Origin: a bacterium
GTDB lineage: Bacteria; Patescibacteriota; Minisyncoccia; Phycocordibacterales; UBA2100
Direction: 5' to 3'
Length of the DNA stretch: 64,000 nt
Assembly: GCA_030647655.1 (NCBI GenBank)
Contig: JAUSJH010000003.1
Location: 11,013-75,012 of the forward strand
Shown: positions 1-64,000 of the stretch, piece after piece
Position numbering within the stretch: the first letter of the stretch is position 1
How the letters are laid out: each line of letters begins with the position of its first letter
Position numbers and translations under genes: made by a program
Notes under the pieces: model-generated
Told to the model about the DNA's origin: nothing
What the model saw: the letters and a program-made list of their open reading frames with translations, nothing else
Database searches by the model: none

Positions 1-2
1 TC

Positions 3-1307
3 TACACTGGTGTGTGCGTCAATCTTATGAATGACCTTTCGTGGGGCATGCGAGGTGCCGAAGTGCGTCAGCTCCAGACCTTCCTCGTCGGTCAGAATTA
101 TGCAGGCGGTGGAAATTGGATGATAACCGGCTATTTCGGTTCAGCGACGACGCAAGCGGTGCGTAATTTCCAGCAATCGCAAGGTCTCGCAACGACGGGA
201 GCAGTGGATTCAGCGACTCGTGCCGCTATCTCGCGCGTAAGCTGCGGCGGTGGATACAACAATATCTATCCATACAACTACACGACTCCGTATGTTAATC
301 CATTCACCACCCCCTACACTCCTCCGACGCCTACTACAAATGTGTGCACATACCCGTACAATCAAAGCTATGCTTACGGTTACAATTACTGCCCGCCTGC
401 GCCCGTCACTCCTTCGCTCACGTATCTAAACCCGAACTCTGGCGCAGTCGGCGCGACTGTCACGGTTTACGGAAGCGGATTTAGTACGACTGGCAACACC
501 GTGCGTTTCGGCAACGGCATAATCACCAATATCGGTTCTGGCGACGGTCACACGATGACGTTCACAGTTCCATCACAGCTTGTCGGATATGGAACGCAGG
601 TAATGACACTCGGAACCTACAATGTCTCGGTTTCCAACTCACAAGGCTACACGAGCAATTCTCTGCCGTTTACAGTAACCTCGCTCGGCTCGTACGGCGC
701 GCCCACAATCACGAGCTTGAACGGCCCGACGACGCTTGCGACCGGAGTACAGGGAACGTGGACCATTACGGTCAACAACCCGAGCAACCTCTACCTCACG
801 ACCTCTGTAAATTGGGGCGACGCAGGGCAGAATTACGCAAACTCCGCTCTGTCGCAGGTGACGTATGTGCAAGGAACGAACACGCTGACGTTTACTCACA
901 CGTACTACACGGTGGGGACATATACTGTCACCTTTACGGTCTCCAACGGCTCGGGCCAGCAAAACACCACTTCGGCAACTGTCGTCGTAACCGGTGGGAT
1001 AGTTGGAAGCATAACTCTCTCTTCGATCTCACCGACGTCGGGCCATGTGGGTACGCAAATCGTCTTACAGGGAAGTGGATTCTCGTCTTATGACAACGTG
1101 GTGCACTTCGGTATTGGAGGTATGCGCAATGTACAGTCGTATAGCGGGAACATAATCGTCTACACCATTCCGTACGCGGTCTCTCCATGCGACCTCGTCG
1201 GCCCCGGTTGTGCCGCACCCTCGATGCTCGTCACTCCCGGCTCGTATCCTATCTACGTGACCAACAGTCAAGGCACTACAAACACGCTCACATTCCAGGT
1301 TCTGTAA
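3..1307 (+). CDS. Cell-surface protein with N-terminal peptidoglycan-binding-like domain and two IPT/TIG-like Ig-fold repeats; reading frame is open to the window edge, so probably 5'-partial.
   Basis: Translation has a PG_binding_1-like segment (GAEVRQLQTFLV...GYFGSATTQAVRNFQ...GAVDSATRAAI). Two IPT/TIG-like segments (LNPNSGAVGATVTVYGSGFS...; ISPTSGHVGTQIVLQGSGFS...). No in-frame stop before position 12. Confidence 0.55.
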   Translation, partial: YTGVCVNLMNDLSWGMRGAEVRQLQTFLVGQNYAGGGNWMITGYFGSATTQAVRNFQQSQGLATTGAVDSATRAAISRVSCGGGYNNIYPYNYTTPYVNPFTTPYTPPTPTTNVCTYPYNQSYAYGYNYCPPAPVTPSLTYLNPNSGAVGATVTVYGSGFSTTGNTVRFGNGIITNIGSGDGHTMTFTVPSQLVGYGTQVMTLGTYNVSVSNSQGYTSNSLPFTVTSLGSYGAPTITSLNGPTTLATGVQGTWTITVNNPSNLYLTTSVNWGDAGQNYANSALSQVTYVQGTNTLTFTHTYYTVGTYTVTFTVSNGSGQQNTTSATVVVTGGIVGSITLSSISPTSGHVGTQIVLQGSGFSSYDNVVHFGIGGMRNVQSYSGNIIVYTIPYAVSPCDLVGPGCAAPSMLVTPGSYPIYVTNSQGTTNTLTFQVL

Positions 1308-1333
1308 GAGCACAGTGAAAAAGGGGCCTCCGT

Positions 1334-1957
1334 GTGGCACATAATGTCAGCTTTATGCATCATGTGCGAACACATCGGTACTTCCTTCTCATCTCCGGTC
1401 TCCTTATAGCAGCACTTCTTTTCTTAGTGCCTATCGCAATGAGGGCTGCCGTCTCGCATTACATCTATACTTCGGTAGATGATGTGCCCAGGAGTGACAT
1501 AGCGCTCGTTTTGGGCGCATCGGTCGTGCGAGGTGCGCCGTCGCCTATCCTTGCAGAGCGCGCCGACTCGGCAATCGCCCTCTACCGTGCTGGGAAGGTG
1601 CGGAAGATATTGGTCACGGGAGACAGTAGCGCCGCATCATATGATGAAGTGACGCCGGTCCGGAAGTATTTGCTCAATGCAGAAATACCGTCTTCGGATA
1701 TCTTGCTCGATCAAGCGGGCGTCGATACTTACAGCAGTCTCTATCGCGCGCGTGAGGTATTTCTCGCGCGTTCGCTTACTGTTGTAACGCAGGATTTCCA
1801 CCTGCCTCGCGCGCTATGGATAGCAAGACATCTGGGCCTTACGGCGTATGGACTCACCGCCGAAGGCGGGGAGAGTTCAGTGCACGACTCTCTTCGCGAG
1901 ATACCGGCCTCTCTAAAAGCTCTCTGGAACATCCTCACGTATCGAGAGCCACGATAG
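1334..1957 (+). CDS. DUF218 / SanA-YdcF-ElyC family envelope protein with N-terminal TM helix.
   Basis: N-terminal hydrophobic helix, then conserved DUF218-like core (DIALVLGASV...ILVTGDSSAASYDEV...LLDQAGVDTYSSLYRAREVF...VVTQDFHLPRA). GTG start in the track; an ATG start is possible slightly downstream. Confidence 0.55.
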   Translation: MAHNVSFMHHVRTHRYFLLISGLLIAALLFLVPIAMRAAVSHYIYTSVDDVPRSDIALVLGASVVRGAPSPILAERADSAIALYRAGKVRKILVTGDSSAASYDEVTPVRKYLLNAEIPSSDILLDQAGVDTYSSLYRAREVFLARSLTVVTQDFHLPRALWIARHLGLTAYGLTAEGGESSVHDSLREIPASLKALWNILTYREPR

Positions 1958-1999
1958 CTCGGCTCTGTCACCGCGCCCACAGTATTTGAGTGGTAAAAT

Positions 2000-2371
2000 G
2001 TGAGCATGCGGACCTCGCTTCTCTTGCTCGTGCCATGCGTTCTTCTAGGCGGGCTTATTGTTGGGGTGTACAAACTCGATAGATTCTCTCCGGTCGATCC
2101 GCCCTGTGCGATAGGCGGGTGCCCGCTCTCTTTGTATGGGGTTGATTCGGAGAAGACCTTTGTCTACCGCGTCGGGACGCGATTCGATGTTTCCCTCAAC
2201 GAAGCCAAAAGTCCCCGATCAAGTTTGCGGTGCATTCCCGACGGTGTAATCAGCAATGTTCAAAACACATCGAACGCGCAGCTCCTCTACACTTCCACAT
2301 TCGAGGCGCTCGCAGAGGGCACATGCACTCTCACCGCTGACAATTTTTCCTCCACGATAATAGTTCAGTAA
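2000..2371 (+). CDS. Hypothetical secreted or membrane-anchored small protein.
   Basis: ORF with N-terminal hydrophobic signal-like segment (LLLLVPCVLLGGLIVGV). No recognisable catalytic motif. Confidence 0.35.
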   Translation: MSMRTSLLLLVPCVLLGGLIVGVYKLDRFSPVDPPCAIGGCPLSLYGVDSEKTFVYRVGTRFDVSLNEAKSPRSSLRCIPDGVISNVQNTSNAQLLYTSTFEALAEGTCTLTADNFSSTIIVQ

Positions 2372-2407
2372 ATGTGCAAGAATTGCTATACTGTGACGTC
2401 TTAGTCT

Positions 2408-3601
2408 ATGATGAAATATATTTACGGCTTTTTGTGCGCGTTGCTTTTCGTACTACCGGTCCCTGCGTCTGCCGCGGCGACGAAATTCGAGGTGACCGGC
2501 TGGATTCCGTACTGGCGCGCGGCGACAGGCACTGCCGACACTATGCCCAACCTGAGCAAACTCACGGAAGTAAACCCATTCGTCTACACCATTAAATCCG
2601 ACGGCACGCTCCTCGATAATGGCAAGCTCGACGAGGAGCCATGGGTAAGTTTCATCGCCGAAGCCAAGCGGCAAAAAGTGCGCGTCATCCCTACCATTAT
2701 GACCGGCAACAGTGAACTCTTGCACAAACTCTTAAGCAAACAAAAATCGCGTATCGCGCTTGAGGATCGCATCACTGCACTGGTAAAAGAAAAGGGATTC
2801 GACGGCATCGATATAGATTTTGAAGGTAAGAAAGCCGAAGACCGTATCTTCTTCTCGACCTTTCTCAAAGGGCTCTATCAGCGTATGGGAAAGAAATGGG
2901 TCATGTGTACGATCGAGACGCGAATACCGAATGCCGACCGCTATTACGGGACAACCGTACCGCCGGATGCGGGTAAATTCGCCAATGACCTGAAGGAAAT
3001 CAACAAATACTGCGACCGTGTGCGAATCATGGCCTACGACCAGCAGAATATAGATCTCAAGCTTGCGTCCAAGTACGCCTCTTCCTCACAACTCTATGCA
3101 CCGGTGGGTGACCCTGCGTGGATAGAAAAGGTAGTGAATCTTATGGCGAAGGACATCAAAAAGAGCAAAATACTGATCGGCGTGCCGACCTACGGCTACG
3201 AACACGACGTTACTGCGTATGCCAATAATGAATACATATACGATATCCTCTGGACCTTCAATCCTGGTTACGCTATCCCGCTTGCAGCGCAGTACGGCGT
3301 TACACCGGAGCGCACGCCGTGGGGTGAGATGGCATTCACATACGTCCCAACCGCCGCTTCCACAACGCCGCCCATCTCGGTCACGACTCCCGCGCTTGCA
3401 GCCTCAGGAGCGGCGTCCTTGATAGCGACAGCTGTAAATACAAACCGGACGTTCCGTTACGTCGTGTGGCCGGACGCGCAATCTATCCAACAGAGAATAG
3501 AGCTCGCGAAGAAACTCGGCGTGCGGGGCATCTCCATATTCAAGCTCGATGGCGGCCAAGATCCGAACATATGGGCCGTGCTCCAAGGCGTGAAAAAGTA
3601 A
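2408..3601 (+). CDS. Glycoside hydrolase family 18 (chitinase-like / peptidoglycan hydrolase-like) secreted protein.
   Basis: Signal peptide (MMKYIYGFLCALLFVLPVPASA). GH18 catalytic signature DGIDIDFEG (DxxDxDxE). Confidence 0.7.
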   Translation: MMKYIYGFLCALLFVLPVPASAAATKFEVTGWIPYWRAATGTADTMPNLSKLTEVNPFVYTIKSDGTLLDNGKLDEEPWVSFIAEAKRQKVRVIPTIMTGNSELLHKLLSKQKSRIALEDRITALVKEKGFDGIDIDFEGKKAEDRIFFSTFLKGLYQRMGKKWVMCTIETRIPNADRYYGTTVPPDAGKFANDLKEINKYCDRVRIMAYDQQNIDLKLASKYASSSQLYAPVGDPAWIEKVVNLMAKDIKKSKILIGVPTYGYEHDVTAYANNEYIYDILWTFNPGYAIPLAAQYGVTPERTPWGEMAFTYVPTAASTTPPISVTTPALAASGAASLIATAVNTNRTFRYVVWPDAQSIQQRIELAKKLGVRGISIFKLDGGQDPNIWAVLQGVKK

Positions 3602-3632
3602 TGCACAGGAGACTTTTTGGAAGTCGTGTATA

Positions 3633-4370
3633 ATGGCCAGCGTTATGCCAGAACAATCTGCAACAAAAGATTACAGCGCTCTCTACACACCGCTCGCGAT
3701 ACTTCTCGCGGGCGCGCTTGTGGCAGGGGGGTTATATTTCGGTCTCGCAGGAAAAGCGGGAAATACGGGCACCGACCCTGCGCCAGTTGCGGTGGATATC
3801 AAAGACGTCCAACAGGATGGCGAGCCGTACATCGGTGATAAAAATGCGAAGGTCGTTTTGGCCTACTGGTTCGATTACCAGTGCCCGTTCTGCAAGGCTG
3901 TTGACGTGGGGGGTGTCGCAGGGATTCCGATTGAACCATCCATGCCAACTCTGATAAAGGATTATGTGAATACAGGCAAGTTGAAGATAGTATTCAAGGA
4001 CTACGCGTTTTTGAGCGACGACTCCTTTACAGCGGCGAACTACGAAAACGCGGTGTGGAAACTCTATCCGGACAAGTTCTATGAATGGCACGAGGCGATG
4101 TTTAAGGCGCAGGATGAAGAACACGCTGGTTTTGGCAACGAAGCCAGTATCGTTGCGCTCATGAAGAAAATTCCGGGCATCGATGCCGACAAAGTGAAGG
4201 CGGATGTTGCGGCGAACAGCGCGGCGTACCGCGAGGAAGCGGCTGCCGACCAACAGGAGGGCACATCTTTCGGCATCAGCGGAACGCCGGGCTTCATCAC
4301 CGGCAAGACTCTTATACCCGGGGCGGCCGAACTCGACAAATTCAAAGCGGCCATCGACCCGCAGCTGTAG
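3633..4370 (+). CDS. DsbA-like thiol:disulfide oxidoreductase, membrane anchored.
   Basis: N-terminal TM segment. Thioredoxin-fold CPFC active site ([12 protein letters not shown]) within a DsbA-like length. Confidence 0.7.
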
Positions 4371-4450
4371 GCATTTCTTGACTCAAGGGATGAAATAGGG
4401 CACAATTGAGCCACGGTGCCTCGGCAACGAGGCATTTTGCTTTCACAAGT

Positions 4451-6247
4451 ATGGAAATCCGCAATATAGCTATCATCGCCCACGTCGACCACGGCAAGAC
4501 GACCTTGACCGATGCACTCTTGCGACAGACCGGCGTCGGCGAAGAGGGCGTTTCGATGGATAGTAACGCACTCGAACTCGAGCGCGGCATCACCATCTAT
4601 TCCAAGAATGCGGCGGTTTTTTATAAGGACACAAAAATAAATATTGTTGATACCCCCGGCCACGCCGACTTCGGCAGCGAAGTGGAGCGCGTCTTACGCT
4701 CCATCGATTCGGTTTTGCTTGTGGTGGACGCGCAGGAAGGCCCGATGCCCCAGACGCGTTTCGTCCTCAAGAAATCTCTCGAGCTCGGTATCAAGCCGAT
4801 AGTCGTCATCAATAAGATCGACAAGCCGGCGGCCAATCCTGCACGCACCGAAGAGCAGGTACTCGAACTTTTTCTCGAACTCGGCGCGTCTGATGAGCAG
4901 GCCAATTTTCCGGTAGTCTATTCAATCGGCCGCCAGGGCATCGCCAAGCGGAAGCTCTCCGATGAGTCCACAGACCTCACGCCGCTTCTCGACACAATTC
5001 TCGCACATGTGCCTCCGGCTTCGAGCCCGGAATCTCTTGGAAAGTCCGCGCGCCTGCAGCCTTTCAATCTCGGCTATGACAATTTCTTGGGCCGTTTGGC
5101 GATCGTGCGTGCCTATGAGGGAGTGCTTAAAACGGGGGATGCGGTGTTCGTAAAAAAAATAGGCGGGGAAACGCACACAGGCAAAATAACCAAGATGTTC
5201 ACATTCCGCGGATTACACAAAGTGGAATCAAGCGAAGTCGTGGCCGGTGATATCGCCATGATCGCGGGAATTCCAGAAATCTACATCGGGGAAACAATTA
5301 CAGTTGATGCGAATGCGGAGCCACTTCCGGCTATCGCTATTGATGAGCCGACCATCACACTCAATTTCCTCGTCAACAACTCGCCCTTTGCCGGACGCGA
5401 AGGCAAATTCGTCACATCCCGACAGATCAAAGAAAGGTTGGAGCGCGAGCTCGAGGTCAACGTCGGTCTCAAGGTGGATTTTGATTCTGGCGATGTTTCC
5501 CACGTATCCGGCCGTGGCGAATTGCACATCGCGATTCTTCTGGAGAATATGCGCCGCGAAGGATACGAAATGCAGGTCTCCCAACCGCAGGTCATTTTCC
5601 GAAGGGAAAATGACGGCGAGGTAGTGACCGAGCCGTATGAGGAGGTAATAGTCGACACGCCGCAGGAATATCAGGGTTCGGTCATCGAGCGTTTGGGCAC
5701 CCGCAAATTCATCATGAAAGATCTCAAAGTGCACGAGAATCAAGTGCGCCTCACATTCGAAGGCCCGACACGCGGGCTTTTGGGATACCGCTCTCAATTC
5801 GTACTCGATACTAAGGGCGAGGGAATCCTGTCGTCGCGCGTGGTGGGATTCCGGCCGCACGCTGGCGAGATAAAAAAGAAGCAAGTCGGCTCCATGATTT
5901 CCATGGCGAGCGGAAAAGCGCTCGGATTTTCCCTGTGGAATCTTCAGGACCGCGGTGTCTTGTACATCAACCCAGCTACCGAAGTGTATGAAGGTCAGGT
6001 TATCGGCAATACGTCCAAAGGTGAAGAGATGGCGGTGAATCCGACCAAAGGGAAACAGCTCACCAACATGCGCTCAAAGGGAACCGATGAAGCGCTCAAT
6101 CTTATTCCGCCGTTTGAGCTCACGATAGAGCGCGGTCTTGAAGTGATGGCCGAAGACGAATATCTCGAGATTACGCCGAAGAACGTGCGCCTGCGCAAAC
6201 AGCAGCTCACCGAAATAGATCGTTCGCGCTCACGACGCCAAGGATAA
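4451..6247 (+). CDS. typA: Ribosome-associated translational GTPase TypA/BipA.
   Basis: [31 protein letters not shown] and NKIDK GTPase motifs. Overall EF-G-like architecture of about 600 aa. The track ORF starts at an upstream TTG (4406); the ATG at 4451 fits the conserved N-terminus. Confidence 0.9.
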
Positions 6248-6266
6248 TTTTGATATACTTCGGTCA

Positions 6267-6710
6267 ATGATAAAGCGCCCGATGCTCCCGAGCGATGAGC
6301 GAGGCAGTACTAAGGCCAGCAGGCCGCACGTGCCGGAGAGCGAAGAGGGGTACAAGGAGATGCTCACGCCGGAAGAGTATGCGGTCCTGCGCGAGAAGGG
6401 GACCGAAGCGCCTTTTACAGGTGAGTATGTGCATGAAAAAGCAGACGGCACGTACGAGTGCAAAGCCTGTGGCAATCCGCTTTTCTCATCGGACGTAAAA
6501 TTCGATTCAGGTACCGGCTGGCCTTCATTCGACATCGCCCTTCCGGGCGCCGTAGAGAGCCACCGCGATGGGAGTTTGGGTACAGAAAGAATAGAGATTA
6601 CGTGTGCACGCTGCGGCTCGCACCTAGGCCACGTCTTCGACGATGGACCCACATCGACAGGAAAAAGATATTGTGTAAACTCAGTATGTTTGGATTTAGA
6701 AGAGAGATAA
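6267..6710 (+). CDS. msrB: Peptide-methionine (R)-S-oxide reductase MsrB.
   Basis: Two CxxC zinc motifs (CKACGNPLF...CARCGSHLGHVFDDGP) and the GWPSF motif. The start could be an internal Met near 6360. Confidence 0.85.
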   Translation: MIKRPMLPSDERGSTKASRPHVPESEEGYKEMLTPEEYAVLREKGTEAPFTGEYVHEKADGTYECKACGNPLFSSDVKFDSGTGWPSFDIALPGAVESHRDGSLGTERIEITCARCGSHLGHVFDDGPTSTGKRYCVNSVCLDLEER

Positions 6711-6720
6711 TAAAAATTGT

Positions 6721-7200
6721 ATGAGTAACAAAGCGTTGATTGGTTTCATCGTTGTTCTCGTCGTTGCAGTCGGAGCGTACTATTTCGCTACGACGCGCCT
6801 TAAAATTGAAGCCCCCGTGAGTCAGGGCATGCCTGTGCTTGGTGGGGAGAACTCTGGTAACGAAATGGTAGTCGAGAATGATCCTCTCGTGAATGGCACG
6901 TGGAAGTCGACGGAGGACTCCAAGTTTACGCGGGAGTTCCGCGCAGACGGCACGGTCGTCGACACATACGAAGGCGATGCCTCGGCGACCTCGATGGGCA
7001 CATACATGGTCGTTGATCCTGCTAGAGAGACGGGTATTCCCGTTCCCGCGGCCAATCTCGCAGGAATGACCATCATCAAGACCACGTGGGCGAACGGTGA
7101 CGTCATGTACTTCGGGGTCAACAGTCTAACGGAGAGCGATCTCAAGCTCGTCAATCTCTCCGGTCGCGGCAATATCCTCATGTTTACGAAAGTCCAATAA
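6721..7200 (+). CDS. Hypothetical membrane-anchored protein.
   Basis: ATG start, N-terminal TM helix (LIGFIVVLVVAVGAYYF). A rho-independent terminator follows immediately. Confidence 0.4.
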   Translation: MSNKALIGFIVVLVVAVGAYYFATTRLKIEAPVSQGMPVLGGENSGNEMVVENDPLVNGTWKSTEDSKFTREFRADGTVVDTYEGDASATSMGTYMVVDPARETGIPVPAANLAGMTIIKTTWANGDVMYFGVNSLTESDLKLVNLSGRGNILMFTKVQ

Positions 7201-7225
7201 ATGGGGGCGAAAGACGAAAAGAAAG

Positions 7226-7252
7226 CGCGGGGCTTCGCCCCGCGCTTTTTAT
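7226..7252 (+). terminator. Rho-independent terminator (GCGCGGGGC-TTC-GCCCCGCGC followed by TTTTT).
   Basis: Perfect 9-bp GC stem with a 3-nt loop and a T-tract directly after the 6721-7200 gene. Confidence 0.65.
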
Positions 7253-7268
7253 GTCGTATACTCTCCAT

Positions 7269-7538
7269 ATGGACCTCACCAAAATACCGAAGCAATTCTG
7301 CGAGAACATCGCGTGCGCATTCTCGCAGGAGTTTTTCGTGATGAGTATGCTCACCGGCGAGCAGGGCATTACCTATGCGCTCACGCCCCAGCACATGAAG
7401 CGCCTCGCGCAGTACCTCGCGCACCAGATAGCGGATTATGAAAAGCAATTTGACGCAATCAATGCCGAGTGGGTGCCGGGCATCCAATCGCCAATACAGA
7501 CCAAAGACATAATCGAGGGTAAGGGTCCGAAGGCTTAG
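7269..7538 (+). CDS. Small hypothetical protein (DUF3467-like).
   Basis: About 90-aa ORF. The track start (7251) overlaps the terminator hairpin, so the downstream start MDLTKIP at 7269 is preferred. Family call from memory only. Confidence 0.35.
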   Translation: MDLTKIPKQFCENIACAFSQEFFVMSMLTGEQGITYALTPQHMKRLAQYLAHQIADYEKQFDAINAEWVPGIQSPIQTKDIIEGKGPKA

Positions 7539-7598
7539 ACTGTCCCCAACGGCGTGGATAGGCGAGAGATAGTTGGTTTGGTGTGGTAGGATTTTGGT

Positions 7599-8696
7599 AT
7601 GGACGAGTCGTCAACTCTACCGCGAGTCTCACACCCGCGCCGCATCTCGTGGCTCACGATAATTCTCGCGCTTCTTGCTGTCGGCACCTTCATTGCGATC
7701 TCCCGACCCGACGTGTCGTATTACGGATACCCCGGAATAGGCGGTCTCATGGAATCCACTTTCAAGTCTTCTTCAGTCGATCCGGTAATCCCCCAAGGCG
7801 TGATGATAAACGAAAGTAGTTCGTATGCTGTGCCCACGTCGGCACAAGGGGTGAGTGATGCGATAGGTATGAGTGTTGGCAGGGGCGGAGGCATGCCAGT
7901 CGATTACTATCCGTACCCGACTCCTAATGTACCTGCGAGCGACACGCGGGAATTGCTAAAAGTGAATTACAACGCGACGATGCAGACTCGAGATGCGCAG
8001 GGTCTCACACGCCGAGTGGAGACGACAGTGCGCGGACATGGCGGTCGCATCGACCAAGAGTCGAGTTCAGAGAAATACGGCTACGTGAGCTTCGTTGTGC
8101 CCATGAGCAAGTACGAGACGTTCCGCACTGAGCTCGAAAGCTTGGTCCCCAGCAGATTCCTATCGGTAGATATCCAATCCCAAAACATGTTGCCGCAAAA
8201 GCAGAGCATTGAAGAGCAACAGAAACAGGCCGATACCTCGCTCACGGACGCAAAAGCGGCTCGGCAAAGAATTGTGAACACCCACGCGAGTACCGTGAAA
8301 TCTATACAGACGCAGATAGACGCCAATGTACGAGAGCTCGCAAGCCTGCGAGCGCAGACCCTCACGTATGAAATACAGCTCCAAATACAAACAGTGTCGA
8401 ACGAGCTGCTATGGCAGAGGCAACAACTTGCCGATGAGAACGCGTCGTATTCAGGTGAGTTGAGCAATGCAGATGCCAATATCAAATACGCGCAAGACTG
8501 GCAGAAGGCAGTAAAAACCCAAGATCAGGCCCTCATGGACGATGTCGCGACCGTGAGCGGCACGGTGTCGCTTCAATGGATAAGTCTCTGGCAGATGGCA
8601 CAACTTTACCTCCCCGGCTACTGGATTCCAGCCATATTTGCGGCGCTCGCGCTCCTCTCGTACCTTTGGGATCGCCGCCGGTTTGGGACCGTATAA
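7599..8696 (+). CDS. Membrane protein with N- and C-terminal TM helices and a central coiled coil (DUF4349-like architecture).
   Basis: TM at ISWLTIILALLAVGTFIAI and at LPGYWIPAIFAALALLSYLW. Q/E-rich heptad-like central region. Confidence 0.4.
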   Translation: MDESSTLPRVSHPRRISWLTIILALLAVGTFIAISRPDVSYYGYPGIGGLMESTFKSSSVDPVIPQGVMINESSSYAVPTSAQGVSDAIGMSVGRGGGMPVDYYPYPTPNVPASDTRELLKVNYNATMQTRDAQGLTRRVETTVRGHGGRIDQESSSEKYGYVSFVVPMSKYETFRTELESLVPSRFLSVDIQSQNMLPQKQSIEEQQKQADTSLTDAKAARQRIVNTHASTVKSIQTQIDANVRELASLRAQTLTYEIQLQIQTVSNELLWQRQQLADENASYSGELSNADANIKYAQDWQKAVKTQDQALMDDVATVSGTVSLQWISLWQMAQLYLPGYWIPAIFAALALLSYLWDRRRFGTV

Positions 8697-8742
8697 AGGG
8701 TCCATTTCCCTCAAAACAGGATTTATGGCAAGATAGGCGTAT

Positions 8743-9372
8743 ATGCTGAAATATTTTGTTTGGGCGGGAGTAATAGTTCTTTTAGTAGTGGCAGGGGTAT
8801 TCGTGTGGAAAACGCTCCCGAATGCCTCGAAGCCGGCAGGGCAGCAGTCAGCTCCACAACAGGCGGCGACGAGCACCTACGCCACGACCACATTTTCACT
8901 CGTTTACCCGCGTGATCTCACGGCCGATGAATCTCATGTATACGATAAGGTCAATCCGAAGAAGCCCATCTATGGTGTGAAGTTCGCCGTCGCAACGGCG
9001 ATGGCGACGGGAACCAATCTCTCAAGTGATACATATCTCTCCGTCGAGCAGCTTCCGCGGGCAAAGAAATGTACTGGAGATATCTACCTTGCCGCCAATG
9101 TGAAGCCGAGTGCGCTGACTGAAAACGGTGTCGGGTATTCGGTGGCTACATCAAGCGGGGCGGCGGCGGGGAATCTCTACGAGGAAATGGTGTACGCGCT
9201 TTCGGGAAGCTCGCCATGCACCGCCGTGCGCTACTACATCCACTCAAGCAATATCGGCAACTATGCTACGAGCACGGTGCGCGAATTCGACCGCGTGGCC
9301 CTCCTCGCTGGCTTCGACAAAATCCGTCAATCGCTTGTATTAAACCCGACCGTCTCGACCACGACTCCATAG
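8743..9372 (+). CDS. Hypothetical membrane-anchored protein.
   Basis: ATG start, N-terminal TM (YFVWAGVIVLLVVAGVFVW), no recognisable motif. Confidence 0.4.
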   Translation: MLKYFVWAGVIVLLVVAGVFVWKTLPNASKPAGQQSAPQQAATSTYATTTFSLVYPRDLTADESHVYDKVNPKKPIYGVKFAVATAMATGTNLSSDTYLSVEQLPRAKKCTGDIYLAANVKPSALTENGVGYSVATSSGAAAGNLYEEMVYALSGSSPCTAVRYYIHSSNIGNYATSTVREFDRVALLAGFDKIRQSLVLNPTVSTTTP

Positions 9373-9414
9373 CTCCCGTTTTCTCAAAGGGGAAATGTGT
9401 GAGATGATTTTTGC

Positions 9415-9771
9415 ATGACCGAACGTCAAAATCCGTTTACCGTTGTCGGGGGGAGAGAGCACGTTCCTAATGCTGCGCAGACACGGCCCGAAGCGGCCGC
9501 CGTGCTCGCTGGCTTGTCACCGAAGGAGGCTGAGAGCAAACTCATCTGGCTCAATAAAGAGATCAGAGCCAACCTCCCCGCGGATTACAAATCAAAAATA
9601 CGAAATGATCTCGTAGAGCAAGCTGCAGGGGGGATGCTGGCGTGGACCGTAGCACAGTTGTATACAACACTTTCCCAACCTGATCTCTGGACCCGGTCGT
9701 CGCGCACGGTTGCGGCGCTGGAGGAGGTGCGGCTTAGGATGCTTGCGGGCTCCATGGCCCCTAGAAAGTAG
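9415..9771 (+). CDS. Hypothetical protein.
   Basis: ATG ORF of 118 aa preceded by a conserved upstream motif (see findings). Confidence 0.4.
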   Translation: MTERQNPFTVVGGREHVPNAAQTRPEAAAVLAGLSPKEAESKLIWLNKEIRANLPADYKSKIRNDLVEQAAGGMLAWTVAQLYTTLSQPDLWTRSSRTVAALEEVRLRMLAGSMAPRK

Positions 9772-9844
9772 AGGTACATAAGGAACGTTTCCCTAAACCG
9801 AAGATTTGTGAGATGATTTCGCGGGCCAATAGTGGGAGGAGAGA

Positions 9845-10516
9845 ATGCGAACAATTACGGTGCTCTTGTGTGTAGGCGCGTTTGCGTGCATGAGTGTCCC
9901 CGCCGTGGCGGTGGAGCGCCTCATCGCGCTTACATTTGACGACGGGCCGTCGCCCGAAACGACACTGAAGTTGCTCGATATCCTGAAGCGGTACGGCGTG
10001 TGCGCAACCTTCTTCGTCATTGGCAACAACGCGAAGGAGTATCCCGGCATCGTGGAACGCGAGAAAGCGGAGTGTCATGTGGTGGCGAATCACTCGATGA
10101 CTCATCCGCATCTTCGCATTCCGTTCATGTCGGAGGTGGCCGTCGCCAGCCAGTTTGGACGTGCCAGCAACGCCATTGCCGCCGCGCTCAAACTCAAAGA
10201 TGTGGTACCTGCGTACGCGCGGGTTCCGGGGTGTGCGAAAAGTCGTTCGATAACAGCCGCACTTTCATGGTTTACGGTCGTGAAGTGCGGCGTCGATCCA
10301 CGCGACTGGGTGCTCTCTAGGCGTTCGGCTCGCCTCGTCGCGAACTACGTGCTCGCGAACGCGACGGCGGGTGAGCCGGTGCTCTTGCACGACATCCGCC
10401 CGACGACCGTCGCCGCCGTACCCGCGATCATCGAAGGATTGTGGGCGCGCGGGTTCCGGCTCGTCACCGTCGCGGAGTTGTACGGCAGGCCAGCCTACAT
10501 GCCAAAGTCGGACTGA
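9845..10516 (+). CDS. Polysaccharide deacetylase (CE4 / NodB homology domain), secreted.
   Basis: Signal peptide. NodB motifs LTFDDGP, HSMTHPHL and Arg/His-containing downstream motifs. Confidence 0.8.
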   Translation: MRTITVLLCVGAFACMSVPAVAVERLIALTFDDGPSPETTLKLLDILKRYGVCATFFVIGNNAKEYPGIVEREKAECHVVANHSMTHPHLRIPFMSEVAVASQFGRASNAIAAALKLKDVVPAYARVPGCAKSRSITAALSWFTVVKCGVDPRDWVLSRRSARLVANYVLANATAGEPVLLHDIRPTTVAAVPAIIEGLWARGFRLVTVAELYGRPAYMPKSD

Positions 10517-10540
10517 ATGCGAACAGCACACAGAAAAAGG

Positions 10541-10575
10541 GGGGGCGCGCGGCACACGGTCGCGCGCCCTCAATG
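10541..10575 (+). terminator. GC-rich hairpin (GGGGCGCGCG...CGCGCGCCC) after the deacetylase gene; probable terminator.
   Basis: 9-bp GC stem with a 9-nt loop, followed by a T-containing tail (caatgatttcc). Confidence 0.4.
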
Positions 10576-10752
10576 ATTTCCGACCTTGACCCCAAACCAT
10601 CCGTTTCCCCAAACCGAAGATTCGTGTGAGGTTGCTATGCTAATGTTTTGCAAAAGACTGCAATAGAGAAATGGGGGTGGGGATAGATGGGAGAGCAGAG
10701 AGGCGGTAGGTGGGGCGGCGGAGGCGGTATACTAATCAACATAGAAATTAAC

Positions 10753-10992
10753 ATGAGACCGGACGACCACCAAGAGAAAATTATCGAGCATCTGGATTTG
10801 CTCAACCGACAGATGGCGTGGCAGAATTCGTTCTGGCGTATGTTGGCAATAGGCATCGTGTACGGCATCGGCTTTTTCGTAGGCTCCGCTATCATCGCGA
10901 CGATTGCGCTCGGTATACTCGGTCCGTGGTTTGCGCAGATTCCGTGGGTTCGCAGTGCCTTTGAGACGGGCATTTCGTTCTTGCCCAGGTAA
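10753..10992 (+). CDS. Small membrane protein, hypothetical.
   Basis: Two predicted TM helices (MLAIGIVYGIGFFVGSAIIATIALGILGPWF). Start taken at the internal ATG (MRPDD). Confidence 0.3.
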   Translation: MRPDDHQEKIIEHLDLLNRQMAWQNSFWRMLAIGIVYGIGFFVGSAIIATIALGILGPWFAQIPWVRSAFETGISFLPR

Positions 10993-10996
10993 CAAC

Positions 10997-11506
10997 ATGG
11001 ACATCCTCTCGCACGGTTTGTATGGCGGAGTGACGTTTGGCCGGAAAAGCCGATGGGATTATTGGACGGCATTCCTCTTTGGCATCGGCCCCGACCTTTT
11101 GGCATTCGGGCCGCTTTTTTTCGTGAGCTTTTTCATTTCCGGTTCCTGGCCGGGGCATGTGGAACCGCCAAGTGCCGGAATGATCCCCGCATACGTCTCC
11201 TCTGTCTACAGCGTCACCCACAGCCTCATCATCTACGCGGTGTTCTTCGCACTTCTCTGGTGGTTGGGGAAGAGGCATTTCGCGCATCTCACCTTGGCCT
11301 GGCCGCTCCATATTTTGGTAGACATACCCACGCACTCCAATGTCTTTTTCCCCACGCCCTTTTTGTGGCCGCTCTCACATTTTTCGGTCAATGGAATGCA
11401 ATGGGGTCAGCCGGTGATATTTATTCCCAACGTCATTCTTCTCCTCTGCCTCTACTTCTACTGGTTCATACATCGCAAGCGTCGCTCCTCTCATTCGCGC
11501 GAATAG
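10997..11506 (+). CDS. Membrane-bound metal-dependent hydrolase-like protein (YdjM/DUF457-like).
   Basis: Starts MDILSHGLYGG. His/Asp-containing polytopic membrane protein of about 170 aa. Family assignment from memory only. Confidence 0.4.
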   Translation: MDILSHGLYGGVTFGRKSRWDYWTAFLFGIGPDLLAFGPLFFVSFFISGSWPGHVEPPSAGMIPAYVSSVYSVTHSLIIYAVFFALLWWLGKRHFAHLTLAWPLHILVDIPTHSNVFFPTPFLWPLSHFSVNGMQWGQPVIFIPNVILLLCLYFYWFIHRKRRSSHSRE

Positions 11507-11698
11507 GCGAATGGTTGGATTCTAAGTAATGCATTCGGTGGAGGGGGTGTGGTAATATCAGTACATGACAGATAAAGTCAAAAAGGGCTCGATGCGATGG
11601 CAGGCGGCGCGGCTACAGCCTGTGCAGAAAAATCGTGGCATCAAGAACGTACGGAAACAGAGGAAGCCCACGCACTGAGGACACGGTAGAATTTTCAT

Positions 11699-11836
11699 AT
11701 GGATGTACTTTCAACGTTTCTGAATACGCTCCTTTCGTTTCTCCTGCAATTCGTCACCCTTATCATCGGCTTCTTCATCTCCATTCTCACGCTTTTCCTC
11801 GATTTCTTCCGTAGCCTCATTGGTCTCGCATCCTAA
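11699..11836 (+). CDS. Possible 45-aa hydrophobic micropeptide (not in the ORF track because it is under 60 aa).
   Basis: ATG...TAA frame encoding MDVLSTFLNTLLSFLLQFVTLIIGFFISILTLFLDFFRSLIGLAS, a single-TM-like peptide. Confidence 0.2.
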   Translation: MDVLSTFLNTLLSFLLQFVTLIIGFFISILTLFLDFFRSLIGLAS

Positions 11837-11844
11837 GGCTGGAT

Positions 11845-12183
11845 ATGTATACTAGTGCCATGAAAGGGGATGAGTTTAATGTGTCGGAGAGGATACTGAT
11901 GTACGCGTTTGTGCATGCCGCTGTGGCGGCGGCATATGTGGCTGGTGTGGCGTATTTTATGGCCAACGCAAAGGATATTGTCGGCCCACAGCCCGGTTAC
12001 ATCGGAATCACGGTCTTCCTGCTCGTTTTCTCGACCTCCGCGGCCATCATGGGCATGCTCGTATTCGGTCGCCCTGTGCTGTGGTTTATGGCGGGCGCAA
12101 AATTGGAAGCCGTTCAGCTCGCTGTCTCCACCGTCGCTTTCTTAGCACTCATCGCATTCGTCATCTTCCTCTTTTTGGTATAG
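11845..12183 (+). CDS. Small polytopic membrane protein, hypothetical.
   Basis: Three hydrophobic helices; ATG start. Confidence 0.4.
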   Translation: MYTSAMKGDEFNVSERILMYAFVHAAVAAAYVAGVAYFMANAKDIVGPQPGYIGITVFLLVFSTSAAIMGMLVFGRPVLWFMAGAKLEAVQLAVSTVAFLALIAFVIFLFLV

Positions 12184-12211
12184 CACGTCATCGGCTGTAG
12201 TACTTTCTTGT

Positions 12212-12757
12212 ATGGCGCTCTCGATTGCGATCGTTTTTCTCGCCCTGCAGGCCGCTGTGCTTTTTGCAATGGGTCAGCCGCCGATATCGACGAGCGGAGA
12301 GGTACACCTTTGGTGGGGGACTGTTTTAAGCTCCGGTAATTCACAACACCTCACCGATTGGTACACCTTTTCGCATATCATTCACGGTTTTCTTTTCTAT
12401 CTCGGGCTCTGGTATTTTTTCCCGCGAATGTCTGTATGGACACGATTCCTCATAGCCCTCGGCATCGAGATTGCGTGGGAACTCATCGAGAATACTCCTA
12501 TGGTAATACAGCACTACCGGGAGCAGGCGCTCGCACAGGGCTACACGGGCGACAGCATTATCAACTCGGTGAGTGACACGCTCGCAATGGTTATAGGTTT
12601 TGTAATGGCACGGCGCCTCCCCGTATGGACCATTGTCGTCATAGGGCTCGGGCTCGAGCTTTTCGTCGGCTTCATGATCCGTGACAATCTCACCCTCAAT
12701 ATCCTCAATCTTATCCACCAGTTCCCGGCTATCTCTGCGTGGCAGGCAGGTGGATAA
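12212..12757 (+). CDS. Polytopic membrane protein, hypothetical (DUF-type).
   Basis: Four to five TM helices, conserved-looking WELIEN motif. Confidence 0.4.
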   Translation: MALSIAIVFLALQAAVLFAMGQPPISTSGEVHLWWGTVLSSGNSQHLTDWYTFSHIIHGFLFYLGLWYFFPRMSVWTRFLIALGIEIAWELIENTPMVIQHYREQALAQGYTGDSIINSVSDTLAMVIGFVMARRLPVWTIVVIGLGLELFVGFMIRDNLTLNILNLIHQFPAISAWQAGG

Positions 12758-12796
12758 CTTTGTTGCGTCTGCAAAGCGGAAGTTCAGAATAGAGCT

Positions 12797-12967
12797 ATGG
12801 CAAAGAACGCGAAAAAGGGACACGGTCGCAAAGGGGAAGTGAGCAAGCGTTCGCAGGTCTTGAGCGGGCGCAACAAACGCTGGACCAAAGTTGATACCAA
12901 GACCGGCCGCTTCATGGACCAAATGGCGAAGAAGGGCCGCGCGTTTAAAAGTGTGCGGATGAAGTAA
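12797..12967 (+). CDS. Possible 56-aa highly basic small protein.
   Basis: ATG...TAA frame MAKNAKKGHGRKGEVSKRSQVLSGRNKRWTKVDTKTGRFMDQMAKKGRAFKSVRMK. Lys/Arg-rich, resembling nucleic-acid-binding or ribosomal-like small proteins. Not in the ORF track (under 60 aa). Confidence 0.3.
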   Translation: MAKNAKKGHGRKGEVSKRSQVLSGRNKRWTKVDTKTGRFMDQMAKKGRAFKSVRMK

Positions 12968-12997
12968 GTTATTAATTTTATTAGTTCATCATTTCGT

Positions 12998-13258
12998 ATG
13001 AAAGCGAATCCAAAGAAAGTGGGACTTGTCTTGGGAACGATGTTGGGCGGCGTCCATGTTCTGTGGTCTCTTTTGGTCTTTCTCGGCTGGGCGCAGCCAC
13101 TCGTCAATTTCTCGTTGTGGGCACACATGGTTCAGGCCGCTTCGGTCATCGGCCCGTTTGATATCACGGCCGCCGTGACAGTCGTTATCGTCGCGTGTCT
13201 CGTGGGTTATGCGATAGGGTATGCTGCAGGAACGGTGTGGAACAAAGTCCACGAGTAG
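12998..13258 (+). CDS. Small membrane protein, hypothetical.
   Basis: Two TM helices, ATG start. Confidence 0.35.
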   Translation: MKANPKKVGLVLGTMLGGVHVLWSLLVFLGWAQPLVNFSLWAHMVQAASVIGPFDITAAVTVVIVACLVGYAIGYAAGTVWNKVHE

Positions 13259-13299
13259 CGCGTCAGCCAAGAGAGGGGTACGTATGATATTGTGGAGGC

Positions 13300-14370
13300 A
13301 TGTTGCATCCGCCCTTCTACGATCCCGCCAAGACCTACTACGAAAATTGGGAGAAAGGGCCATTCAACGGTTTTGCGGACGGGGTGGTCCTGCCCGCGAG
13401 TAAGGCCCATTTTGATTTTCTAGGGGCAAAACTTTCATATCCGCTCGGCATCCCCGCAGGCCCGCTCTTGAACGCAAAATTCGTAAAAGCTTCGCTCGAC
13501 AAAGGCTTTGATGTGCCAGTGCAAAAAACAGTGCGTAGTCGTGTGCGCGAATCCAACCAATGGCCCAACGTGCTTGGGGCCGATATAGCAGGCGACTTGA
13601 CGCTCGAAATGGCGCAGAAGCCTATTGTGGTGCGCAATGAGTACAAAGAACCACTCTCTATCACAAATTCATTTGGCAATCCATCGTATGAACCTGCAGT
13701 TTGGCAGAAAGATCTGCGTGATTGCGTTTCTTATACGAAGTCGGGGCAGCTCGTCATTTGTAGTTTCGAGGGCACTAAGTGGGAAGGATTTTCAACCGAG
13801 GACTATGTCAATGACTGGGTGCAAGGCGCGCAAATGATCAAGGATGCAGGAGTGAAGGTGGTGGAGACAAATTTCTCGTGCCCCAACGAGGGCGCGGCAT
13901 CGCTCCTGTGTTTCGATGTGCCCAAAGTAAAGCTCATCACCTCGGCTATCAAAGAAAGAATTGGCGACACGAAACTCATTATTAAAATTGCGTACTTCGG
14001 AAAAGAGGAATTGCGTGAATTAGTGCAAGAAGTAGGGAATATAGTAGATGGCTTTGCCGCTATCAATACCATACCGGCGCCCGTCGTGAATCCTGACGGA
14101 ACGCAAGCGCTTCCGGGGGCTCACAGAGTGAGGAGCGGTATCTGCGGACATGCGGTCAAATGGGCAGGGCTTGATATGGTGCGCCGCCTCAAGGGTTTGC
14201 GACAAGAATTCGCTATGGAGTACGCGATTATCGGGAGCGGGGGCGTGACTGTGCCCAAGGATTTCAAAGAATATCGCGACGCGGGAGCTGATGTCGTCAT
14301 GACAGCGACCGGCGCCATGTGGAATCCGTACCTCGCCAAAGAAATTAAAGAGGCGTACCCAGATGCCTAA
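13300..14370 (+). CDS. Dihydroorotate dehydrogenase family (class-1 DHOD / dihydropyrimidine dehydrogenase-like FMN TIM-barrel) protein.
   Basis: Motifs GIPAGPLLNAKF...VPVQKTVRSRVRESNQWPNV, NFSCPNEG and IIGSGGV match the DHOD family. About 30-aa N-terminal extension. Confidence 0.65.
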   Translation: MLHPPFYDPAKTYYENWEKGPFNGFADGVVLPASKAHFDFLGAKLSYPLGIPAGPLLNAKFVKASLDKGFDVPVQKTVRSRVRESNQWPNVLGADIAGDLTLEMAQKPIVVRNEYKEPLSITNSFGNPSYEPAVWQKDLRDCVSYTKSGQLVICSFEGTKWEGFSTEDYVNDWVQGAQMIKDAGVKVVETNFSCPNEGAASLLCFDVPKVKLITSAIKERIGDTKLIIKIAYFGKEELRELVQEVGNIVDGFAAINTIPAPVVNPDGTQALPGAHRVRSGICGHAVKWAGLDMVRRLKGLRQEFAMEYAIIGSGGVTVPKDFKEYRDAGADVVMTATGAMWNPYLAKEIKEAYPDA

Positions 14371-15349
14371 TGATATCAAAGTTCGGGTAGAAAAAGCAAT
14401 CGCGGAGAAAGTGTTTCCGGGATGTGTCCTTGGGATTGTCAGAAAGAACGGTGAGCGAGAGATATTCCCATTCGGGCGCTTTACGTATGAACCAAATTCG
14501 CCAGCCGTGCGCGAGGATACGATATACGACATGGCATCGGTTACGAAATCAATTCCTGTCGCGTCGCTTGCGCTCACTTTGATTGGAGAAGGGAGGATGC
14601 GCGCTACGGACACGGTAGTGAAATATCTGCCGGAGTTGAAGAATGATTATGGGGCCACAGTTGAAGACTTGTTGACCTACCGTGTCAAAGGAACCCGACT
14701 CTCGACACTGCACGACAAAACTCCCGATGAGGTCCTGAACATTGTTTTCAAAAACGGATTCGATGGTCCGCCGGAGAAGCCCGAATATACAAATCTTCCG
14801 GCATTTTTACTCGGGCTTGTTGTCGAACGATGGTTCGACGATTCTCTCGTAAACATCGCCGAAGGTTATTTTTTTATGCCGTTGCGAATGATGGACACGA
14901 ATTTCTTCCCGCCGGACATTTCGCGGATTGTTCCCACAGAAGTTGTCGATGGTGTGGAAATTCGAGGTATTGTCCACGACGAAAGCGCGCGCGTCTTCGC
15001 GCGCGCACATCGAGCCGTCGGCCACGCGGGATTATTCTCGACCGCACCTGACATTCTTAATTTTCTAGAGAGCTTGTTGCAGGGGAAATATCAGAATATT
15101 GTCGAGGGGGCACGGCGGGGTTTGGGCTGGCAGTTAAACCAGCAATGGTTTATGGGAAAACACTCGGGAGAACATACATTCGGCAAAACAGGATTCACGG
15201 GCACGTCGGTTGTGTGTGATATCGAGCGTGGTATCGCGTTCGTCATCCTCTCGAATCGCACATACCCGAAGCGTCCGCCCGATGCTGCCTCGATACCTTC
15301 CGCCATCAATCCGTTTCGTGCGGATATTGCGGACATTCTCATGCATTAA
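14363..15349 (+). CDS. Serine hydrolase of the beta-lactamase / penicillin-binding fold.
   Basis: SxxK active-site motif (ASVTKS). Typical class C beta-lactamase-like length. Overlaps the upstream gene by 8 nt (operon). Confidence 0.65.
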   Translation: MPNDIKVRVEKAIAEKVFPGCVLGIVRKNGEREIFPFGRFTYEPNSPAVREDTIYDMASVTKSIPVASLALTLIGEGRMRATDTVVKYLPELKNDYGATVEDLLTYRVKGTRLSTLHDKTPDEVLNIVFKNGFDGPPEKPEYTNLPAFLLGLVVERWFDDSLVNIAEGYFFMPLRMMDTNFFPPDISRIVPTEVVDGVEIRGIVHDESARVFARAHRAVGHAGLFSTAPDILNFLESLLQGKYQNIVEGARRGLGWQLNQQWFMGKHSGEHTFGKTGFTGTSVVCDIERGIAFVILSNRTYPKRPPDAASIPSAINPFRADIADILMH

Positions 15350-15381
15350 TTCTTTTAAGCAAACGTGCTAGAGTGCAGTAT

Positions 15382-17208
15382 ATGTGCGGTATTTTTGCCT
15401 ATACGGGGAAGAAGGGAAAGGACGCAGGCGGGGTACTTTTGGACGGTTTATTGAGTCTTGAATATCGAGGCTACGACTCTGCCGGTATCTACACACCTGA
15501 AAGCGGGAGTGTACGGACGCCGGGGGCCGTGGCAGAACTTCGCAAGAAAATACCAAAGGGTTTTAAGGGAAAAAGCGGCATCGCACATTTACGCTGGGCG
15601 ACCCACGGCGAGCCGACGGAGAAAAATGCGCATCCACACTCGGATTGCGAAGGCGAGGTCTGGGTCGTGCACAACGGCATAATCGAGAATTTCAAGGAGT
15701 TGAAGGAAAAACTAATAAAAAAAGGACATACATTTACATCCGATTCCGACACTGAAGTTTTGGCGCACCTTGTCGAGGAACATCTAAAAAAGGAGAAGAG
15801 TTTCGAGAAAGCGGCACTCGCGGCTTTGAATGAAGTGAATGGCACGTATGGCATCGCGCTTCAATACAAGAAAGAACCAGACCGCATTATCGCGGCGCGC
15901 ATGGGCTCTCCCATAGTCTTGGGGCTTGGCGATGGTGAGCATTTCATCGCATCGGACCCGTCACCAATCCTTCCGCACACAAAAAAAGTCGTCTTTCTCG
16001 AAGACGGAGAAGTGGCCGTCATTTCACCTGATGGGCACAGGATATTCAAATTAGATTCGACAAAGGTGAAGCGTGATGCCACCAATATTGATTGGAGTGC
16101 GGAAGCGACCCAAAAGGGAGGGCATGAACATTTTATGCTCAAAGAAATTATGGAAGGGCCGGAGGTGATAGAAAATACGCTTCGCGGGAGGCTCATTATT
16201 GAAAAGGGACTTGCGAAGCTCGGCGGGCTCGAGAGCGTCGCAAAGCAGCTTGAAAAAATAGAGCGCGTCATCGTCGTCGCCTGCGGAACGGCTTACTATG
16301 CGGGCCTCGTAGGGGAGTACATGCTCGAGGAGTACGCGGGAATTCCCGTCGAAGTCGAACTGGGTTCGGAGTTCCGCTATCGCAAATCGGTCATTAATGA
16401 GAAGACGGTCGTCCTCGGTATTTCGCAATCAGGCGAGACGGCTGATACGCTTGAGGCCCTGCGCGAGGGGAAGCGACGCGGAGCACTCACCCTTGGCATC
16501 GTGAACACAGTAGGCTCCACGATTGCGCGCGAGACGGATGCGGGCGTCTACAATCACGCGGGGCCGGAAATAAGCGTGGCTTCTACCAAGGCATTCCTGT
16601 CGCAATTGACGGCGCTCGCGCTTTTCACGATGTTCTTCGGACGCCAGCGCGGAATGTCTGAGGCGACGGGACGGGAAATCGCGAAGGCGCTCAAAGAGCT
16701 TCCGGAGAAATTGCAGCAGATATTGGATACAAAGGAATCGATACAAAAACTTGCAAAGAAGTATTCAAAGGCACGCGATTTTCTCTACATCGGGCGTAAA
16801 TACAATTATCCAATCGCGTATGAGGGTGCCATCAAGCTCAAGGAAATTTCGTATGTACACGCCGAAGGCTGCGGAGCAGGCGAGATGAAGCACGGACCTA
16901 TTGCCATGATAGATGAGAATTTCCCGACGATGGCTATCGCGCCGAAAGACAGCATGTACGAGAAAATGGTGTCCAATATTCACGAGATAAAGGCGCGCAA
17001 AGGGCCCGTTATCGCTATTGCGACGAAGGGTGACAAGGAGATAGCGAAGCTCGCCGACGACGTACTCTATGTGCCGGAAACGCTTGAAATGCTCTCGCCG
17101 ATATTGAACGTCGTACCGCTACAACTTTTCGCCTACTATTTCGCAAAAGAAAAAGGTCTCAACGTCGACCGCCCGCGCAATTTGGCGAAGTCAGTTACTG
17201 TTGAATAA
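15382..17208 (+). CDS. glmS: Glutamine--fructose-6-phosphate aminotransferase (isomerising) GlmS.
   Basis: N-terminal MCGIFAY (Cys2 nucleophile) and two SIS domains (GISQSGETADT...). Length about 608 aa. ATG at 15382 preferred over the upstream GTG. Confidence 0.95.
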   Translation: MCGIFAYTGKKGKDAGGVLLDGLLSLEYRGYDSAGIYTPESGSVRTPGAVAELRKKIPKGFKGKSGIAHLRWATHGEPTEKNAHPHSDCEGEVWVVHNGIIENFKELKEKLIKKGHTFTSDSDTEVLAHLVEEHLKKEKSFEKAALAALNEVNGTYGIALQYKKEPDRIIAARMGSPIVLGLGDGEHFIASDPSPILPHTKKVVFLEDGEVAVISPDGHRIFKLDSTKVKRDATNIDWSAEATQKGGHEHFMLKEIMEGPEVIENTLRGRLIIEKGLAKLGGLESVAKQLEKIERVIVVACGTAYYAGLVGEYMLEEYAGIPVEVELGSEFRYRKSVINEKTVVLGISQSGETADTLEALREGKRRGALTLGIVNTVGSTIARETDAGVYNHAGPEISVASTKAFLSQLTALALFTMFFGRQRGMSEATGREIAKALKELPEKLQQILDTKESIQKLAKKYSKARDFLYIGRKYNYPIAYEGAIKLKEISYVHAEGCGAGEMKHGPIAMIDENFPTMAIAPKDSMYEKMVSNIHEIKARKGPVIAIATKGDKEIAKLADDVLYVPETLEMLSPILNVVPLQLFAYYFAKEKGLNVDRPRNLAKSVTVE

Positions 17209-17265
17209 AGCAAAACGAGCTCCTTGTTCGGGGTCCGTTTCTTTTGCTTTTGCTCGCGGCAAACA

Positions 17266-17745
17266 TCAGCATTCGCCGCGTATCCGTCCGGCCACGTGAC
17301 GGAGCCCTTCGAGATAGCTCTCGATGCCTCGCCCTGAGATTTGCCGGATGCATGCCGGAGCTATGACCGATTTCCTGCGCCACAGTTCGCGGTATCGAAT
17401 ATCAGAGAGATGGACTTCGACGACAGGCGGTCGTATCGACTTAACGGCGTCGTGGAGAGCGTAGCTGTAGTGCGTGAACGCTCCCGGGTTGAACACTACC
17501 CCGTCCTCCTCCTTGTGGGCTCGGTGAAGCCGGTCGATTAAGGCTCCTTCGTGGTTTGACTGAAAGTCGACAACGTCCACTCCGAGGTCGTTACCAAGCG
17601 AACGCAGGCGCCTGTTGATCTGGAAAAGCGTAATCTTCCCATAAACCCCGAGCTCGCGTATCCCGAGCATGTTCAGGTTTGCGCCGTGAAGCACAAGGAC
17701 TCGCACCAAACGGGATGCCGAGTCCGCAGCTGTTGCCAATGTCAT
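17266..17745 (-). CDS. aroQ: 3-dehydroquinate dehydratase, type II.
   Basis: VLVLHGANLNMLGIRE...YG, NPGAFTHYSYALHDA and EVHLSDI motifs. Confidence 0.85.
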   Translation of the reverse strand: MTLATAADSASRLVRVLVLHGANLNMLGIRELGVYGKITLFQINRRLRSLGNDLGVDVVDFQSNHEGALIDRLHRAHKEEDGVVFNPGAFTHYSYALHDAVKSIRPPVVEVHLSDIRYRELWRRKSVIAPACIRQISGRGIESYLEGLRHVAGRIRGEC

Positions 17746-17823
17746 GAACTATCTCCCGTTTGAACTCGTTCATCCCGCGTTTGCGGAAAGGAACGTTGCC
17801 GAAATGTATTCTTTAACGAGTAC

Positions 17824-18498
17824 TTAGTCAACAACTTCGGATTCACCCCTTACATCAAATTTTTCTACCAACCGACATACGTCATCCATCGTGTCAGCAT
17901 ACGCGTCCGCACCCGTTTGTTCATAACCGGGTAGAAGATTGCCGCGGAAGCCGATTACATATGTTTCGGCGGATTTGCCGGACATGATGCCGGGATTCGA
18001 ATCCTCGAGCACCACCGAGCGGCGTGGGTTTGCGCCTAATTGCTTAAACGCTGCAAGATACCCATCGGGAGCAGGTTTTGATTTTAGGTCTGGGTTGTCG
18101 TTGATGGAGACGATATGTTCAATCTGGTCGGCGAATGGAAGACGTGCCAAGACATAATTTATCCATGTACGCGGTGAGGATGAAACAAGTCCGAGCCGGA
18201 AATCTAGTGTGAGAACTTTCTCAACAAGACGATCAACACCAGGGGTAATCATCGCTCTTGCAAACACGGTCCGTGCTCCCTCGTCGTATCGCTGTCGGTA
18301 CTCATCGTAATCCGCATCAGCGCCGAGTGCCGTAGCTTTTTCGTATATAGCATTGATGCTTACACCGACGGTATCACCGATTTTCTCAGCCACATTTCTT
18401 CCGAATGAAGCGACGAGAATACCTTTTTCGTGCCCATCCCATGCGCGTTCGGTATCGATCAAGACACCGTCCATGTCGAAAATGAACGCTTTGTTCAT
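17824..18498 (-). CDS. HAD-superfamily hydrolase (beta-phosphoglucomutase-like subfamily IA).
   Basis: MNKAFIFDMDGVLIDTE (DxDG motif I) plus downstream HAD motifs. The long N-terminal extension of the track ORF is rejected because it would overlap the upstream small gene. Confidence 0.75.
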   Translation of the reverse strand: MNKAFIFDMDGVLIDTERAWDGHEKGILVASFGRNVAEKIGDTVGVSINAIYEKATALGADADYDEYRQRYDEGARTVFARAMITPGVDRLVEKVLTLDFRLGLVSSSPRTWINYVLARLPFADQIEHIVSINDNPDLKSKPAPDGYLAAFKQLGANPRRSVVLEDSNPGIMSGKSAETYVIGFRGNLLPGYEQTGADAYADTMDDVCRLVEKFDVRGESEVVD

Positions 18499-18752
18499 TT
18501 TCGAACTCGCCGCATCCACGCTTTTTTGAAATACGGCATTGTGAGTGTCGAGAGTGTGAAGGCGAGCGTGGGGACGACTGCCGCAAGCCATGGCCGCTCG
18601 ACCTTGATCACATAGAGGAATACCCCTATTGCACCATACGTGAACATAGCGATAAGAATTCTTCTCATCCAACTCATTTCCCACGATTTGTCCAACTCAA
18701 CGTTCGCATTTCGTTCTTCTATTCTTTGCACGCGCTGTTCCAAGGACTCCAT
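18495..18752 (-). CDS. Small two-TM membrane protein, hypothetical.
   Basis: ORF with two hydrophobic helices. Its stop overlaps the HAD start by 4 nt (ATGA-type coupling). Confidence 0.35.
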   Translation of the reverse strand: MESLEQRVQRIEERNANVELDKSWEMSWMRRILIAMFTYGAIGVFLYVIKVERPWLAAVVPTLAFTLSTLTMPYFKKAWMRRVRK

Positions 18753-18764
18753 ACACACATAGTA

Positions 18765-19817
18765 CTAGATCTTTACAATCTTCTCCCACGGGCGGCCAGC
18801 AACGCCGAAGTGGCCGTAGGTAGCCGTCTCGCGATAAATGGGACGGCGTAGGTCGAGGCGCTTAATAATCGCTTGCGGGCGGAAATCAAAGTTCTTGGTG
18901 ACGATATGCGTCAGGTTCTTTCCTTTGCCGTCGAACGCTTCAATCATAACGGGCTCGGCGCGGCCGATGGCGTATGCGACGGATACCAAGGCTTTTTTGG
19001 CGTAGCCATTGGCGACCAAGTTCTTGGCGACGAAACGACACATGTATGCAGCCGAGCGGTCCACCTTCATCGGCTCTTTTCCGGAGAAGCAACCGCCGCC
19101 ATGGGGCATGAGACCTCCATAGGTATCGACTTGGATTTTGCGCCCCGTGAGCCCCGCGTCGGCCTCAAAGCCGCCTTGTACAAATCGTCCTGTCGGGTTG
19201 ACGAGTATCTCAACATCTTTTACCGAGCCCAAGACCGGTGTGAATAAATGTTTTATGAGTTGCTTCCGTATTTCTTCCTGCGAAACTTTCTTGTCGTGTT
19301 GCGTGGAGCAGAGCGCCGTGATGACTTTTCCTTTCGCAATTGTTATCTGCGTCTTACCGTCGGGCTTGAGCCATTTAAGCGTCCCGTCGCGGCGCAGTTT
19401 TTCAAGCCGACGAGCGAGTGCGTGCGCCAAGACGACGCCGAGTGGAAGCATCTCTTTCGTCTCGTTCGTCGCATAGCCGTACATAATGCCCTGATCGCCC
19501 GCGCCGCCCGTATCCACTCCCATCGCGATATCGGGGGATTGCTGGGCGACACGAACGATGACCTCTAGATTGTCCTTGTAACCAATTTCTTTGTAAACCT
19601 TACGCGCGATTTTCTCAAAATTCACCTTGGCTTTCGTGCGCACCTCGCCACCTATCATGAGCGTGCCGTGACTGCCAAAAACCTCAACTCCGGCCCGACT
19701 AAAAGGGTCCTGCTCGAGCATTGCGTCGAGAATTGCGTCAGATATCTGGTCGCACGTTTTGTCTGGATGTCCGCACGTAACGCTCTCCACCGTGTATCTT
19801 TCTAAAAGATGAAACAT
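18765..19817 (-). CDS. metK: S-adenosylmethionine synthetase.
   Basis: GGGCFSGKEPMKVDRSAAY, GHPDK and DTYGG motifs; ATG start. Confidence 0.95.
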   Translation of the reverse strand: MFHLLERYTVESVTCGHPDKTCDQISDAILDAMLEQDPFSRAGVEVFGSHGTLMIGGEVRTKAKVNFEKIARKVYKEIGYKDNLEVIVRVAQQSPDIAMGVDTGGAGDQGIMYGYATNETKEMLPLGVVLAHALARRLEKLRRDGTLKWLKPDGKTQITIAKGKVITALCSTQHDKKVSQEEIRKQLIKHLFTPVLGSVKDVEILVNPTGRFVQGGFEADAGLTGRKIQVDTYGGLMPHGGGCFSGKEPMKVDRSAAYMCRFVAKNLVANGYAKKALVSVAYAIGRAEPVMIEAFDGKGKNLTHIVTKNFDFRPQAIIKRLDLRRPIYRETATYGHFGVAGRPWEKIVKI

Positions 19818-19840
19818 ATATTATTTCTATAAAACCAGTA

Positions 19841-19972
19841 ATCTCCCCGTATGGGGAGATATTCGTCAGAAGTATCATCCCTTTTGGGGCCGGATGGAGC
19901 ACCTTATCCTTCCGAACAGGTTGCTGGCGAGTCATAAAGCCGGAACTTTCGTCGCACTCTTGATACGTATGG
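19841..19972 (-). promoter_or_regulatory. Probable SAM-I (S-box) riboswitch aptamer plus intrinsic terminator in the metK leader.
   Basis: Minus-strand leader contains UAUCAAGAG, AUGA, CAGCAACC and AAGGUGCU..AUCC blocks in S-box order. The P1 halves (ACGUAUC...GAUAC) are separated by about 100 nt. A hairpin AUCUCCCCAUACGGGGAGAU plus U-tract ends 20 nt before the AUG. Confidence 0.55.
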
Positions 19973-20069
19973 GGGATGTGCGCGCATTCTAGCAGGGTCA
20001 TTTCCTTCGTGCAATACTGTGTCGCCGCGCTACAATTGACGATTGCGCGGCATGATTTCGCAAAATCAC

Positions 20070-20642
20070 ATGCAAAAAATTATCCTTGCCTCTGTATCGC
20101 CGTGGCGCAAGAAGATATTGTCGACCACCGGCATACCATTCAGCGTGGAGGAAAGCGGGTACAGGGAAAACATGAAACTGAAACTCGCGCCGCGCGTACT
20201 CGCGGGCAGGCTCGCGCTCGGGAAAGCTCAAATGGCTGCAGCACGGTACAAGGATGCGCTTGTTATCGGAGCGGATACATTCGCGGTATTTCGCGGCAAA
20301 CTTTTGGGCAAGCCGAATACTCCGAAGCGTTCCACAGAGATGCTTACGATGTTGAGCGGCAAGACACACACGCTCCTCACCGGATTTGCCATCGTAGATT
20401 CAAAGACTGGCAGACATGTCTCGAAAGCGATCGGGACGCGCGTAACCCTCAGGAGATTATCTGTGCGCGAAATTTCTGAATACGTGGCAACGGGAGAGCC
20501 GCTTAAGGCGGCTGGCGCCTATGCCATTCAAGGGCACGGACGGAAGTTGATACAGAAGCTCGTGGGGGACCCGAACAATGTCGCGGGATTCCCACTTACG
20601 GCAGTTCTGCAAGAGCTAGCAAAATTCGGCGTGGGGGTATAA
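20070..20642 (+). CDS. maf: Maf-like nucleoside triphosphate pyrophosphatase.
   Basis: IILASVSPWRKKIL N-terminus, conserved Maf core. Start at internal ATG (MQKII). Confidence 0.8.
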   Translation: MQKIILASVSPWRKKILSTTGIPFSVEESGYRENMKLKLAPRVLAGRLALGKAQMAAARYKDALVIGADTFAVFRGKLLGKPNTPKRSTEMLTMLSGKTHTLLTGFAIVDSKTGRHVSKAIGTRVTLRRLSVREISEYVATGEPLKAAGAYAIQGHGRKLIQKLVGDPNNVAGFPLTAVLQELAKFGVGV

Positions 20643-20654
20643 AGTTTCCCAATC

Positions 20655-21614
20655 ATGGCTCACAAGCTTAAGAAGGTCGTACGCATTGGAGGGGGCAGTG
20701 GCGGTTATACGCTTTTGCGCGGGCTCAAGGCATTTCCACTCGATATCACCGCGGTCTTTACCTCATTCGATTCGGGGGGTTCCGCCGGCGTTTTGCGCGA
20801 TGAATTCGGTATTCTTCCACCTGGCGACGTTCGCCGCGGCCTCTTGGCACTTGCCGATGAGGGACAAGCGGGAATATTACGTGAACTTTTTAATTATCGC
20901 TTTCAGAATGGCAGCAGTTCTCTACACGGACATAGTTTTGGCAATCTATTTCTCGCCGCGCTCGCGAACATCTACGGCGGTGAAATCGAAGGAATCCGTA
21001 AAGCATCCGAACTTCTCAATATAAAAGGTACGGTCTTGCCGGTCTCACTCGACAAATCGCACGTCCACGCGATACTCGAAGATGGCACCGAGATCGTTGG
21101 GGAGACGAATATCGACATCCCGAAACACAATGGCAGCCTTCGCATTAAAAAGATATTTCTCGATCCGCCGGCGCATATCTACAATGAGACCGACAAGGCC
21201 ATTCGCGAGGCGGACACAATCGTGATCGGCCCAGGGGATCTCTACTCATCGCTCGTCCCGACTCTTTGTGTCGATGGCATGAAAGAGGCATTTCGAAAGA
21301 GCAAGGGAAAAAAGATCGCTATTTGCAATTTGATGACCAAATGGGGAGAGACGCATGATTTTGCATGTTCAGACATGATAAAAGAGCTTTTGGAGTATAG
21401 TGGCCTAAAAAAGTTCGATTACGTTATCTGCAATACGCAGACCATGAGCCCAAAACTCGCTGCCGCATACGAACAGGAAAAGAAATTCCCTATGAAATGT
21501 GACGAGTCGCTCGACCAATTCGCAAAGCACGTGATTACGGGGGATTTCTTCTCCGAGGCTGATATTGCGCGCCACGATTCCGAGAAAATCGCTCGAATTA
21601 TCTCGGACCTTTAG
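20655..21614 (+). CDS. YvcK / CofD-like (UPF0052) gluconeogenesis-factor family protein.
   Basis: RIGGGSGGYTLLRGLK, FDSGGSAGVLRDEFGILPPGDVR and LADEGQ motifs. Confidence 0.85.
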   Translation: MAHKLKKVVRIGGGSGGYTLLRGLKAFPLDITAVFTSFDSGGSAGVLRDEFGILPPGDVRRGLLALADEGQAGILRELFNYRFQNGSSSLHGHSFGNLFLAALANIYGGEIEGIRKASELLNIKGTVLPVSLDKSHVHAILEDGTEIVGETNIDIPKHNGSLRIKKIFLDPPAHIYNETDKAIREADTIVIGPGDLYSSLVPTLCVDGMKEAFRKSKGKKIAICNLMTKWGETHDFACSDMIKELLEYSGLKKFDYVICNTQTMSPKLAAAYEQEKKFPMKCDESLDQFAKHVITGDFFSEADIARHDSEKIARIISDL

Positions 21615-21654
21615 TCCCATTGTTTGATGTGCGGAAACGCCCTATACTAGCGGC

Positions 21655-22119
21655 ATGAACACGCGCGCATGGTGGGGAATTATCAGCATTCTTTTCATTA
21701 TCATCGTTGTTTTGACGTGGGTTCTTTTCGGAACGCCCGCACCGGTCGAGGCACCAACGGTTTCGACAAGTTCACCGCAAGCTACCTCGGACCCGCTCTC
21801 GAAGAGCGTGACCGTCACGTCGCCGAAAGCAAATGCGGCAGTAGAAAAGAAGTTCATCGTCGCTGGTTCTGCGCCGGGGACTTGGTTCTTTGAAGCATCA
21901 TTCCCCGTACAAGTGCGCGACAAGGACAACAATAAGATTGGGCAGGGAGTGGCGCAGGCGCAAGGGGATTGGATGACAACCGACCTTGTCACATTCACGA
22001 CAACCATCACACTTTCCGGAAATTACACCGGACCCGCAACTCTGGTCTTACTTCGCGACAATCCATCAGGACTTCCGGAAAATGATGACTCTGTCTCTAT
22101 TCCGATAACGATACAGTAG
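21655..22119 (+). CDS. Secreted protein with Ig-like (Gmad2-like) domain.
   Basis: Signal/TM at N-terminus. C-terminal 100 aa with Gmad2-like pattern (FIVAGSAPGTWFFEASFPVQVRD...LVLLRDNPSG). Confidence 0.4.
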   Translation: MNTRAWWGIISILFIIIVVLTWVLFGTPAPVEAPTVSTSSPQATSDPLSKSVTVTSPKANAAVEKKFIVAGSAPGTWFFEASFPVQVRDKDNNKIGQGVAQAQGDWMTTDLVTFTTTITLSGNYTGPATLVLLRDNPSGLPENDDSVSIPITIQ

Positions 22120-22143
22120 TGGGTCGCTCGACGGACATTGTCT

Positions 22144-22218
22144 TTTTCCGTCGCTATCTGCGCGTGCTCGCACAGCGCTCGGTCTCGGCCCCGACGGACC
22201 TGCGAAGCCGGAAAAAGA
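22144..22218 (+). repeat. Copy 1 of a 75-nt structured intergenic repeat (second copy at 51172-51246).
   Basis: Shared core CCGTCGCTATCTGCG...CAGCGCTCGGTCTCGGCCCCGNCGGNCCTGCGAAGCCGG, flanked by an 8-bp outer stem that differs between copies with compensatory changes. Confidence 0.5.
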
Positions 22219-22252
22219 CAATACCCGCACTCGCTGTGATAGCATAGGCCCA

Positions 22253-22915
22253 ATGCAAAAATTCGGAGAAAGACAGAAACGAGCGCGTAGGCTTGTCGCG
22301 TACCTCAAAAAAGCGTATCCCAACCCTAAAACAGAACTCCACTATAAAACACCATTTCAGCTTGTCGTTGCGGTCGTGATGTCGGCGCAATGTACGGACA
22401 AGATTGTGAATCGTGTTACGGAAAAGCTTTTTAGAAAATACAAAAAACCCTCCTGTTTTGCAAATGCAAAGCCGCAGGTATTTGAACGCGAAATATCTTC
22501 AATCCCGTTCTTTAGGAACAAAGCGAAGCACATTATAGCGGCCGCGAAAATCATCTCCGGTGACTTTCGCGGCCGCGTGCCGCACACGGCGAAAGAACTC
22601 CAAACACTTCCCGGCGTCGGATACAAGACCGCGCACGTGATTTTGGGTGAACTATATGACACGTGGGAAGGTATACCGACCGACACGCATGTGAAGCGAT
22701 TTGCTAAGCGTTTTGATCTGACGGACGAGAATGACCTCACCAAAATATCAAAGGATTTGGAGGCGCTAATTCCGAAAAAAGATTGGAAATACGTCAACAA
22801 CGGCCTCGTTCTCCACGGCCGCTATGTCTGCCCCGCCCACCCGCATGATTGCCTCGCGCATCCGCTCACCAAACTCTGGCCCCTGGCCGCAAAGCGCTGG
22901 CCCAAAACCCGCTAG
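22253..22915 (+). CDS. nth: Endonuclease III family HhH-GPD DNA glycosylase.
   Basis: HhH-GPD motif LPGVGYKTAHVILGE...D. The C-terminus has only two Cys (CPAHPHDC), not the four-Cys Fe-S loop. Confidence 0.8.
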   Translation: MQKFGERQKRARRLVAYLKKAYPNPKTELHYKTPFQLVVAVVMSAQCTDKIVNRVTEKLFRKYKKPSCFANAKPQVFEREISSIPFFRNKAKHIIAAAKIISGDFRGRVPHTAKELQTLPGVGYKTAHVILGELYDTWEGIPTDTHVKRFAKRFDLTDENDLTKISKDLEALIPKKDWKYVNNGLVLHGRYVCPAHPHDCLAHPLTKLWPLAAKRWPKTR

Positions 22916-25113
22916 AGTCCGCGGCGAATCCTACGTGTCGTTTCGACAATGTAATTGAGTTGGTATTTTGCGGTCAGCGGTTTGTCTTGTGCATGCAGGT
23001 ATTCTTCCGCGAAACCGCCAAAACCTTTCTTGAAAAGCGAAAGGCCAGCCCACGGATGCCGAGGTCGGTCATCGGGTGAGATACCCCAGAAATTATAGAG
23101 CGTGCAACCGCGACGTTTCGCTTCCTGTATCACGCGCCACTGTAGAAGATACGAGGCGTTGATGTCCGCAAATTTCTGGAGCGAGCCGCTGTGGTGATAG
23201 AAGGCCTGCCCGTTGTAAAAAATCATGATGGCCGACGTGATGAGCTCGCCCTTGTATGAGCCGAAGAAAAATGTTGCCTCGTTGTTCGCGGCGAACAACT
23301 CGAATTCTTTTCGGAGGTCTTTTTTGCCGAATGCCGTGAAGTGCTGACGCTTGACGGTCTCCTGATAGATGGGCCAGAATTTCTCGATATCCTCCGGATT
23401 GGTGCTTTGTGTGATCTCCACCCCCTCCTTCTCCATCTTTTTGATAAGGTATCGCGTCGTCTTGCGCATCTCTTTGAGGAGAGTTTCTTCGGGCTTCGTG
23501 ATATCGAGCATCCACGATAGTTCCGGATGCATGTGAATGGGCGCGTTGCGGAATCCGAGTTCGTGGTACAGCAGCTTGTTTTCAGGCGAGGGTTTTGCGA
23601 GCGGACAGAAACGGATGAAATCGCATTCTTCGACACGCGCAATACGTGTGGCCTCCCGCGCGATGTGCCGGAGAAGACTCTCCTCGTTTTCGGTTGTACT
23701 TATTGCGGGGCCATGCGGACACAAAAGAAATGAACCGCGGCGGGCATCTATTTTTATGAAAAGCGCCACGGCAACAACATCCTCACCTTTACGCATCGCG
23801 ATGCGGAATATCTTTGACCCCCCTTGCTCATACTGTTCTCCCCAGACCCACGATTGCAAAAAACTGTGCGGCTTTTGTTTTACGAGGAATTTCTCCCATG
23901 CATCTTTATCGGCCGACGTTATCGTGTACGGCGCATCCACATCGGCTTTCAGCCATTCGTTAAGGCTTTGCGCAATAATACGTGCCTGTCCGGCGGACAC
24001 ATTGATATGTGTCGAAAGATTCACGATGCGATTCGAAATATCTTCCGCATGCGGACACTCATTTTTGTAATTCGTATGGTGCAGATATTTCTTGGGCGCC
24101 ACTGGCGCGTCGTACCAAGTGTCCGAGACATACACATATGCTTCTCTGAAATGCTCAATAAGGCGGTCTCTGCCTTGCACGAGAATAGGGAACCGGAGGT
24201 TGGCGGCGTTTTTTAAATCGTAGGTCAGCCGGATGTCTTTATTGAGTTCTCGCGCGTATACCTCGGCGATTTCGCGCCTGTGTGCGGCGGTTTTTTCCAA
24301 TGCCCCATACTGTCGTAGGATATTCGCGCAATACCATCCGGGTAGCACATGGGCTCCACTGCCATTGTTGCTGAATGGTGTCGAAAGAATCCCTAGCGTG
24401 CGCCACATTTGATGGAGAAATTTTCCGATACCCAAGGGATAAAAAGCCCTGATTTTCCAAGTAAGTCTCGGATAGAAGCGATCTTTTAATTGTTTCCCGA
24501 AGGGGATTTTCTTCGTTGGTGGAGAAATTGTCTTGTATTTCTCATTGCGGACGATGAGCGCGCCACCGGAGACTGCATCTACGACTTTGTCTTGGCTGAA
24601 TGAAAGGACCACAAAATCTCCGACAGTCCCAGCTTCACGTCCGTCCGCATAACGCGCGCCGATTGAGTGCGCCAAGTCTTCAATCAGGATAATTCCATGT
24701 TCTTTACAGAAAGCGGCGATAGGTTCGATATCACATGGAATACCAAGCGTATTTTGCACAACGACGGCTTTGATAGAGGAGTTTGAGTCGACTGCAGTAC
24801 GGAACGTTTCGTACGAAAAATCGAGAGAGTTTTCTGCGATGTCGAGATAGTGGACCGAGTGACCGCTTTCTGCTATCGCCTCATAGACAGCAAGACACGT
24901 GAATCCATTCATTGCGACCGCACCTTCGGGGAGCGCCTTAACGGCGAGCGATAGCGCTTCGCGGCCTTTGTAGGTGAGGATTGCGCGCCCTCCGTAGCGC
25001 GTCTCAAGGTATTCTGTCAATTTTCTCTGCGTCTCTTTTCCACCATATGAAAACAATATCTGCCACCCAGAGAGAAACGTGTAGTTCGAACCAAGAGAAT
25101 TGAAGACGTTCAT
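22912..25113 (-). CDS. Bifunctional fusion: N-terminal DegT/DnrJ/EryC1/StrS-type PLP-dependent aminotransferase, C-terminal FemAB-family aminoacyl-tRNA-dependent transferase.
   Basis: N-half has the DegT-like lysine motif SFSQDKVVDAVSGGAL and the ...IEDLAHSIGA region. C-half has the FemAB-like FLQSWVWGEQY start and the characteristic central helical segment (LLKEMRKTTRYLIKKMEKEGVEI). Single 733-aa ORF with ATG. Confidence 0.6.
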   Translation of the reverse strand: MNVFNSLGSNYTFLSGWQILFSYGGKETQRKLTEYLETRYGGRAILTYKGREALSLAVKALPEGAVAMNGFTCLAVYEAIAESGHSVHYLDIAENSLDFSYETFRTAVDSNSSIKAVVVQNTLGIPCDIEPIAAFCKEHGIILIEDLAHSIGARYADGREAGTVGDFVVLSFSQDKVVDAVSGGALIVRNEKYKTISPPTKKIPFGKQLKDRFYPRLTWKIRAFYPLGIGKFLHQMWRTLGILSTPFSNNGSGAHVLPGWYCANILRQYGALEKTAAHRREIAEVYARELNKDIRLTYDLKNAANLRFPILVQGRDRLIEHFREAYVYVSDTWYDAPVAPKKYLHHTNYKNECPHAEDISNRIVNLSTHINVSAGQARIIAQSLNEWLKADVDAPYTITSADKDAWEKFLVKQKPHSFLQSWVWGEQYEQGGSKIFRIAMRKGEDVVAVALFIKIDARRGSFLLCPHGPAISTTENEESLLRHIAREATRIARVEECDFIRFCPLAKPSPENKLLYHELGFRNAPIHMHPELSWMLDITKPEETLLKEMRKTTRYLIKKMEKEGVEITQSTNPEDIEKFWPIYQETVKRQHFTAFGKKDLRKEFELFAANNEATFFFGSYKGELITSAIMIFYNGQAFYHHSGSLQKFADINASYLLQWRVIQEAKRRGCTLYNFWGISPDDRPRHPWAGLSLFKKGFGGFAEEYLHAQDKPLTAKYQLNYIVETTRRIRRGL

Positions 25114-25838
25114 GCTTGTTTTCTGCCGGAGGCGGATACTCCACCGTAGGACAGTTCCTCCATAATGAGATCAGCAAGTTCGCGCGTATGGGTAATATGC
25201 GGCGAGTGGCGAGCCCCTTGTATAACGACCATGCGTGAGCCGCGTATCCCTTTGTGTATCAATTCTCCGTCCGCAAGTGGTGTCGTCGCATCGTTTTCAC
25301 CCCAGATGATGAGGGTGGGACAGTGTATGTTATCCAATACGAGCGAAAGGTCGACGGAAAGAAGATTTGACATCGTTTTTCGCATTTCAGGCGTCGCGCT
25401 CCCATAATCGCTTGCGCGGATCGCTTTGCGGAAAATACTGCGTAAACGTTCGAAACGAATAAGGCGTCCAAGCAGCTCCGCGGATTTCCTGAACGCGTCA
25501 CGTTTCAATTTGCGCAAGCCGCGCGGAGGAATACCGGCACTGTCTTCGAGAATAAGCCGCACGACTTTTTCCGGGTGTTTCGCGGCAAAGGCGAGCGAAA
25601 CGCGGCCACCGTGGGAGTGTCCATAGAGAATGATTTTTTCGTAAGCGGCAGTTTTTTCTTCCAGCCAGTTCACATAGTCATTCAGCGTCCACACCGGATT
25701 CGTGCCGTCCGTGAGGCCGGGAATGAGAAGAAATTCGAAATCAACTCCACGTTCTGTGAGCAAATCAAGAAGTGGCTGCCACGTCTCAGTCTGATATGTC
25801 CAGCCATGAAGGATAAAAATCTTAGTCATAGTCCCCAT
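25110..25838 (-). CDS. Alpha/beta-hydrolase fold protein.
   Basis: GHSHGG nucleophile elbow, His near C-terminus. 4-nt overlap with the downstream fusion gene and overlap with the upstream Mur ligase (operon). Confidence 0.65.
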   Translation of the reverse strand: MGTMTKIFILHGWTYQTETWQPLLDLLTERGVDFEFLLIPGLTDGTNPVWTLNDYVNWLEEKTAAYEKIILYGHSHGGRVSLAFAAKHPEKVVRLILEDSAGIPPRGLRKLKRDAFRKSAELLGRLIRFERLRSIFRKAIRASDYGSATPEMRKTMSNLLSVDLSLVLDNIHCPTLIIWGENDATTPLADGELIHKGIRGSRMVVIQGARHSPHITHTRELADLIMEELSYGGVSASGRKQA

Positions 25839-27085
25839 TGTGCTCGGCGCTTCTGCCACACCGCTTCGCGGCGGCACAATTTTGCGACATCTCTTTTGTC
25901 CAAGAGTAGATGTTCAATAATACCTTCCAAAAAGCGTGCGCCCTTGAATACAAGCGTTTCTCGGCCGTTAAGAGATGACTGCAAATACTGGAGTGCATCC
26001 TTCGGGTTGATGAACGAAATGACGTCCTTCGATTGTTTGAGAAGCGGGAGCGTGTGTGCAGCGAGTCGCGGCCCGACGAGTATGAGCTTTTGAAAGCCGC
26101 TACCCTGCAGAAGTCGCGCAAGCTTTTCATGCTCTTCTTTTTCGAGACCACCTTGCTCGGTAAGATCGCCGAGGATGAGCCATTTGGAAGTGCCGGGCAA
26201 CCCTTCTGACATACCGATAATGACTCTCACTGAATCGGCATTCGTGTTGTAGCTTCCGTCGATGATGGTTGTGTCGCGTATGCCTCTGAATATCGAGCTT
26301 CTACCGGGGGGCAAAGTGAACGCCGAAAAATCAATCGTTGGCCGTATGCCTAAGTACTCGGCGATTTTGACCGAAGCCGCAATTGCGTAAAATGTTTCTT
26401 TTGGGAGCAAAAAGGGAATTCGGTATGTTGCTCCGCGTATTTTGAAAACAGTCCCATCGTTGCGGACTTCGTAGCCCTCGAGCTCCGTCTCTTTGACCTC
26501 GTGCACTTTAGCCTTCGTGCGGCGCATCTGTTTCATTATGAGCGGATTATCGGCGTTCATGATAACGAGCGAAGACGCACACCCCGTGAAATATCCGAAC
26601 TCATGTGAGATGGCTTCGTCCACGCTCGCAAACTTTCCGGCTCGTACGGATTTTTCGAAATTCTGGCTGTGCGTTCTCGCGGAGCTTAACCACACAACCA
26701 CTTCTGGGCGCAAGAGCGAGCTAAGAAATTGCCCCTCTCTCGGCCGGTCGCAATCCGCTTCCACGATGTATATTTTCTCTGCATATGGTTTTCTCCATGC
26801 AGAGATCGGCGCGAGGAGAAAAAGCCGTGTCCATTCGAGAGGCGAATAGGTGAGGCGTTTGAGGCCCAAGATATCGAACGGGATGCCGAATGAGCTATTG
26901 GCGCCGTGCGAGTATTTAGCGGTTTTGCCAAGCTGTGCTTCGACGAGGTGCAGGGCCGTGGTTTTACCGTTGGACCCAGTGATAACGACGATGCGCGGTT
27001 TCCAGCGTGCAAGGCGGATTGCCGCGAAGAGCCTGAAGTACCAGGCAACGAGGAAATACAGTCTATTTTTTATGCTACGCACCAT
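25826..27085 (-). CDS. Mur ligase family protein (MurF-like).
   Basis: P-loop VITGSNGKTT. C-terminal IIDGSYNTNADS matches the Mur-ligase DxSYNxN motif. 419 aa. Confidence 0.7.
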   Translation of the reverse strand: MVRSIKNRLYFLVAWYFRLFAAIRLARWKPRIVVITGSNGKTTALHLVEAQLGKTAKYSHGANSSFGIPFDILGLKRLTYSPLEWTRLFLLAPISAWRKPYAEKIYIVEADCDRPREGQFLSSLLRPEVVVWLSSARTHSQNFEKSVRAGKFASVDEAISHEFGYFTGCASSLVIMNADNPLIMKQMRRTKAKVHEVKETELEGYEVRNDGTVFKIRGATYRIPFLLPKETFYAIAASVKIAEYLGIRPTIDFSAFTLPPGRSSIFRGIRDTTIIDGSYNTNADSVRVIIGMSEGLPGTSKWLILGDLTEQGGLEKEEHEKLARLLQGSGFQKLILVGPRLAAHTLPLLKQSKDVISFINPKDALQYLQSSLNGRETLVFKGARFLEGIIEHLLLDKRDVAKLCRREAVWQKRRAQWGL

Positions 27086-27176
27086 TAGGCCAAGAATACT
27101 AGATTCGGCGGCATTTGGATACTCGATTCAACAGAATCGCCTACTGGGTTGCTGCCTTTCTGCGTGGCGGTAGTAT

Positions 27177-27875
27177 GTGCGAATGAGTGAAAAGCGCAAG
27201 GTGGCGATATTCGATGTAGACGGAACCATTTTCCGCTCCAGCCTCCTCATACAAGTCGTGAATCGGCTTATTGAGAAAGATGTGTTCCCGGCCTCGACGC
27301 GACGGGTATACGAGCGCGAGTATGAACGCTGGCTTAATCGCGAGGGGGATTATGAGGAATACATCGGCGCGGTGGTGAAAGCGTTCGTCAGGCACCTCAA
27401 AGGTGTACATTACAGCGCCCTGGCGGATGCGGCCGAGGAGATCGTCGCCGAACAGCGGAAGCGCGTGTATCGCTATACGCGTGATCTTCTGAAGGACCTC
27501 AAGAAACGCGGATATTTCTTGCTCGCGGTGTCGCACTCGCCGAAGACCGTTCTCGACAAATTCTGCCCGAGGCTGGGATTCGATAAGACCTACGGCATGA
27601 TATACGAGATCGGCCCGACGGAATGTTTTACGGGGAATGTAATAGAAGAACATCTTATTCTCAACAAATCTGCCATAGTGCGCCGCGCAATGGAAAAAGA
27701 GAATCTCACACTCACACACTCAATTGGCGTGGGGGACACAGAGACGGACATTCCATTTCTCGAGATGGTCGCTAAACCTATCTGCTTCAATCCAAATGCG
27801 AAATTGTATCGATACGCGAAGCGGATGAAGTGGGACGTTGTTGTAGAGCGAAAAGACGTCGTCTATGAACTCTAG
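27177..27875 (+). CDS. HAD-superfamily subfamily IB hydrolase (phosphoserine-phosphatase-like).
   Basis: VAIFDVDGTIF motif I, GVGDTETDIPFL motif III. Confidence 0.65.
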   Translation: MRMSEKRKVAIFDVDGTIFRSSLLIQVVNRLIEKDVFPASTRRVYEREYERWLNREGDYEEYIGAVVKAFVRHLKGVHYSALADAAEEIVAEQRKRVYRYTRDLLKDLKKRGYFLLAVSHSPKTVLDKFCPRLGFDKTYGMIYEIGPTECFTGNVIEEHLILNKSAIVRRAMEKENLTLTHSIGVGDTETDIPFLEMVAKPICFNPNAKLYRYAKRMKWDVVVERKDVVYEL

Positions 27876-27994
27876 TCAACTCTGTCAAAGAACTATGTTC
27901 TAATTCGCGCGAATAAGCATATAGTTGGAAAAGCGCTCGCAAGGCTCGCGCGCGATAGACTTATCGTGAAAGAAAAAGGAAAGTGGCGGATTGC

Positions 27995-28255
27995 TTAACG
28001 AGCCCAAGCCAAAGCGTATGCAATGAAGATAATTCCCGCTAGAGTGATAAAGAGAATGTTGAATTTTATGTCTGTCTCTTCTTTCCAAACAGACATTTTT
28101 AACATCGTCTTACTAATCAAATCATCATGTCCTCCAAACAACTGTTGATTTATCTTATTAACGGATCGACTGTAGTATCTATTCATTTTTTTCGCGAGTT
28201 CTCGACGCCATAAAATTAAGCCTATTCCCAACATCAAGAATACAAATGAGAGCAT
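27995..28255 (-). CDS. Small two-TM membrane protein, hypothetical.
   Basis: 86-aa ORF with two hydrophobic helices. Confidence 0.3.
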   Translation of the reverse strand: MLSFVFLMLGIGLILWRRELAKKMNRYYSRSVNKINQQLFGGHDDLISKTMLKMSVWKEETDIKFNILFITLAGIIFIAYALAWAR

Positions 28256-28267
28256 AACAGCAGAAAT

Positions 28268-30199
28268 TTATACGCTGACGATAACTGGAATCACAATCGG
28301 CCTCTTCATTGTCCTCTGGAGCAAGAAACGGGCGACGGAATCGGCGAGGTCTTCACGTGCGGCGTCGAGGTCAGCCGCGCGCGGGTTACGGAGCGAGGTT
28401 TCAACTGATTTGCGGATGATGAGGCGCGTCTGGTCCATCAATTCTTTGTTGTCGCGCAGGTAGACGAATCCGCGCGAAATGATGTCGGGGGATTTGTGAA
28501 GTTTACCAGTGCGGCGGTCTATCGTCGCGACGACGACGCAGAATCCCTCCTGCCCGAGTGCCTTGCGGTCGCGCATCAACACATCAGAAAGCTCCGACAC
28601 GGTCTGGCCTTCGACGACACGCAACTCTGCCGGCGCTTTCATAACATGCTTCGAGATCTTTTCGCCGTTCTTGATATCGATGATAGAGCTGTTGTCGGGG
28701 ATGATGACGTTGTCCGGCTTGACCCCCATTTCAACGGCGAGGTCGGCATGTACGCGGAGCATGTAGTGATAGCCGTGTACGGGGACGAAAAATTTCGGCT
28801 TGATCTGCTTGTGTATCCATGCGGCTTCTTCGCGGTTGCCATGGCCCGAAGCGTGCACGTCAGAAGCGTGGTAGGTGATGATGTGGGCGCCTTGACGCGA
28901 GAGGTTGTCTTTGAGCTTTTGCACAGCACGCTCGTTACCCGGAATTACGGACGAAGAAAGCACGATGGTATCGGTCGGCTGGAGGCGGATGTATTTATGC
29001 GATTTATTGCCGATGCGCGCGAGCGAGGCGAATTCATCGCCCTGTGCGCCGGTTGCTAGGATTATCATTCTCTCCGGCGGATATTGTCCCATATTCTCGA
29101 CGGCGATGACGGTGTCGTCTTTGTATTTGATGAGGCCGAGCTCGCGCGCAATCTCAATGTTGGTACGCATACTTCTCCCGTCGATAACGATTTTTTTGCC
29201 GTATTGCTCGGCGAAATGAACGACGCGGATGAGACGCTCCAAGTGGGACGCGAACATCGCGATAACGAGCCTGCCCTTCGAATCTTTGATGATGGCATCG
29301 AGCGTGCGATACACAGTGGATTCCGGAATGGAGAAACCCGGTTGCCAGACGTTCGTGCTGTCCATGAGGAGTGCCAAGACTTTGCGGTCTTTAAAGACAC
29401 CGAACTCCCGCTTCTCCTCGTCCGATGGCTCACCGTCAAGATGATTTAACTTGATATCGCCCGTGAAAACTACATCGCCCCACGGCGTCTCAATAATGAT
29501 GCCCATCGAATCCGGTACGGTGTGCGTAACGCCGAAAAAGCGAATGGTTGCATTTCCAAGCTTTATCACCTCATCTTTCTCGACCTCGCGGATTACGACC
29601 GGCTGGGCCGAAGCGAATTCCTCCTGCCGTTTCTGAATCATTTTGCCAGTGAGTTTGCGCGTATAGATAGTGGGGTTCCCGATGCGATCGATGATGTAGG
29701 GAATACCGCCGATGTGATCGAGGTGGCCGTGCGAGATGATGATTCCACGGATCTTATCGCGGCGCTCTTCGAGGTAGCCGGTGTTGGGCAGAATATAATC
29801 GATGCCCGGCGTGTCTTCCTCGGAGAATGCGAAACCGCAATCGAGGATAAAAATGTCGCCGCGGAATTCGACGGCGGTCATGTTGCGTCCTATCTCTTCG
29901 ACACCGCCAAGGGGAATGATGCGGACCGTATCGTCGGCTGGCGGCGGGATCGTCGCGACGCTTTGTTTGCGGGCTGAAGGCGCTTGATGCTCGACGCGGG
30001 ATTTTCCGCGGCGCGGTGGATGATTCGGACGGCCGCCGCGGCTCGAAAAGTGCCGTACCCTGCCGGAGCCTCCGCGACCCTGCCCGGGCCTTGAGGCTGG
30101 GCGAGGAGATCGGGAAGGACGACCTCCCGAGCGCGCTGAATGATGAGATCCTGACGAGGAGCCGGAACCTCCGGCCTGATGAGATGGTTGTGGTTCCAT
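28268..30199 (-). CDS. rnj: Ribonuclease J (metallo-beta-lactamase / beta-CASP) with about 95-aa Arg/Gly/Ser-rich N-terminal extension.
   Basis: HGHLDHIGG zinc motif, beta-CASP region and RNase J C-terminal domain. ATG start verified. N-terminal low-complexity SGSSSGSHHSARSGGRPSRSPRPASRPGQGRGGSGR... Confidence 0.85.
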   Translation of the reverse strand: MEPQPSHQAGGSGSSSGSHHSARSGGRPSRSPRPASRPGQGRGGSGRVRHFSSRGGRPNHPPRRGKSRVEHQAPSARKQSVATIPPPADDTVRIIPLGGVEEIGRNMTAVEFRGDIFILDCGFAFSEEDTPGIDYILPNTGYLEERRDKIRGIIISHGHLDHIGGIPYIIDRIGNPTIYTRKLTGKMIQKRQEEFASAQPVVIREVEKDEVIKLGNATIRFFGVTHTVPDSMGIIIETPWGDVVFTGDIKLNHLDGEPSDEEKREFGVFKDRKVLALLMDSTNVWQPGFSIPESTVYRTLDAIIKDSKGRLVIAMFASHLERLIRVVHFAEQYGKKIVIDGRSMRTNIEIARELGLIKYKDDTVIAVENMGQYPPERMIILATGAQGDEFASLARIGNKSHKYIRLQPTDTIVLSSSVIPGNERAVQKLKDNLSRQGAHIITYHASDVHASGHGNREEAAWIHKQIKPKFFVPVHGYHYMLRVHADLAVEMGVKPDNVIIPDNSSIIDIKNGEKISKHVMKAPAELRVVEGQTVSELSDVLMRDRKALGQEGFCVVVATIDRRTGKLHKSPDIISRGFVYLRDNKELMDQTRLIIRKSVETSLRNPRAADLDAAREDLADSVARFLLQRTMKRPIVIPVIVSV

Positions 30200-30228
30200 G
30201 GTTAGTATAGTGAGTGCGGCAAAAGCTA

Positions 30229-32013
30229 TTAATTAATTTTGTCTGTAAATATGCTCCACACACTATCAGTGTCCGTATACCAATCGTATACATTTAGGTA
30301 GCGTTCCGAAGGTGTTGCGAGCGCACCGAGCTTCACTCCTGCAAGCTTTGTAGGGACAACATAAATGAGTTCCGGTGAATAGAGGAAGACGGCGGGATCG
30401 TCTTTTGCGATCGCGGAAACGAATTGCGCATAAAGCTTCTCACGCGCTTGCTTGTCTGTGGTCGCACGCGCCTGCGACAAGAGCGTGTCGACTTTTGAGT
30501 TGGCGTAGAGGGCTAGATTGAGGCCGGGGTCGTTGCGTTGGCTTGAGTGCCAGAAGGCAAAAAGGTCGGCAGTACGACCCACAACTTCGCCGAAGAGGAC
30601 GGCATCGTAGGCGCGCGGCCTGATGACGGTATTGTTCAGTTCGGAAAGCGCGTATACCTGTACGTTCACACGTATGCCGGCCGCGCGCCAATATTCCGCG
30701 ACCGAATTTGCGGTTAGGACGAGTTCCGGCTCGTCCGCGGTTGCGAGAGAAATAGAAAATTCTAGTTTATTTTTCTTCCAAGCACCGGTTTTTTCATCGA
30801 ACTTCCAACCGCCGCGTGAGAGGATTGCTCGGGCGGCGTCGGCATAGGTGCTTGTTGACGCATTTTGCATTGAAGTGGTATGAATGAAAGGTGTTGGCTC
30901 CGCAGGCAAATTTTCGCCCAATACTCCAGAGGGAATCGGTCCCTCGAGTAGCTCTCCGTATCCCTGCAAGACCGTCCTGACGATCGTCCGTTTGTCTACG
31001 GCAGCGTCAAGTGCGGCACGCGCGGAAGCGTCTGCCAAAACCGGCGCATGGCTCTGGTTGAAAAAGACACCAAAAACTCGCGGCAAGCCAACGCGAACAA
31101 TGTTGAAATCTTTACGATTCAGAGCTTCGAGATCTCCGGCGGTCACCCCTGATACTGTGTCAATCTTGCGTGCGTCGAAGGCTTTGAGCATTTCTTCCTG
31201 ATTGGGATAAAAAATGAATGTAATGTTCTGGAGGTATGGTTTACCGAGCGCATATTTCACAAAGGGCACCAGTTCATAGCGCGTCGCAGAGCCCGTGTTG
31301 TCAGTATCAACAGAGGAAACTCGATAGGGGCCACTCCCGATCGGGTGTGTGTTTGCAGGGCTAAATGGGAACTCTTTAGAGGAGACGTTTCCCCAGACGT
31401 GCTTCGGTAATATGCCGAGCGTTGTATTCTCGATAAAAGGTGCGTAGGAATGAGGGAGTTTGAACACAATGGTGTGTGCATCCGGTGCCGATGCTTGCAC
31501 TCCTTCCCAGTCAGAGCGACGCACGCTTTTTATGTCGGGATTTTGTGCCGCATGCACGGTGAAGAGAATGTCGTCCGCGGTGACCGGCTTTCCATCGTGG
31601 AACGTTGCGTCGGAACGCAGTGCGAACGTATACGTCGTACCGTCTTCTGAAATATCAAAGTGGCTCGCGAGGTCGGGGATTATTGTACCGTCGGGCAAGA
31701 CGCGCATCAAACCCGAATACACAAGCGCCGCGATGTCCTCATCCGGTTGAGAGAGTGTGAGTATGGGATTGATGAACCGCGCCGACCCTATCTCGCCCTC
31801 CGTCAAACTACCGCCTGCAGCAGGAATAGTCACTGAGACCGCGGAATTTACTCCCGCAAGAAGTGCCAAGACGGAAGCCCCGAGGAGTATGGTAAGTGCG
31901 TAGAGCACAAGCCGCTCGCCCGGAGTGAGTGCGCGAAGCACGTCGTCTAGGAACGAGAGGCGTGAGACTACGCGAAGCTTTGTCAGTTTTTCTGAATAAG
32001 AATTGAAGTCCAT
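30229..32013 (-). CDS. ABC transporter substrate-binding protein, family 5 (oligopeptide/nickel-type).
   Basis: N-terminal TM/signal. Overall SBP_bac_5-like length and conserved blocks (e.g. DATFHDGKPVTADD). Start placed at internal ATG (MDFNSYS). Confidence 0.65.
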   Translation of the reverse strand: MDFNSYSEKLTKLRVVSRLSFLDDVLRALTPGERLVLYALTILLGASVLALLAGVNSAVSVTIPAAGGSLTEGEIGSARFINPILTLSQPDEDIAALVYSGLMRVLPDGTIIPDLASHFDISEDGTTYTFALRSDATFHDGKPVTADDILFTVHAAQNPDIKSVRRSDWEGVQASAPDAHTIVFKLPHSYAPFIENTTLGILPKHVWGNVSSKEFPFSPANTHPIGSGPYRVSSVDTDNTGSATRYELVPFVKYALGKPYLQNITFIFYPNQEEMLKAFDARKIDTVSGVTAGDLEALNRKDFNIVRVGLPRVFGVFFNQSHAPVLADASARAALDAAVDKRTIVRTVLQGYGELLEGPIPSGVLGENLPAEPTPFIHTTSMQNASTSTYADAARAILSRGGWKFDEKTGAWKKNKLEFSISLATADEPELVLTANSVAEYWRAAGIRVNVQVYALSELNNTVIRPRAYDAVLFGEVVGRTADLFAFWHSSQRNDPGLNLALYANSKVDTLLSQARATTDKQAREKLYAQFVSAIAKDDPAVFLYSPELIYVVPTKLAGVKLGALATPSERYLNVYDWYTDTDSVWSIFTDKIN

Positions 32014-32063
32014 AGCGCGTGTTACGCGCCCTGTCAGCCCGCGGAAGCGAACTGGCAATGCGT

Positions 32064-32297
32064 TTAACTAATAAGAAGATTAACCAATGCCGACAGTGCA
32101 AACAGTATACCAAGTGCGATGGTCGCGTGGAAGAGGGTCTTCTCCAGCCCGCGACGAGTGTGAAAACCAGAGCTAAAGTTGTCTGCCCCGAATGCGCCAC
32201 CCAAGCTAGCTCCCGTGCGCTGCAAAAGGATGCACACTATCAAAAGGGCCGAAAGGCCTATCTGGACGAAGGGCAGCATTTGCTGCAAGAGAACCAT
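32064..32297 (-). CDS. secG: Preprotein translocase subunit SecG.
   Basis: 78-aa two-TM protein with the SecG-like LLQ..GASLGGAFGADNFS..F..RG.EK.L motif. Confidence 0.65.
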   Translation of the reverse strand: MVLLQQMLPFVQIGLSALLIVCILLQRTGASLGGAFGADNFSSGFHTRRGLEKTLFHATIALGILFALSALVNLLIS

Positions 32298-32456
32298 TCG
32301 CACAAGCCTAACACAGGGGGAAAATCTTGCAATGGAGAATACTATACGAGCAAAATATTGTCAAGCCCAGAACATAATCCCGACCCATAGATAAAAACTT
32401 GTATTAACCGCCTCTCTGCGCTATAGTTGCGAACCAAAATTACTTGTATTATAAAA

Positions 32457-32780
32457 ATGAATATGAAAAAAGAATCGAAAGAGTCCAAGGTAAAGATACA
32501 ACTTCTCGGGGACAGGGTTCTTGTGAGACCGGAGGAGCAAATGAAGAAAACTGCGTCCGGTATTTTAATCCCCGATACTGCAAAACAGGAAAAGGCGACA
32601 CGCGGCACGGTACTTTCTGTGGGTCCCGGACGTATGAATGATGATGGGAAAGTCCTGCCGATGTCGCTTAAAGTCGGACAAAAAGTGTACTTCAATCCCG
32701 GATGGGAGAGCGAGATAGAGGTAGACAACGAGAAGCTCCACCTTATCCACGAGAGCGATGTAAAAGCTATCATCAAGTAA
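32457..32780 (+). CDS. groES: Co-chaperonin GroES.
   Basis: IQLLGDRVLVRP...GILIPDTAKEK...GTVLSVGPG motifs. Confidence 0.9.
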   Translation: MNMKKESKESKVKIQLLGDRVLVRPEEQMKKTASGILIPDTAKQEKATRGTVLSVGPGRMNDDGKVLPMSLKVGQKVYFNPGWESEIEVDNEKLHLIHESDVKAIIK

Positions 32781-32787
32781 TATTTAT

Positions 32788-34446
32788 ATGGCAAAACAAG
32801 TAATTTTTGATGAACAGGTGCGCTCCGCACTCAAGCGCGGTGTTGATATCGTGGCGAGTGCGGTCAAAGTGACACTCGGCCCCAAGGGTCGCAACGTTGC
32901 ACTCTCCAAATCGTGGGGAGGACCGACCATCACCAACGACGGCGTCTCGATAGCAAAAGAGATAACACTCGCCGATAAGTTCGAGGATATGGGCGCGTCC
33001 ATCGTGAAAGAGGTAGCGACAAAGACTGAAGATAAGGCGGGTGACGGCACCACAACCGCGGTAGTACTCACACAAGCCATCGTACACGAGGGCCTGAAGC
33101 GTACGGCGCTTGGGGCTAACGCCATGATGGTACGACGCGGCATAGAAGCCGCTGTGAAAGATGCCGTTGCGGCGTTGAAGAGTGAGGCACAGGAAGTAAA
33201 AACTAAAGCCGAGAAACGACAAGTGGCGACCATTGCCGCAGAGTCGAAAGAGATCGGCGAGAAAATCGCGGAGGTCGTCGAAAAGGTGGGAAAGGACGGT
33301 GTCGTGACCGTTGAGGAGTCGCAGACTACCGAAATCGAATCGGAGTACGTCGAGGGAATGGAGTTCGACAAAGGCTATGTCTCTGCCTATATGATAACGA
33401 ACGCGGAACGCATGGAAGCTGTGGCAAAAGATGTTCTCGTGCTTATCACTGATCAAAAGATCTCGGTCATTAAAGATATTCTGCCGCTCTTGGAGAAGGT
33501 GGCGCAATCCGGCAAGAAAGAGCTTGTCATAATTGCAGAGGACGTGGATGGAGAGGCGCTCGCGACATTCGTCGTTAATAAATTGCGCGGTGCATTTAAT
33601 GTGCTTGCAGTGAAAGCGCCGGGCTACGGTGATCGCAAGAAGGAAATGCTCGCAGATATCGCCATCACGGTCGGCGGTCAGGTCATCTCGGAAGACCTCG
33701 GCATCAAATTGGAAAATGCAGAATTAAATATGCTTGGGAAAGCGAATCGTATCGTTGCTACAAAAGACTCGACCACCATCGTCGGGGGTAAGGGAAAGAA
33801 AAGTGATATTGAGGAGAGGGTCGCTGAGCTTAGAGAGCAAGTACAAAAGAGCGATTCGAAATTCGACAAAGAAAAACTGGAAGAACGCATCGCGAAACTT
33901 TCCGGCGGGGTGGCAGTCATCCGTGTAGGCGCTGCGACCGAAACCGAAATGAAATATCTCAAAGATAAAATTGAAGATGCGGTCAAGGCGACCAAGGCGG
34001 CGATTGCGGAGGGTATCGTCCCCGGCGGGGGCGCCGCGCTCGCAAAAGTTGCCGCGAAACTCGCGAAAAAGATCGACCCGAAAGCGCACGATGAGCACAC
34101 GATTGGATACCGTATTCTTCTCAGTGCGCTTTCTGCGCCTCTCCTGCAGATCGTTAAGAATGCGGGGCGTGAAGATGGTGCTGTCATCCTTCAGGCGGTG
34201 ATAAAAAAAGGCGGGAGTTTTGGGTTCGACGCGTCGGCAGAATCAGAGGAGACCGCAATCGTCGATATGTATGAAGCGGGCATCATCGACCCGGTCAAGG
34301 TGACGCGTCTGTGCGTTGAAAATGCAGCCTCCGCTGCGGCGGTTCTCCTCACGACGGAAGCGGCCGTGGCCGATATTCCGGAAGACAAGAAGGCAGCGCC
34401 CTCGGGCGCCGGAGGCATGGGAGGGGGAATGGGTGAAGACTACTAA
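32788..34446 (+). CDS. groEL: Chaperonin GroEL.
   Basis: Full-length Cpn60 with GDGTTTA, ITKDGVS-type blocks and a C-terminal GGMGGGM repeat tail. Confidence 0.97.
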   Translation: MAKQVIFDEQVRSALKRGVDIVASAVKVTLGPKGRNVALSKSWGGPTITNDGVSIAKEITLADKFEDMGASIVKEVATKTEDKAGDGTTTAVVLTQAIVHEGLKRTALGANAMMVRRGIEAAVKDAVAALKSEAQEVKTKAEKRQVATIAAESKEIGEKIAEVVEKVGKDGVVTVEESQTTEIESEYVEGMEFDKGYVSAYMITNAERMEAVAKDVLVLITDQKISVIKDILPLLEKVAQSGKKELVIIAEDVDGEALATFVVNKLRGAFNVLAVKAPGYGDRKKEMLADIAITVGGQVISEDLGIKLENAELNMLGKANRIVATKDSTTIVGGKGKKSDIEERVAELREQVQKSDSKFDKEKLEERIAKLSGGVAVIRVGAATETEMKYLKDKIEDAVKATKAAIAEGIVPGGGAALAKVAAKLAKKIDPKAHDEHTIGYRILLSALSAPLLQIVKNAGREDGAVILQAVIKKGGSFGFDASAESEETAIVDMYEAGIIDPVKVTRLCVENAASAAAVLLTTEAAVADIPEDKKAAPSGAGGMGGGMGEDY

Positions 34447-34467
34447 GACACAAAAGATATTCCACAA

Positions 34468-34500
34468 GCGCGGCACCAATATTGGCGCCGCGCTGGTATT
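34468..34500 (+). terminator. Near-perfect 26-nt palindrome (GCGCGGCACCAATATTGGCGCCGCGC) after groEL; probable terminator.
   Basis: Long GC-rich hairpin followed by a T-rich tail. Lies between the groEL stop and the ATG of the giant gene. Confidence 0.45.
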
Positions 34501-34508
34501 ATAGAAGC

Positions 34509-37500
34509 ATGTACTGGCCTCGCGTTGCGGGAGTTTTCGGGGCATCCCTGTTATTTTTTATGTTGGCGAGTGCACCATTTGTGTATGCGAAGGATAGAGC
34601 CGCTGATGCGATGTGCCTTCCTCCCGACGACACTCACGGATACAAAAAGGGTTTGGAATATGATGCTCTGTACAAAGACGGTGATAAGGAAAAGCGGAAT
34701 TTATACAACAAGAAATGCTTCGATGATTTCGTAACAGGAATATGTGACCGTGAGGATTATTGCGAGGGAAAGCAATGTTTCAGTGATGGAAAGTGGGGTA
34801 ATTGTGAGCTCTATCACCAGAAGACCACGAACGGCCAGATTCAGAACTGCTACGTCGGAGTTCTTGACTGCTCAAAACCATATACTCCCGGACAGGGCAC
34901 GGGGGTTGCACCTCCGCCATCGGAAAATCCTTCGCTTCCGCCACTCACACACGACGGTAAATCCATTCTGCAGACACTGCAAGATAATGAGCAACCGTCG
35001 GGTCCACTGCCCCAATCTGCGAACAACGTGCAGCAATTAATCGAGCAGGCTGCGCAAAATCCGGACACGCCATGGTCGCTTGAAGGTATTAAGAACGTAC
35101 TAAACGATGTACGAAGTTTCCTTTCTCCGGAATCAGCCACTTTTCTCACGCCGACACCACAAGAATCGGGAGCGGTAAATGAACAGTCTCAACGGACGGA
35201 TGAAATTACAGGATTGCCTGTCACTGATACATTCGGACAACCGCAAACGCAAACAGAGCAAAAGACCTCTTTTTTGGATACGTTGGGTGAAGCATGGAAA
35301 GAGGTGAAAAGTGCCGTGAGTGACGCTGGTACGTGGATTGCCGATCTCGTCACTCCAAATCCGGAAGAGACACCAACCAATCCAGCTAATGGTTTTGCCG
35401 AGAATAATGCAGCATTGACCGACCCTGATGTTAAGTCAGATGTTCCTCCCACCATTCCGCCGGACCAAATAGCTTCTCGAGAACCCAGTGTCTCTGAAAC
35501 TCCAAAAGAATCAGTAGATAGAGCTCAAGGAATAGCGAGCGTTCAGCCTACTGCGAAAGAATCATCGCCGACGTCACCGAACGTAGGGCCCACAGCAAGT
35601 CCGGACATAGTCAAAAAAGCCGCACAAGCACTCTCTGATGCAACAGAAGCGTTCGGTGCCGCCCGCGGCTATTCGAAGGAAGGAATGGAGAATGTAAAGG
35701 GCGGTCTCGGCGCGCTCGCCCAGATGGAATCGAGGTTCGATCCAAGTATCGGTTGTAACGAACCCGGCTACTGCGGCTTCGGACAGCTCTCTGAAGGGAA
35801 GAGCAGTTCGCACGAAAATGAAACTGCGCTTGCACGTAACACACTTGGCGCTCTTTCCCAATCGCCAAACTTGAGCCCCGAGCAACAAGCACAGGTGTCA
35901 CAAATAGTCGACCGAATAGACTCGATGCAAGCACAGGGAAAAAGTCCGAATGCAGATCCGGAAACAGGCGCATGGCTCCTTGCGGCTCGGCAGGCGCAAA
36001 TGACGGATATCGGTAAGAATGTCTCGCCGATGGATGCGGCGGCAAAATACGCGCAAACACCCACGGACGCTGCTGGGATTATGTTCGGCGCGCAGCTCGC
36101 CCCGTCGATGTATGGAAAAGGATTCAACCCGGACGCACCGCTTTCTTCGGGTGCTATCAATGCGTTCAACAGCAATAAGGTCTCTGTCCAGTCGGGAAGC
36201 ACGATGTCAGATGCAATAGCGGCCATGCAGGAGCAGCCGATATACAGGCAACGCTTCGCGGAGGGCATCGGTATTATAGGCGGGGGAACATATAGCAGTC
36301 CAGACCCATTAATCTCAGCAAAGCCACCTGGGTCATACTTTGATACAGCACTTCAGAACGGCGGTCTTTATCAGGAGCCGACTTTCCAGCAATCCGTGTA
36401 CGACATGTATGGCGAGAGTACCGACAATCAAAATGTTGCCGAGGCAGGTTTCCAGAACTACAACACCGAGCAAGCCGACACCGTTCTCAAGTTTGCCGCA
36501 GGATGGGAAGGCACGTTCGCAGGTAGTGCGCAAGAAAATGCAAACATAGCCGCTCAACAAGCCTTCAACACCATCGCCCACCCAGAAGACTGGCCGCAAC
36601 TTCCCGCGCCAACCTACGATCTCGACGCCGCCAACGCCGCAGAAGCTGTGCGTCTCGCAGAAAGTGGAGCTTTCGATTCCGGAGTCTCTCTCACGCAAGA
36701 GCAGGTCCAAGCCGCATACGATGCCGCCAACAACGAAGCTAACAAACCCGAGAGTTGGTTTAAGTCAAAAGTCGTCAATCCGCTTTACGACAATGTCATT
36801 GATCCACTTAGAAATTCTCTCGGCCTGAATTCGCCGCAACCGAATCCAGTCGTGCTTCCAGATTCGCGCTCGTTGTCAGACCGAGTAATCGAAAGCATTC
36901 CTTCGCCGCTTAAACCGAGCCCGACCATTGCAGTGCAAACGGAAAGCCTACCTCCGCCTATGGATTATCCAGCTTCGCAATTAACAGGCACATACTACGG
37001 ACCTAACGGTGAGATTATCAAAGCGGATGTAGCGGGAGTTGAAATTACGCAACCAAGGGGTGAGATAAGCGCGTTCATTCCATCGGACAAGCTTGGGAAC
37101 ATGACTGTTGGCGACGTGATAGCGCAAGCCAAGGAACGCCCGCGCACAGAAACAGCCCAGGAAATGGAGCCGTATGGCCCACCGGTTCCGAACCGTACTA
37201 CCCCGACGCCGGTGGAACTCGAAGCGGCAACCAAGATTTTAGACGACAAACTTTCGAGCGCCCGCACCGCTGTCGAGGTGGCGAAAGCTGTAGCCGAAGC
37301 CGCACCAACAGATTTCACCAAAGATTCAGTACGATTATTAGAACAGCGACTTGCGCAAATAGAGGAATACGGTCGACAATACCGGGAGTATATGGTTGCA
37401 GGTGGCCTACCGCCGGAATGGCTCTCGAATGCCGTTGATACGGCAAGAAAGGGTGAGGGATACATATCGCAGGGCTTATCGGCATTTTCGGACGCGGCAC

Positions 37501-40475
37501 ACGGCAACGCAGCGATGGCTGAAGCAAATCTTCGTACTGTCTGGGACGAGACGAAAAATGAAAGTAATCTATCGCTCTCGCAGATGGCGCGACTTACCGG
37601 GAACAGCCTATGGTGGGCTGCGGAATCCGCAGCCGGTCTCGTCGGCGGTGGGCTGAAGACAGGTAGCGAACTTGCGGGGCTGAGTAATCCGAATCTCGAC
37701 AACGCGCTCAAACAACAGCTCGACCCGGAAGGGGAAGGTATAAAAGCTGCGGCTATCATTGCGCCGTTTGCCTACAGCGGATTACGTCACGGAGGCGAAG
37801 CCGTGCTCGATCGGGTTTTTGGGGAGGTAGTTACCTCGGAAGTAAGCGCAGGTGCGCGGACAAGTGCCGTCGAGGCCGTTGGCGTCCGCGATAGTGCTGG
37901 ATTCGTCCAACGCACAGCTCCTGTCGAGGATCTCAGTATCGCACGGGCGACTCCCGAAGTGCCGCGTGTTGCGGAAACACCCCCACCACTTTCTCTGGCG
38001 GATTCTGCGGGGTCTTCCTTACCAAAGGCGGCGAATGTTGACCCTGTGGGAGATGTATTTGCACCGCCGACCAAAAATCTCGACGATGCATTCGCAAAGG
38101 TTGAGAGAGCAGCCGATGAGTTTAAATCTCCTGGGAGCGCAGAACCTTCCGCGCCGCCCGCGTCGGACAATCCTTTCTTGAAGGGCACGGATAATATTAC
38201 TCGTCGTGCGGCAGGAGAGGCGGAGGTGTCCAGTCCGGCGGCTAGTGGTATTAAAGATGCTGCTGCGGAGATTGACAGGATAGCGGCAGAAGCTCGCGCG
38301 GCGGCTAAAGCGCCAATTCCTGAGGTCAAACCTGCGGCGGAGGTGCCCGCTCCATCCGGCCCACCGAATCCGGGAGAGTACGTGCCTACTATTAAGGACA
38401 AATTTGCAAGTATGTGGGATGGTCTCAAGACAACGGCCACCGATTGGAGAGACAGGTTATTCGGCAGAGAAATCACCGAACCGGTAAAGGCTCCGGCCTT
38501 GTCTCAAGATGAACTTGCATTGCAGCGCATGACAAATGAAGGGGGCCCTGTGCCGCCGGAGCGCACCCCGTCCACCCCTGCTCCGGGGCTTGGGTCGCAG
38601 GGGGAGGCATCTTGGGAAGGCGGATTCGCGCAACGGCCCGGAGCACCCACTGTCGATTCCGCCAACTGGACTGGCGGCAAGGACTTCAAGGGATTTGATC
38701 TGACCACACCCGACTCCAACGCACCACTTCTTAAACAATCTCTTGAGGGTGACTTCATGTATCCACAGGCACCCAAACCACTTGCAGAAACAACCATTGC
38801 GCCCGCACCGCCTGTAGAGACAAAGACATTGTGGCAGAGCACAAAGGAACTCTTCGGACTTGGTGAAAAACCGTCGACACCAGCACCTTTGGCTCAAGCA
38901 GAACGTGATGCGTTGGCGGCGGGAGACCAAGCTCGTGTGGTGGAACGGACTCCGAGGCCCGAGGCGAGCGCAAAGCCATTGACCGACGATGAACTTGCGC
39001 TTATCAGGCAGGTAGAAGTGGGCACCGTGCCAAACCCGCGTACCGCCGCGCTGACACCAGATGCGGCGAACGTACCAGTCGTTGCGGACAGACCAGTTCC
39101 TGTATCTGAACCGTCTCTCTGGGAACGGTGGTTTGGAAAGAGCGAGCCGGCGGCAATTGAGACGCCAAAGGTAGCGGTTGTGCCTGAGACTACGCCAACG
39201 CCAAAGGCTCTAGATGCTACTGCGCCCAGAGCCGAACCGTCGCCAGCAGAAGCAACCCCTCCCGCACGGCCGGCTGCGGAGCCTGCGCCAATTGAGCCCG
39301 TGAAGAGAGGTAGCGGCGATGTTTCGAAACCGAACGCCGAGATAGCGATGGGGGATGAAGGCGCTGTACCGCTCAAGCCGGGCGCGGAGAATCCGTCCGG
39401 AAAAGTATGGAACGACAAATCGCTGACTCGTGATGAGTTTATTGCTGACTACAAAGCTGTCTATCCTAAAACCAGTCTCACCGATGCGCAGCTGGCCGAA
39501 CGATATGCCGTTGGACAACGGCTCAACCCAGAGACTGGCAGGCTGAAGGTTCCGGAGACTCAAGTAGCTCCCGGTATTGCTCCAGCAGCGCCGACGCCGG
39601 GCGGAGCAAAGACAGGCGGAGGTTCGTCAGCAGGATTGGACGCTTTGAAATCCACAGCAAGCTTTTGCACAGGCGGACTATTCAGATTCGGAGTTTGTGT
39701 CGGCGTTGGCGGCGGCATTTATTACGGAGTATCGAACCTATGGAATGGTCTCTGGCCGAGCAGCCAAACTCCACCGCCGAATGTGGAAACACCGCCAAAG
39801 GATGACCAAAGCACGGCCGTGCCGGATAAAGACAAGGATGCGCCGCCCCCAAGGAGAGAGGTCTCACCACCCTATCAGCCGCCAGTCGTTAGGCGCGATG
39901 TCGTGCCTATCGGTAGTGTGTATGCGCCACCAATCTGGAATCCAAATGGTGGTCCCATTCTCTCTCAAGACTATTACTGCATTACGAGCATTCAGCCCGT
40001 TATCGTTATTCCGCTCTCAGCCGGTTCGCAATTCCCGTCGAATTGCTACAACAGCTACTCGGGCGGACAAGGTGGTTCTGGGAACCCTTTCAGCATGCTC
40101 GGACAAATGCTCGCCAGAGCCTTAGGCATTCAGCCGACACCGCTACAGCCACCTATGCCGCAAACTCCGCCACCTACGAACCCCCCACCTATTATTATTC
40201 CGCCGCGGGCCACGTCGACTCCGCAAAAGCCCATCGTCACGCTCATTGCGAATCCGGCAACCGTCGCGCCTCAAGGCAAAGCGCGTCTCTCGTGGTCTAG
40301 CACGGGGGCATCAGTTTGCGGCGTCTTTATGCCGGACGGCGCGAAAATTGGAGAGGGAAATCCGGACGGTTCGACTTCTACGCCCCCACTTGCCGCCACG
40401 ACCGTATTTACCGCCAAATGTTCTGCGACGTCGGGCGCGACAAGCTCTGCGCAAACGACTGTAACTGTTCGCTAA
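34509..40475 (+). CDS. Giant (1989 aa) secreted low-complexity protein with Cys-rich N-domain, lytic-transglycosylase (SLT/lysozyme)-like motif and Ig-like C-terminus.
   Basis: Signal peptide MYWPRVAGVFGASLLFFMLASAPFVYA and 10-Cys N-domain. MESRFDPSIGCNEPGYCGFGQL resembles the family-1 LT ES-x-F-x-P...G-x-G-Q motif. Over 1200 aa of A/P/E/T/Q-rich linker with internal DELAL-R repeats. Gly-rich hydrophobic segment and Pro-rich plus Ig-like C-terminus. Confidence 0.6.
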   Translation: MYWPRVAGVFGASLLFFMLASAPFVYAKDRAADAMCLPPDDTHGYKKGLEYDALYKDGDKEKRNLYNKKCFDDFVTGICDREDYCEGKQCFSDGKWGNCELYHQKTTNGQIQNCYVGVLDCSKPYTPGQGTGVAPPPSENPSLPPLTHDGKSILQTLQDNEQPSGPLPQSANNVQQLIEQAAQNPDTPWSLEGIKNVLNDVRSFLSPESATFLTPTPQESGAVNEQSQRTDEITGLPVTDTFGQPQTQTEQKTSFLDTLGEAWKEVKSAVSDAGTWIADLVTPNPEETPTNPANGFAENNAALTDPDVKSDVPPTIPPDQIASREPSVSETPKESVDRAQGIASVQPTAKESSPTSPNVGPTASPDIVKKAAQALSDATEAFGAARGYSKEGMENVKGGLGALAQMESRFDPSIGCNEPGYCGFGQLSEGKSSSHENETALARNTLGALSQSPNLSPEQQAQVSQIVDRIDSMQAQGKSPNADPETGAWLLAARQAQMTDIGKNVSPMDAAAKYAQTPTDAAGIMFGAQLAPSMYGKGFNPDAPLSSGAINAFNSNKVSVQSGSTMSDAIAAMQEQPIYRQRFAEGIGIIGGGTYSSPDPLISAKPPGSYFDTALQNGGLYQEPTFQQSVYDMYGESTDNQNVAEAGFQNYNTEQADTVLKFAAGWEGTFAGSAQENANIAAQQAFNTIAHPEDWPQLPAPTYDLDAANAAEAVRLAESGAFDSGVSLTQEQVQAAYDAANNEANKPESWFKSKVVNPLYDNVIDPLRNSLGLNSPQPNPVVLPDSRSLSDRVIESIPSPLKPSPTIAVQTESLPPPMDYPASQLTGTYYGPNGEIIKADVAGVEITQPRGEISAFIPSDKLGNMTVGDVIAQAKERPRTETAQEMEPYGPPVPNRTTPTPVELEAATKILDDKLSSARTAVEVAKAVAEAAPTDFTKDSVRLLEQRLAQIEEYGRQYREYMVAGGLPPEWLSNAVDTARKGEGYISQGLSAFSDAAHGNAAMAEANLRTVWDETKNESNLSLSQMARLTGNSLWWAAESAAGLVGGGLKTGSELAGLSNPNLDNALKQQLDPEGEGIKAAAIIAPFAYSGLRHGGEAVLDRVFGEVVTSEVSAGARTSAVEAVGVRDSAGFVQRTAPVEDLSIARATPEVPRVAETPPPLSLADSAGSSLPKAANVDPVGDVFAPPTKNLDDAFAKVERAADEFKSPGSAEPSAPPASDNPFLKGTDNITRRAAGEAEVSSPAASGIKDAAAEIDRIAAEARAAAKAPIPEVKPAAEVPAPSGPPNPGEYVPTIKDKFASMWDGLKTTATDWRDRLFGREITEPVKAPALSQDELALQRMTNEGGPVPPERTPSTPAPGLGSQGEASWEGGFAQRPGAPTVDSANWTGGKDFKGFDLTTPDSNAPLLKQSLEGDFMYPQAPKPLAETTIAPAPPVETKTLWQSTKELFGLGEKPSTPAPLAQAERDALAAGDQARVVERTPRPEASAKPLTDDELALIRQVEVGTVPNPRTAALTPDAANVPVVADRPVPVSEPSLWERWFGKSEPAAIETPKVAVVPETTPTPKALDATAPRAEPSPAEATPPARPAAEPAPIEPVKRGSGDVSKPNAEIAMGDEGAVPLKPGAENPSGKVWNDKSLTRDEFIADYKAVYPKTSLTDAQLAERYAVGQRLNPETGRLKVPETQVAPGIAPAAPTPGGAKTGGGSSAGLDALKSTASFCTGGLFRFGVCVGVGGGIYYGVSNLWNGLWPSSQTPPPNVETPPKDDQSTAVPDKDKDAPPPRREVSPPYQPPVVRRDVVPIGSVYAPPIWNPNGGPILSQDYYCITSIQPVIVIPLSAGSQFPSNCYNSYSGGQGGSGNPFSMLGQMLARALGIQPTPLQPPMPQTPPPTNPPPIIIPPRATSTPQKPIVTLIANPATVAPQGKARLSWSSTGASVCGVFMPDGAKIGEGNPDGSTSTPPLAATTVFTAKCSATSGATSSAQTTVTVR

Positions 40476-40502
40476 TAGTTGAGATATGTTATACTTGCAC
40501 TT

Positions 40503-41063
40503 ATGAACATCACCTATATTTTATTGGTCGTTGTCGCAGTAATCGCTCTGTGGGCGGTTTGGGCGTACAACCGTTTCGTCACGCTTACCAATCGTGTAAA
40601 AGAAGGGTGGTCTGATATAGAGGTGCAAATGAAGCGTCGCTACGACCTCATTCCGAATCTCGTCGAGACGGTCAAGGGATACGCCGCGCATGAAGCGGGA
40701 ACTTTGCAGAAGGTGACAGAGATGCGTACGCGCGCAATGAACGCAACCTCACCGAAAGATAAGGCCGATGCGGAGAACATGCTCACGGGAGCACTAAAGA
40801 CCTTATTCGCTGTTGCCGAGAATTACCCCAATCTGAAAGCGAACGAGAATTTCGTAGAACTCCAGCGCGAGCTTTCTGATACAGAGAACAAAATCCAGGC
40901 CGCACGCCGCTTCTACAACGGCGTGGTTATGGAACTCAACACAAAGCTACAGTCGTTTCCGTCCAACCTCATCGGCAACATGTTTGGCTTCAAACAGAGC
41001 GACTTCTTCCAGCTCGGCGCCGACGAGCAGGCCGCAAAAGAGCCGGTGAAAGTAAAATTCTAG
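40503..41063 (+). CDS. lemA: LemA family membrane protein.
   Basis: N-terminal TM then the conserved LemA core (WAYNRFVTLTNRVKEGWSDIEVQMKRRYDLIPNLVE...). Confidence 0.85.
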   Translation: MNITYILLVVVAVIALWAVWAYNRFVTLTNRVKEGWSDIEVQMKRRYDLIPNLVETVKGYAAHEAGTLQKVTEMRTRAMNATSPKDKADAENMLTGALKTLFAVAENYPNLKANENFVELQRELSDTENKIQAARRFYNGVVMELNTKLQSFPSNLIGNMFGFKQSDFFQLGADEQAAKEPVKVKF

Positions 41064-41090
41064 AAAAGGCGCGCTGTGCGCTTAAATCGT

Positions 41091-41981
41091 ATGGCATCAC
41101 TCTACACACAGCAGGGTAAAAATATACGGAAGACATGGTTCCTAATGACCGGATTTCTGGTCATTGTCATCGGACTCGGGTGGATTGTATCGCAGGTGTA
41201 CGGAAACGCGGCTATTCTCTACGCGGCAGTCGTGTTCTCGCTTTTTATGAACGTGACTGCCTATTGGTTTTCCGACAAGGTAGCGCTTGCCGCAACAGGT
41301 GCCAAAGAAGCAGATTCGGTGAAATATCTAGAATTGCATCGCATCCTTGAGAATCTTGCCATCACTGCCGGGCTTCCGAAGCCGCGACTCTACGTGATAG
41401 ACGATCCCGCGCCTAATGCATTCGCTGCCGGGCGCAATACAAAACACGCAGTCGTCGCCGTGACGACAGGACTGCTTGAACGATTGGACAGGACCGAATT
41501 GGAAGGCGTACTTGCGCACGAGCTTTCGCACATCGGCAATCGCGATATTCTCGTCATGACGGTCGCCGTGGTCTTGGCGGGATTCATCGCGATTGTAGCC
41601 GACATATTTTTGCGCATGAGTTTTTTCGGCGGGGGAAACAGGGACAACAAAAACCCGTTGCTACTTATTGCCGCAGTGGCCGCGATTATCTTGGCACCCA
41701 TCGCTGCCCAACTCATACAGATGGCTGTCTCGCGCAAACGGGAATTTCTTGCCGACGCCTCCGGCGCGCTTCTCACGCGGTATCCCGACGGTCTCGCATC
41801 AGCGCTTACCAAGATCGCTTCATACGGCGCGCCGATGCGAAAGGCAAATCACGCGACCGCGCACCTATTTATCTCCAATCCATTCGGAGCTCACGAGGCG
41901 GGAAAATTTGTCGCCAAAATATTTTCTACTCATCCTCCAGTTGAAGAGAGGGTTGCGGCCCTAAAGGGCATGGAAGTGTGA
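41091..41981 (+). CDS. htpX: HtpX-like M48 zinc metalloprotease.
   Basis: HELSHIGNRD (HExxH), four TM helices and a downstream Glu ligand region. The ATG start is 27 nt after the lemA stop. Confidence 0.85.
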   Translation: MASLYTQQGKNIRKTWFLMTGFLVIVIGLGWIVSQVYGNAAILYAAVVFSLFMNVTAYWFSDKVALAATGAKEADSVKYLELHRILENLAITAGLPKPRLYVIDDPAPNAFAAGRNTKHAVVAVTTGLLERLDRTELEGVLAHELSHIGNRDILVMTVAVVLAGFIAIVADIFLRMSFFGGGNRDNKNPLLLIAAVAAIILAPIAAQLIQMAVSRKREFLADASGALLTRYPDGLASALTKIASYGAPMRKANHATAHLFISNPFGAHEAGKFVAKIFSTHPPVEERVAALKGMEV

Positions 41982-42018
41982 GTTGTGTTATTCTGAATTG
42001 AGAACAAAGGAGGCCACC

Positions 42019-42240
42019 ATGGGCAAAGTAGTCGCGAGACCAGCCGCGAGTCCCGACGGAGATGAGGTCGGCAAATTTGTCGGCATTGCAATGAACGGAA
42101 GTGACGAGGAAGAGTTTGCCGCTTCTATTGAGCGAAATAAACGCGAACGCGGGAAAATCAGCGTAGCGGCGCAGAAGTCTATCCGCCTGATCGACCGGAG
42201 TGTCAAAGACATCAACGTGGTGTTGGGAACGCAAAAGTGA
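42019..42240 (+). CDS. Small hypothetical protein (73 aa).
   Basis: Strong Shine-Dalgarno site AAAGGAGG 6 nt before ATG; no known motif. Confidence 0.4.
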   Translation: MGKVVARPAASPDGDEVGKFVGIAMNGSDEEEFAASIERNKRERGKISVAAQKSIRLIDRSVKDINVVLGTQK

Positions 42241-42243
42241 AAT

Positions 42244-42275
42244 AGGCGGCCGCGTACGCGCGGCCGCCAACCATT
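42244..42275 (+). terminator. GC-only palindromic hairpin GGCGGCCGCG-TA-CGCGGCCGCC followed by a T-rich tail.
   Basis: 10-bp perfect inverted repeat right after the 42019-42240 gene. Confidence 0.5.
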
Positions 42276-42353
42276 TATCTCAAATCCGCTCGCTGCTTCG
42301 CGTGGAATGGATGTATAGTGCGGTATGCCCCGCAGTAGAATTTCGGCTTGATT

Positions 42354-42623
42354 ATGTTTTACACCTATCTGCTTGAGAACGAAAACGGAGAATCATATAC
42401 CGGGTTTACGTCTGACCTCCGCAAACGTGTTGTAAAACATAATCAGGGAAGCACTTTTTCAACAAAACATCACTCTTGGCGATGTATTTATTACGAAGCC
42501 TGTGTGGACGAAGAAGACGCGCGCCGCCGAGAGAGATATTTTAAGACGACAGACGGCAGACGAACTTTGAGAACTCGACTCAAGGTCTATTTTTATCAGC
42601 GGCGCCAGCCGAAATCACACTGA
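42354..42623 (+). CDS. Small GIY-YIG nuclease-domain protein (UPF0213-like).
   Basis: YTYLLENENGESYTGFTSDLRKRVVKHNQG matches the GIY-(x10)-YIG...R...H/N core. About 89 aa. Confidence 0.6.
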   Translation: MFYTYLLENENGESYTGFTSDLRKRVVKHNQGSTFSTKHHSWRCIYYEACVDEEDARRRERYFKTTDGRRTLRTRLKVYFYQRRQPKSH

Positions 42624-42629
42624 CGGGGT

Positions 42630-43139
42630 ATGCGTCTAACACGCGACGGACGATTTGAACGTAGCGACATCTGGCGCGAGGGGAAGTGGCTCGATCTCTG
42701 GAGCGTCGTACACCTCCTATCCGGCACGTCTGTGGGCTTCTCGTTGATATTCATCAAGTTTGGCACGATAGCGTCTATCGTTATCGGGCTTCTCTTACTT
42801 GTCGTATACGAGATGTGGGAAGCCATCGTTAAAATCGAGGAGACACCGCAAAACCGATTCATGGATGTCGTGGTCGGCATGGTAAGTTTTCTCCCGACCT
42901 TTTTCTTTTTTCAAGGATTACCGACATCGCTATTCATACTTGTATTCGGATTCATATTAACGGTGAATATCACGATGGCGACCTTCGGCTGGCTCGCCTC
43001 GCGCAAAGCCGAAGAGTTCGAGCAAAAGTTGCGCAGCGAATTTATCGAACAGCGCCGCCGCCTATCGGAGCGCAAAGCGCGATTTCGCGATACCATGAAG
43101 CGCCGCCGTCTGCGCCGGACGCAAGGACGACCGCAGTAA
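42630..43139 (+). CDS. Polytopic membrane protein with basic C-terminal tail, hypothetical.
   Basis: Four TM helices. C-terminal charged helix (EEFEQKLRSEFIEQRRRLSERKARFRDTMKRRRLRR). Confidence 0.4.
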   Translation: MRLTRDGRFERSDIWREGKWLDLWSVVHLLSGTSVGFSLIFIKFGTIASIVIGLLLLVVYEMWEAIVKIEETPQNRFMDVVVGMVSFLPTFFFFQGLPTSLFILVFGFILTVNITMATFGWLASRKAEEFEQKLRSEFIEQRRRLSERKARFRDTMKRRRLRRTQGRPQ

Positions 43140-43244
43140 CCTCTGTGCGCAAGGGTTTGTTTCTGGAATATAGACCGAGGGTTGAGCATTGTATAGAGTG
43201 GATATATAGTGAAAAAAGCGAGATCAGCAAGGAGGGAGCATATC

Positions 43245-43523
43245 ATGGGTGACCTCGTCAGCGTTGTCCCAAGAATCGAGAAAAGAGCGAAGTGGCGAAG
43301 ACGTCACCCCGTGATTGTCCCTGAATTTGGGGCCCATATCATGCATGGGTTCCAACAGTGCTGGATCAATGCGTCGAATGCTCGGGCGCGTAAGCGCAGA
43401 ACATTTGAGGCACAGATAAAGCGCGGGGCGAAATCCGGGCGAACAGCTTTCCAGAAAAACGTGGCGGCTCCTCGATCGACTGCTCTTACCGTCCTCGACC
43501 AGCTTGATCCTTGGCGCTCATGA
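43245..43523 (+). CDS. Small basic hypothetical protein (92 aa).
   Basis: RBS AAGGAGGG 8 nt upstream of ATG; Arg/Lys-rich. Confidence 0.35.
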   Translation: MGDLVSVVPRIEKRAKWRRRHPVIVPEFGAHIMHGFQQCWINASNARARKRRTFEAQIKRGAKSGRTAFQKNVAAPRSTALTVLDQLDPWRS

Positions 43524-43526
43524 ATT

Positions 43527-43560
43527 GTACGGCGGCCGCGCATACGCGGCCGTCTCTATT
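43527..43560 (+). terminator. GC-rich hairpin CGGCCGCG-CATA-CGCGGCCG plus T-tract (TCTCTATTTTCTC).
   Basis: Shares the CGGCCGCG...CGCGGCCG core with the terminator at 42244. Confidence 0.5.
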
Positions 43561-43650
43561 TTCTCGATTCTCTCTCCTGCCGTATACTACCTTCCACGGA
43601 GGCGTCGTACCCAAAGGGCACCTTCGGCATTCTGGTCTAGTTATACCGAT

Positions 43651-43735
43651 GGAGGCGTCGGATAGTGGTTTATTCCACCGCCTTGGAAAGGCGGCATGCC
43701 GCAAGGCATCGTGAGTTCAAATCTCACCGCCTCCG
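43651..43735 (+). tRNA. tRNA-Ser (anticodon GGA), type II with long variable arm; CCA not encoded.
   Basis: Acceptor GGAGGCG/CGCCTCC. Anticodon stem-loop CCGCC-TTGGAAA-GGCGG. 15-nt variable arm. T-arm GAGTTCAAATCTC. Confidence 0.85.
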
Positions 43736-43794
43736 CATCTATACACACCAGTAACTCGACACGCGGCCTGCGCGGGCTATCATTACACGTACGT

Positions 43795-44271
43795 ATGATT
43801 ACTGTGACCTTCTGGCCGATACTTGCCGCTGGCGTCGCCTCTGTCCTCATCGGATGGGTGTGGTACCACCCGCGCGTGTTTGGTAGAGCGTGGATGCGGG
43901 CAGCAAATCTCTCGCCAGAAGTTGTGGAGAGTGGCAAGAAAAAGATGCCTCTTTTAGCGTTTGTGGGGCTCCTTGCGAGCATGCTTGTTGCGTGGATTAT
44001 GAATTCCCTTGGGCAGAAAATCGGCATTTTCGACTGGGTCGGGGCAGTCTTTGACCTTGCGCTCTGGCTGTGGCTCGGATTCGTCGCGCCGGTTCTTTTG
44101 GGCTCGGTTCTGTGGGAGCGCAAGCCTCTCAAGTATTATGGGATAAACGCAGGGTACTGGCTCGTATCATTTATTGTGATGGCAGTTATCTTGGTGATTG
44201 GGGCACAAACGATTGGAGGGGCTATGTATGATACGGGAGGAAATCACAACGTATATATAGGAGGAGAGTGA
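43795..44271 (+). CDS. DUF1761-like polytopic membrane protein.
   Basis: Start MITVTFWPILAAG. Four TM helices. The track ORF start (43696) would overlap tRNA-Ser, so the internal ATG is preferred. Confidence 0.45.
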   Translation: MITVTFWPILAAGVASVLIGWVWYHPRVFGRAWMRAANLSPEVVESGKKKMPLLAFVGLLASMLVAWIMNSLGQKIGIFDWVGAVFDLALWLWLGFVAPVLLGSVLWERKPLKYYGINAGYWLVSFIVMAVILVIGAQTIGGAMYDTGGNHNVYIGGE

Positions 44272-44283
44272 TACAGGGGGCTT

Positions 44284-44727
44284 ATGAAAGGCGCTCTTGT
44301 TTATATTGCCGCGGCAATCGCGGCCGTTTCTTTTTTGTATCTCTACAGCGCTTTCACACCGAAGGCCGTTGTCCCGCTGCGAACGGTGCACATCGGCAGC
44401 CAAACAATAAAAGTTACTGTTGCTCAAACACCAGAAGAGAGACAAAAAGGTTTAAGTGGTCGGGAAGGACTTGCTACCGATGAGGGAATGCTTTTCGTTT
44501 TCCCGACGGATGGGAAGTATGCATTTTGGATGAAGGACATGCGCTTCTCGATAGACATTCTCTGGCTTTCTTCTGATGGCACAATTGTCCACCTTGCTCA
44601 GAACGTCTCGCCAGATACCTATCCTAAGAATTTCACCTCCGAAAGCGCGGCGCGCTACGTCCTTGAGCTCCCGGCTGGATATGCCGCGTCTAATTTGGTC
44701 AGAGTAGGCGATATTGTTCAACTATAA
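44284..44727 (+). CDS. DUF192 (COG1430) domain protein with N-terminal TM anchor.
   Basis: Conserved DUF192 blocks (VAQTPEERQKGLSGREGLATDEGMLFVFP...FWMKDMRFSIDILWL...). Family from memory. Confidence 0.6.
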   Translation: MKGALVYIAAAIAAVSFLYLYSAFTPKAVVPLRTVHIGSQTIKVTVAQTPEERQKGLSGREGLATDEGMLFVFPTDGKYAFWMKDMRFSIDILWLSSDGTIVHLAQNVSPDTYPKNFTSESAARYVLELPAGYAASNLVRVGDIVQL

Positions 44728-44737
44728 TTCCGCGACA

Positions 44738-44771
44738 AGTAAAACAAAACAGCGAACCGAAGTTCGCTGTT
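44738..44771 (-). terminator. Rho-independent terminator of rnpB (ACAGCGAAC-UUCG-GUUCGCUGU followed by UUUUGUUUU on the minus strand).
   Basis: 9-bp stem with UUCG tetraloop and U-tract immediately 3' of the P1 closing strand. Confidence 0.6.
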
Positions 44772-45130
44772 TCGCTGCATCTGTAAGCCGGATTCTGTCG
44801 AGGGCAACCATGTATCTGGGATGATTGTCGCCAATCACCTCAAGCGACTCTCTCAGTCACGCCGCACTGAGCCCTTCGAACTCAATGCGGCGCGACCAAG
44901 CACGGTCTTGCACGCAGGTAGGATTTTTGCCGTTGCACCCAGTATGTTTCCACACCGGCTCACCCTTGCGGGTGTCTTCGCCTCTCGGCTAAGACGTCTC
45001 TGTTCGCATCCCTTAGATTACCTAGGTGGGCGTTACCCACTACCGTCCTGCTCCTTGCGGAGCGCGTGTCCGGACTTTCCTCTCAACGCTTGCGCGCGAG
45101 CGGCTGCCTAATGCAGAGATGCATTATTTC
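44772..45130 (-). ncRNA. rnpB: RNase P RNA (bacterial type A).
   Basis: Minus-strand sequence contains GAGGAAAGUCCGGAC (P4 5' strand / CR-I), GGGUAACGCCC (P8-P9 region) and ACAGAAUCCGGCUUA (CR-V / P4 3' strand). P1 pairs CUGCAU with AUGCAG. About 360 nt. Overlapping track ORFs 44821-45111(+) and 45124-45534(-) are considered spurious. Confidence 0.8.
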
Positions 45131-45205
45131 ATATTGTATGACAAAAAACAACATCCACATTCCCGTCCTACGGCGGGCTTTTGCAATATGTGATACCATC
45201 GCACC

Positions 45206-47506
45206 ATGATAAGTGGAGTATTATTCGACAGGATTTCACAGTGGAGCATGATACTTCTTATCGGGCTCTTGCCGATTTTCTTTGTGCCAGTGCTCTGGGT
45301 GACGGTCGTGCAGGCCAAATCCGCGCTCGTCGCCGTGCTTCTTGCCATTGCCGCGCTCTCTTGGCTCGTCGCACGGCTCATTGAGGGAAACGTGCGTATT
45401 CCCGCGAGCCTCGTCCTTCTCGCGGGTCTCCTTGTTCCTGTTGCGTACGCTCTCTCGGTCGCGGTTTCGGGGTTGGCGCAGATATCTATCGTTGGCACAG
45501 GTGTCGAGCAAGACACACTTGCGTTTGCCTGCATGTTGTATGCGGCACTCGCACTTTCCGCTCTAATATTCTCGAGCGCTCCGCGGGCAGGTATCTTCGC
45601 AGTGCGCGGGCTCTATATCGGAGCATTTCTGCTCCTCTGTATCAAGGTTGTTTATTTAATAGTCCCGAGCATTAGTTTGGGCAGTATCATTATCCCGCAA
45701 ACTGGGAATATATTTGGTAATTGGCATGAATTTGCGATCGTGCTAGGTTTTTTCATTGTGCTTGGGCTCGGACTTCGACAAAGCGAGCACACCCTCGGAG
45801 TATGGAAATATCTGTTCTATGCGGTGTCTCTCGTATCCGCATCTCTTCTATTCATTGCCAATTTCTCCGACGTGTGGATAGCGGTTGGGCTCGCGTCCCT
45901 CGCAGCGCTCACTTTCGAATTGCTCGAATCGCGTGCTTGGGAAGGACACCTGACTTTCCCGTGGCGCACGCGCGGGCTTTGGATAGCTTTAATCGCGCTC
46001 GCTCTCTTCTCAATTGTCTTCGGCACATTCGTCAACAATGTCCTTCCTGCGCGCATTCGTATCGCCAATTACGAAGTACGTCCATCGTGGCAAGGAACCA
46101 TCGCGATAAGTGAGCTCGCGCTTACGCGTCCGGCTACGCTCTTTTTCGGTGTGGGTCCCAATACCTTTGGACGCGAATGGGGGCTATATAAACCGGCTAG
46201 TGTGAATCAAACTGACTTTTGGGATACAAATTTTAATACAGGCGTCGGAGCTGTCCCCACCTCGTTCGTGACGACTGGTATTATCGGCATTCTTGCATGG
46301 CTCTTCTTTGCCGGAGTACTTATCTATCTCGCCGTTCGTGTACTCATACGACAGGCCAAAGGAGTACCACGTGTATCCGCCGTGTCCGCGTTCGCTATCG
46401 CTTCGGGGTATCTTCTCGCATTCCACGTACTTTATGTGCCGGGGCCGGCGCTCAGCACTCTGCTATTCGTTTGTGCGGGAACTCTCGTCGCCTATACGAC
46501 GCACATCGGACTCACGCACATACGCAATCTTAATATTCGCGGGGAAGGATGGATGAGTGCTTGGCAGACGGCAGGAGTCGTCGTTTTCGGCCTTGCGGTA
46601 CTTGTCGCTGGGTTCGGGATATCACGCGCGATTCTCGCCGAAGTGTTGCTCAATCGAAGCGTCGTTGTCTACAATCAGTCGAAGGATGTGCAGGCCGCTT
46701 CGCGGCTTATTGCACAAGCGCTCTTTATCAACTCGTCGAGCGCGCGCGCAAACCGTACTGGTGTCGAGCTTGGACTTCTCGAACTGCGGGAGCTTAGTGC
46801 AAAAAGTGACCCGAAGGACGAAGCCGCGCGCGCGCAACTGCAAGTAACACTTGAGAAAACCATACAGCACGGATTGAACGCGGTTGCTATCAACGGGGAT
46901 GACTATCAGAATTGGCTCGAACTCGCGGGGCTTTATCAGGAACTTGCAGGTGCGAAGGTCGCTGGGGCGTATGAAAATGCGCGCGCAGCTTATGAGCGCG
47001 CGCGCGCCGAGAATCCATCAAGTCCCATACCGCTCTTTCGGCTGGCGCAACTCGAATTACTTGAAGGTCATACTGATCTCGCGCTCCAAGACCTCGCTCT
47101 TGCGGTGGAATTAAAAACCGATTTTGCGGCCGCTTATTACGCTGCCTCCCAGATTTATGCATCACAGAACAATTTGAAAGACGCGCTCTCTGCCGCGGCA
47201 CGTGCGGCGCAATATGCATCGAATGACACTTTGGCATGGTACAACGCCGGCTCGATTGCCTACGCGGCAAAGGATTATACGAACGCGGTAGTGGCGCTTG
47301 AAAAAGCTCTTGCGCTCGAGCCGAATTATGCGAATGCTTCCTACGTGCTTGGTCTTTCCTATGCACAGCTTGGCCGCACCGCGGACGCTCTCAAGATATT
47401 TGAGGCGCTCAATACATTGAATCCTAATCAACAAGTGGTGCAGCAGGCAATCGCGGATCTGCGCACTGGTAAAAAACCTCCACCAGCTCCCGCAAAGAAG
47501 AATTAG
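45206..47506 (+). CDS. O-antigen ligase (Wzy_C)-like polytopic membrane protein with C-terminal TPR-repeat domain.
   Basis: At least 10 TM helices in the N-terminal 500 aa. C-terminal TPR repeats (AWYNAGSIAYAAKDYTNAVVALEKALALEPNYANASYVLGLSYAQLGRTADALKIFE). Confidence 0.65.
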   Translation: MISGVLFDRISQWSMILLIGLLPIFFVPVLWVTVVQAKSALVAVLLAIAALSWLVARLIEGNVRIPASLVLLAGLLVPVAYALSVAVSGLAQISIVGTGVEQDTLAFACMLYAALALSALIFSSAPRAGIFAVRGLYIGAFLLLCIKVVYLIVPSISLGSIIIPQTGNIFGNWHEFAIVLGFFIVLGLGLRQSEHTLGVWKYLFYAVSLVSASLLFIANFSDVWIAVGLASLAALTFELLESRAWEGHLTFPWRTRGLWIALIALALFSIVFGTFVNNVLPARIRIANYEVRPSWQGTIAISELALTRPATLFFGVGPNTFGREWGLYKPASVNQTDFWDTNFNTGVGAVPTSFVTTGIIGILAWLFFAGVLIYLAVRVLIRQAKGVPRVSAVSAFAIASGYLLAFHVLYVPGPALSTLLFVCAGTLVAYTTHIGLTHIRNLNIRGEGWMSAWQTAGVVVFGLAVLVAGFGISRAILAEVLLNRSVVVYNQSKDVQAASRLIAQALFINSSSARANRTGVELGLLELRELSAKSDPKDEAARAQLQVTLEKTIQHGLNAVAINGDDYQNWLELAGLYQELAGAKVAGAYENARAAYERARAENPSSPIPLFRLAQLELLEGHTDLALQDLALAVELKTDFAAAYYAASQIYASQNNLKDALSAAARAAQYASNDTLAWYNAGSIAYAAKDYTNAVVALEKALALEPNYANASYVLGLSYAQLGRTADALKIFEALNTLNPNQQVVQQAIADLRTGKKPPPAPAKKN

Positions 47507-47511
47507 CTCGT

Positions 47512-49212
47512 ATGATGAATCGGGCTCTACAGCTTCTCTCATACGAAGTTCGCGGTCTTCATGCCGCCGTGTATATGATAGCGTTCTCGGCACTTCTCTC
47601 ATCCGTCTTGGCATTACTGCGGGATAGGATGTTGGCACATACATTCGGTGCCTCGGCTACTCTCGATGTCTACTATGCCGCGTTCCGCATTCCCGATCTC
47701 ATTTTCGTTGGCACCGCTGCCTTGGTATCTGTGTATGTGCTCATTCCCGCACTCGCACGCCGTAGCACGGAAGAACAGAGTGAATACATCGACACTATAC
47801 TCATCGGGTTTTCTTTTCTCGCAGTACTTCTATCCGGTATCGCGGCCCTGCTCGCTCCTTTCGTTCTTGCACACCTATTTCCGCAACTTAGCGCAGGCGG
47901 ATACCTAGACACCTTGGTCTCTTTGACTCGTATCATGCTCCTCCAACCGATTCTCTTGGGTCTTTCCAACATTCTTGCGGCAATAACACAGACGCGCGGA
48001 CGCTATGCGCTCTATTCGATATCACCGCTCCTCTATAATATCGGGATTATCTGCGGGATCGTTTTCTTCTATCCGCTCTGGGGGCTTCCGGGGCTTGCGC
48101 TGGGGGTTGTTTTGGGAGCTTTCATGCATTTTGGAATACAGGTGCCCTCGGTATTTGCGGACGGATTTTTCCACCGGATACCGCGCATGTGGAATCCGCG
48201 CATGCTCTACGAGACTGCTGCGGTCTCGGTTCCGCGTTCTCTGACACTTTCTATGAATCAGCTCGCTTTCATCGGATTGACCGCGCTTGCCGCGGCGCTC
48301 GCCTCCGGCTCGATTGCAGTCTTTATGTTTGCCTATAATCTGCAGGCTGTCCCTCTTGCGATTATCGGCGCGTCGTACTCTGTCGCGGCGTTCCCGACCT
48401 TGGCCGCGGCACTAGCTCGCGGCGAGCGCAATCTTTTCATCGAACACATCGCGGCTGCGGCCCGATACGTCGTCTTCTGGGCACTTCCGGTAACTGCGCT
48501 CATCATTGTGTTGCGTGCCTACATGGTGCGCGTCGTACTTGGCTCGGGGGCCTTCGATTGGACAGACACGCGACTCACGGCCGCCGCGCTTGCGCTTTTC
48601 GCGCTCTCGCTCACGACACAGGCCATAACGCTTCTCCTTGTCCGTGGCTACTATGCCGCCGGCCGTACATTTGTCCCGTTTCTCGTATCAACTGGTACCG
48701 CAGTTTCAACTGTGGGATTGGGAGCGCTCTTTATCGGGGTATTCCAAAATGAGCTGGTATCGGAGAGTGTTCAGGCACTTTTACGTGTCGTTAATGTGCC
48801 GGGGAGTTCGGTTCTTGCACTAGCATTTGCATACGCAAGCGTTTCAATAATTGGGACTCTCGTTCTAATATTCCATTTTGAACGTCGTTTCGGCGGGTTT
48901 CTCGCATCCGTATGGCGTGCATGGACACATAGCGCTCTTGCCGCATTCGCCGCGGGATGTGGCACGTATATCTTTCTTGTCGTAGTCGGCCCCATCACAT
49001 TCGCCTCCACGACGCTATCGGTCTTTACTCGCGGCTTTGCTGCAGGAGTGTTTGGGATTATAGTCGCAGGACTTGTGTACGCTGCACTCGGCAGTCGTGA
49101 GTACGCGGAGATTGTGGAGTCGATACGCAATCGTTGGGAAGGCGCGCGACCTCCCATACCGCAAAACGCGGTGGTCTCGTCTGAAGAGGCGGGTCCCGCA
49201 AGTCCCCAGTAA
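47512..49212 (+). CDS. murJ: Lipid II flippase MurJ (MviN family).
   Basis: 14-TM MOP-superfamily protein with the typical N-terminus (ASATLDVYYAAFRIPDLIF). Confidence 0.85.
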   Translation: MMNRALQLLSYEVRGLHAAVYMIAFSALLSSVLALLRDRMLAHTFGASATLDVYYAAFRIPDLIFVGTAALVSVYVLIPALARRSTEEQSEYIDTILIGFSFLAVLLSGIAALLAPFVLAHLFPQLSAGGYLDTLVSLTRIMLLQPILLGLSNILAAITQTRGRYALYSISPLLYNIGIICGIVFFYPLWGLPGLALGVVLGAFMHFGIQVPSVFADGFFHRIPRMWNPRMLYETAAVSVPRSLTLSMNQLAFIGLTALAAALASGSIAVFMFAYNLQAVPLAIIGASYSVAAFPTLAAALARGERNLFIEHIAAAARYVVFWALPVTALIIVLRAYMVRVVLGSGAFDWTDTRLTAAALALFALSLTTQAITLLLVRGYYAAGRTFVPFLVSTGTAVSTVGLGALFIGVFQNELVSESVQALLRVVNVPGSSVLALAFAYASVSIIGTLVLIFHFERRFGGFLASVWRAWTHSALAAFAAGCGTYIFLVVVGPITFASTTLSVFTRGFAAGVFGIIVAGLVYAALGSREYAEIVESIRNRWEGARPPIPQNAVVSSEEAGPASPQ

Positions 49213-49218
49213 TAATTC

Positions 49219-51003
49219 ATGGCCCATCACATCAGGAATTTTTCCATAATCGCGCATATAGATCACGGCAAGTCAACGCTCGCGGATCGCATGCTTGAGC
49301 TGACCGGCACCATAGAGCCGAGGCGCATGCAAGAGCAGGTCCTCGATCGTATGGAATTGGAGCGCGAACGGGGAATAACAATAAAAATGCAACCGGTCCG
49401 CATGCGCTGGATGTGTGCTGGAGAGGAATACATTCTCAATCTTATCGACACACCAGGGCACGTCGATTTTTCATATGAAGTCTCGCGCGCATTGAGCGCC
49501 GTGGAGGGCGTCCTGCTTCTAGTTGATGCTACACAGGGGGTTGAAGCGCAGACGCTCTCCGTTCTTTCGGTGGCGCGAGAACTTAATCTCACTATCTTAC
49601 CGGTCGTATCAAAGATAGATGCGCCAAATGCGCGGGTTCCAGACATAACGACCGAGCTCGCGCGGCTTATCAATTGTCCTGAGTCGAGTGTCTTACATGC
49701 CTCGGGTAAAACCGGGGAAGGGGTCGCCGATATACTGGACGCTATCGTCGAAAGGGTGCCTGCTCCGCAACCGAAAGCCGCGGGCGTTCAGTGCCTCGTT
49801 TTTGATTTCGGCTACTCGGATCATCGAGGTGTCATCATTTTCATGCGCGTCTTTAGCGGGCGCATCGCCAAAGGAGATGGTCTGCGGCTTGTTGCAACGG
49901 GCGCTGACTTTGTCGTTCTTGAAGTTGGCACGCTCGCGCCCGAAGAAAGGCCTTGTCCCGAGCTTGTCGAGGGAGAGATCGGCTACATCGTCACCGGTAT
50001 CAAAAAGCCTGGGGTCGCTCGCGTGGGTGACACGGTGACCACGTCGCGTAATCCAGCCGCAGCTCTCGGCGGGTATCAGAGCCCGACACCGGTCATCTGG
50101 GCAAGTGTGTACCCAGAAAGCCAAGACGACCTGCCGCTCTTGCGGCAATCTCTGGAGCGATTACGGCTTTCCGACTCATCACTTTCGTACGAAGAGGAAT
50201 CTTCCGGTGTTATGGGTAAAGGGTTCCGCTGCGGATTCCTAGGCATGCTCCATTTGGAGATTGTGGTCGAACGCTTGCGGCGTGAGTTCAACCTCGCGCT
50301 TGTCGTTACGATGCCGACTACGGTATATGAAGTGACGCGGACGGACAAACGAGTGGAAAACGTATACTCCCCCGCACGATTTCCAGATGACGGTACGACA
50401 ACGTCGGTCCGCGAGCTCTGGGTAGATATATTTGTCATGACGCCGCCCGAATATCTCGGCGCGGTGAGTCAACTTCTCTATGAACACGAGGGAGTGGTGG
50501 GTGATACCGAGACACTGCTTGATGGCAAAGCAAGGGTCGGGGCAAAAATGCCACTACGTGAACTAATGCGAGGATTTTTCGACCGCTTGAAGAGTGTTTC
50601 GAGCGGCTACGCGTCGCTCTCCTATGAGCTTATAGGATTGCGGCCGGCGGATGTTGTGCGGCTCGACGTTCTAGTGGCCGAAGAGCTCGTTCCCGCGTTC
50701 GCCCGCATCGTGTCGCGCAGGCGAGTCCAGCATGAGGCTGAGGCAATGGTGGAGCGGCTCGAGAAATTGTTGCCGAGACAGATGTTCGAATTGAAAATAC
50801 AGGCCAAAGTTGGCAGTCGCATTCTGGCCTCACGTCGCAAATCGGCGATGAAGAAGGACGTCACACAGCATATGTATGGCGGCGACATCACCCGCAAGAT
50901 GAAGCTCCGTGAGAAACAAAAGAAGGGCAAGAAAAAAATGCTTGCGCGCGGCAAAGTAGACATCCCGCACGACGTTTTCCTGAAGGTTGTGAAAGAAAGC
51001 TAG
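49219..51003 (+). CDS. lepA: Elongation factor 4 (LepA).
   Basis: IRNFSIIAHIDHGKSTLADR, DTPGHVDF and the LepA-specific C-terminal domain. 594 aa. Confidence 0.95.
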   Translation: MAHHIRNFSIIAHIDHGKSTLADRMLELTGTIEPRRMQEQVLDRMELERERGITIKMQPVRMRWMCAGEEYILNLIDTPGHVDFSYEVSRALSAVEGVLLLVDATQGVEAQTLSVLSVARELNLTILPVVSKIDAPNARVPDITTELARLINCPESSVLHASGKTGEGVADILDAIVERVPAPQPKAAGVQCLVFDFGYSDHRGVIIFMRVFSGRIAKGDGLRLVATGADFVVLEVGTLAPEERPCPELVEGEIGYIVTGIKKPGVARVGDTVTTSRNPAAALGGYQSPTPVIWASVYPESQDDLPLLRQSLERLRLSDSSLSYEEESSGVMGKGFRCGFLGMLHLEIVVERLRREFNLALVVTMPTTVYEVTRTDKRVENVYSPARFPDDGTTTSVRELWVDIFVMTPPEYLGAVSQLLYEHEGVVGDTETLLDGKARVGAKMPLRELMRGFFDRLKSVSSGYASLSYELIGLRPADVVRLDVLVAEELVPAFARIVSRRRVQHEAEAMVERLEKLLPRQMFELKIQAKVGSRILASRRKSAMKKDVTQHMYGGDITRKMKLREKQKKGKKKMLARGKVDIPHDVFLKVVKES

Positions 51004-51171
51004 CCCCGCCTAGGAAGTGAGCAAACTCGCAAGCCACTCGGGGAGTCCTGGTGCGAAGAAAACAACCATGCCGAACGATATGAGGATAGCAACCACACTC
51101 CAGACCCATTGGAGTACCTTTCTGGTGCGCTTGTGAAAAAGAAAACTCATAGACTTCGTTCGGGAAATACT

Positions 51172-51246
51172 TCTTGCCGTCGCTATCTGCGGCTACTGCC
51201 GCAGCGCTCGGTCTCGGCCCCGTCGGGCCTGCGAAGCCGGCAAGAA
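51172..51246 (+). repeat. Copy 2 of the 75-nt structured intergenic repeat (first copy at 22144-22218).
   Basis: Same core sequence. Outer stem TCTTGCCG/CGGCAAGA versus TTTTTCCG/CGGAAAAA in copy 1. Confidence 0.5.
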
Positions 51247-51288
51247 ACATTTCCACTCACTTCGTTAGTGTAATGCTAAGATTACCCG

Positions 51289-51660
51289 ATGGCAATACGC
51301 CAACGCAATGACCCTGTTCGTCTTTTCGGTAAGCGCCTGCTTCTCGTGGCGCTCTTCGTGGGCGTCATTGTCGCCATCGGAGGTGCGTGGAGTGCATACA
51401 AGAAGGAACGGGAATCCCGCGCGTTGCGCGTGGAAGCAGAGGCACAGCTTCGTGACTTTTCCGAGCGGCAAGCGCAGTTGGATTCAGATATAGCGAATTT
51501 GCAAACCGATCGCGGCATGGAGGGTGTGTTGCGCGAACAGTACGCGCTTGCCGCTCGCGGTGAGAAGCTCATCGTCATCGTCGAGCCCCAGAAGCCGGAG
51601 CCTATCGAAGCCCCTCCCTCGGTCCTGCAGTGGCTTCACAGGGTTTTTCCTTGGTGGTAG
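51289..51660 (+). CDS. Septum-formation initiator family protein (FtsB/DivIC-like).
   Basis: Short N-terminal cytoplasmic tail, one TM helix (LLLVALFVGVIVAIGGAW), then a coiled coil (RALRVEAEAQLRDFSERQAQLDSDIANLQTD). About 120 aa. Confidence 0.5.
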   Translation: MAIRQRNDPVRLFGKRLLLVALFVGVIVAIGGAWSAYKKERESRALRVEAEAQLRDFSERQAQLDSDIANLQTDRGMEGVLREQYALAARGEKLIVIVEPQKPEPIEAPPSVLQWLHRVFPWW

Positions 51661-51802
51661 GTGACCCCGCCCGAAGAGGGTGCCCGAAGGGGCCGAATGT
51701 CGGCCACCGCCGATATGAGGCGGGTCAGGCACGCACAAGCATGTGCGGGCCGCCTCGCTTGGGTGCTGGAATTCTGATAAATTTCATGTACACGGAGCGA
51801 AT

Positions 51803-51873
51803 GCGGGATTAGTTTAGTGGCAGAACGACTGCTTCCCAAGCAGTAAATACGAGTTCGATTCTCGTATCCCGCA
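51803..51873 (+). tRNA. tRNA-Gly (anticodon CCC); CCA not encoded.
   Basis: Acceptor GCGGGAT/ATCCCGC. Anticodon stem-loop ACTGC-TTCCCAA-GCAGT. T-arm ACGAG-TTCGATT-CTCGT. Confidence 0.8.
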
Positions 51874-52179
51874 CTAGAGATATTTCTTTCCGTACGCGCG
51901 CATTGCATCAACAACTTTTTGGAAAGCGACGCCTTTTTGAGTGGGCCGGTAATCAACGCGATTACCGAGCCTACGGGACTGGTGTCGGGAGACAAGCCCA
52001 GCCTCCTCGAGCTTTTTGAGCTTAAGTGTGAGAGTCCGGGAGCTAACGCCTGCGAGCGCAAGCTCGAGGTCGGTGAATCGTCGGGGTTTTTCGAGAAGAT
52101 CCCTCAAGATGATGATACTGACCGAATCGCCTACGAGATCGGCGACCTTGGCGATAGGGCAGGACCGGCACAGCACCAT
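51874..52179 (-). CDS. HxlR-family (DUF24) winged-helix transcriptional regulator.
   Basis: CPIAKVADLVGDSVSIIILRDLL...RFTDLE...GVSSRTLTLKLKKLEEAGLV matches the HxlR fold. Confidence 0.75.
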   Translation of the reverse strand: MVLCRSCPIAKVADLVGDSVSIIILRDLLEKPRRFTDLELALAGVSSRTLTLKLKKLEEAGLVSRHQSRRLGNRVDYRPTQKGVAFQKVVDAMRAYGKKYL

Positions 52180-52295
52180 TCGTTGACGTGAAGTTCTGAG
52201 CATTATGCATAGGCTACCACGCCCACGTCAACTTTACAAAGTAAAGTGTTGGGTCCATACTGTACGTCCTATAGAATAATTATTTCCAGATTTTT

Positions 52296-52889
52296 ATGGC
52301 AGACGCACTCAAATTGAAAGTCATTCTTGGAAGTACCCGTCCGGGTCGTTTTAGTGAGAAAGCGTCGGCGTGGATAATGGAACTCCTCAAGAATCATACT
52401 GAATTCGATACCGAAGTCCTCGACCTTCGTGATTATCCGATGCCGTATTACGAGGAGGCCGGATCACCATCGCAGATCAAACTCGGTGCTGACCACGGAA
52501 AAGATGTCGTGAACGCGTGGGCACGAAAAATCGAGGAAGCCGATGTATACCTAATCATCACGCCTGAGTACAACCACGGCTATTCGGCCGTTCTCAAGAA
52601 TGCGATGGATTACATATATGCCCCGTGGAACAACAAGGCAGTCGCATTCCTAAGTTATGGAAGTGTAGGCGGCGGGCGCTCTGTCGAGCAACTTCGTGAA
52701 GTCGCGGTGGAACTCCAAATGGCGCCCATCCGGCAGGCTGTGCACATCCAAGCTCCATGGATGCTCCGAGACGAAAAGGGGGAACTGAAAGCTGGAGTTC
52801 TGGACTCTTACAAAGACAGCGCTGAGGGGATGCTCAAGCAGCTTGCATGGTGGGCGCAGATTCTCAAAGTGGGGAGAGCAACGGTTTAG
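52296..52889 (+). CDS. NAD(P)H-dependent FMN reductase (flavodoxin-like fold, SsuE/chromate-reductase type).
   Basis: KVILGSTRPGRFSEK...IITPEYNHGYSAVLKNAMDY motif set. Divergently placed from the HxlR regulator. Confidence 0.8.
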   Translation: MADALKLKVILGSTRPGRFSEKASAWIMELLKNHTEFDTEVLDLRDYPMPYYEEAGSPSQIKLGADHGKDVVNAWARKIEEADVYLIITPEYNHGYSAVLKNAMDYIYAPWNNKAVAFLSYGSVGGGRSVEQLREVAVELQMAPIRQAVHIQAPWMLRDEKGELKAGVLDSYKDSAEGMLKQLAWWAQILKVGRATV

Positions 52890-52926
52890 CATCGTGATAT
52901 ACTAATCGTCCTTAATAAATAAGAGC

Positions 52927-53178
52927 ATGACGAGTATGGCCACCGCACAACAAGTTTCAATTTATACGACGCCCACGTGCCACTTTTGTCATGCGGCAAA
53001 GGAATTTTTCACCGCCAACAAGGTGAATTATGCAGAATACAACGTTGCCTCGGACCTCGAGAAGCGCAAAGAGATGATAGAGAAGAGCGGCCAGATGGGA
53101 GTTCCCGTCATCACGGTAGGGAGCGATCTCGTTGTCGGTTTCGACGAAAAGCGTTTGCGCGAACTTCTCGCGGTCTAA
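52927..53178 (+). CDS. Glutaredoxin-like protein (NrdH/Grx family).
   Basis: VSIYTTPTCHFCHAAKEFF CxxC motif, followed by GVPVITVG (conserved pattern). Confidence 0.75.
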   Translation: MTSMATAQQVSIYTTPTCHFCHAAKEFFTANKVNYAEYNVASDLEKRKEMIEKSGQMGVPVITVGSDLVVGFDEKRLRELLAV

Positions 53179-53209
53179 CTATTCCCTCTGTGTGATAAAG
53201 TGCCGTTGA

Positions 53210-53282
53210 GCCCTCGTAGTTCAATGGATTAGAACAGTCCCGTCCTAAGGGATCGATAGAGGTCCGATTCCTCTCGAGGGCA
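53210..53282 (+). tRNA. tRNA-Arg (anticodon CCU, tentative); CCA not encoded.
   Basis: Acceptor GCCCTCG/CGAGGGC. D-arm GTTC-AATGGATTA-GAAC. Anticodon loop GTCCTAA. T-arm AGAGG-TCCGATT-CCTCT. Anticodon assignment is less certain than the fold. Confidence 0.7.
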
Positions 53283-53350
53283 ACGGGTTCCTGCTTGCCC
53301 GTCTGAAGCTTTAGCGGAGTAGGGGCGAGGGCGTAAGTTATACTTGTCGG

Positions 53351-53863
53351 ATGAGTAAAGGTAGCCGCGTGGGACTTGCTGTTGCGGTCGGACTTTTCGT
53401 ATTGCTTGAAATCGTCCTGTATAAAATGCAGGGGATATCATTCACCACCACGCTCCTCCATGGTAGCTCGATGCCGGTCGTCGTGTTTGTTTGCGGATGC
53501 ATCATCGGTATGGCTTGGGACTATCTCGGACTCTTGGCGCTCCGTTGGTGGCGCTATCCGCCCGCGGAGAGGCATCCGTGGCTCCTTATCGTTCTCCCGC
53601 TTTTTTGGGGTATTTTTATGTTGGTCATGCAAGATGCCTACGCCATCGCACGTGTGATGGGGCTTGGGGAAATTTCAGCGTTGCTCGTCTCCACGATAAT
53701 TCTTGGGATCATCATGGAAGGCGCGAACCTTTATACTCGCTCGTGGATATACCTTGGGTCCGCAACATCGATCCCATTCCTTATCTTCGGTTGGATCGTC
53801 GGACTCGGATTCGCATACGTAATTGGTTTCAACGCCTTTATCCTAAACCCATTCGGGTTTTGA
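53351..53863 (+). CDS. Polytopic membrane protein, hypothetical.
   Basis: Five predicted TM helices; ATG start. Confidence 0.4.
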   Translation: MSKGSRVGLAVAVGLFVLLEIVLYKMQGISFTTTLLHGSSMPVVVFVCGCIIGMAWDYLGLLALRWWRYPPAERHPWLLIVLPLFWGIFMLVMQDAYAIARVMGLGEISALLVSTIILGIIMEGANLYTRSWIYLGSATSIPFLIFGWIVGLGFAYVIGFNAFILNPFGF

Positions 53864-53884
53864 GGAGAATGGTACAATAGCGCC

Positions 53885-54202
53885 ATGGATACGAATCCCA
53901 TTCAAGGGCAACAGCAGGAGATATACAAGCTCGTGCGGGAGAACAACAAAATGCTCCATGCAATGCGCCGCAACGCTTTTTGGGGCGGAATCATCAAATT
54001 CTTACTCTATACGGGGCTTTTTATCGTTTTGCCGTTCTGGCTGTACATGACCTACCTTGCTCCGATGCTTCAAAGCACGATGCAGGCCGTGAATCAGATA
54101 CAGGGAACCGGCGCCAAAGCGCAAGCGCAGTTCGGAAGTTTTCAGGAAATGCTGAAGCAGTTCGAAACAATGTTCCCAAAAATCGGCAAAACGAATCAGT
54201 AG
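53885..54202 (+). CDS. Small membrane protein, hypothetical.
   Basis: One or two TM helices (FWGGIIKFLLYTGLFIVLPFWLYMTYLAP). Confidence 0.35.
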   Translation: MDTNPIQGQQQEIYKLVRENNKMLHAMRRNAFWGGIIKFLLYTGLFIVLPFWLYMTYLAPMLQSTMQAVNQIQGTGAKAQAQFGSFQEMLKQFETMFPKIGKTNQ

Positions 54203-54216
54203 CAATAGGAGTATCT

Positions 54217-54292
54217 TGGTGCTTGGGCCCGGGATCGAACCGGGGACCTCATCCTCTTCAGGGACGCGCTCTACCAACTGAGCTACCCAAGC
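54217..54292 (-). tRNA. tRNA-Phe (anticodon GAA); 3' CCA encoded.
   Basis: Minus-strand acceptor GCTTGGG/CCCAAGC. D-arm GCTCAGTTGGTAGAGC. Anticodon loop CTGAAGA. T-arm CCCGG-TTCGATC-CCGGG. Ends ...ACCA. Confidence 0.85.
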
Positions 54293-54323
54293 TTCGTGAA
54301 CACTTTATCATGCCCGACTTTCT

Positions 54324-54899
54324 TTAGAAACCGAGTGTGTAGGTCATCGCATTTCTGCTCTCGGCGAGCCACTTTGAAGTGTCGAGCCTCACTTCGTGCG
54401 TCTTGCCAAGCTCTTTGTATTTGACCGAGCTATTGGCGAGCGCATAGTCGAATATTTTTTTCGTTATCTCGACGTCTTTGAGGCAGTACTCGCGCACCTT
54501 CTCTATCTCACCCGCGCGCCACCACTGAAGCGACTGCGCGCCGCTTGCACTTTTCTTCTCACCCAGCGTCCCCTCGGCGATGGCGTCTAGCTTGAGTCGG
54601 CGCCCGAGGATTGCGTGGACTTCGTGCATGATATCGAGGCTTTTTATCCGAGTAAGGTCTCCGGGGTAGTATTTATTGAGAAGCGGGACATCGAAGTGAT
54701 TTGAGTTGTAGCCTACAAGAAGATCGGTGCGCTCAAGGACATTCCATAAGCTGTGCAGTTCGTTTTCGAGATAGCTCGAATATGTGTCCGTCTCCGAATC
54801 GTGAATGCAGACTAGCGCTATGGTGAGGTCGGCCGGATCGCCGGAGCCGGTATCCGACATCCAATTTGCCGTCTCGATATCAAATACGACCGTGCGCAT
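54324..54899 (-). CDS. DEDD-family 3'-5' exonuclease (DnaQ/RNase T-like).
   Basis: Exo I motif VVFDIETAN, Exo II-like HNSNHFDVPLL, Exo III-like YCLKDVEIT. Confidence 0.6.
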   Translation of the reverse strand: MRTVVFDIETANWMSDTGSGDPADLTIALVCIHDSETDTYSSYLENELHSLWNVLERTDLLVGYNSNHFDVPLLNKYYPGDLTRIKSLDIMHEVHAILGRRLKLDAIAEGTLGEKKSASGAQSLQWWRAGEIEKVREYCLKDVEITKKIFDYALANSSVKYKELGKTHEVRLDTSKWLAESRNAMTYTLGF

Positions 54900-54902
54900 A
54901 TA

Positions 54903-56105
54903 TCATTCTTCGGCAAACAATTTCTTCAGCGACGGGACTTCAATATGGGGAGGTTCAAATTTTCTGGTGATGTTGTTATGGGAGTCTATATCGTGAACAA
55001 CTCGCGGGCATGTCCACAGAAGGGAGGGTTCGTTCGGATCGACGCATGCTAGAAGTATCAATTTTTTCCACCTATTGAGTGTGGCGACCCTTTCCGCAGA
55101 AGAACGCAAAGTCTCTGTCTCGAGGCCGACGTGCATTACTCCCCACTCGGTAGTGAGATGCACGGGTCTCCCCAGTTGTTCGCCATACAAGGAGGCAATG
55201 TAATCGTTTTTCTCGGCTGCCAATACATTTCGTAATCGTTGCAACACTAGCATGCCCAAGTGTGGCATATCGTCTATCGTTTTGACCAAAGCCCCGGTTG
55301 CTCGGAGCGCCTTTCGGGAATTGAATAATCCCCAGCGCCCAGCTCCTGTGATTGTTTCGGACATCAAATATGCGCTTATTGCAGAATGTCGCGGCGAAAG
55401 CAGTGACGCAGGATCGTTCAAAATCTTTGAAAGTCCTGCCATGGCCATTGTTCCCGTTACTACGCTACTGCCAAAGATTAGGAATAGCAATTGCTTTCCT
55501 GATGGGCCGATATCGACGATGTACGTTGGACGGTCTAAGTTCTCCCGGAGAAGCATATCTTCGTGCCTCCCGGCTTTACGAGCAGGGAGATCTTCAATCT
55601 TGTTTTCCGAAGGAGCCACGATGAGTCCTTCAAGCGTTATGACGTCTGCTTTCAGGCCGCCTGTCTCACGCGGATAATTGTGCACATTATAAATAATCGT
55701 GCATCTACCTCCCCACGGTGCCCTCTCGATATACGCGTTGCCGTGTTTGTCATATTTCCATCCATCCGTCGAGTGCGCGATAAGCGCACCTGCGTTGTGT
55801 CCGTGATAGAGCATTCCCAAAAGGTCTTCAATGTGTTCTTGAGTCATCCAAGAAAGGTCGATTTTCTCGGAATTCGTTTCTTCTAGAGGGGTTTTGCTAA
55901 CATCTTGGTCTTTCTCGGCTTTCTTTAGTGCATCTTCGACAGATATACGCGGGATATTCTGGAGTTTTTGCGGGGCTGCCCTTCCCGCAAATACTTCATA
56001 CGCAGCAACACCTGCGAGGGCACCGAGCCCTTTGAGAGCTCGACGCCGAGTTGCCTCTGTGTTGCTTTTTCTTGCATCCTCAGGACTCGGCGTTTTTTCG
56101 ACCAT
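54903..56105 (-). CDS. Exported hypothetical protein with Tat-like signal peptide.
   Basis: N-terminus TRRRALKGLGALAGVAAYEVFAGRAAP resembles a twin-arginine signal. Some His/Glu blocks (GHNAGALIAHSTDGW, EWGVMH) are faintly peptidase-like but unassigned. Confidence 0.4.
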   Translation of the reverse strand: MVEKTPSPEDARKSNTEATRRRALKGLGALAGVAAYEVFAGRAAPQKLQNIPRISVEDALKKAEKDQDVSKTPLEETNSEKIDLSWMTQEHIEDLLGMLYHGHNAGALIAHSTDGWKYDKHGNAYIERAPWGGRCTIIYNVHNYPRETGGLKADVITLEGLIVAPSENKIEDLPARKAGRHEDMLLRENLDRPTYIVDIGPSGKQLLFLIFGSSVVTGTMAMAGLSKILNDPASLLSPRHSAISAYLMSETITGAGRWGLFNSRKALRATGALVKTIDDMPHLGMLVLQRLRNVLAAEKNDYIASLYGEQLGRPVHLTTEWGVMHVGLETETLRSSAERVATLNRWKKLILLACVDPNEPSLLWTCPRVVHDIDSHNNITRKFEPPHIEVPSLKKLFAEE

Positions 56106-56109
56106 AGAA

Positions 56110-57393
56110 TTACCCGAGCGAGCTGAAAAGATGCTCTGCTATGCCATCGGCAGGTAGTGTTATCTCTGCTCCACTCGAGAGATTCTTTATCGTGTAGCGC
56201 CCGCTCTCGCGCTCTTTTGCTCCGACCGCGATGACGAAAGGTATCTTCATTTTGTCCGCGTTGCGGATCTGGTCGCCGATGCGCTTTCCTGAAGAATTCA
56301 CCGCCACCGTCACATCCTCGCGCCGCAAACCTTGCGCGAGCTGTACCGCGTGCGACATCGCTTCTGGCTCGACAACGCAGAGCATGAGCTCCGTTGAGGG
56401 CGCGTATGCCGGCATGAGGTTGTGCGTCTCGAGAAAGTCGCGCGCTGTTACGTCTCCCATCGCGAAGCCGACCGCGGGAATCGACTCACCTCCGCCTGCC
56501 TGACCGGTAGGCAGGAAAAGCGAGAGTAAATTGTCGTATCTGCCGCCGCCAAACATGGAGCGGCGGTTGCTCTCATCTGTGTCGTATACCTCGAATACCA
56601 TGCCTGTGTAATAATCAAAACCACGCGTCACCTTCGTATCAACGACCATATTGCGTACGCCCATGTTTTCGAGGACCGTCCGAAGCTCTTCGAGGAAGCG
56701 GCTCGAGGTCGTGAGCTCGAGTTGCTCGAGCACCGAGGCGGCTTTTGCTCCGTTGCCTAAGGCGGTGGCGAGTTGTTTCTCGAAATCTTTAAGCTTTGCA
56801 CGTTTGTCCAAAAGCCGCGTGACCTCGGCGCGTAACTCCTCGGATACGCCGACGTTGTCGTAGATAGCGTTTAGTATCCTTCTATCGGAAACCCGTATCT
56901 CAAAATTGCGCTCGTCCGATCCGAGGGAGCGCATGATCCCGTGTGCGATTGCGATTATCTCCGCATCAGCCTCGACGCCAGAAGCTCCCACGATGTCAGC
57001 ATTCAATTGCCAGTGTTCGCGAAGCCGTCCGTGTTGCGGCCTCTCATAGCGGAACACATTTGGGATTGAGTACCAGCGGGCGGGAAGCGGGATTTCCCTC
57101 TGCCGTGCCGCAATCATGCGCGCGAATGTGGGTGTCATCTCGGGGCGCAGAGTCACCTCGCGCTCCCCGCGGTCGGTAAAGGTATAGGTCTGTTCGTTCA
57201 CTATCTCTTCTGATGTCTTTGAGCGATAGAGCTCGGACGGCTCAAGGATAGAGGCGTTGTATTCCTCGTAGCCGAAAAGCTCGCACACACGTTCCATGTG
57301 CTCGAAGAGGTATCGCTGGACGAACTGGTCTTCGGGATAGAAATCACGAACACCTTTGTAACTTTCGGTAGAGAGCTTTTCGCGCTTTGTCAT
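56110..57393 (-). CDS. hisS: Histidine--tRNA ligase.
   Basis: Class II motifs (GVRDFYPED; motif 2 region; GGGRYDNL) and C-terminal anticodon-binding domain. ATG start. Confidence 0.9.
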   Translation of the reverse strand: MTKREKLSTESYKGVRDFYPEDQFVQRYLFEHMERVCELFGYEEYNASILEPSELYRSKTSEEIVNEQTYTFTDRGEREVTLRPEMTPTFARMIAARQREIPLPARWYSIPNVFRYERPQHGRLREHWQLNADIVGASGVEADAEIIAIAHGIMRSLGSDERNFEIRVSDRRILNAIYDNVGVSEELRAEVTRLLDKRAKLKDFEKQLATALGNGAKAASVLEQLELTTSSRFLEELRTVLENMGVRNMVVDTKVTRGFDYYTGMVFEVYDTDESNRRSMFGGGRYDNLLSLFLPTGQAGGGESIPAVGFAMGDVTARDFLETHNLMPAYAPSTELMLCVVEPEAMSHAVQLAQGLRREDVTVAVNSSGKRIGDQIRNADKMKIPFVIAVGAKERESGRYTIKNLSSGAEITLPADGIAEHLFSSLG

Positions 57394-57416
57394 TCAAGCT
57401 ATTATACCGAAGTCAT

Positions 57417-57842
57417 ATGAAAACGATAGAGAAGCAGCTGATAGTGAAAAAATCGCGCCCCGGCTTGGGGCAAGGGCTCTTTGCCGCTGTGCCGATGGTC
57501 GCGGGCGACTTTGTTGCCGAGTATGCGGGCCCGCGCATACCCACATCACTCGCTGACACGCTAAAGAATCGATATCTGTTTGAGGTAGACGATACGTGGA
57601 CGATCGATGGCTCATCTCCGAACAATGTCGCTCGTCACATCAATCACTCCTGTGTGCCAAACTGTGAAGCCAAGCTTCAGAATGGTAGCGTGTTCGTGTA
57701 CGCAGCACGGGATATTGAGCGGGGAGAAGAGCTTACGATGGATTACGGCTCCGAGTATTTCGACGAATTCATCCGGCCGCAGGGCTGTAAGTGTTCGCGA
57801 TGCGGACGACCCACTACCCGCGCGCAGCGCGTAGTGAATTGA
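57417..57842 (+). CDS. SET-domain protein-lysine methyltransferase-like protein.
   Basis: NHSCVPNC (NHSC motif), ELTMDYG (post-SET ELxxDY) and C-terminal Cys cluster CKCSRCG. Start moved to internal ATG to avoid overlapping the hisS start. Confidence 0.7.
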   Translation: MKTIEKQLIVKKSRPGLGQGLFAAVPMVAGDFVAEYAGPRIPTSLADTLKNRYLFEVDDTWTIDGSSPNNVARHINHSCVPNCEAKLQNGSVFVYAARDIERGEELTMDYGSEYFDEFIRPQGCKCSRCGRPTTRAQRVVN

Positions 57843-59586
57843 GGATGACCACTACGTCGATGACCTCTTGAGTAAGGGCGCCCCATACGGGGGGGATAAA
57901 GCCGAGCGCCGCGATCGCCATGCCGATGACAGAGAACGCAACGCCGCCCCAAATACTTTGCGCGGCAACCCGCATCGCGCGCCGCGCGGTATCGAAAAGT
58001 TCGACGATGAGCATCACATCACGCCCGAGAATGACCGCGTCGGCAGCCTCTATGGCGGCGCTGTTTTCAGTACCGGAAAAGACGATGCCCACCTGTGCCT
58101 CGGCGAGCGCTGGAGCATCGTTCAATCCGTCGCCGACCATGGCGACCACAATATTGCGCTTTTTCATTTCATCGATCGCGGCAAATTTTGTCTCTGGCGT
58201 TTGATCGGCGCGGATGGGGATGCCAAAATGCCCGAACAGGCGTTCCGCATTCTCTGACTTATCACCCGTCAATATTTCCATTTTGACACCCTCCTTATGC
58301 AGTGATCGGAAAAGCGCAGAAACATTGTTTTTTATTTCATCTTCGAACCGCAGGCTGGCAATCTCGCGATCGTTCTCGAGCAGTGAGAGTATAATGCCGC
58401 CCGTAGCATGCACCGGGCTCTTTGTAATTGTGAAACGACTACCTGACACATCGCCCGCGATGCCTCTCCCGATGGTTTCGACGACATTCTTAGCTTCGAG
58501 GAGGGGCGCATTCCGTGCCGTGCGGGCGGTCAAGGTGGCTCGCGCGAGCGGATGGATAGAATGGAATTCTATGGCAGCGGCGATAGAAAGAATTTCAGTT
58601 TCAGAGCGGCGGGTATCGTGTGCCTCGATTGCGGAGAGCCGCGGTTCTCCAAGCGTCAGTGTCCCGGTCTTGTCGAAGAATACAACGCCGACGTGGGAGA
58701 GTTCTTCGAGGGTCGCGGGGCGCTTTACGATGATGTTCTTTCGCGCGGCCCGTGAGAGTCCGCCGATGAAAGCGACCGGCGCGGCGATAATCAATGGGCA
58801 CGGTGTTGCGATGACCAAGACGGCAAGTGCGCGGGAAATTTCGCCTGTGAGGGCGTACGCTCCACCAGCGAGAAGAAGTGTGATTGCGGTAAAGGGGAAG
58901 TTGACACGCTCGGCAAGCCGGACGACCGGAGCCTGATGTTTTTTCGCTTCGTCCACGAGGTGGACAATACGCATATATGTTGACGTCTCGAATCCTCCCT
59001 CGACGGATACTTCGATAGTCTCACCGACGTTTACGTTCCCGCTCTTTATGAACGTGCCGCGGGAGAACGTTATGGGGAGCGGCTCACCGGTTAGATTGGC
59101 TTCGTTCAAAAGAGCCTCCGAAGACCGTAGCGTGCCGTCAAGTGGGACGAGCTCATTCGGCCGAATAATTATTACCTCACCCTCTCGCACATCCTGTATT
59201 GGCTTCTGAATCGTTGAACCGTCCGACATTCGCACGAGACAAGATTTTGGGATCCGCTCGGCAAGTCCGCGTAGTGCGCTCTCGGCGCGCGCCGAGGCGT
59301 ATTCGTCTAGGCTTTCGCCACCCGTTATCATGAGCGCAACGACGGCACCGGCAAGATATTGGTCGGCGAAGAGAGAGACGACCATCGCGAGGAACGCTAT
59401 GTAATCAAGCGAGTACGCACCTCGGCGTATCTTTCCAAACGAGTCCCATACGATCTTCCCAAGACCAATGAAGATGCCCACTGCCCAGAGATATCCGCTG
59501 AAGGGGGAAGTCGATAGAGCCCCAAGCACGAGACATAGAAACACGACTATTGGCATACGGAACTCAGGGCGAAACATTCTTCGCAT
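57814..59586 (-). CDS. P1B-type heavy-metal-translocating P-type ATPase, without N-terminal metal-binding domain.
   Basis: DKTGTLT phosphorylation motif, MVGDGLNDAPALA hinge, TGES-like actuator region. 590 aa. Confidence 0.85.
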   Translation of the reverse strand: MRRMFRPEFRMPIVVFLCLVLGALSTSPFSGYLWAVGIFIGLGKIVWDSFGKIRRGAYSLDYIAFLAMVVSLFADQYLAGAVVALMITGGESLDEYASARAESALRGLAERIPKSCLVRMSDGSTIQKPIQDVREGEVIIIRPNELVPLDGTLRSSEALLNEANLTGEPLPITFSRGTFIKSGNVNVGETIEVSVEGGFETSTYMRIVHLVDEAKKHQAPVVRLAERVNFPFTAITLLLAGGAYALTGEISRALAVLVIATPCPLIIAAPVAFIGGLSRAARKNIIVKRPATLEELSHVGVVFFDKTGTLTLGEPRLSAIEAHDTRRSETEILSIAAAIEFHSIHPLARATLTARTARNAPLLEAKNVVETIGRGIAGDVSGSRFTITKSPVHATGGIILSLLENDREIASLRFEDEIKNNVSALFRSLHKEGVKMEILTGDKSENAERLFGHFGIPIRADQTPETKFAAIDEMKKRNIVVAMVGDGLNDAPALAEAQVGIVFSGTENSAAIEAADAVILGRDVMLIVELFDTARRAMRVAAQSIWGGVAFSVIGMAIAALGFIPPVWGALTQEVIDVVVILNSLRAARG

Positions 59587-59687
59587 TCCGGCATTGTATC
59601 AGTTCTTACTTCATCACGGACCGTTTATGATATACTGCAAGGCCGCGTTTTAATGGACGATTACACGGCATAATTTCGCAAAATCAC

Positions 59688-60065
59688 ATGAAAAAGGGAG
59701 TGCTTATTTTCTGGCTAATCATCGTAGTGCTTATCGTCGTTGGCGTCGGGGCATCGGTCTTTGTGAAAGAGAAGCCGGGGCAACTCGACACCTTCGCGCA
59801 ATGCCTCAAAGACAAAGGCGCCATATTTTATGGCGCGTTCTGGTGTCCGCATTGCCAAGCAACCAAGGCGATGTTCGGTGGCTCAGCGCGGCTACTGCCG
59901 TATGTCGAATGTTCGACTCCAAACGGGCAGGGTCAGTTGCAGATATGTAAAGACAAAAGCGTACAACAGTATCCGACGTGGACATTCGCGAACTCGACGA
60001 CGACATTGACGGGCGAGCGTACGTTGCAGGAATTGTCGCAGGCAAGCGGGTGTCCATTGCCGTAG
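59688..60065 (+). CDS. Membrane-anchored thioredoxin-like protein (BdbA-like).
   Basis: N-terminal TM. WCPHC CxxC motif. Small (125 aa). Confidence 0.6.
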   Translation: MKKGVLIFWLIIVVLIVVGVGASVFVKEKPGQLDTFAQCLKDKGAIFYGAFWCPHCQATKAMFGGSARLLPYVECSTPNGQGQLQICKDKSVQQYPTWTFANSTTTLTGERTLQELSQASGCPLP

Positions 60066-60070
60066 TCAAC

Positions 60071-60601
60071 ATGTCGCTTGAAACGCTAAATTACGTACTT
60101 GCGCTCGGCATACTCGCGATGCAGATAGCTGGCGCTGGATTCCTCGCGCTTTTCTTTCTGCGTGGGAAATTCCCTGATCTTGAAGATGCCGGCCGATTTT
60201 TGGCAGATTGGGGACTTTGGATAGGATTTCTTCTTACGCTCGCGGGCGCGGGGCTCACATTGTATTATTCGGAGGTTTTAGGTTTTGTCCCCTGCGGATG
60301 GTGTTGGGTGCAACGGGTATTCCTCTGGCCGCAGGTAGTCCTCTTCGCTCTCGCTTTGTATAAGCGTGACCGTGCCGTCGCTGATTATTCAATCGCGTTT
60401 TCTATCTTCGGAGGTGCGGCTGCACTATACCAACACTATCTACAAATGGGAGGACACTCTGTCATACCATGCCCCGCCTCGGGCGCAGGCGATTGTGCCC
60501 AACGTTTCCTCTTCGAATTCGGCTACATCACATTTCCCCTCATGGCCGCGACAATCTTCGGATTCTTGATCGTGCTTATGCTTTTCGTCCGTCGGCGTTA
60601 G
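60071..60601 (+). CDS. Disulfide bond formation protein, DsbB family (BdbB/BdbC type).
   Basis: LYYSEVLGFVPCGWCWVQRVFLWP and a second Cys pair CPASGAGDC within a 4-TM protein; a BdbC-like pattern from memory. Confidence 0.7.
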   Translation: MSLETLNYVLALGILAMQIAGAGFLALFFLRGKFPDLEDAGRFLADWGLWIGFLLTLAGAGLTLYYSEVLGFVPCGWCWVQRVFLWPQVVLFALALYKRDRAVADYSIAFSIFGGAAALYQHYLQMGGHSVIPCPASGAGDCAQRFLFEFGYITFPLMAATIFGFLIVLMLFVRRR

Positions 60602-61156
60602 TCCAACTTACAGTACAGACTCGACCCAGTGCCGTTTAAAGTCAGTTATCCACAGCTTTATCCCCTCGGTTATCCACCCCATTTTACGGTCTTTTTGGGG
60701 CAAAATGTCAAATCTTTTGAGGCAAACTTTGATCTTAGGGCGGTACTGTTTTCAGAAGAAAAGATAGATACAGTAACGAAGTGTCGTCGTCTGGCGCGAT
60801 GTCATTTTGGTTCTAAAGGACAAGGCAGGAATTGAGACTGTCCGATAGGAATGCTTTTTGCTAAAGAACATATTGGAGTACCGAATTGTCCATTACGAAT
60901 GTCCTATAAGACATCAGGTAAGAGACATGAGATTTTTTCTGTAAATACTGGAAAGGGGAGCGTGCGGGATGTCAATGCGGACGTTTTATCATAATCGAAA
61001 ATGTTCTCGAGTAATTTCAAGAATGGACGAGAGTGAAGGTGTTATCCGTTGTCCACGGAACTTCATGTTGACCGCATGTGGAGCGTGATACCGTAGAAGC
61101 AGAAAAAGCTCTCTCATAACTTACCCATTTACTAGGATTCACAAATTTTAGAGCTT

Positions 61157-63673
61157 ATGACGTTGACATTAAAGAAAATGTCGGCTGTAGCGGCGATAAT
61201 CGCAGTTTCGCTTCTCGCGGCCAGCATTGTTTTCTTGGGAAACCAGCGTCTTGCTCAAGCCTTAGGTCCAATTAGCCCAATAGGTTCGATAAGTCCGGTA
61301 GGCCTGCCGTTCTCGGATCCGCCGACCGGTAGCCAAATTCTTTGTTATCTTAACCAGCTTGAAGAAGTGAACGGTTTTCCGGTATTACACCCACCACTTC
61401 CCATGTTCGACGTGGGTGAGTGCGCAGGGCCTGCCGTGACAGAATGCTCGAACGGAGATGATGACGATGATGATGGTCTTACCGATGCAGAAGATCCAGC
61501 GTGTCACACGGATGGCAACGCGGGCAATTCGAGCACGTACGACGGTTCTCTCGACGATGAATCTTTGTTCGTCGCGGAGTGCAGGGACGGGCTCGACAAC
61601 GATGATGACGGACATATCGACTTCCCCGATGATCCCGGATGCACGAATGCGAACGATAACTCCGAATCACCGGATCCTTCTCCCGCTCCTGAAAACACAC
61701 TCGCGCTGTGTTCTGATGGAATTGATAATGACGGAGATGGGCTAATCGATCTCGCCGATCCGGATTGTACAGCTTTTAAGCCAAAACTGGTTGTCGTGAA
61801 GACGGTGATCAACGATAACAGTGGCACGAGCACGGTCTCTGATTTCTCTCTCTACATCGGAACAACGACGTCCGCGACAACGTCGGTCATTTCTGGCGCA
61901 ACAACAACTGTCGCGGTGGACTCATGGAAAGTAGGGGAAATTCAAAGATCTGGCTACACAGCGACTTTCGGCGGTGACTGTAATTCGGTCGGAGAGGTAT
62001 CGCTCTCAGTAGGGCAAACTAAGACATGCAGAATCACGAACAATGATGTGGCGCCGGGGGCGCTCGCGTGTGCCGATGGCATAGATAACGACGGCGACGG
62101 ACTCATAGACATGATTGATCCGGGCTGCACATCTGCGCTCGATAATGATGAAACAAACACGTCGGGTGGCGGAGGTGGCGGAGGTGGTGGCGGAGGGACG
62201 ACCGGCACGTTGGTCGTCAAAAAAGTGTTCAGTAGCGGGACCACGACCCCGAGCGAGTTTGCGTTTACGCTAAATGGCGCCGCAACCACGACGTTTGAGG
62301 GCGACGGACAAAATGACCTTACCGTCGCGGCAGGTACATACACCGTTCTTGAAATAGCTACGAGCACCTACACGGCGAGCTATCAAAATTGCGGAGCCGT
62401 CGCGGTAAGTGTTGGGTCTACGACGACATGCACCATCACGAATACCCTAGTCGCCACTTCGTCCACGATGGGCACACTTGTCGTGAAAAAAGTCTTTGGG
62501 AACGGAACGACAACCCCGACGCTCTTCTCATTCTCTCTGAACGGCACTGCGACAACGACGTTTGACGCCGACGGACAGAATGATCTTCTCGTCGCGACCG
62601 GCACGTACTCGGTGCTTGAGGTCGCGAGCTCGACATACAATGCAAGTCACAATAATTGCTCCGGTGTGTTGGTAGCTGCAGGAACGACAACCACCTGCGT
62701 CATCACCAACACGCTTGCAACGAGTACGGCCGCGTGCGCCGACGGGGTGGACAATGATGGCGACGGCAAAATTGATTCGGCGGATGACGGATGTCACATC
62801 GGAAACAATCCGAACATGCCATATGATCCCAGCGATAACAATGAATCCAATCCGGTCTACTCCGACGCGCCTGGAGGCGGCGGCGGAGGGGGTGGCGGCG
62901 GAGGAGGCGGCCCGCCCGTCGGCTACATCGGCACAAGTGGTATCCCTTCGGGCTCGAGCGGTGTCGGAGGTGGAGGGGGAAGCCCGAGTACAGGCAGCGG
63001 TGGCCAGGTCTTAGGAACTTCAACGTCAGCGCCCGCGTCGTGCGATGCCTATCTGACAGCATTCATTAAATCGGGCCAGAACAACAATCCAGAGCAGGTG
63101 CGGCGGCTCCAGACTGTGTTGCGTGATTTTGAAGGCGCCAAGGTCGTTGTAAACGGCGTATACGACGGTGCCACATTGGCGGCCGTGCACGCATTCCAGA
63201 AAAAATACGCACCAGTGATTCTCGCACCATGGGGCATCACAGAATCCACGGGATACGTGTATCTCACCACGCGCAAGAAAGTGAACGAGATATATTGCCG
63301 CGGTACCAAGCAGTTCCCGCTCACTACGGGGGAATTGCAAATCATAAAAAGCTCGCTCAACTCACAAATGAGAGCTTCGAGTCCCGCGTATCTCACACCA
63401 AGTTCAAGTTCCGCGTATCTCACACCAAAACCGACTACCATTACGAGTCAGGCATCGTCTTCATTTTCGTCGTCAAGCATCGTCTCGCAAGTGGGAGGAG
63501 GTGTCTCCACGTCAAGCACATGGAACACATCACAGGGCTCGAGTCTCACTGCCAGCACCTCGGACCGAGCGGGGCCTGACAACAGGACGTGGCTATTGCT
63601 TGCCTTGCTGGTACTTGCCGCGGCTGGCGCGGGATGGTACTTCTGGTCTCGTCCTCCTGTGCCTTTAGGCTGA
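61157..63673 (+). CDS. Large (838 aa) cell-surface protein with signal peptide, five Cys/Asp-rich thrombospondin-type-3-like (putative Ca/metal-binding) motifs, poly-Gly tracts, three beta-sandwich repeats, a peptidoglycan-binding domain and a C-terminal TM anchor.
   Basis: Repeated C-x-DG-x-DNDGDG-x-ID-x-x-DP-x-C motifs (e.g. CADGIDNDGDGLIDMIDPGC). G11 and G13 runs. Two near-identical 80-aa repeats (GTLVVKKVF...TTTCxITNTL). PG_binding_1-like block (GVYDGATLAAVHAFQKKY). Terminal hydrophobic helix. Confidence 0.6.
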   Translation: MTLTLKKMSAVAAIIAVSLLAASIVFLGNQRLAQALGPISPIGSISPVGLPFSDPPTGSQILCYLNQLEEVNGFPVLHPPLPMFDVGECAGPAVTECSNGDDDDDDGLTDAEDPACHTDGNAGNSSTYDGSLDDESLFVAECRDGLDNDDDGHIDFPDDPGCTNANDNSESPDPSPAPENTLALCSDGIDNDGDGLIDLADPDCTAFKPKLVVVKTVINDNSGTSTVSDFSLYIGTTTSATTSVISGATTTVAVDSWKVGEIQRSGYTATFGGDCNSVGEVSLSVGQTKTCRITNNDVAPGALACADGIDNDGDGLIDMIDPGCTSALDNDETNTSGGGGGGGGGGGTTGTLVVKKVFSSGTTTPSEFAFTLNGAATTTFEGDGQNDLTVAAGTYTVLEIATSTYTASYQNCGAVAVSVGSTTTCTITNTLVATSSTMGTLVVKKVFGNGTTTPTLFSFSLNGTATTTFDADGQNDLLVATGTYSVLEVASSTYNASHNNCSGVLVAAGTTTTCVITNTLATSTAACADGVDNDGDGKIDSADDGCHIGNNPNMPYDPSDNNESNPVYSDAPGGGGGGGGGGGGGPPVGYIGTSGIPSGSSGVGGGGGSPSTGSGGQVLGTSTSAPASCDAYLTAFIKSGQNNNPEQVRRLQTVLRDFEGAKVVVNGVYDGATLAAVHAFQKKYAPVILAPWGITESTGYVYLTTRKKVNEIYCRGTKQFPLTTGELQIIKSSLNSQMRASSPAYLTPSSSSAYLTPKPTTITSQASSSFSSSSIVSQVGGGVSTSSTWNTSQGSSLTASTSDRAGPDNRTWLLLALLVLAAAGAGWYFWSRPPVPLG

Positions 63674-63884
63674 TATTTCCTGACTTGTTTAGCTATTCTT
63701 GTACGATACCGGCAGGTAGTTGACGTTTGCTCACTATATCCTTCATATATGAAGGAGCGTTGACCCCGTGAGATAGGCGTAGCGCCGCCATCTCATGGGG
63801 TTGACAGTGGGGGGCGCAGGTATATCTTGTGTGGCGGTCTGCTCTCTCCCATATTTTATTGTTTCTAGTAATTCTCCAAAAACC

Positions 63885-64000
63885 TATGACGTTGACACAT
63901 CAAAAGGTGTCGGCGGCAAGAGCGATGCTCATTCTTTCGTTTCTTGCGGCCAGCATCCTTTTCTTTGGAAACCAGCGTCTAGCTCATGCAGATGTACCAC
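63885..64000 (+). CDS. 5' end of a tandem paralogue of the 61157 surface protein (3'-partial at window edge).
   Basis: Start region ATGACGTTGACA... encodes MTLTHQKVSAARAMLILSFLAASILFFGNQRLAHA. This parallels MTLTLKKMSAVAAIIAVSLLAASIVFLGNQRLAQA of the upstream gene. Confidence 0.5.

Follow-up and report, generated by a model that had tools for sequence, protein, structure and literature searches.

The window analysed here, a 64,000-nucleotide stretch from a very small, uncultured bacterium of Kaiserbacteria type (Patescibacteria), ends in two similar neighbouring genes, the second of which is cut by the window end. What do these genes encode, and does their repetitive structure reflect a lasting architecture, a variable locus or an assembly fault? 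A sequence-only reading of the window had described tandem paralogous surface proteins, secreted or anchored, and our analysis supports this description. The explanation that we consider probable is that genes 1 and 2, from the Kaiserbacteria lineage (Patescibacteria/CPR), encode paralogous proteins of the cell envelope and have long been kept as a pair, with a surface stalk as the likely mechanism. Proteins of this type are common and already catalogued in this bacterial group, and the finding is real but fairly ordinary. Here we describe this Kaiserbacteria-lineage family module by module, together with its Dsb synteny and its conserved pairing of a large with a small gene.

The gene pair and its neighbours

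Gene 1, the large paralogue, proved to be a real ORF, and most of the features claimed for it were found (Table 1). The gene 1 protein has more than 1178 homologues, and the named ones come mostly from Ca. Kaiserbacteria or Patescibacteria. Hydropathy revealed two hydrophobic segments only, one N-terminal (aa ~8-30) and one C-terminal (aa 811-830). The motif GNQRLA[QH]A is common to gene 1, gene 2 and their orthologues, and the signal peptide of gene 1 would be cut after AQA, a site judged by eye. The protein has 20 cysteines, and their arrangement in successive pairs would fit ten local disulfides.

Gene 2, the small paralogue, had been placed at 63885 and credited with the same signal peptide. 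It is a paralogue whose start lies at 63886, and identity to gene 1 over the first 38 residues is 23/38. On Logan contig L001 (SRR13727527), which extends past the window, the frame stays open for at least 501 aa and encodes four NF033662 repeats (89.5 bits against a cut-off of 41), a single SpaA_2 module, a run of 16 Gly and a domain resembling PG_binding_1. Gene 2 is therefore an intact paralogue with the same domain set rather than a truncated pseudogene fragment.

Instead of the open-ended paralogue array expected beyond the window, there is a two-gene pair with orthologues in the same order on two Kaiserbacteria-lineage contigs, L055 and L056, which points to an old gene pair and not to an expanding array. 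Both contigs share the window's order of HisRS, SET, metal transporter, thioredoxin (Trx), DsbB, large paralogue and small paralogue; the L056 small paralogue (gene B) is 60% identical to gene 2 over 499 aa. In the window the transporter belongs to the P-type ATPases and has a TPC motif; in L055 and L056 it is VIT1. Directly upstream of gene 1 lie the genes for thioredoxin and DsbB. The thioredoxin-fold protein has an N-terminal hydrophobic anchor and orthologues at the same syntenic position in both contigs, while DsbB probably starts at the ATG at 60071 and not at the listed 59978, as judged from alignment to the L056 N-terminus MPVETLNY. A Trx-DsbB pair also occurs ~6 kb upstream of proteins with the gene 1-type C-terminal wall-anchor domain in loci L015 and L018, and this neighbourhood is absent from most more distant loci.

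Table 1. Features of the two-gene locus, in window coordinates
Feature	Position	Strand	Basis or detail
Membrane-anchored thioredoxin-fold protein, DsbA-like oxidase candidate	59688..60065	+	Pfam Thioredoxin E 2e-4; CPHC aa 53-56
DsbB-family disulfide-bond formation membrane protein	60071..60601	+	Pfam DsbB E 1.4e-9, above cut-off; CGWC motif
Putative gene 1 promoter: TTGACC, 15-nt spacer, TACCGT	61068..61094	+	Both hexamers invariant in three-genome alignment A4
Gene 1, 838-aa surface protein, large paralogue	61157..63673	+	ORF; exact protein on Logan contig L001
Signal peptide, aa 1-35	61157..61261	+	Hydropathy peak aa 2-14 (19-residue windows); conserved GNQRLA[QH]A
Acidic disulfide repeats 1-3, aa 97-116, 142-162, 185-204	61445..61768	+	NF033662; regex positions
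Beta-sandwich M1, aa 208-300; triad K215/E261/N295; Cys275-Cys291	61778..62056	+	SpaA_2, AF2, Foldseek, triad statistics
Acidic disulfide repeat 4, aa 305-324	62069..62128	+	NF033662; regex; profile match to teneurin-4 7plp falls here
Poly-Gly linker, 11 residues	62165..62197	+	9-nt unit GGTGGCGGA repeated 2.6 times
Beta-sandwiches M2 (aa 348-435) and M3 (aa 437-522), old tandem duplication	62198..62722	+	SpaA_2; identity; triads
Acidic disulfide repeat 5, aa 527-546	62735..62794	+	NF033662; regex
Gly-rich hinge, aa 573-612, with 13-residue poly-Gly at 62873-62911	62873..62992	+	Poly-Gly in mixed GGN codons
PG_binding_1-like wall-anchor domain, between invariant Cys629 and Cys714	63041..63298	+	Pfam, PDB profile, AF2, conservation
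Ser/Thr-rich low-complexity spacer, aa 735-808	63359..63580	+	Holds 27-nt tandem repeat at 63376-63428
C-terminal transmembrane helix, aa 812-830	63590..63646	+	Hydropathy; conserved in orthologues
18-nt perfect palindrome TCCTTCATA/TATGAAGGA	63739..63756	.	1 of 2 perfect palindromes >=16 nt in the 64-kb window
Strong hairpin, without U-tract	63759..63805	+	GUUGAC at both ends pairs via G-U wobble
Gene 2 promoter: -35 TTGACA, 16-nt spacer, -10 TATCTT	63801..63828	+	Sigma-70 scan, 10/12 matches
Gene 2 start, small paralogue, runs past window end	63886..64000	+	ORF open on contig L001

Modules of the gene 1 protein

A regular-expression search recovered all five claimed motifs, C-x-[DN]-G-x-D-[ND]-D-x-D-G-x-x-D...C, and the reported run of six Asp is present at aa 101-106, inside repeat 1 and not as a separate module. 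The DNDGDGxID stretch of the repeats fits the general DxDxDG pattern of Ca2+ loops. The Asp-rich loops had been likened to thrombospondin type 3 (TSP3) or other metal-binding repeats of MopE type. Their role as Ca2+ sites is very probable, but neither TSP_3 (PF02412) nor Cu-binding_MopE (PF11617) of Pfam matched the full gene 1 protein or its repeats taken singly, even at E<=10. The loops belong instead to NCBIfam NF033662 ('acidic double-disulfide repeat-containing protein', acid_disulf_rpt), with five stretches in gene 1 (E 6e-35, 118.7 bits, cut-off 41). Both proteins exceed the cut-off of this curated model by a wide margin, gene 1 with five motifs and gene 2 with four. The matches cover positions 1-27/28 of its 32, and each repeat contains two Cys, hence one disulfide where the family name implies two. 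Furthermore, the repeats are here interleaved with beta-sandwiches and do not form long arrays; in Myxococcota proteins the repeat occurs 21-25 times.

Among PDB sequences, the gene 1 protein and the family profile matched teneurin C-rich domains only, so far the one solved relative that sequence searches brought up (PDB 7PLP; E 7e-4 to 2.4e-3; Meijer et al. 2022, PMC9058538). Thrombospondins did not appear in these PDB searches. The common core is C-x-D-x-x-D-N-D-G-D-G-L-[IV]-D-x-x-D-P-D-C, including seven Asp and one Asn Ca2+ ligands. In the teneurin crystal structure, the ligands are D840, D843, N844, D845, D847, D851, D854 and D856, a disulfide joins C838 to C857, and the main Ca2+ sites I and II match thrombospondin type-3 coordination (PMC9058538). 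Repeat 3 (C185...C204) aligns with the teneurin-4 core residue for residue and keeps all eight of these ligands and the Cys pair, and the other repeats keep most. By this homology, the Cys-bracketed loops of gene 1 are very probably Ca2+ sites. Their stoichiometry is uncertain because the equivalent of D856 is missing from repeats 1, 4 and 5, repeat 1 has N at the position of D840, and the teneurin ligand E835 has no equally spaced counterpart in the gene 1 repeats.

A beta-sandwich comes after the motif in teneurin (TTR) as well as in gene 1 (SpaA_2). However, the profile match stops short of the TTR domain, and teneurin was not among the top 50 Foldseek matches of the gene 1 didomain (aa 178-336). 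Teneurin also has a single motif copy against five in gene 1, and its six Cys, three disulfides and conotoxin-like C-terminal half are absent from the gene 1 repeats. Thrombospondin T3 repeats (PF02412; PDB 1UX6) share the Asp-rich, disulfide-stapled loops, a resemblance in mechanism but not in family membership.

Three stretches of the protein match the SpaA_2 model of Pfam (37.7 bits, cut-off 25), which confirms the three predicted beta-sandwiches, M1 to M3, and the suggestion of prealbumin-like repeats also held: the sandwiches are of the prealbumin/SpaA type, SpaA_2/CnaB pilin-like. The AF2 model of the didomain reached a pLDDT of 94.3, and its best PDB folds, at a weak E-value of 5e-3, were isopeptide-bearing Gram-positive pilins (Spy0128/T-antigens, PitB, GBS52). 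As in these CnaB/SpaA domains, Lys lies on the first strand, Glu on a central strand and Asn on the last (K356/E399/N429 in M2, K445/E488/N518 in M3). Of 383 family modules, 334 carry this triad, and loss of its K goes with loss of its N (Fisher p ~1e-14, uncorrected for phylogeny). Given this conservation, internal Lys-Asn isopeptide bonds are predicted in the gene 1 sandwiches. In contrast to the pilin domains, each sandwich of gene 1 has a predicted extra disulfide and all are interleaved with the predicted Ca2+ repeats. M2 and M3 had been called an almost perfect 80-aa duplication, but they are identical at 62/89 residues (70%) and at 66% of the DNA; judged by the amino acid identity, the duplication is old.

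The PG-binding domain was likewise confirmed. PG_binding_1 scored 20.2 bits in the full-length scan, below the Pfam cut-off of 23, and 23.5 bits with the isolated C-terminal segment; the model matches 41 of 42 family members, and a profile search of the PDB hit the PG-binding domain of 1lbu (E 4.5e-5). Foldseek matches of the AF2 model (pLDDT 84.4) were weak (E at least 0.4) and included CtpB, the SleB N-domain and the PG-binding domain of the AP3 endolysin. The domain shares the three-helix core of PG_binding_1 (PF01471; 1LBU, SleB, phage endolysins; local Foldseek rmsd 0.9-1.9 A) but is larger, with ~86 aa between its two invariant Cys, has an extra conserved PWG...TGYVYLTTRKK.NEIYC segment and carries no attached hydrolase. 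It is a common C-terminal module of large Patescibacteria surface proteins and ends large, otherwise different proteins in ~50 Patescibacteria loci. The claimed C-terminal transmembrane helix was borne out by hydropathy, and its ...GAGWYFW... sequence recurs in orthologues P0001, P0005 and L056 gene A.

Among CPR bacteria, a role in attachment has been proposed for large extracellular proteins with many Cys, described in Peregrinibacteria (Anantharaman et al. 2016, PMC4736985). They resemble the gene 1 protein in lineage type, predicted extracellular location, high Cys content, proposed attachment role, weak similarity to Myxococcus Cys-rich repeat proteins and a disulfide-formation gene; they differ in their average length of ~1650 aa, and the study did not break them down into domains.

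A proposed tethered stalk and the competing explanations

Taken together, these modules suggest how the gene 1 protein may work. The synteny, the conserved promoters, the domain content and the family membership are observed; topology, Ca2+ binding, disulfide pairing, isopeptide bonds and biological role are predicted. It would be exported via Sec by its signal peptide and remain tethered by the C-terminal helix, while the Ser/Thr-rich spacer and the PG_binding_1-like domain would hold it in the cell wall. The Gly-rich hinge would join this anchor to a rigid, outward-projecting stalk in which short Cys-bracketed acidic loops alternate with the three CnaB/SpaA-type sandwiches. Each loop may clamp ~2 Ca2+, by homology with the teneurin C-rich domain, and each sandwich would be locked by a disulfide and the predicted Lys-Asn bond. 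The ten local disulfides would presumably be made by the upstream thioredoxin (CPHC)/DsbB pair, which is syntenic in relatives, and the poly-Gly tracts would act as flexible hinges whose length drifts in frame. From this architecture, we infer that the protein is a mechanically sturdy spacer or adhesin on the cell surface, plausibly one that serves cell-cell contact.

The poly-Gly tracts could also make this a contingency locus, in which (GGN)n slippage rapidly varies linker length or switches expression and so generates surface variation within a population, a scenario that we consider unlikely. The tracts have exactly the 11 and 13 residues claimed, and their lengths do differ among orthologues, with 7 and 15 residues in L056, 10, 6, 6 and 8 in L055, and 16 in gene 2 against 9 and 9 in its orthologues; across homologues they span 0 to 11 or more residues, and the 9-nt unit of the first tract is perfect. 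However, the tracts mix GGT, GGC, GGA and GGG codons and are only 80-87% regular (TRF), slippage by triplets or 9-mers stays in frame and therefore yields no on/off switch, and the window and L001 agree base for base. Moreover, the lengths differ between lineages whose gene 1 and gene 2 orthologues are ~40-70% identical, which fits slow drift of an unconstrained linker. Length variation between orthologues thus stands, whereas nothing about these in-frame, mixed-codon linkers indicates a phase-variation switch. Barely credible is a misassembly behind the repeats and the duplication, or a gene 2 that is a pseudogene fragment. Assemblers are well known to stumble over internal repeats and over low-complexity runs of Gly, Ser and Thr, and the window end does cut gene 2, but L001, a separately catalogued public contig that may not be an independent assembly, is identical over the 6820-nt overlap; the longest exact word common to M2 and M3 has 12 nt, and the two are too diverged for an assembly duplication; gene 2 has a long open frame with all family domains; and full-length orthologues of both genes occur in the same order in two other genomes. 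Artefact and decay are refuted as far as present data allow.

Two further explanations concern function. MopE-like metal buffering or acquisition, in which the loops would not hold structural Ca2+ but supply the transporter next door with divalent metals such as Cu, appears distinctly unlikely. The core motif common to teneurin, diatom and Volvox proteins has been noted as similar to the Cu-binding_MopE motif of Pfam (PMC3278476), and a metal transporter occupies the same syntenic position in all three genomes. Against this, PF11617 gave no match, the sole structurally characterised relative binds Ca2+ via exactly these Asp/Asn positions, His, Met and free Cys, the residues expected at Cu sites, are nearly absent from the repeats, and the transporters lie on the opposite strand and belong to two unrelated families. 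A subunit of a sortase-assembled pilus or an LPXTG-anchored, MSCRAMM-type adhesin in Gram-positive style is very improbable. Although the top structural matches are major and minor pilins, SpaA_2 and its triad are present and certain distant homologues are fused to sortase or Cna_B domains, the protein has no LPXTG-like signal ahead of its C-terminal helix and no YPKN-type pilin motif, no sortase gene was found in the neighbourhood (window, L055 and L056 loci), and anchoring instead relies on the helix and the PG_binding_1-like domain.

Promoters and the intergenic spacer

The spacer between the genes exists as described, although it measures 212 rather than 210 nt, and its three GTTGAC boxes lie at 63719, 63759 and 63800. 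The perfect palindrome reported there is real and in fact spans 18 nt; neither the L055 nor the L056 spacer conserves it. The 11-bp inverted repeat is also present, with arms of 12 nt and one mismatch (a G-U pair in RNA). The spacer RNA folds with a z-score of -2.9, and its hairpin is single-copy within the 64-kb window and without a match in Rfam. L055 has a hairpin with the same base (GTTGACCCCGT...ACGGGGTTGAC) and a different interior, and L056 has none. The hairpin is probably a terminator-type hairpin of gene 1.

These elements had been taken as a sign of regulated expression of gene 2, a reading that our analysis does not support. The inverted repeat is most simply read as the terminator-type hairpin. 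A sigma-70 scan found the gene 2 promoter, with GTTGACAG and GTATATCTT invariant in three-genome alignment A3, and the third GTTGAC box is the predicted -35 hexamer of this conserved promoter. The simple sigma-70 scan made no call at the putative gene 1 promoter, which lies 89 nt upstream of the ATG and has an inter-hexamer spacer that varies across alignment A4. GTTGAC as such shows no overall enrichment in the window (27 found, 30.5 expected), and the copy inside each gene start merely encodes Met-Thr-Leu-Thr.

Architecture of the large surface protein

The open reading frame of the large paralogue (gene 1), proposed from the sequence, is intact and encodes 838 amino acids with 20 Cys in ten consecutive pairs. 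Its homologues number more than 1000, and those with names are mostly from Candidatus Kaiserbacteria and other Patescibacteria. The window, which includes genes for GroEL, LepA, MurJ, RNase J and other housekeeping proteins, is ordinary chromosome.

A regular-expression scan for C-x-[DN]-G-x-D-[ND]-D-x-D-G-x-x-D...C recovered all five Cys/Asp motifs that the sequence-only reading had described, while its run of six Asp is present but lies inside motif 1 and is no separate module. The NCBIfam model NF033662 ('acidic double-disulfide repeat-containing protein', acid_disulf_rpt; curated cut-off 41 bits) matched gene 1 in five stretches with 118.7 bits (E 6e-35) and gene 2, the small paralogue directly downstream, in four stretches with 89.5 bits. 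Since the gene 1 score lies far over the cut-off, this repeat type was already catalogued; a literature search for 'acidic double-disulfide repeat' returned nothing relevant. Each repeat of gene 1 has two Cys and the matches end at model position 27-28 of 32; the family name implies four Cys. Pfam TSP_3 (PF02412) did not match the full protein at E<=1, nor the five isolated repeats or the three-repeat block at E<=10, and Cu-binding_MopE (PF11617) matched neither the full protein nor the isolated repeats at E<=10. Membership of both families was rejected because the models fail even on isolated repeats, which gave just very weak EF-hand matches (E 0.43-1.3).

Among all PDB sequences, teneurins were the sole matches to the gene 1 protein or the family profile: the C-rich domain of teneurin-4 (7PLP; E 2.4e-3 with the protein, 7.4e-4 with the profile), teneurin-2 and, weakly, Drosophila Ten-m. 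Repeat 3 (LCSDGIDNDGDGLIDLADPDCT) aligned without gaps to a 22-residue teneurin stretch. In the 1.5 Å structure of teneurin-4, D840, D843, N844, D845, D847, D851, D854 and D856 coordinate three Ca2+, two of the sites match thrombospondin type-3 coordination, and C838-C857 form a disulfide (PMC9058538). All eight ligand positions and both Cys are kept in repeat 3, seven ligand positions in repeats 2, 4 and 5, and six in repeat 1. However, the six teneurin Cys are paired 1-3, 2-5 and 4-6, whereas the gene 1 repeats keep the equivalents of C838 and C857 alone; the C852 position is Leu, Ala, Phe, Met or Ser, that of C858 is Thr or His, and the ExxC ligand E835 is absent, with no Glu at -3. The thrombospondin type-3-like calcium loop suggested earlier is therefore right as a mechanism, for which there is an experimentally solved relative; as a family assignment it is wrong, as TSP_3 does not match. 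Judged by these alignments, the repeats are predicted to be teneurin-type Ca2+ sites.

Homology running on into the teneurin TTR domain was rejected, as the profile match does not reach beyond the Cys/Asp motif. In the 6cmx alignment, the upstream part contains an ENLYFQS stretch and looks like construct or tag sequence. A link of the teneurin core with a diatom glucosidase, a gametolysin of Volvox and the MopE motif had earlier been described by Tucker et al. (PMC3278476); for the gene 1 repeats, the link to MopE is this literature remark on motif similarity alone. Proteins from Myxococcota and 'Deltaproteobacteria' MAGs (loci L052 and L054) carry 21-25 copies of the acidic Cys/Asp repeat, which is thus not restricted to Patescibacteria.

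Between the repeats lie three beta-sandwich modules (M1-M3). Pfam SpaA_2 (PF19403) matched gene 1 in three stretches with 37.7 bits against a gathering threshold of 25. An AlphaFold2 model of aa 178-336 (repeat 3, M1 and repeat 4), built from a 39-sequence alignment, reached a mean pLDDT of 94.3. Its best Foldseek matches in the PDB were Gram-positive pilins and related surface proteins (Spy0128/T-antigens, PitA/PitB, GBS52 and SpyCEP), with modest E-values of ~5e-3; teneurin was not among the best 50. Gram-positive pilin-type sandwiches are typically locked by a Lys-Asn isopeptide bond whose formation is catalysed by Glu. All three modules of gene 1 and that of gene 2 have Lys in the first strand, Glu in a central strand and Asn in the last strand, and so do 334 of the 383 SpaA_2-type modules in 122 family proteins. 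Where Lys is replaced, Asn usually is too (contingency 334/3/29/17; Fisher p ~1e-14, not corrected for shared ancestry). This conserved triad, with its correlated Lys/Asn loss, leads us to predict internal isopeptide bonds in the gene 1 sandwiches; a literature search on isopeptide bonds in Patescibacteria gave nothing relevant.

A Cys pair is nearly invariant in each sandwich, and the junction 'ENTLxLCxDGxDNDxDxxxDLxDPDCxxFxPKLVVxK' is highly conserved, suggesting that acidic repeat and sandwich may form a single structural unit. The tandem duplication of 80 residues seen by the sequence-only reading exists as M2 and M3, but 'almost perfect' was wrong: the two are identical at 62 of 89 residues (70%) and 66% of DNA positions, and their longest shared exact word is 12 nt. 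With such divergence the duplication is old and cannot be an assembly artefact.

Coordinates of the features described in the text (repeats from the regular-expression scan; triad residues in order Lys/Glu/Asn)
Feature	Window (nt)	Strand	Gene 1 residues	Other contigs (nt)
733-aa fusion ORF	22912-25113	-		
1997-aa ORF	34482-40475	+		
SET-domain gene	57387-57842	+		L055 1175-1573; L056 3962-4363
P-type ATPase gene (VIT1-family gene in L055, L056)	57814-59586	-		L055 1582-2103; L056 4444-4959
16-nt palindrome	59281-59296			
DsbB gene, probable start	60071	+		
Gap between DsbB gene and gene 1	60602-61156			
Promoter-like site of gene 1	61068-61094			
Gene 1	61157-63673	+		
N-terminal cap			36-96	
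Repeat 1			97-116	
Repeat 2			142-162	
Repeat 3			185-204	
Repeat 4			305-324	
Repeat 5			527-546	
M1, triad			K215/E261/N295	
Gly tract 1	62165-62197			
M2, triad	62198-62461		K356/E399/N429	
M3, triad	62465-62722		K445/E488/N518	
Gly tract 2	62873-62911			
C-terminal domain (CTD)			~629-714	
27-nt tandem repeat	63376-63428			
C-terminal hydrophobic segment			811-830	
Hairpin (for L055, the spacer that contains it)	63759-63805			L055 12427-12780
Third GTTGAC box	63800			
Gene 2, start (small paralogue in L055, L056)	63886			L055 12781-14232; L056 10001-11812
Proteins with 21-25 acidic repeats				L052 9572-13525; L054 5933-9889

The C-terminal domain and predicted anchor

When species-representative genomes were scanned, the CTD of gene 1, flanked by the invariant Cys629 and Cys714, proved to be conserved more widely than any other part of the protein. 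PG_binding_1 (PF01471; cut-off 23) scored 20.2 bits in the full protein and 23.5 bits on the isolated domain, where the match covers profile positions 3-41 of 57, and 41 of 42 family members matched it (best E 5.5e-9). The family profile also matched the peptidoglycan-binding domain of the Streptomyces DD-carboxypeptidase 1LBU (E 4.5e-5). The AlphaFold2 model of the domain is helical (pLDDT 84.4), and its few relevant Foldseek matches, with weak E-values, were the PG_binding_1-containing CtpB, SleB N-domain and AP3 endolysin. Large ORFs at ~50 Patescibacteria loci, otherwise unlike each other, have the domain close to their C-terminus; its behaviour is thus that of a general wall-anchor module, with predicted peptidoglycan binding.

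The domain is followed by a Ser/Thr-rich stretch and then by the only hydrophobic segment of the protein besides the N-terminus. Within the Ser/Thr-rich spacer, a 27-nt tandem repeat (two copies, 92% identity) encodes SSPAYLTPS/SSSAYLTPK. Most members of the small-paralogue type (P0004-P0070 and those of L055 and L056) have no TM helix at the end; they carry a conserved amphipathic basic tail instead, e.g., KSLWQRLLDVVKGARGQ or FWERVLDFLRGR, which may offer them another way to associate with the membrane or wall.

The gene pair, its neighbourhood and its promoters

Gene 2 starts one nucleotide later than first proposed, and its N-terminus is indeed related, sharing 23 of the first 38 residues with gene 1. 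Extending the contig, which the sequence-only reading had put forward as a check, was possible with the public contig L001 (run SRR13727527): gene 2 stays open for 501 aa up to the contig end and has the same type of signal peptide, one SpaA_2 module, a 16-residue Gly tract and a PG_binding_1-like domain. The window contains no other paralogue: outside gene 1 and the start of gene 2, it has neither the repeat nor the CTD.

The comparison used two Kaiserbacteria-lineage contigs. One, L055, is a JGI contig of 481 kb, and its small paralogue, P0060, is listed under Ca. Kaiserbacteria; the other, L056, comes from a Ca. Kaiserbacteria MAG (GCA_016217925.1), whose HisRS is 80% identical to that of the window. 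Together with the names of the gene 1 homologues, this identity makes a Kaiserbacteria-lineage CPR bacterium the probable source of the window. Both have the gene order of the window, i.e., HisRS (-), SET (+), metal transporter (-), a thioredoxin-like protein of 126 aa (+) and DsbB (+). Further genes follow, then a large paralogue of 805-808 aa and a small one of 483-603 aa. The large ones share the C-terminal GAGWYFW helix of gene 1 and the small ones end in the amphipathic basic tail. Compared with genes 1 and 2, respectively, the L056 paralogues show 70% identity (large one, block from M2 and M3 to repeat 5) and 60% identity (small one, 499 aa). With shared order and orthologues, the pair is thus ancient and orthologous rather than a growing array, and the idea of a tandem family continuing past the window did not hold: neither contig has a third tandem copy. 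Downstream of the pair, the contigs encode a cluster of other secreted proteins: some of ~230, 180 and 146 aa, a SpaA_2 protein of 650-990 aa and one of ~1200 aa with the CTD. By analogy, gene 2 would end after ~480-600 aa in an amphipathic basic tail.

The thioredoxin-like protein of the window has an N-terminal anchor and a CPHC motif, and DsbB a CGWC motif. In L055, a CcdA/thioredoxin/redoxin set is additionally inserted, and at two other loci (L015, L018) the thioredoxin-DsbB pair lies ~6 kb upstream of CTD proteins. Because this neighbourhood is conserved, we propose that the Dsb pair may oxidise the Cys-rich products of genes 1 and 2.

The small SET-domain gene (lysine methyltransferase-type) lies beside HisRS, upstream of the thioredoxin/DsbB/surface-protein cluster, in all three genomes. 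The adjacent slot holds a 590-aa P-type ATPase with a TPC motif in the window and a VIT1-family transporter in L055 and L056; no VIT1 remnant was found in the window, and two unrelated metal transporters have replaced one another at one syntenic position. The 555-nt gap between DsbB and gene 1 contains no convincing ORF. Just after DsbB, L055 and L056 carry a minus-strand gene of 344-349 aa with a faint DoxX match; a remnant of the 349-aa gene in the gap was rejected, as tblastn gave nothing significant.

The spacer between genes 1 and 2 contains the three GTTGAC boxes, perfect palindrome (18 nt) and inverted repeat reported earlier, but it measures 212 nt, not 210, and the arms are 12 nt with one mismatch rather than 11 bp. 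GTTGAC as an over-represented regulatory word was rejected, with 27 copies observed against 30.5 expected in the window; the copy inside each gene start codes for M-T-L-T. The promoter prediction proposed for the spacer did yield a site: the third box overlaps a promoter-like TTGACA-16 nt-TATCTT, and across the three aligned genomes GTTGACAG and GTATATCTT stay unchanged but the stretch between them varies. An analogous conserved TTGAC[CA]-15 nt-TACCGT lies upstream of gene 1, and the alignment of the ~90 nt upstream of the two genes beat all 500 shuffles. These conserved sites before both genes lead us to predict a separate promoter for each paralogue.

The inverted repeat forms a strong hairpin (fold z-score of the whole spacer -2.9), the RNA stem of which is extended by GTTGAC ends via G-U pairs. 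An intrinsic terminator scan of the spacer found no canonical stem-plus-U-tract, the hairpin being without a U-tract, and Rfam gave no match at E<=1 in 60500-64000. A MITE/REP-like repeat with GTTGAC target duplication was rejected, as the hairpin is single-copy in the window; no second exact-pattern copy occurs in 56 loci. Most simply, the structure is read as a gene 1 hairpin of the terminator type, directly abutting the gene 2 promoter. The hairpins of the window and L055 have a common base, GTTGACCCCGT...A[CT]GGGGTTGAC, and different interiors, and lie at the -35 box in the window and at the upstream TTGAC box in L055; L056 is without one. They could have arisen by insertion or independently, or stem from a small mobile palindrome. 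The window has just two perfect palindromes that reach 16 nt or more: the 18-nt one of the spacer, conserved in neither L055 nor L056, and one of 16 nt (CTCGGCGCGCGCCGAG) within the P-type ATPase gene.

A proposed surface stalk and its alternatives

Stalks that are locked covalently and stiffened by Ca2+ are a typical trait of adhesins. The gene 1 protein would be exported by Sec, folded oxidatively by the adjacent DsbA-like/DsbB pair and retained by its C-terminal helix and PG-binding-like domain. Gly and Ser/Thr hinges would join this anchor to an outward-projecting stalk, in which Ca2+-clamped acidic loops alternate with disulfide- and isopeptide-locked sandwiches and which may end in a short Cys-bracketed N-terminal cap. 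In CPR bacteria, large Cys-rich extracellular proteins have been proposed as attachment mediators (PMC4736985). We infer a role as spacer or adhesin for gene 1.

The pilin-like fold raises the alternative of a sortase-dependent pilin. However, gene 1 has neither an LPXTG-like motif near the C-terminus nor a [YFW]P[KR][NDQ] pilin motif, and while LPXTG sortase substrates have a basic tail after the helix, its hydrophobic helix is followed by SRPPVPLG. Metal capture in the manner of MopE is suggested by the neighbouring metal transporters, but the HMM does not match and the one characterised relative, teneurin, binds Ca2+. A further alternative is phase variation by slippage of the Gly tracts, the lengths of which (11 and 13 residues) had been read correctly. 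The tracts are triplet arrays of mixed GGN codons (80-87% TRF match); tract 1 contains a perfect 9-nt unit repeated 2.6 times (a 23-nt array), and the regularity of tract 2 is ~80%.

Gly runs are common at equivalent sites in the family and range from 0 to at least 11 residues. Their lengths also differ between orthologues: 11 and 13 in gene 1 versus 7 and 15 in its L056 orthologue and 10, 6, 6 and 8 in that of L055, and 16 in gene 2 (L001) versus 9 and 9 in its orthologues. Phase-variable loci have a homogeneous short repeat that shifts the frame or promoter spacing, and the gene 1 tracts do neither: they are mixed-codon, their length changes stay in frame, and they are identical between the window and L001. 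The promoters of genes 1 and 2 contain no simple repeat. Slippage-driven phase variation is therefore unlikely and nothing suggests a switch; unconstrained hinge linkers drifting in frame fit the data. Contig L001, which encodes an identical gene 1 protein and is fully identical over its 6820-nt overlap with the window, refutes, together with the orthologues, an artefact or pseudogene.

The presumed lifestyle of CPR/Patescibacteria is attachment to other cells, but their attachment machinery is largely uncharacterised. The locus provides a module-level description of a very common surface-protein family, and its acidic repeats, pilin-like sandwiches, shared anchor and Dsb pair make this family tractable for biochemistry and cryo-ET labelling. 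Current ideas are not overturned, as every module's family and the class of Cys-rich CPR extracellular proteins were already known. New are the module anatomy, the assignment of teneurin-type Ca2+ sites, the predicted isopeptide triad, the shared wall-anchor domain and the conserved module of thioredoxin-like protein, DsbB, large and small paralogue with its promoter footprints. The locus also adds a bacterial data point on the origin of the teneurin C-rich domain.

It is a long shot that the TM-anchored large paralogue, the small paralogue and the thioredoxin/DsbB pair make up a lineage-wide surface organelle of Patescibacteria, with a bacterial origin of the teneurin C-rich domain as corollary. 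If so, a Ca2+-rigidified, disulfide- and isopeptide-locked stalk on a dedicated PG-binding-like anchor would set or mediate contact between episymbiont and host, and the abundant bacterial unit of acidic repeat followed by beta-sandwich would be the prokaryotic source of the teneurin domain. Tucker et al. 2012 (PMC3278476) had proposed a diatom enzyme instead.

Two other large ORFs lie elsewhere in the window. One of 1997 aa has a signal-peptide-like N-terminus, 12.5% Ala, 10.8% Pro and 16 Cys, no Pfam match at E<=1e-3, and is probably another large surface protein. The other, of 733 aa, fuses a DegT/DnrJ-type aminotransferase to a FemAB-family/GNAT-type (Acetyltransf_6) domain, an unusual predicted pairing of amino-sugar synthesis with a peptide-bridge-type transferase in one polypeptide.
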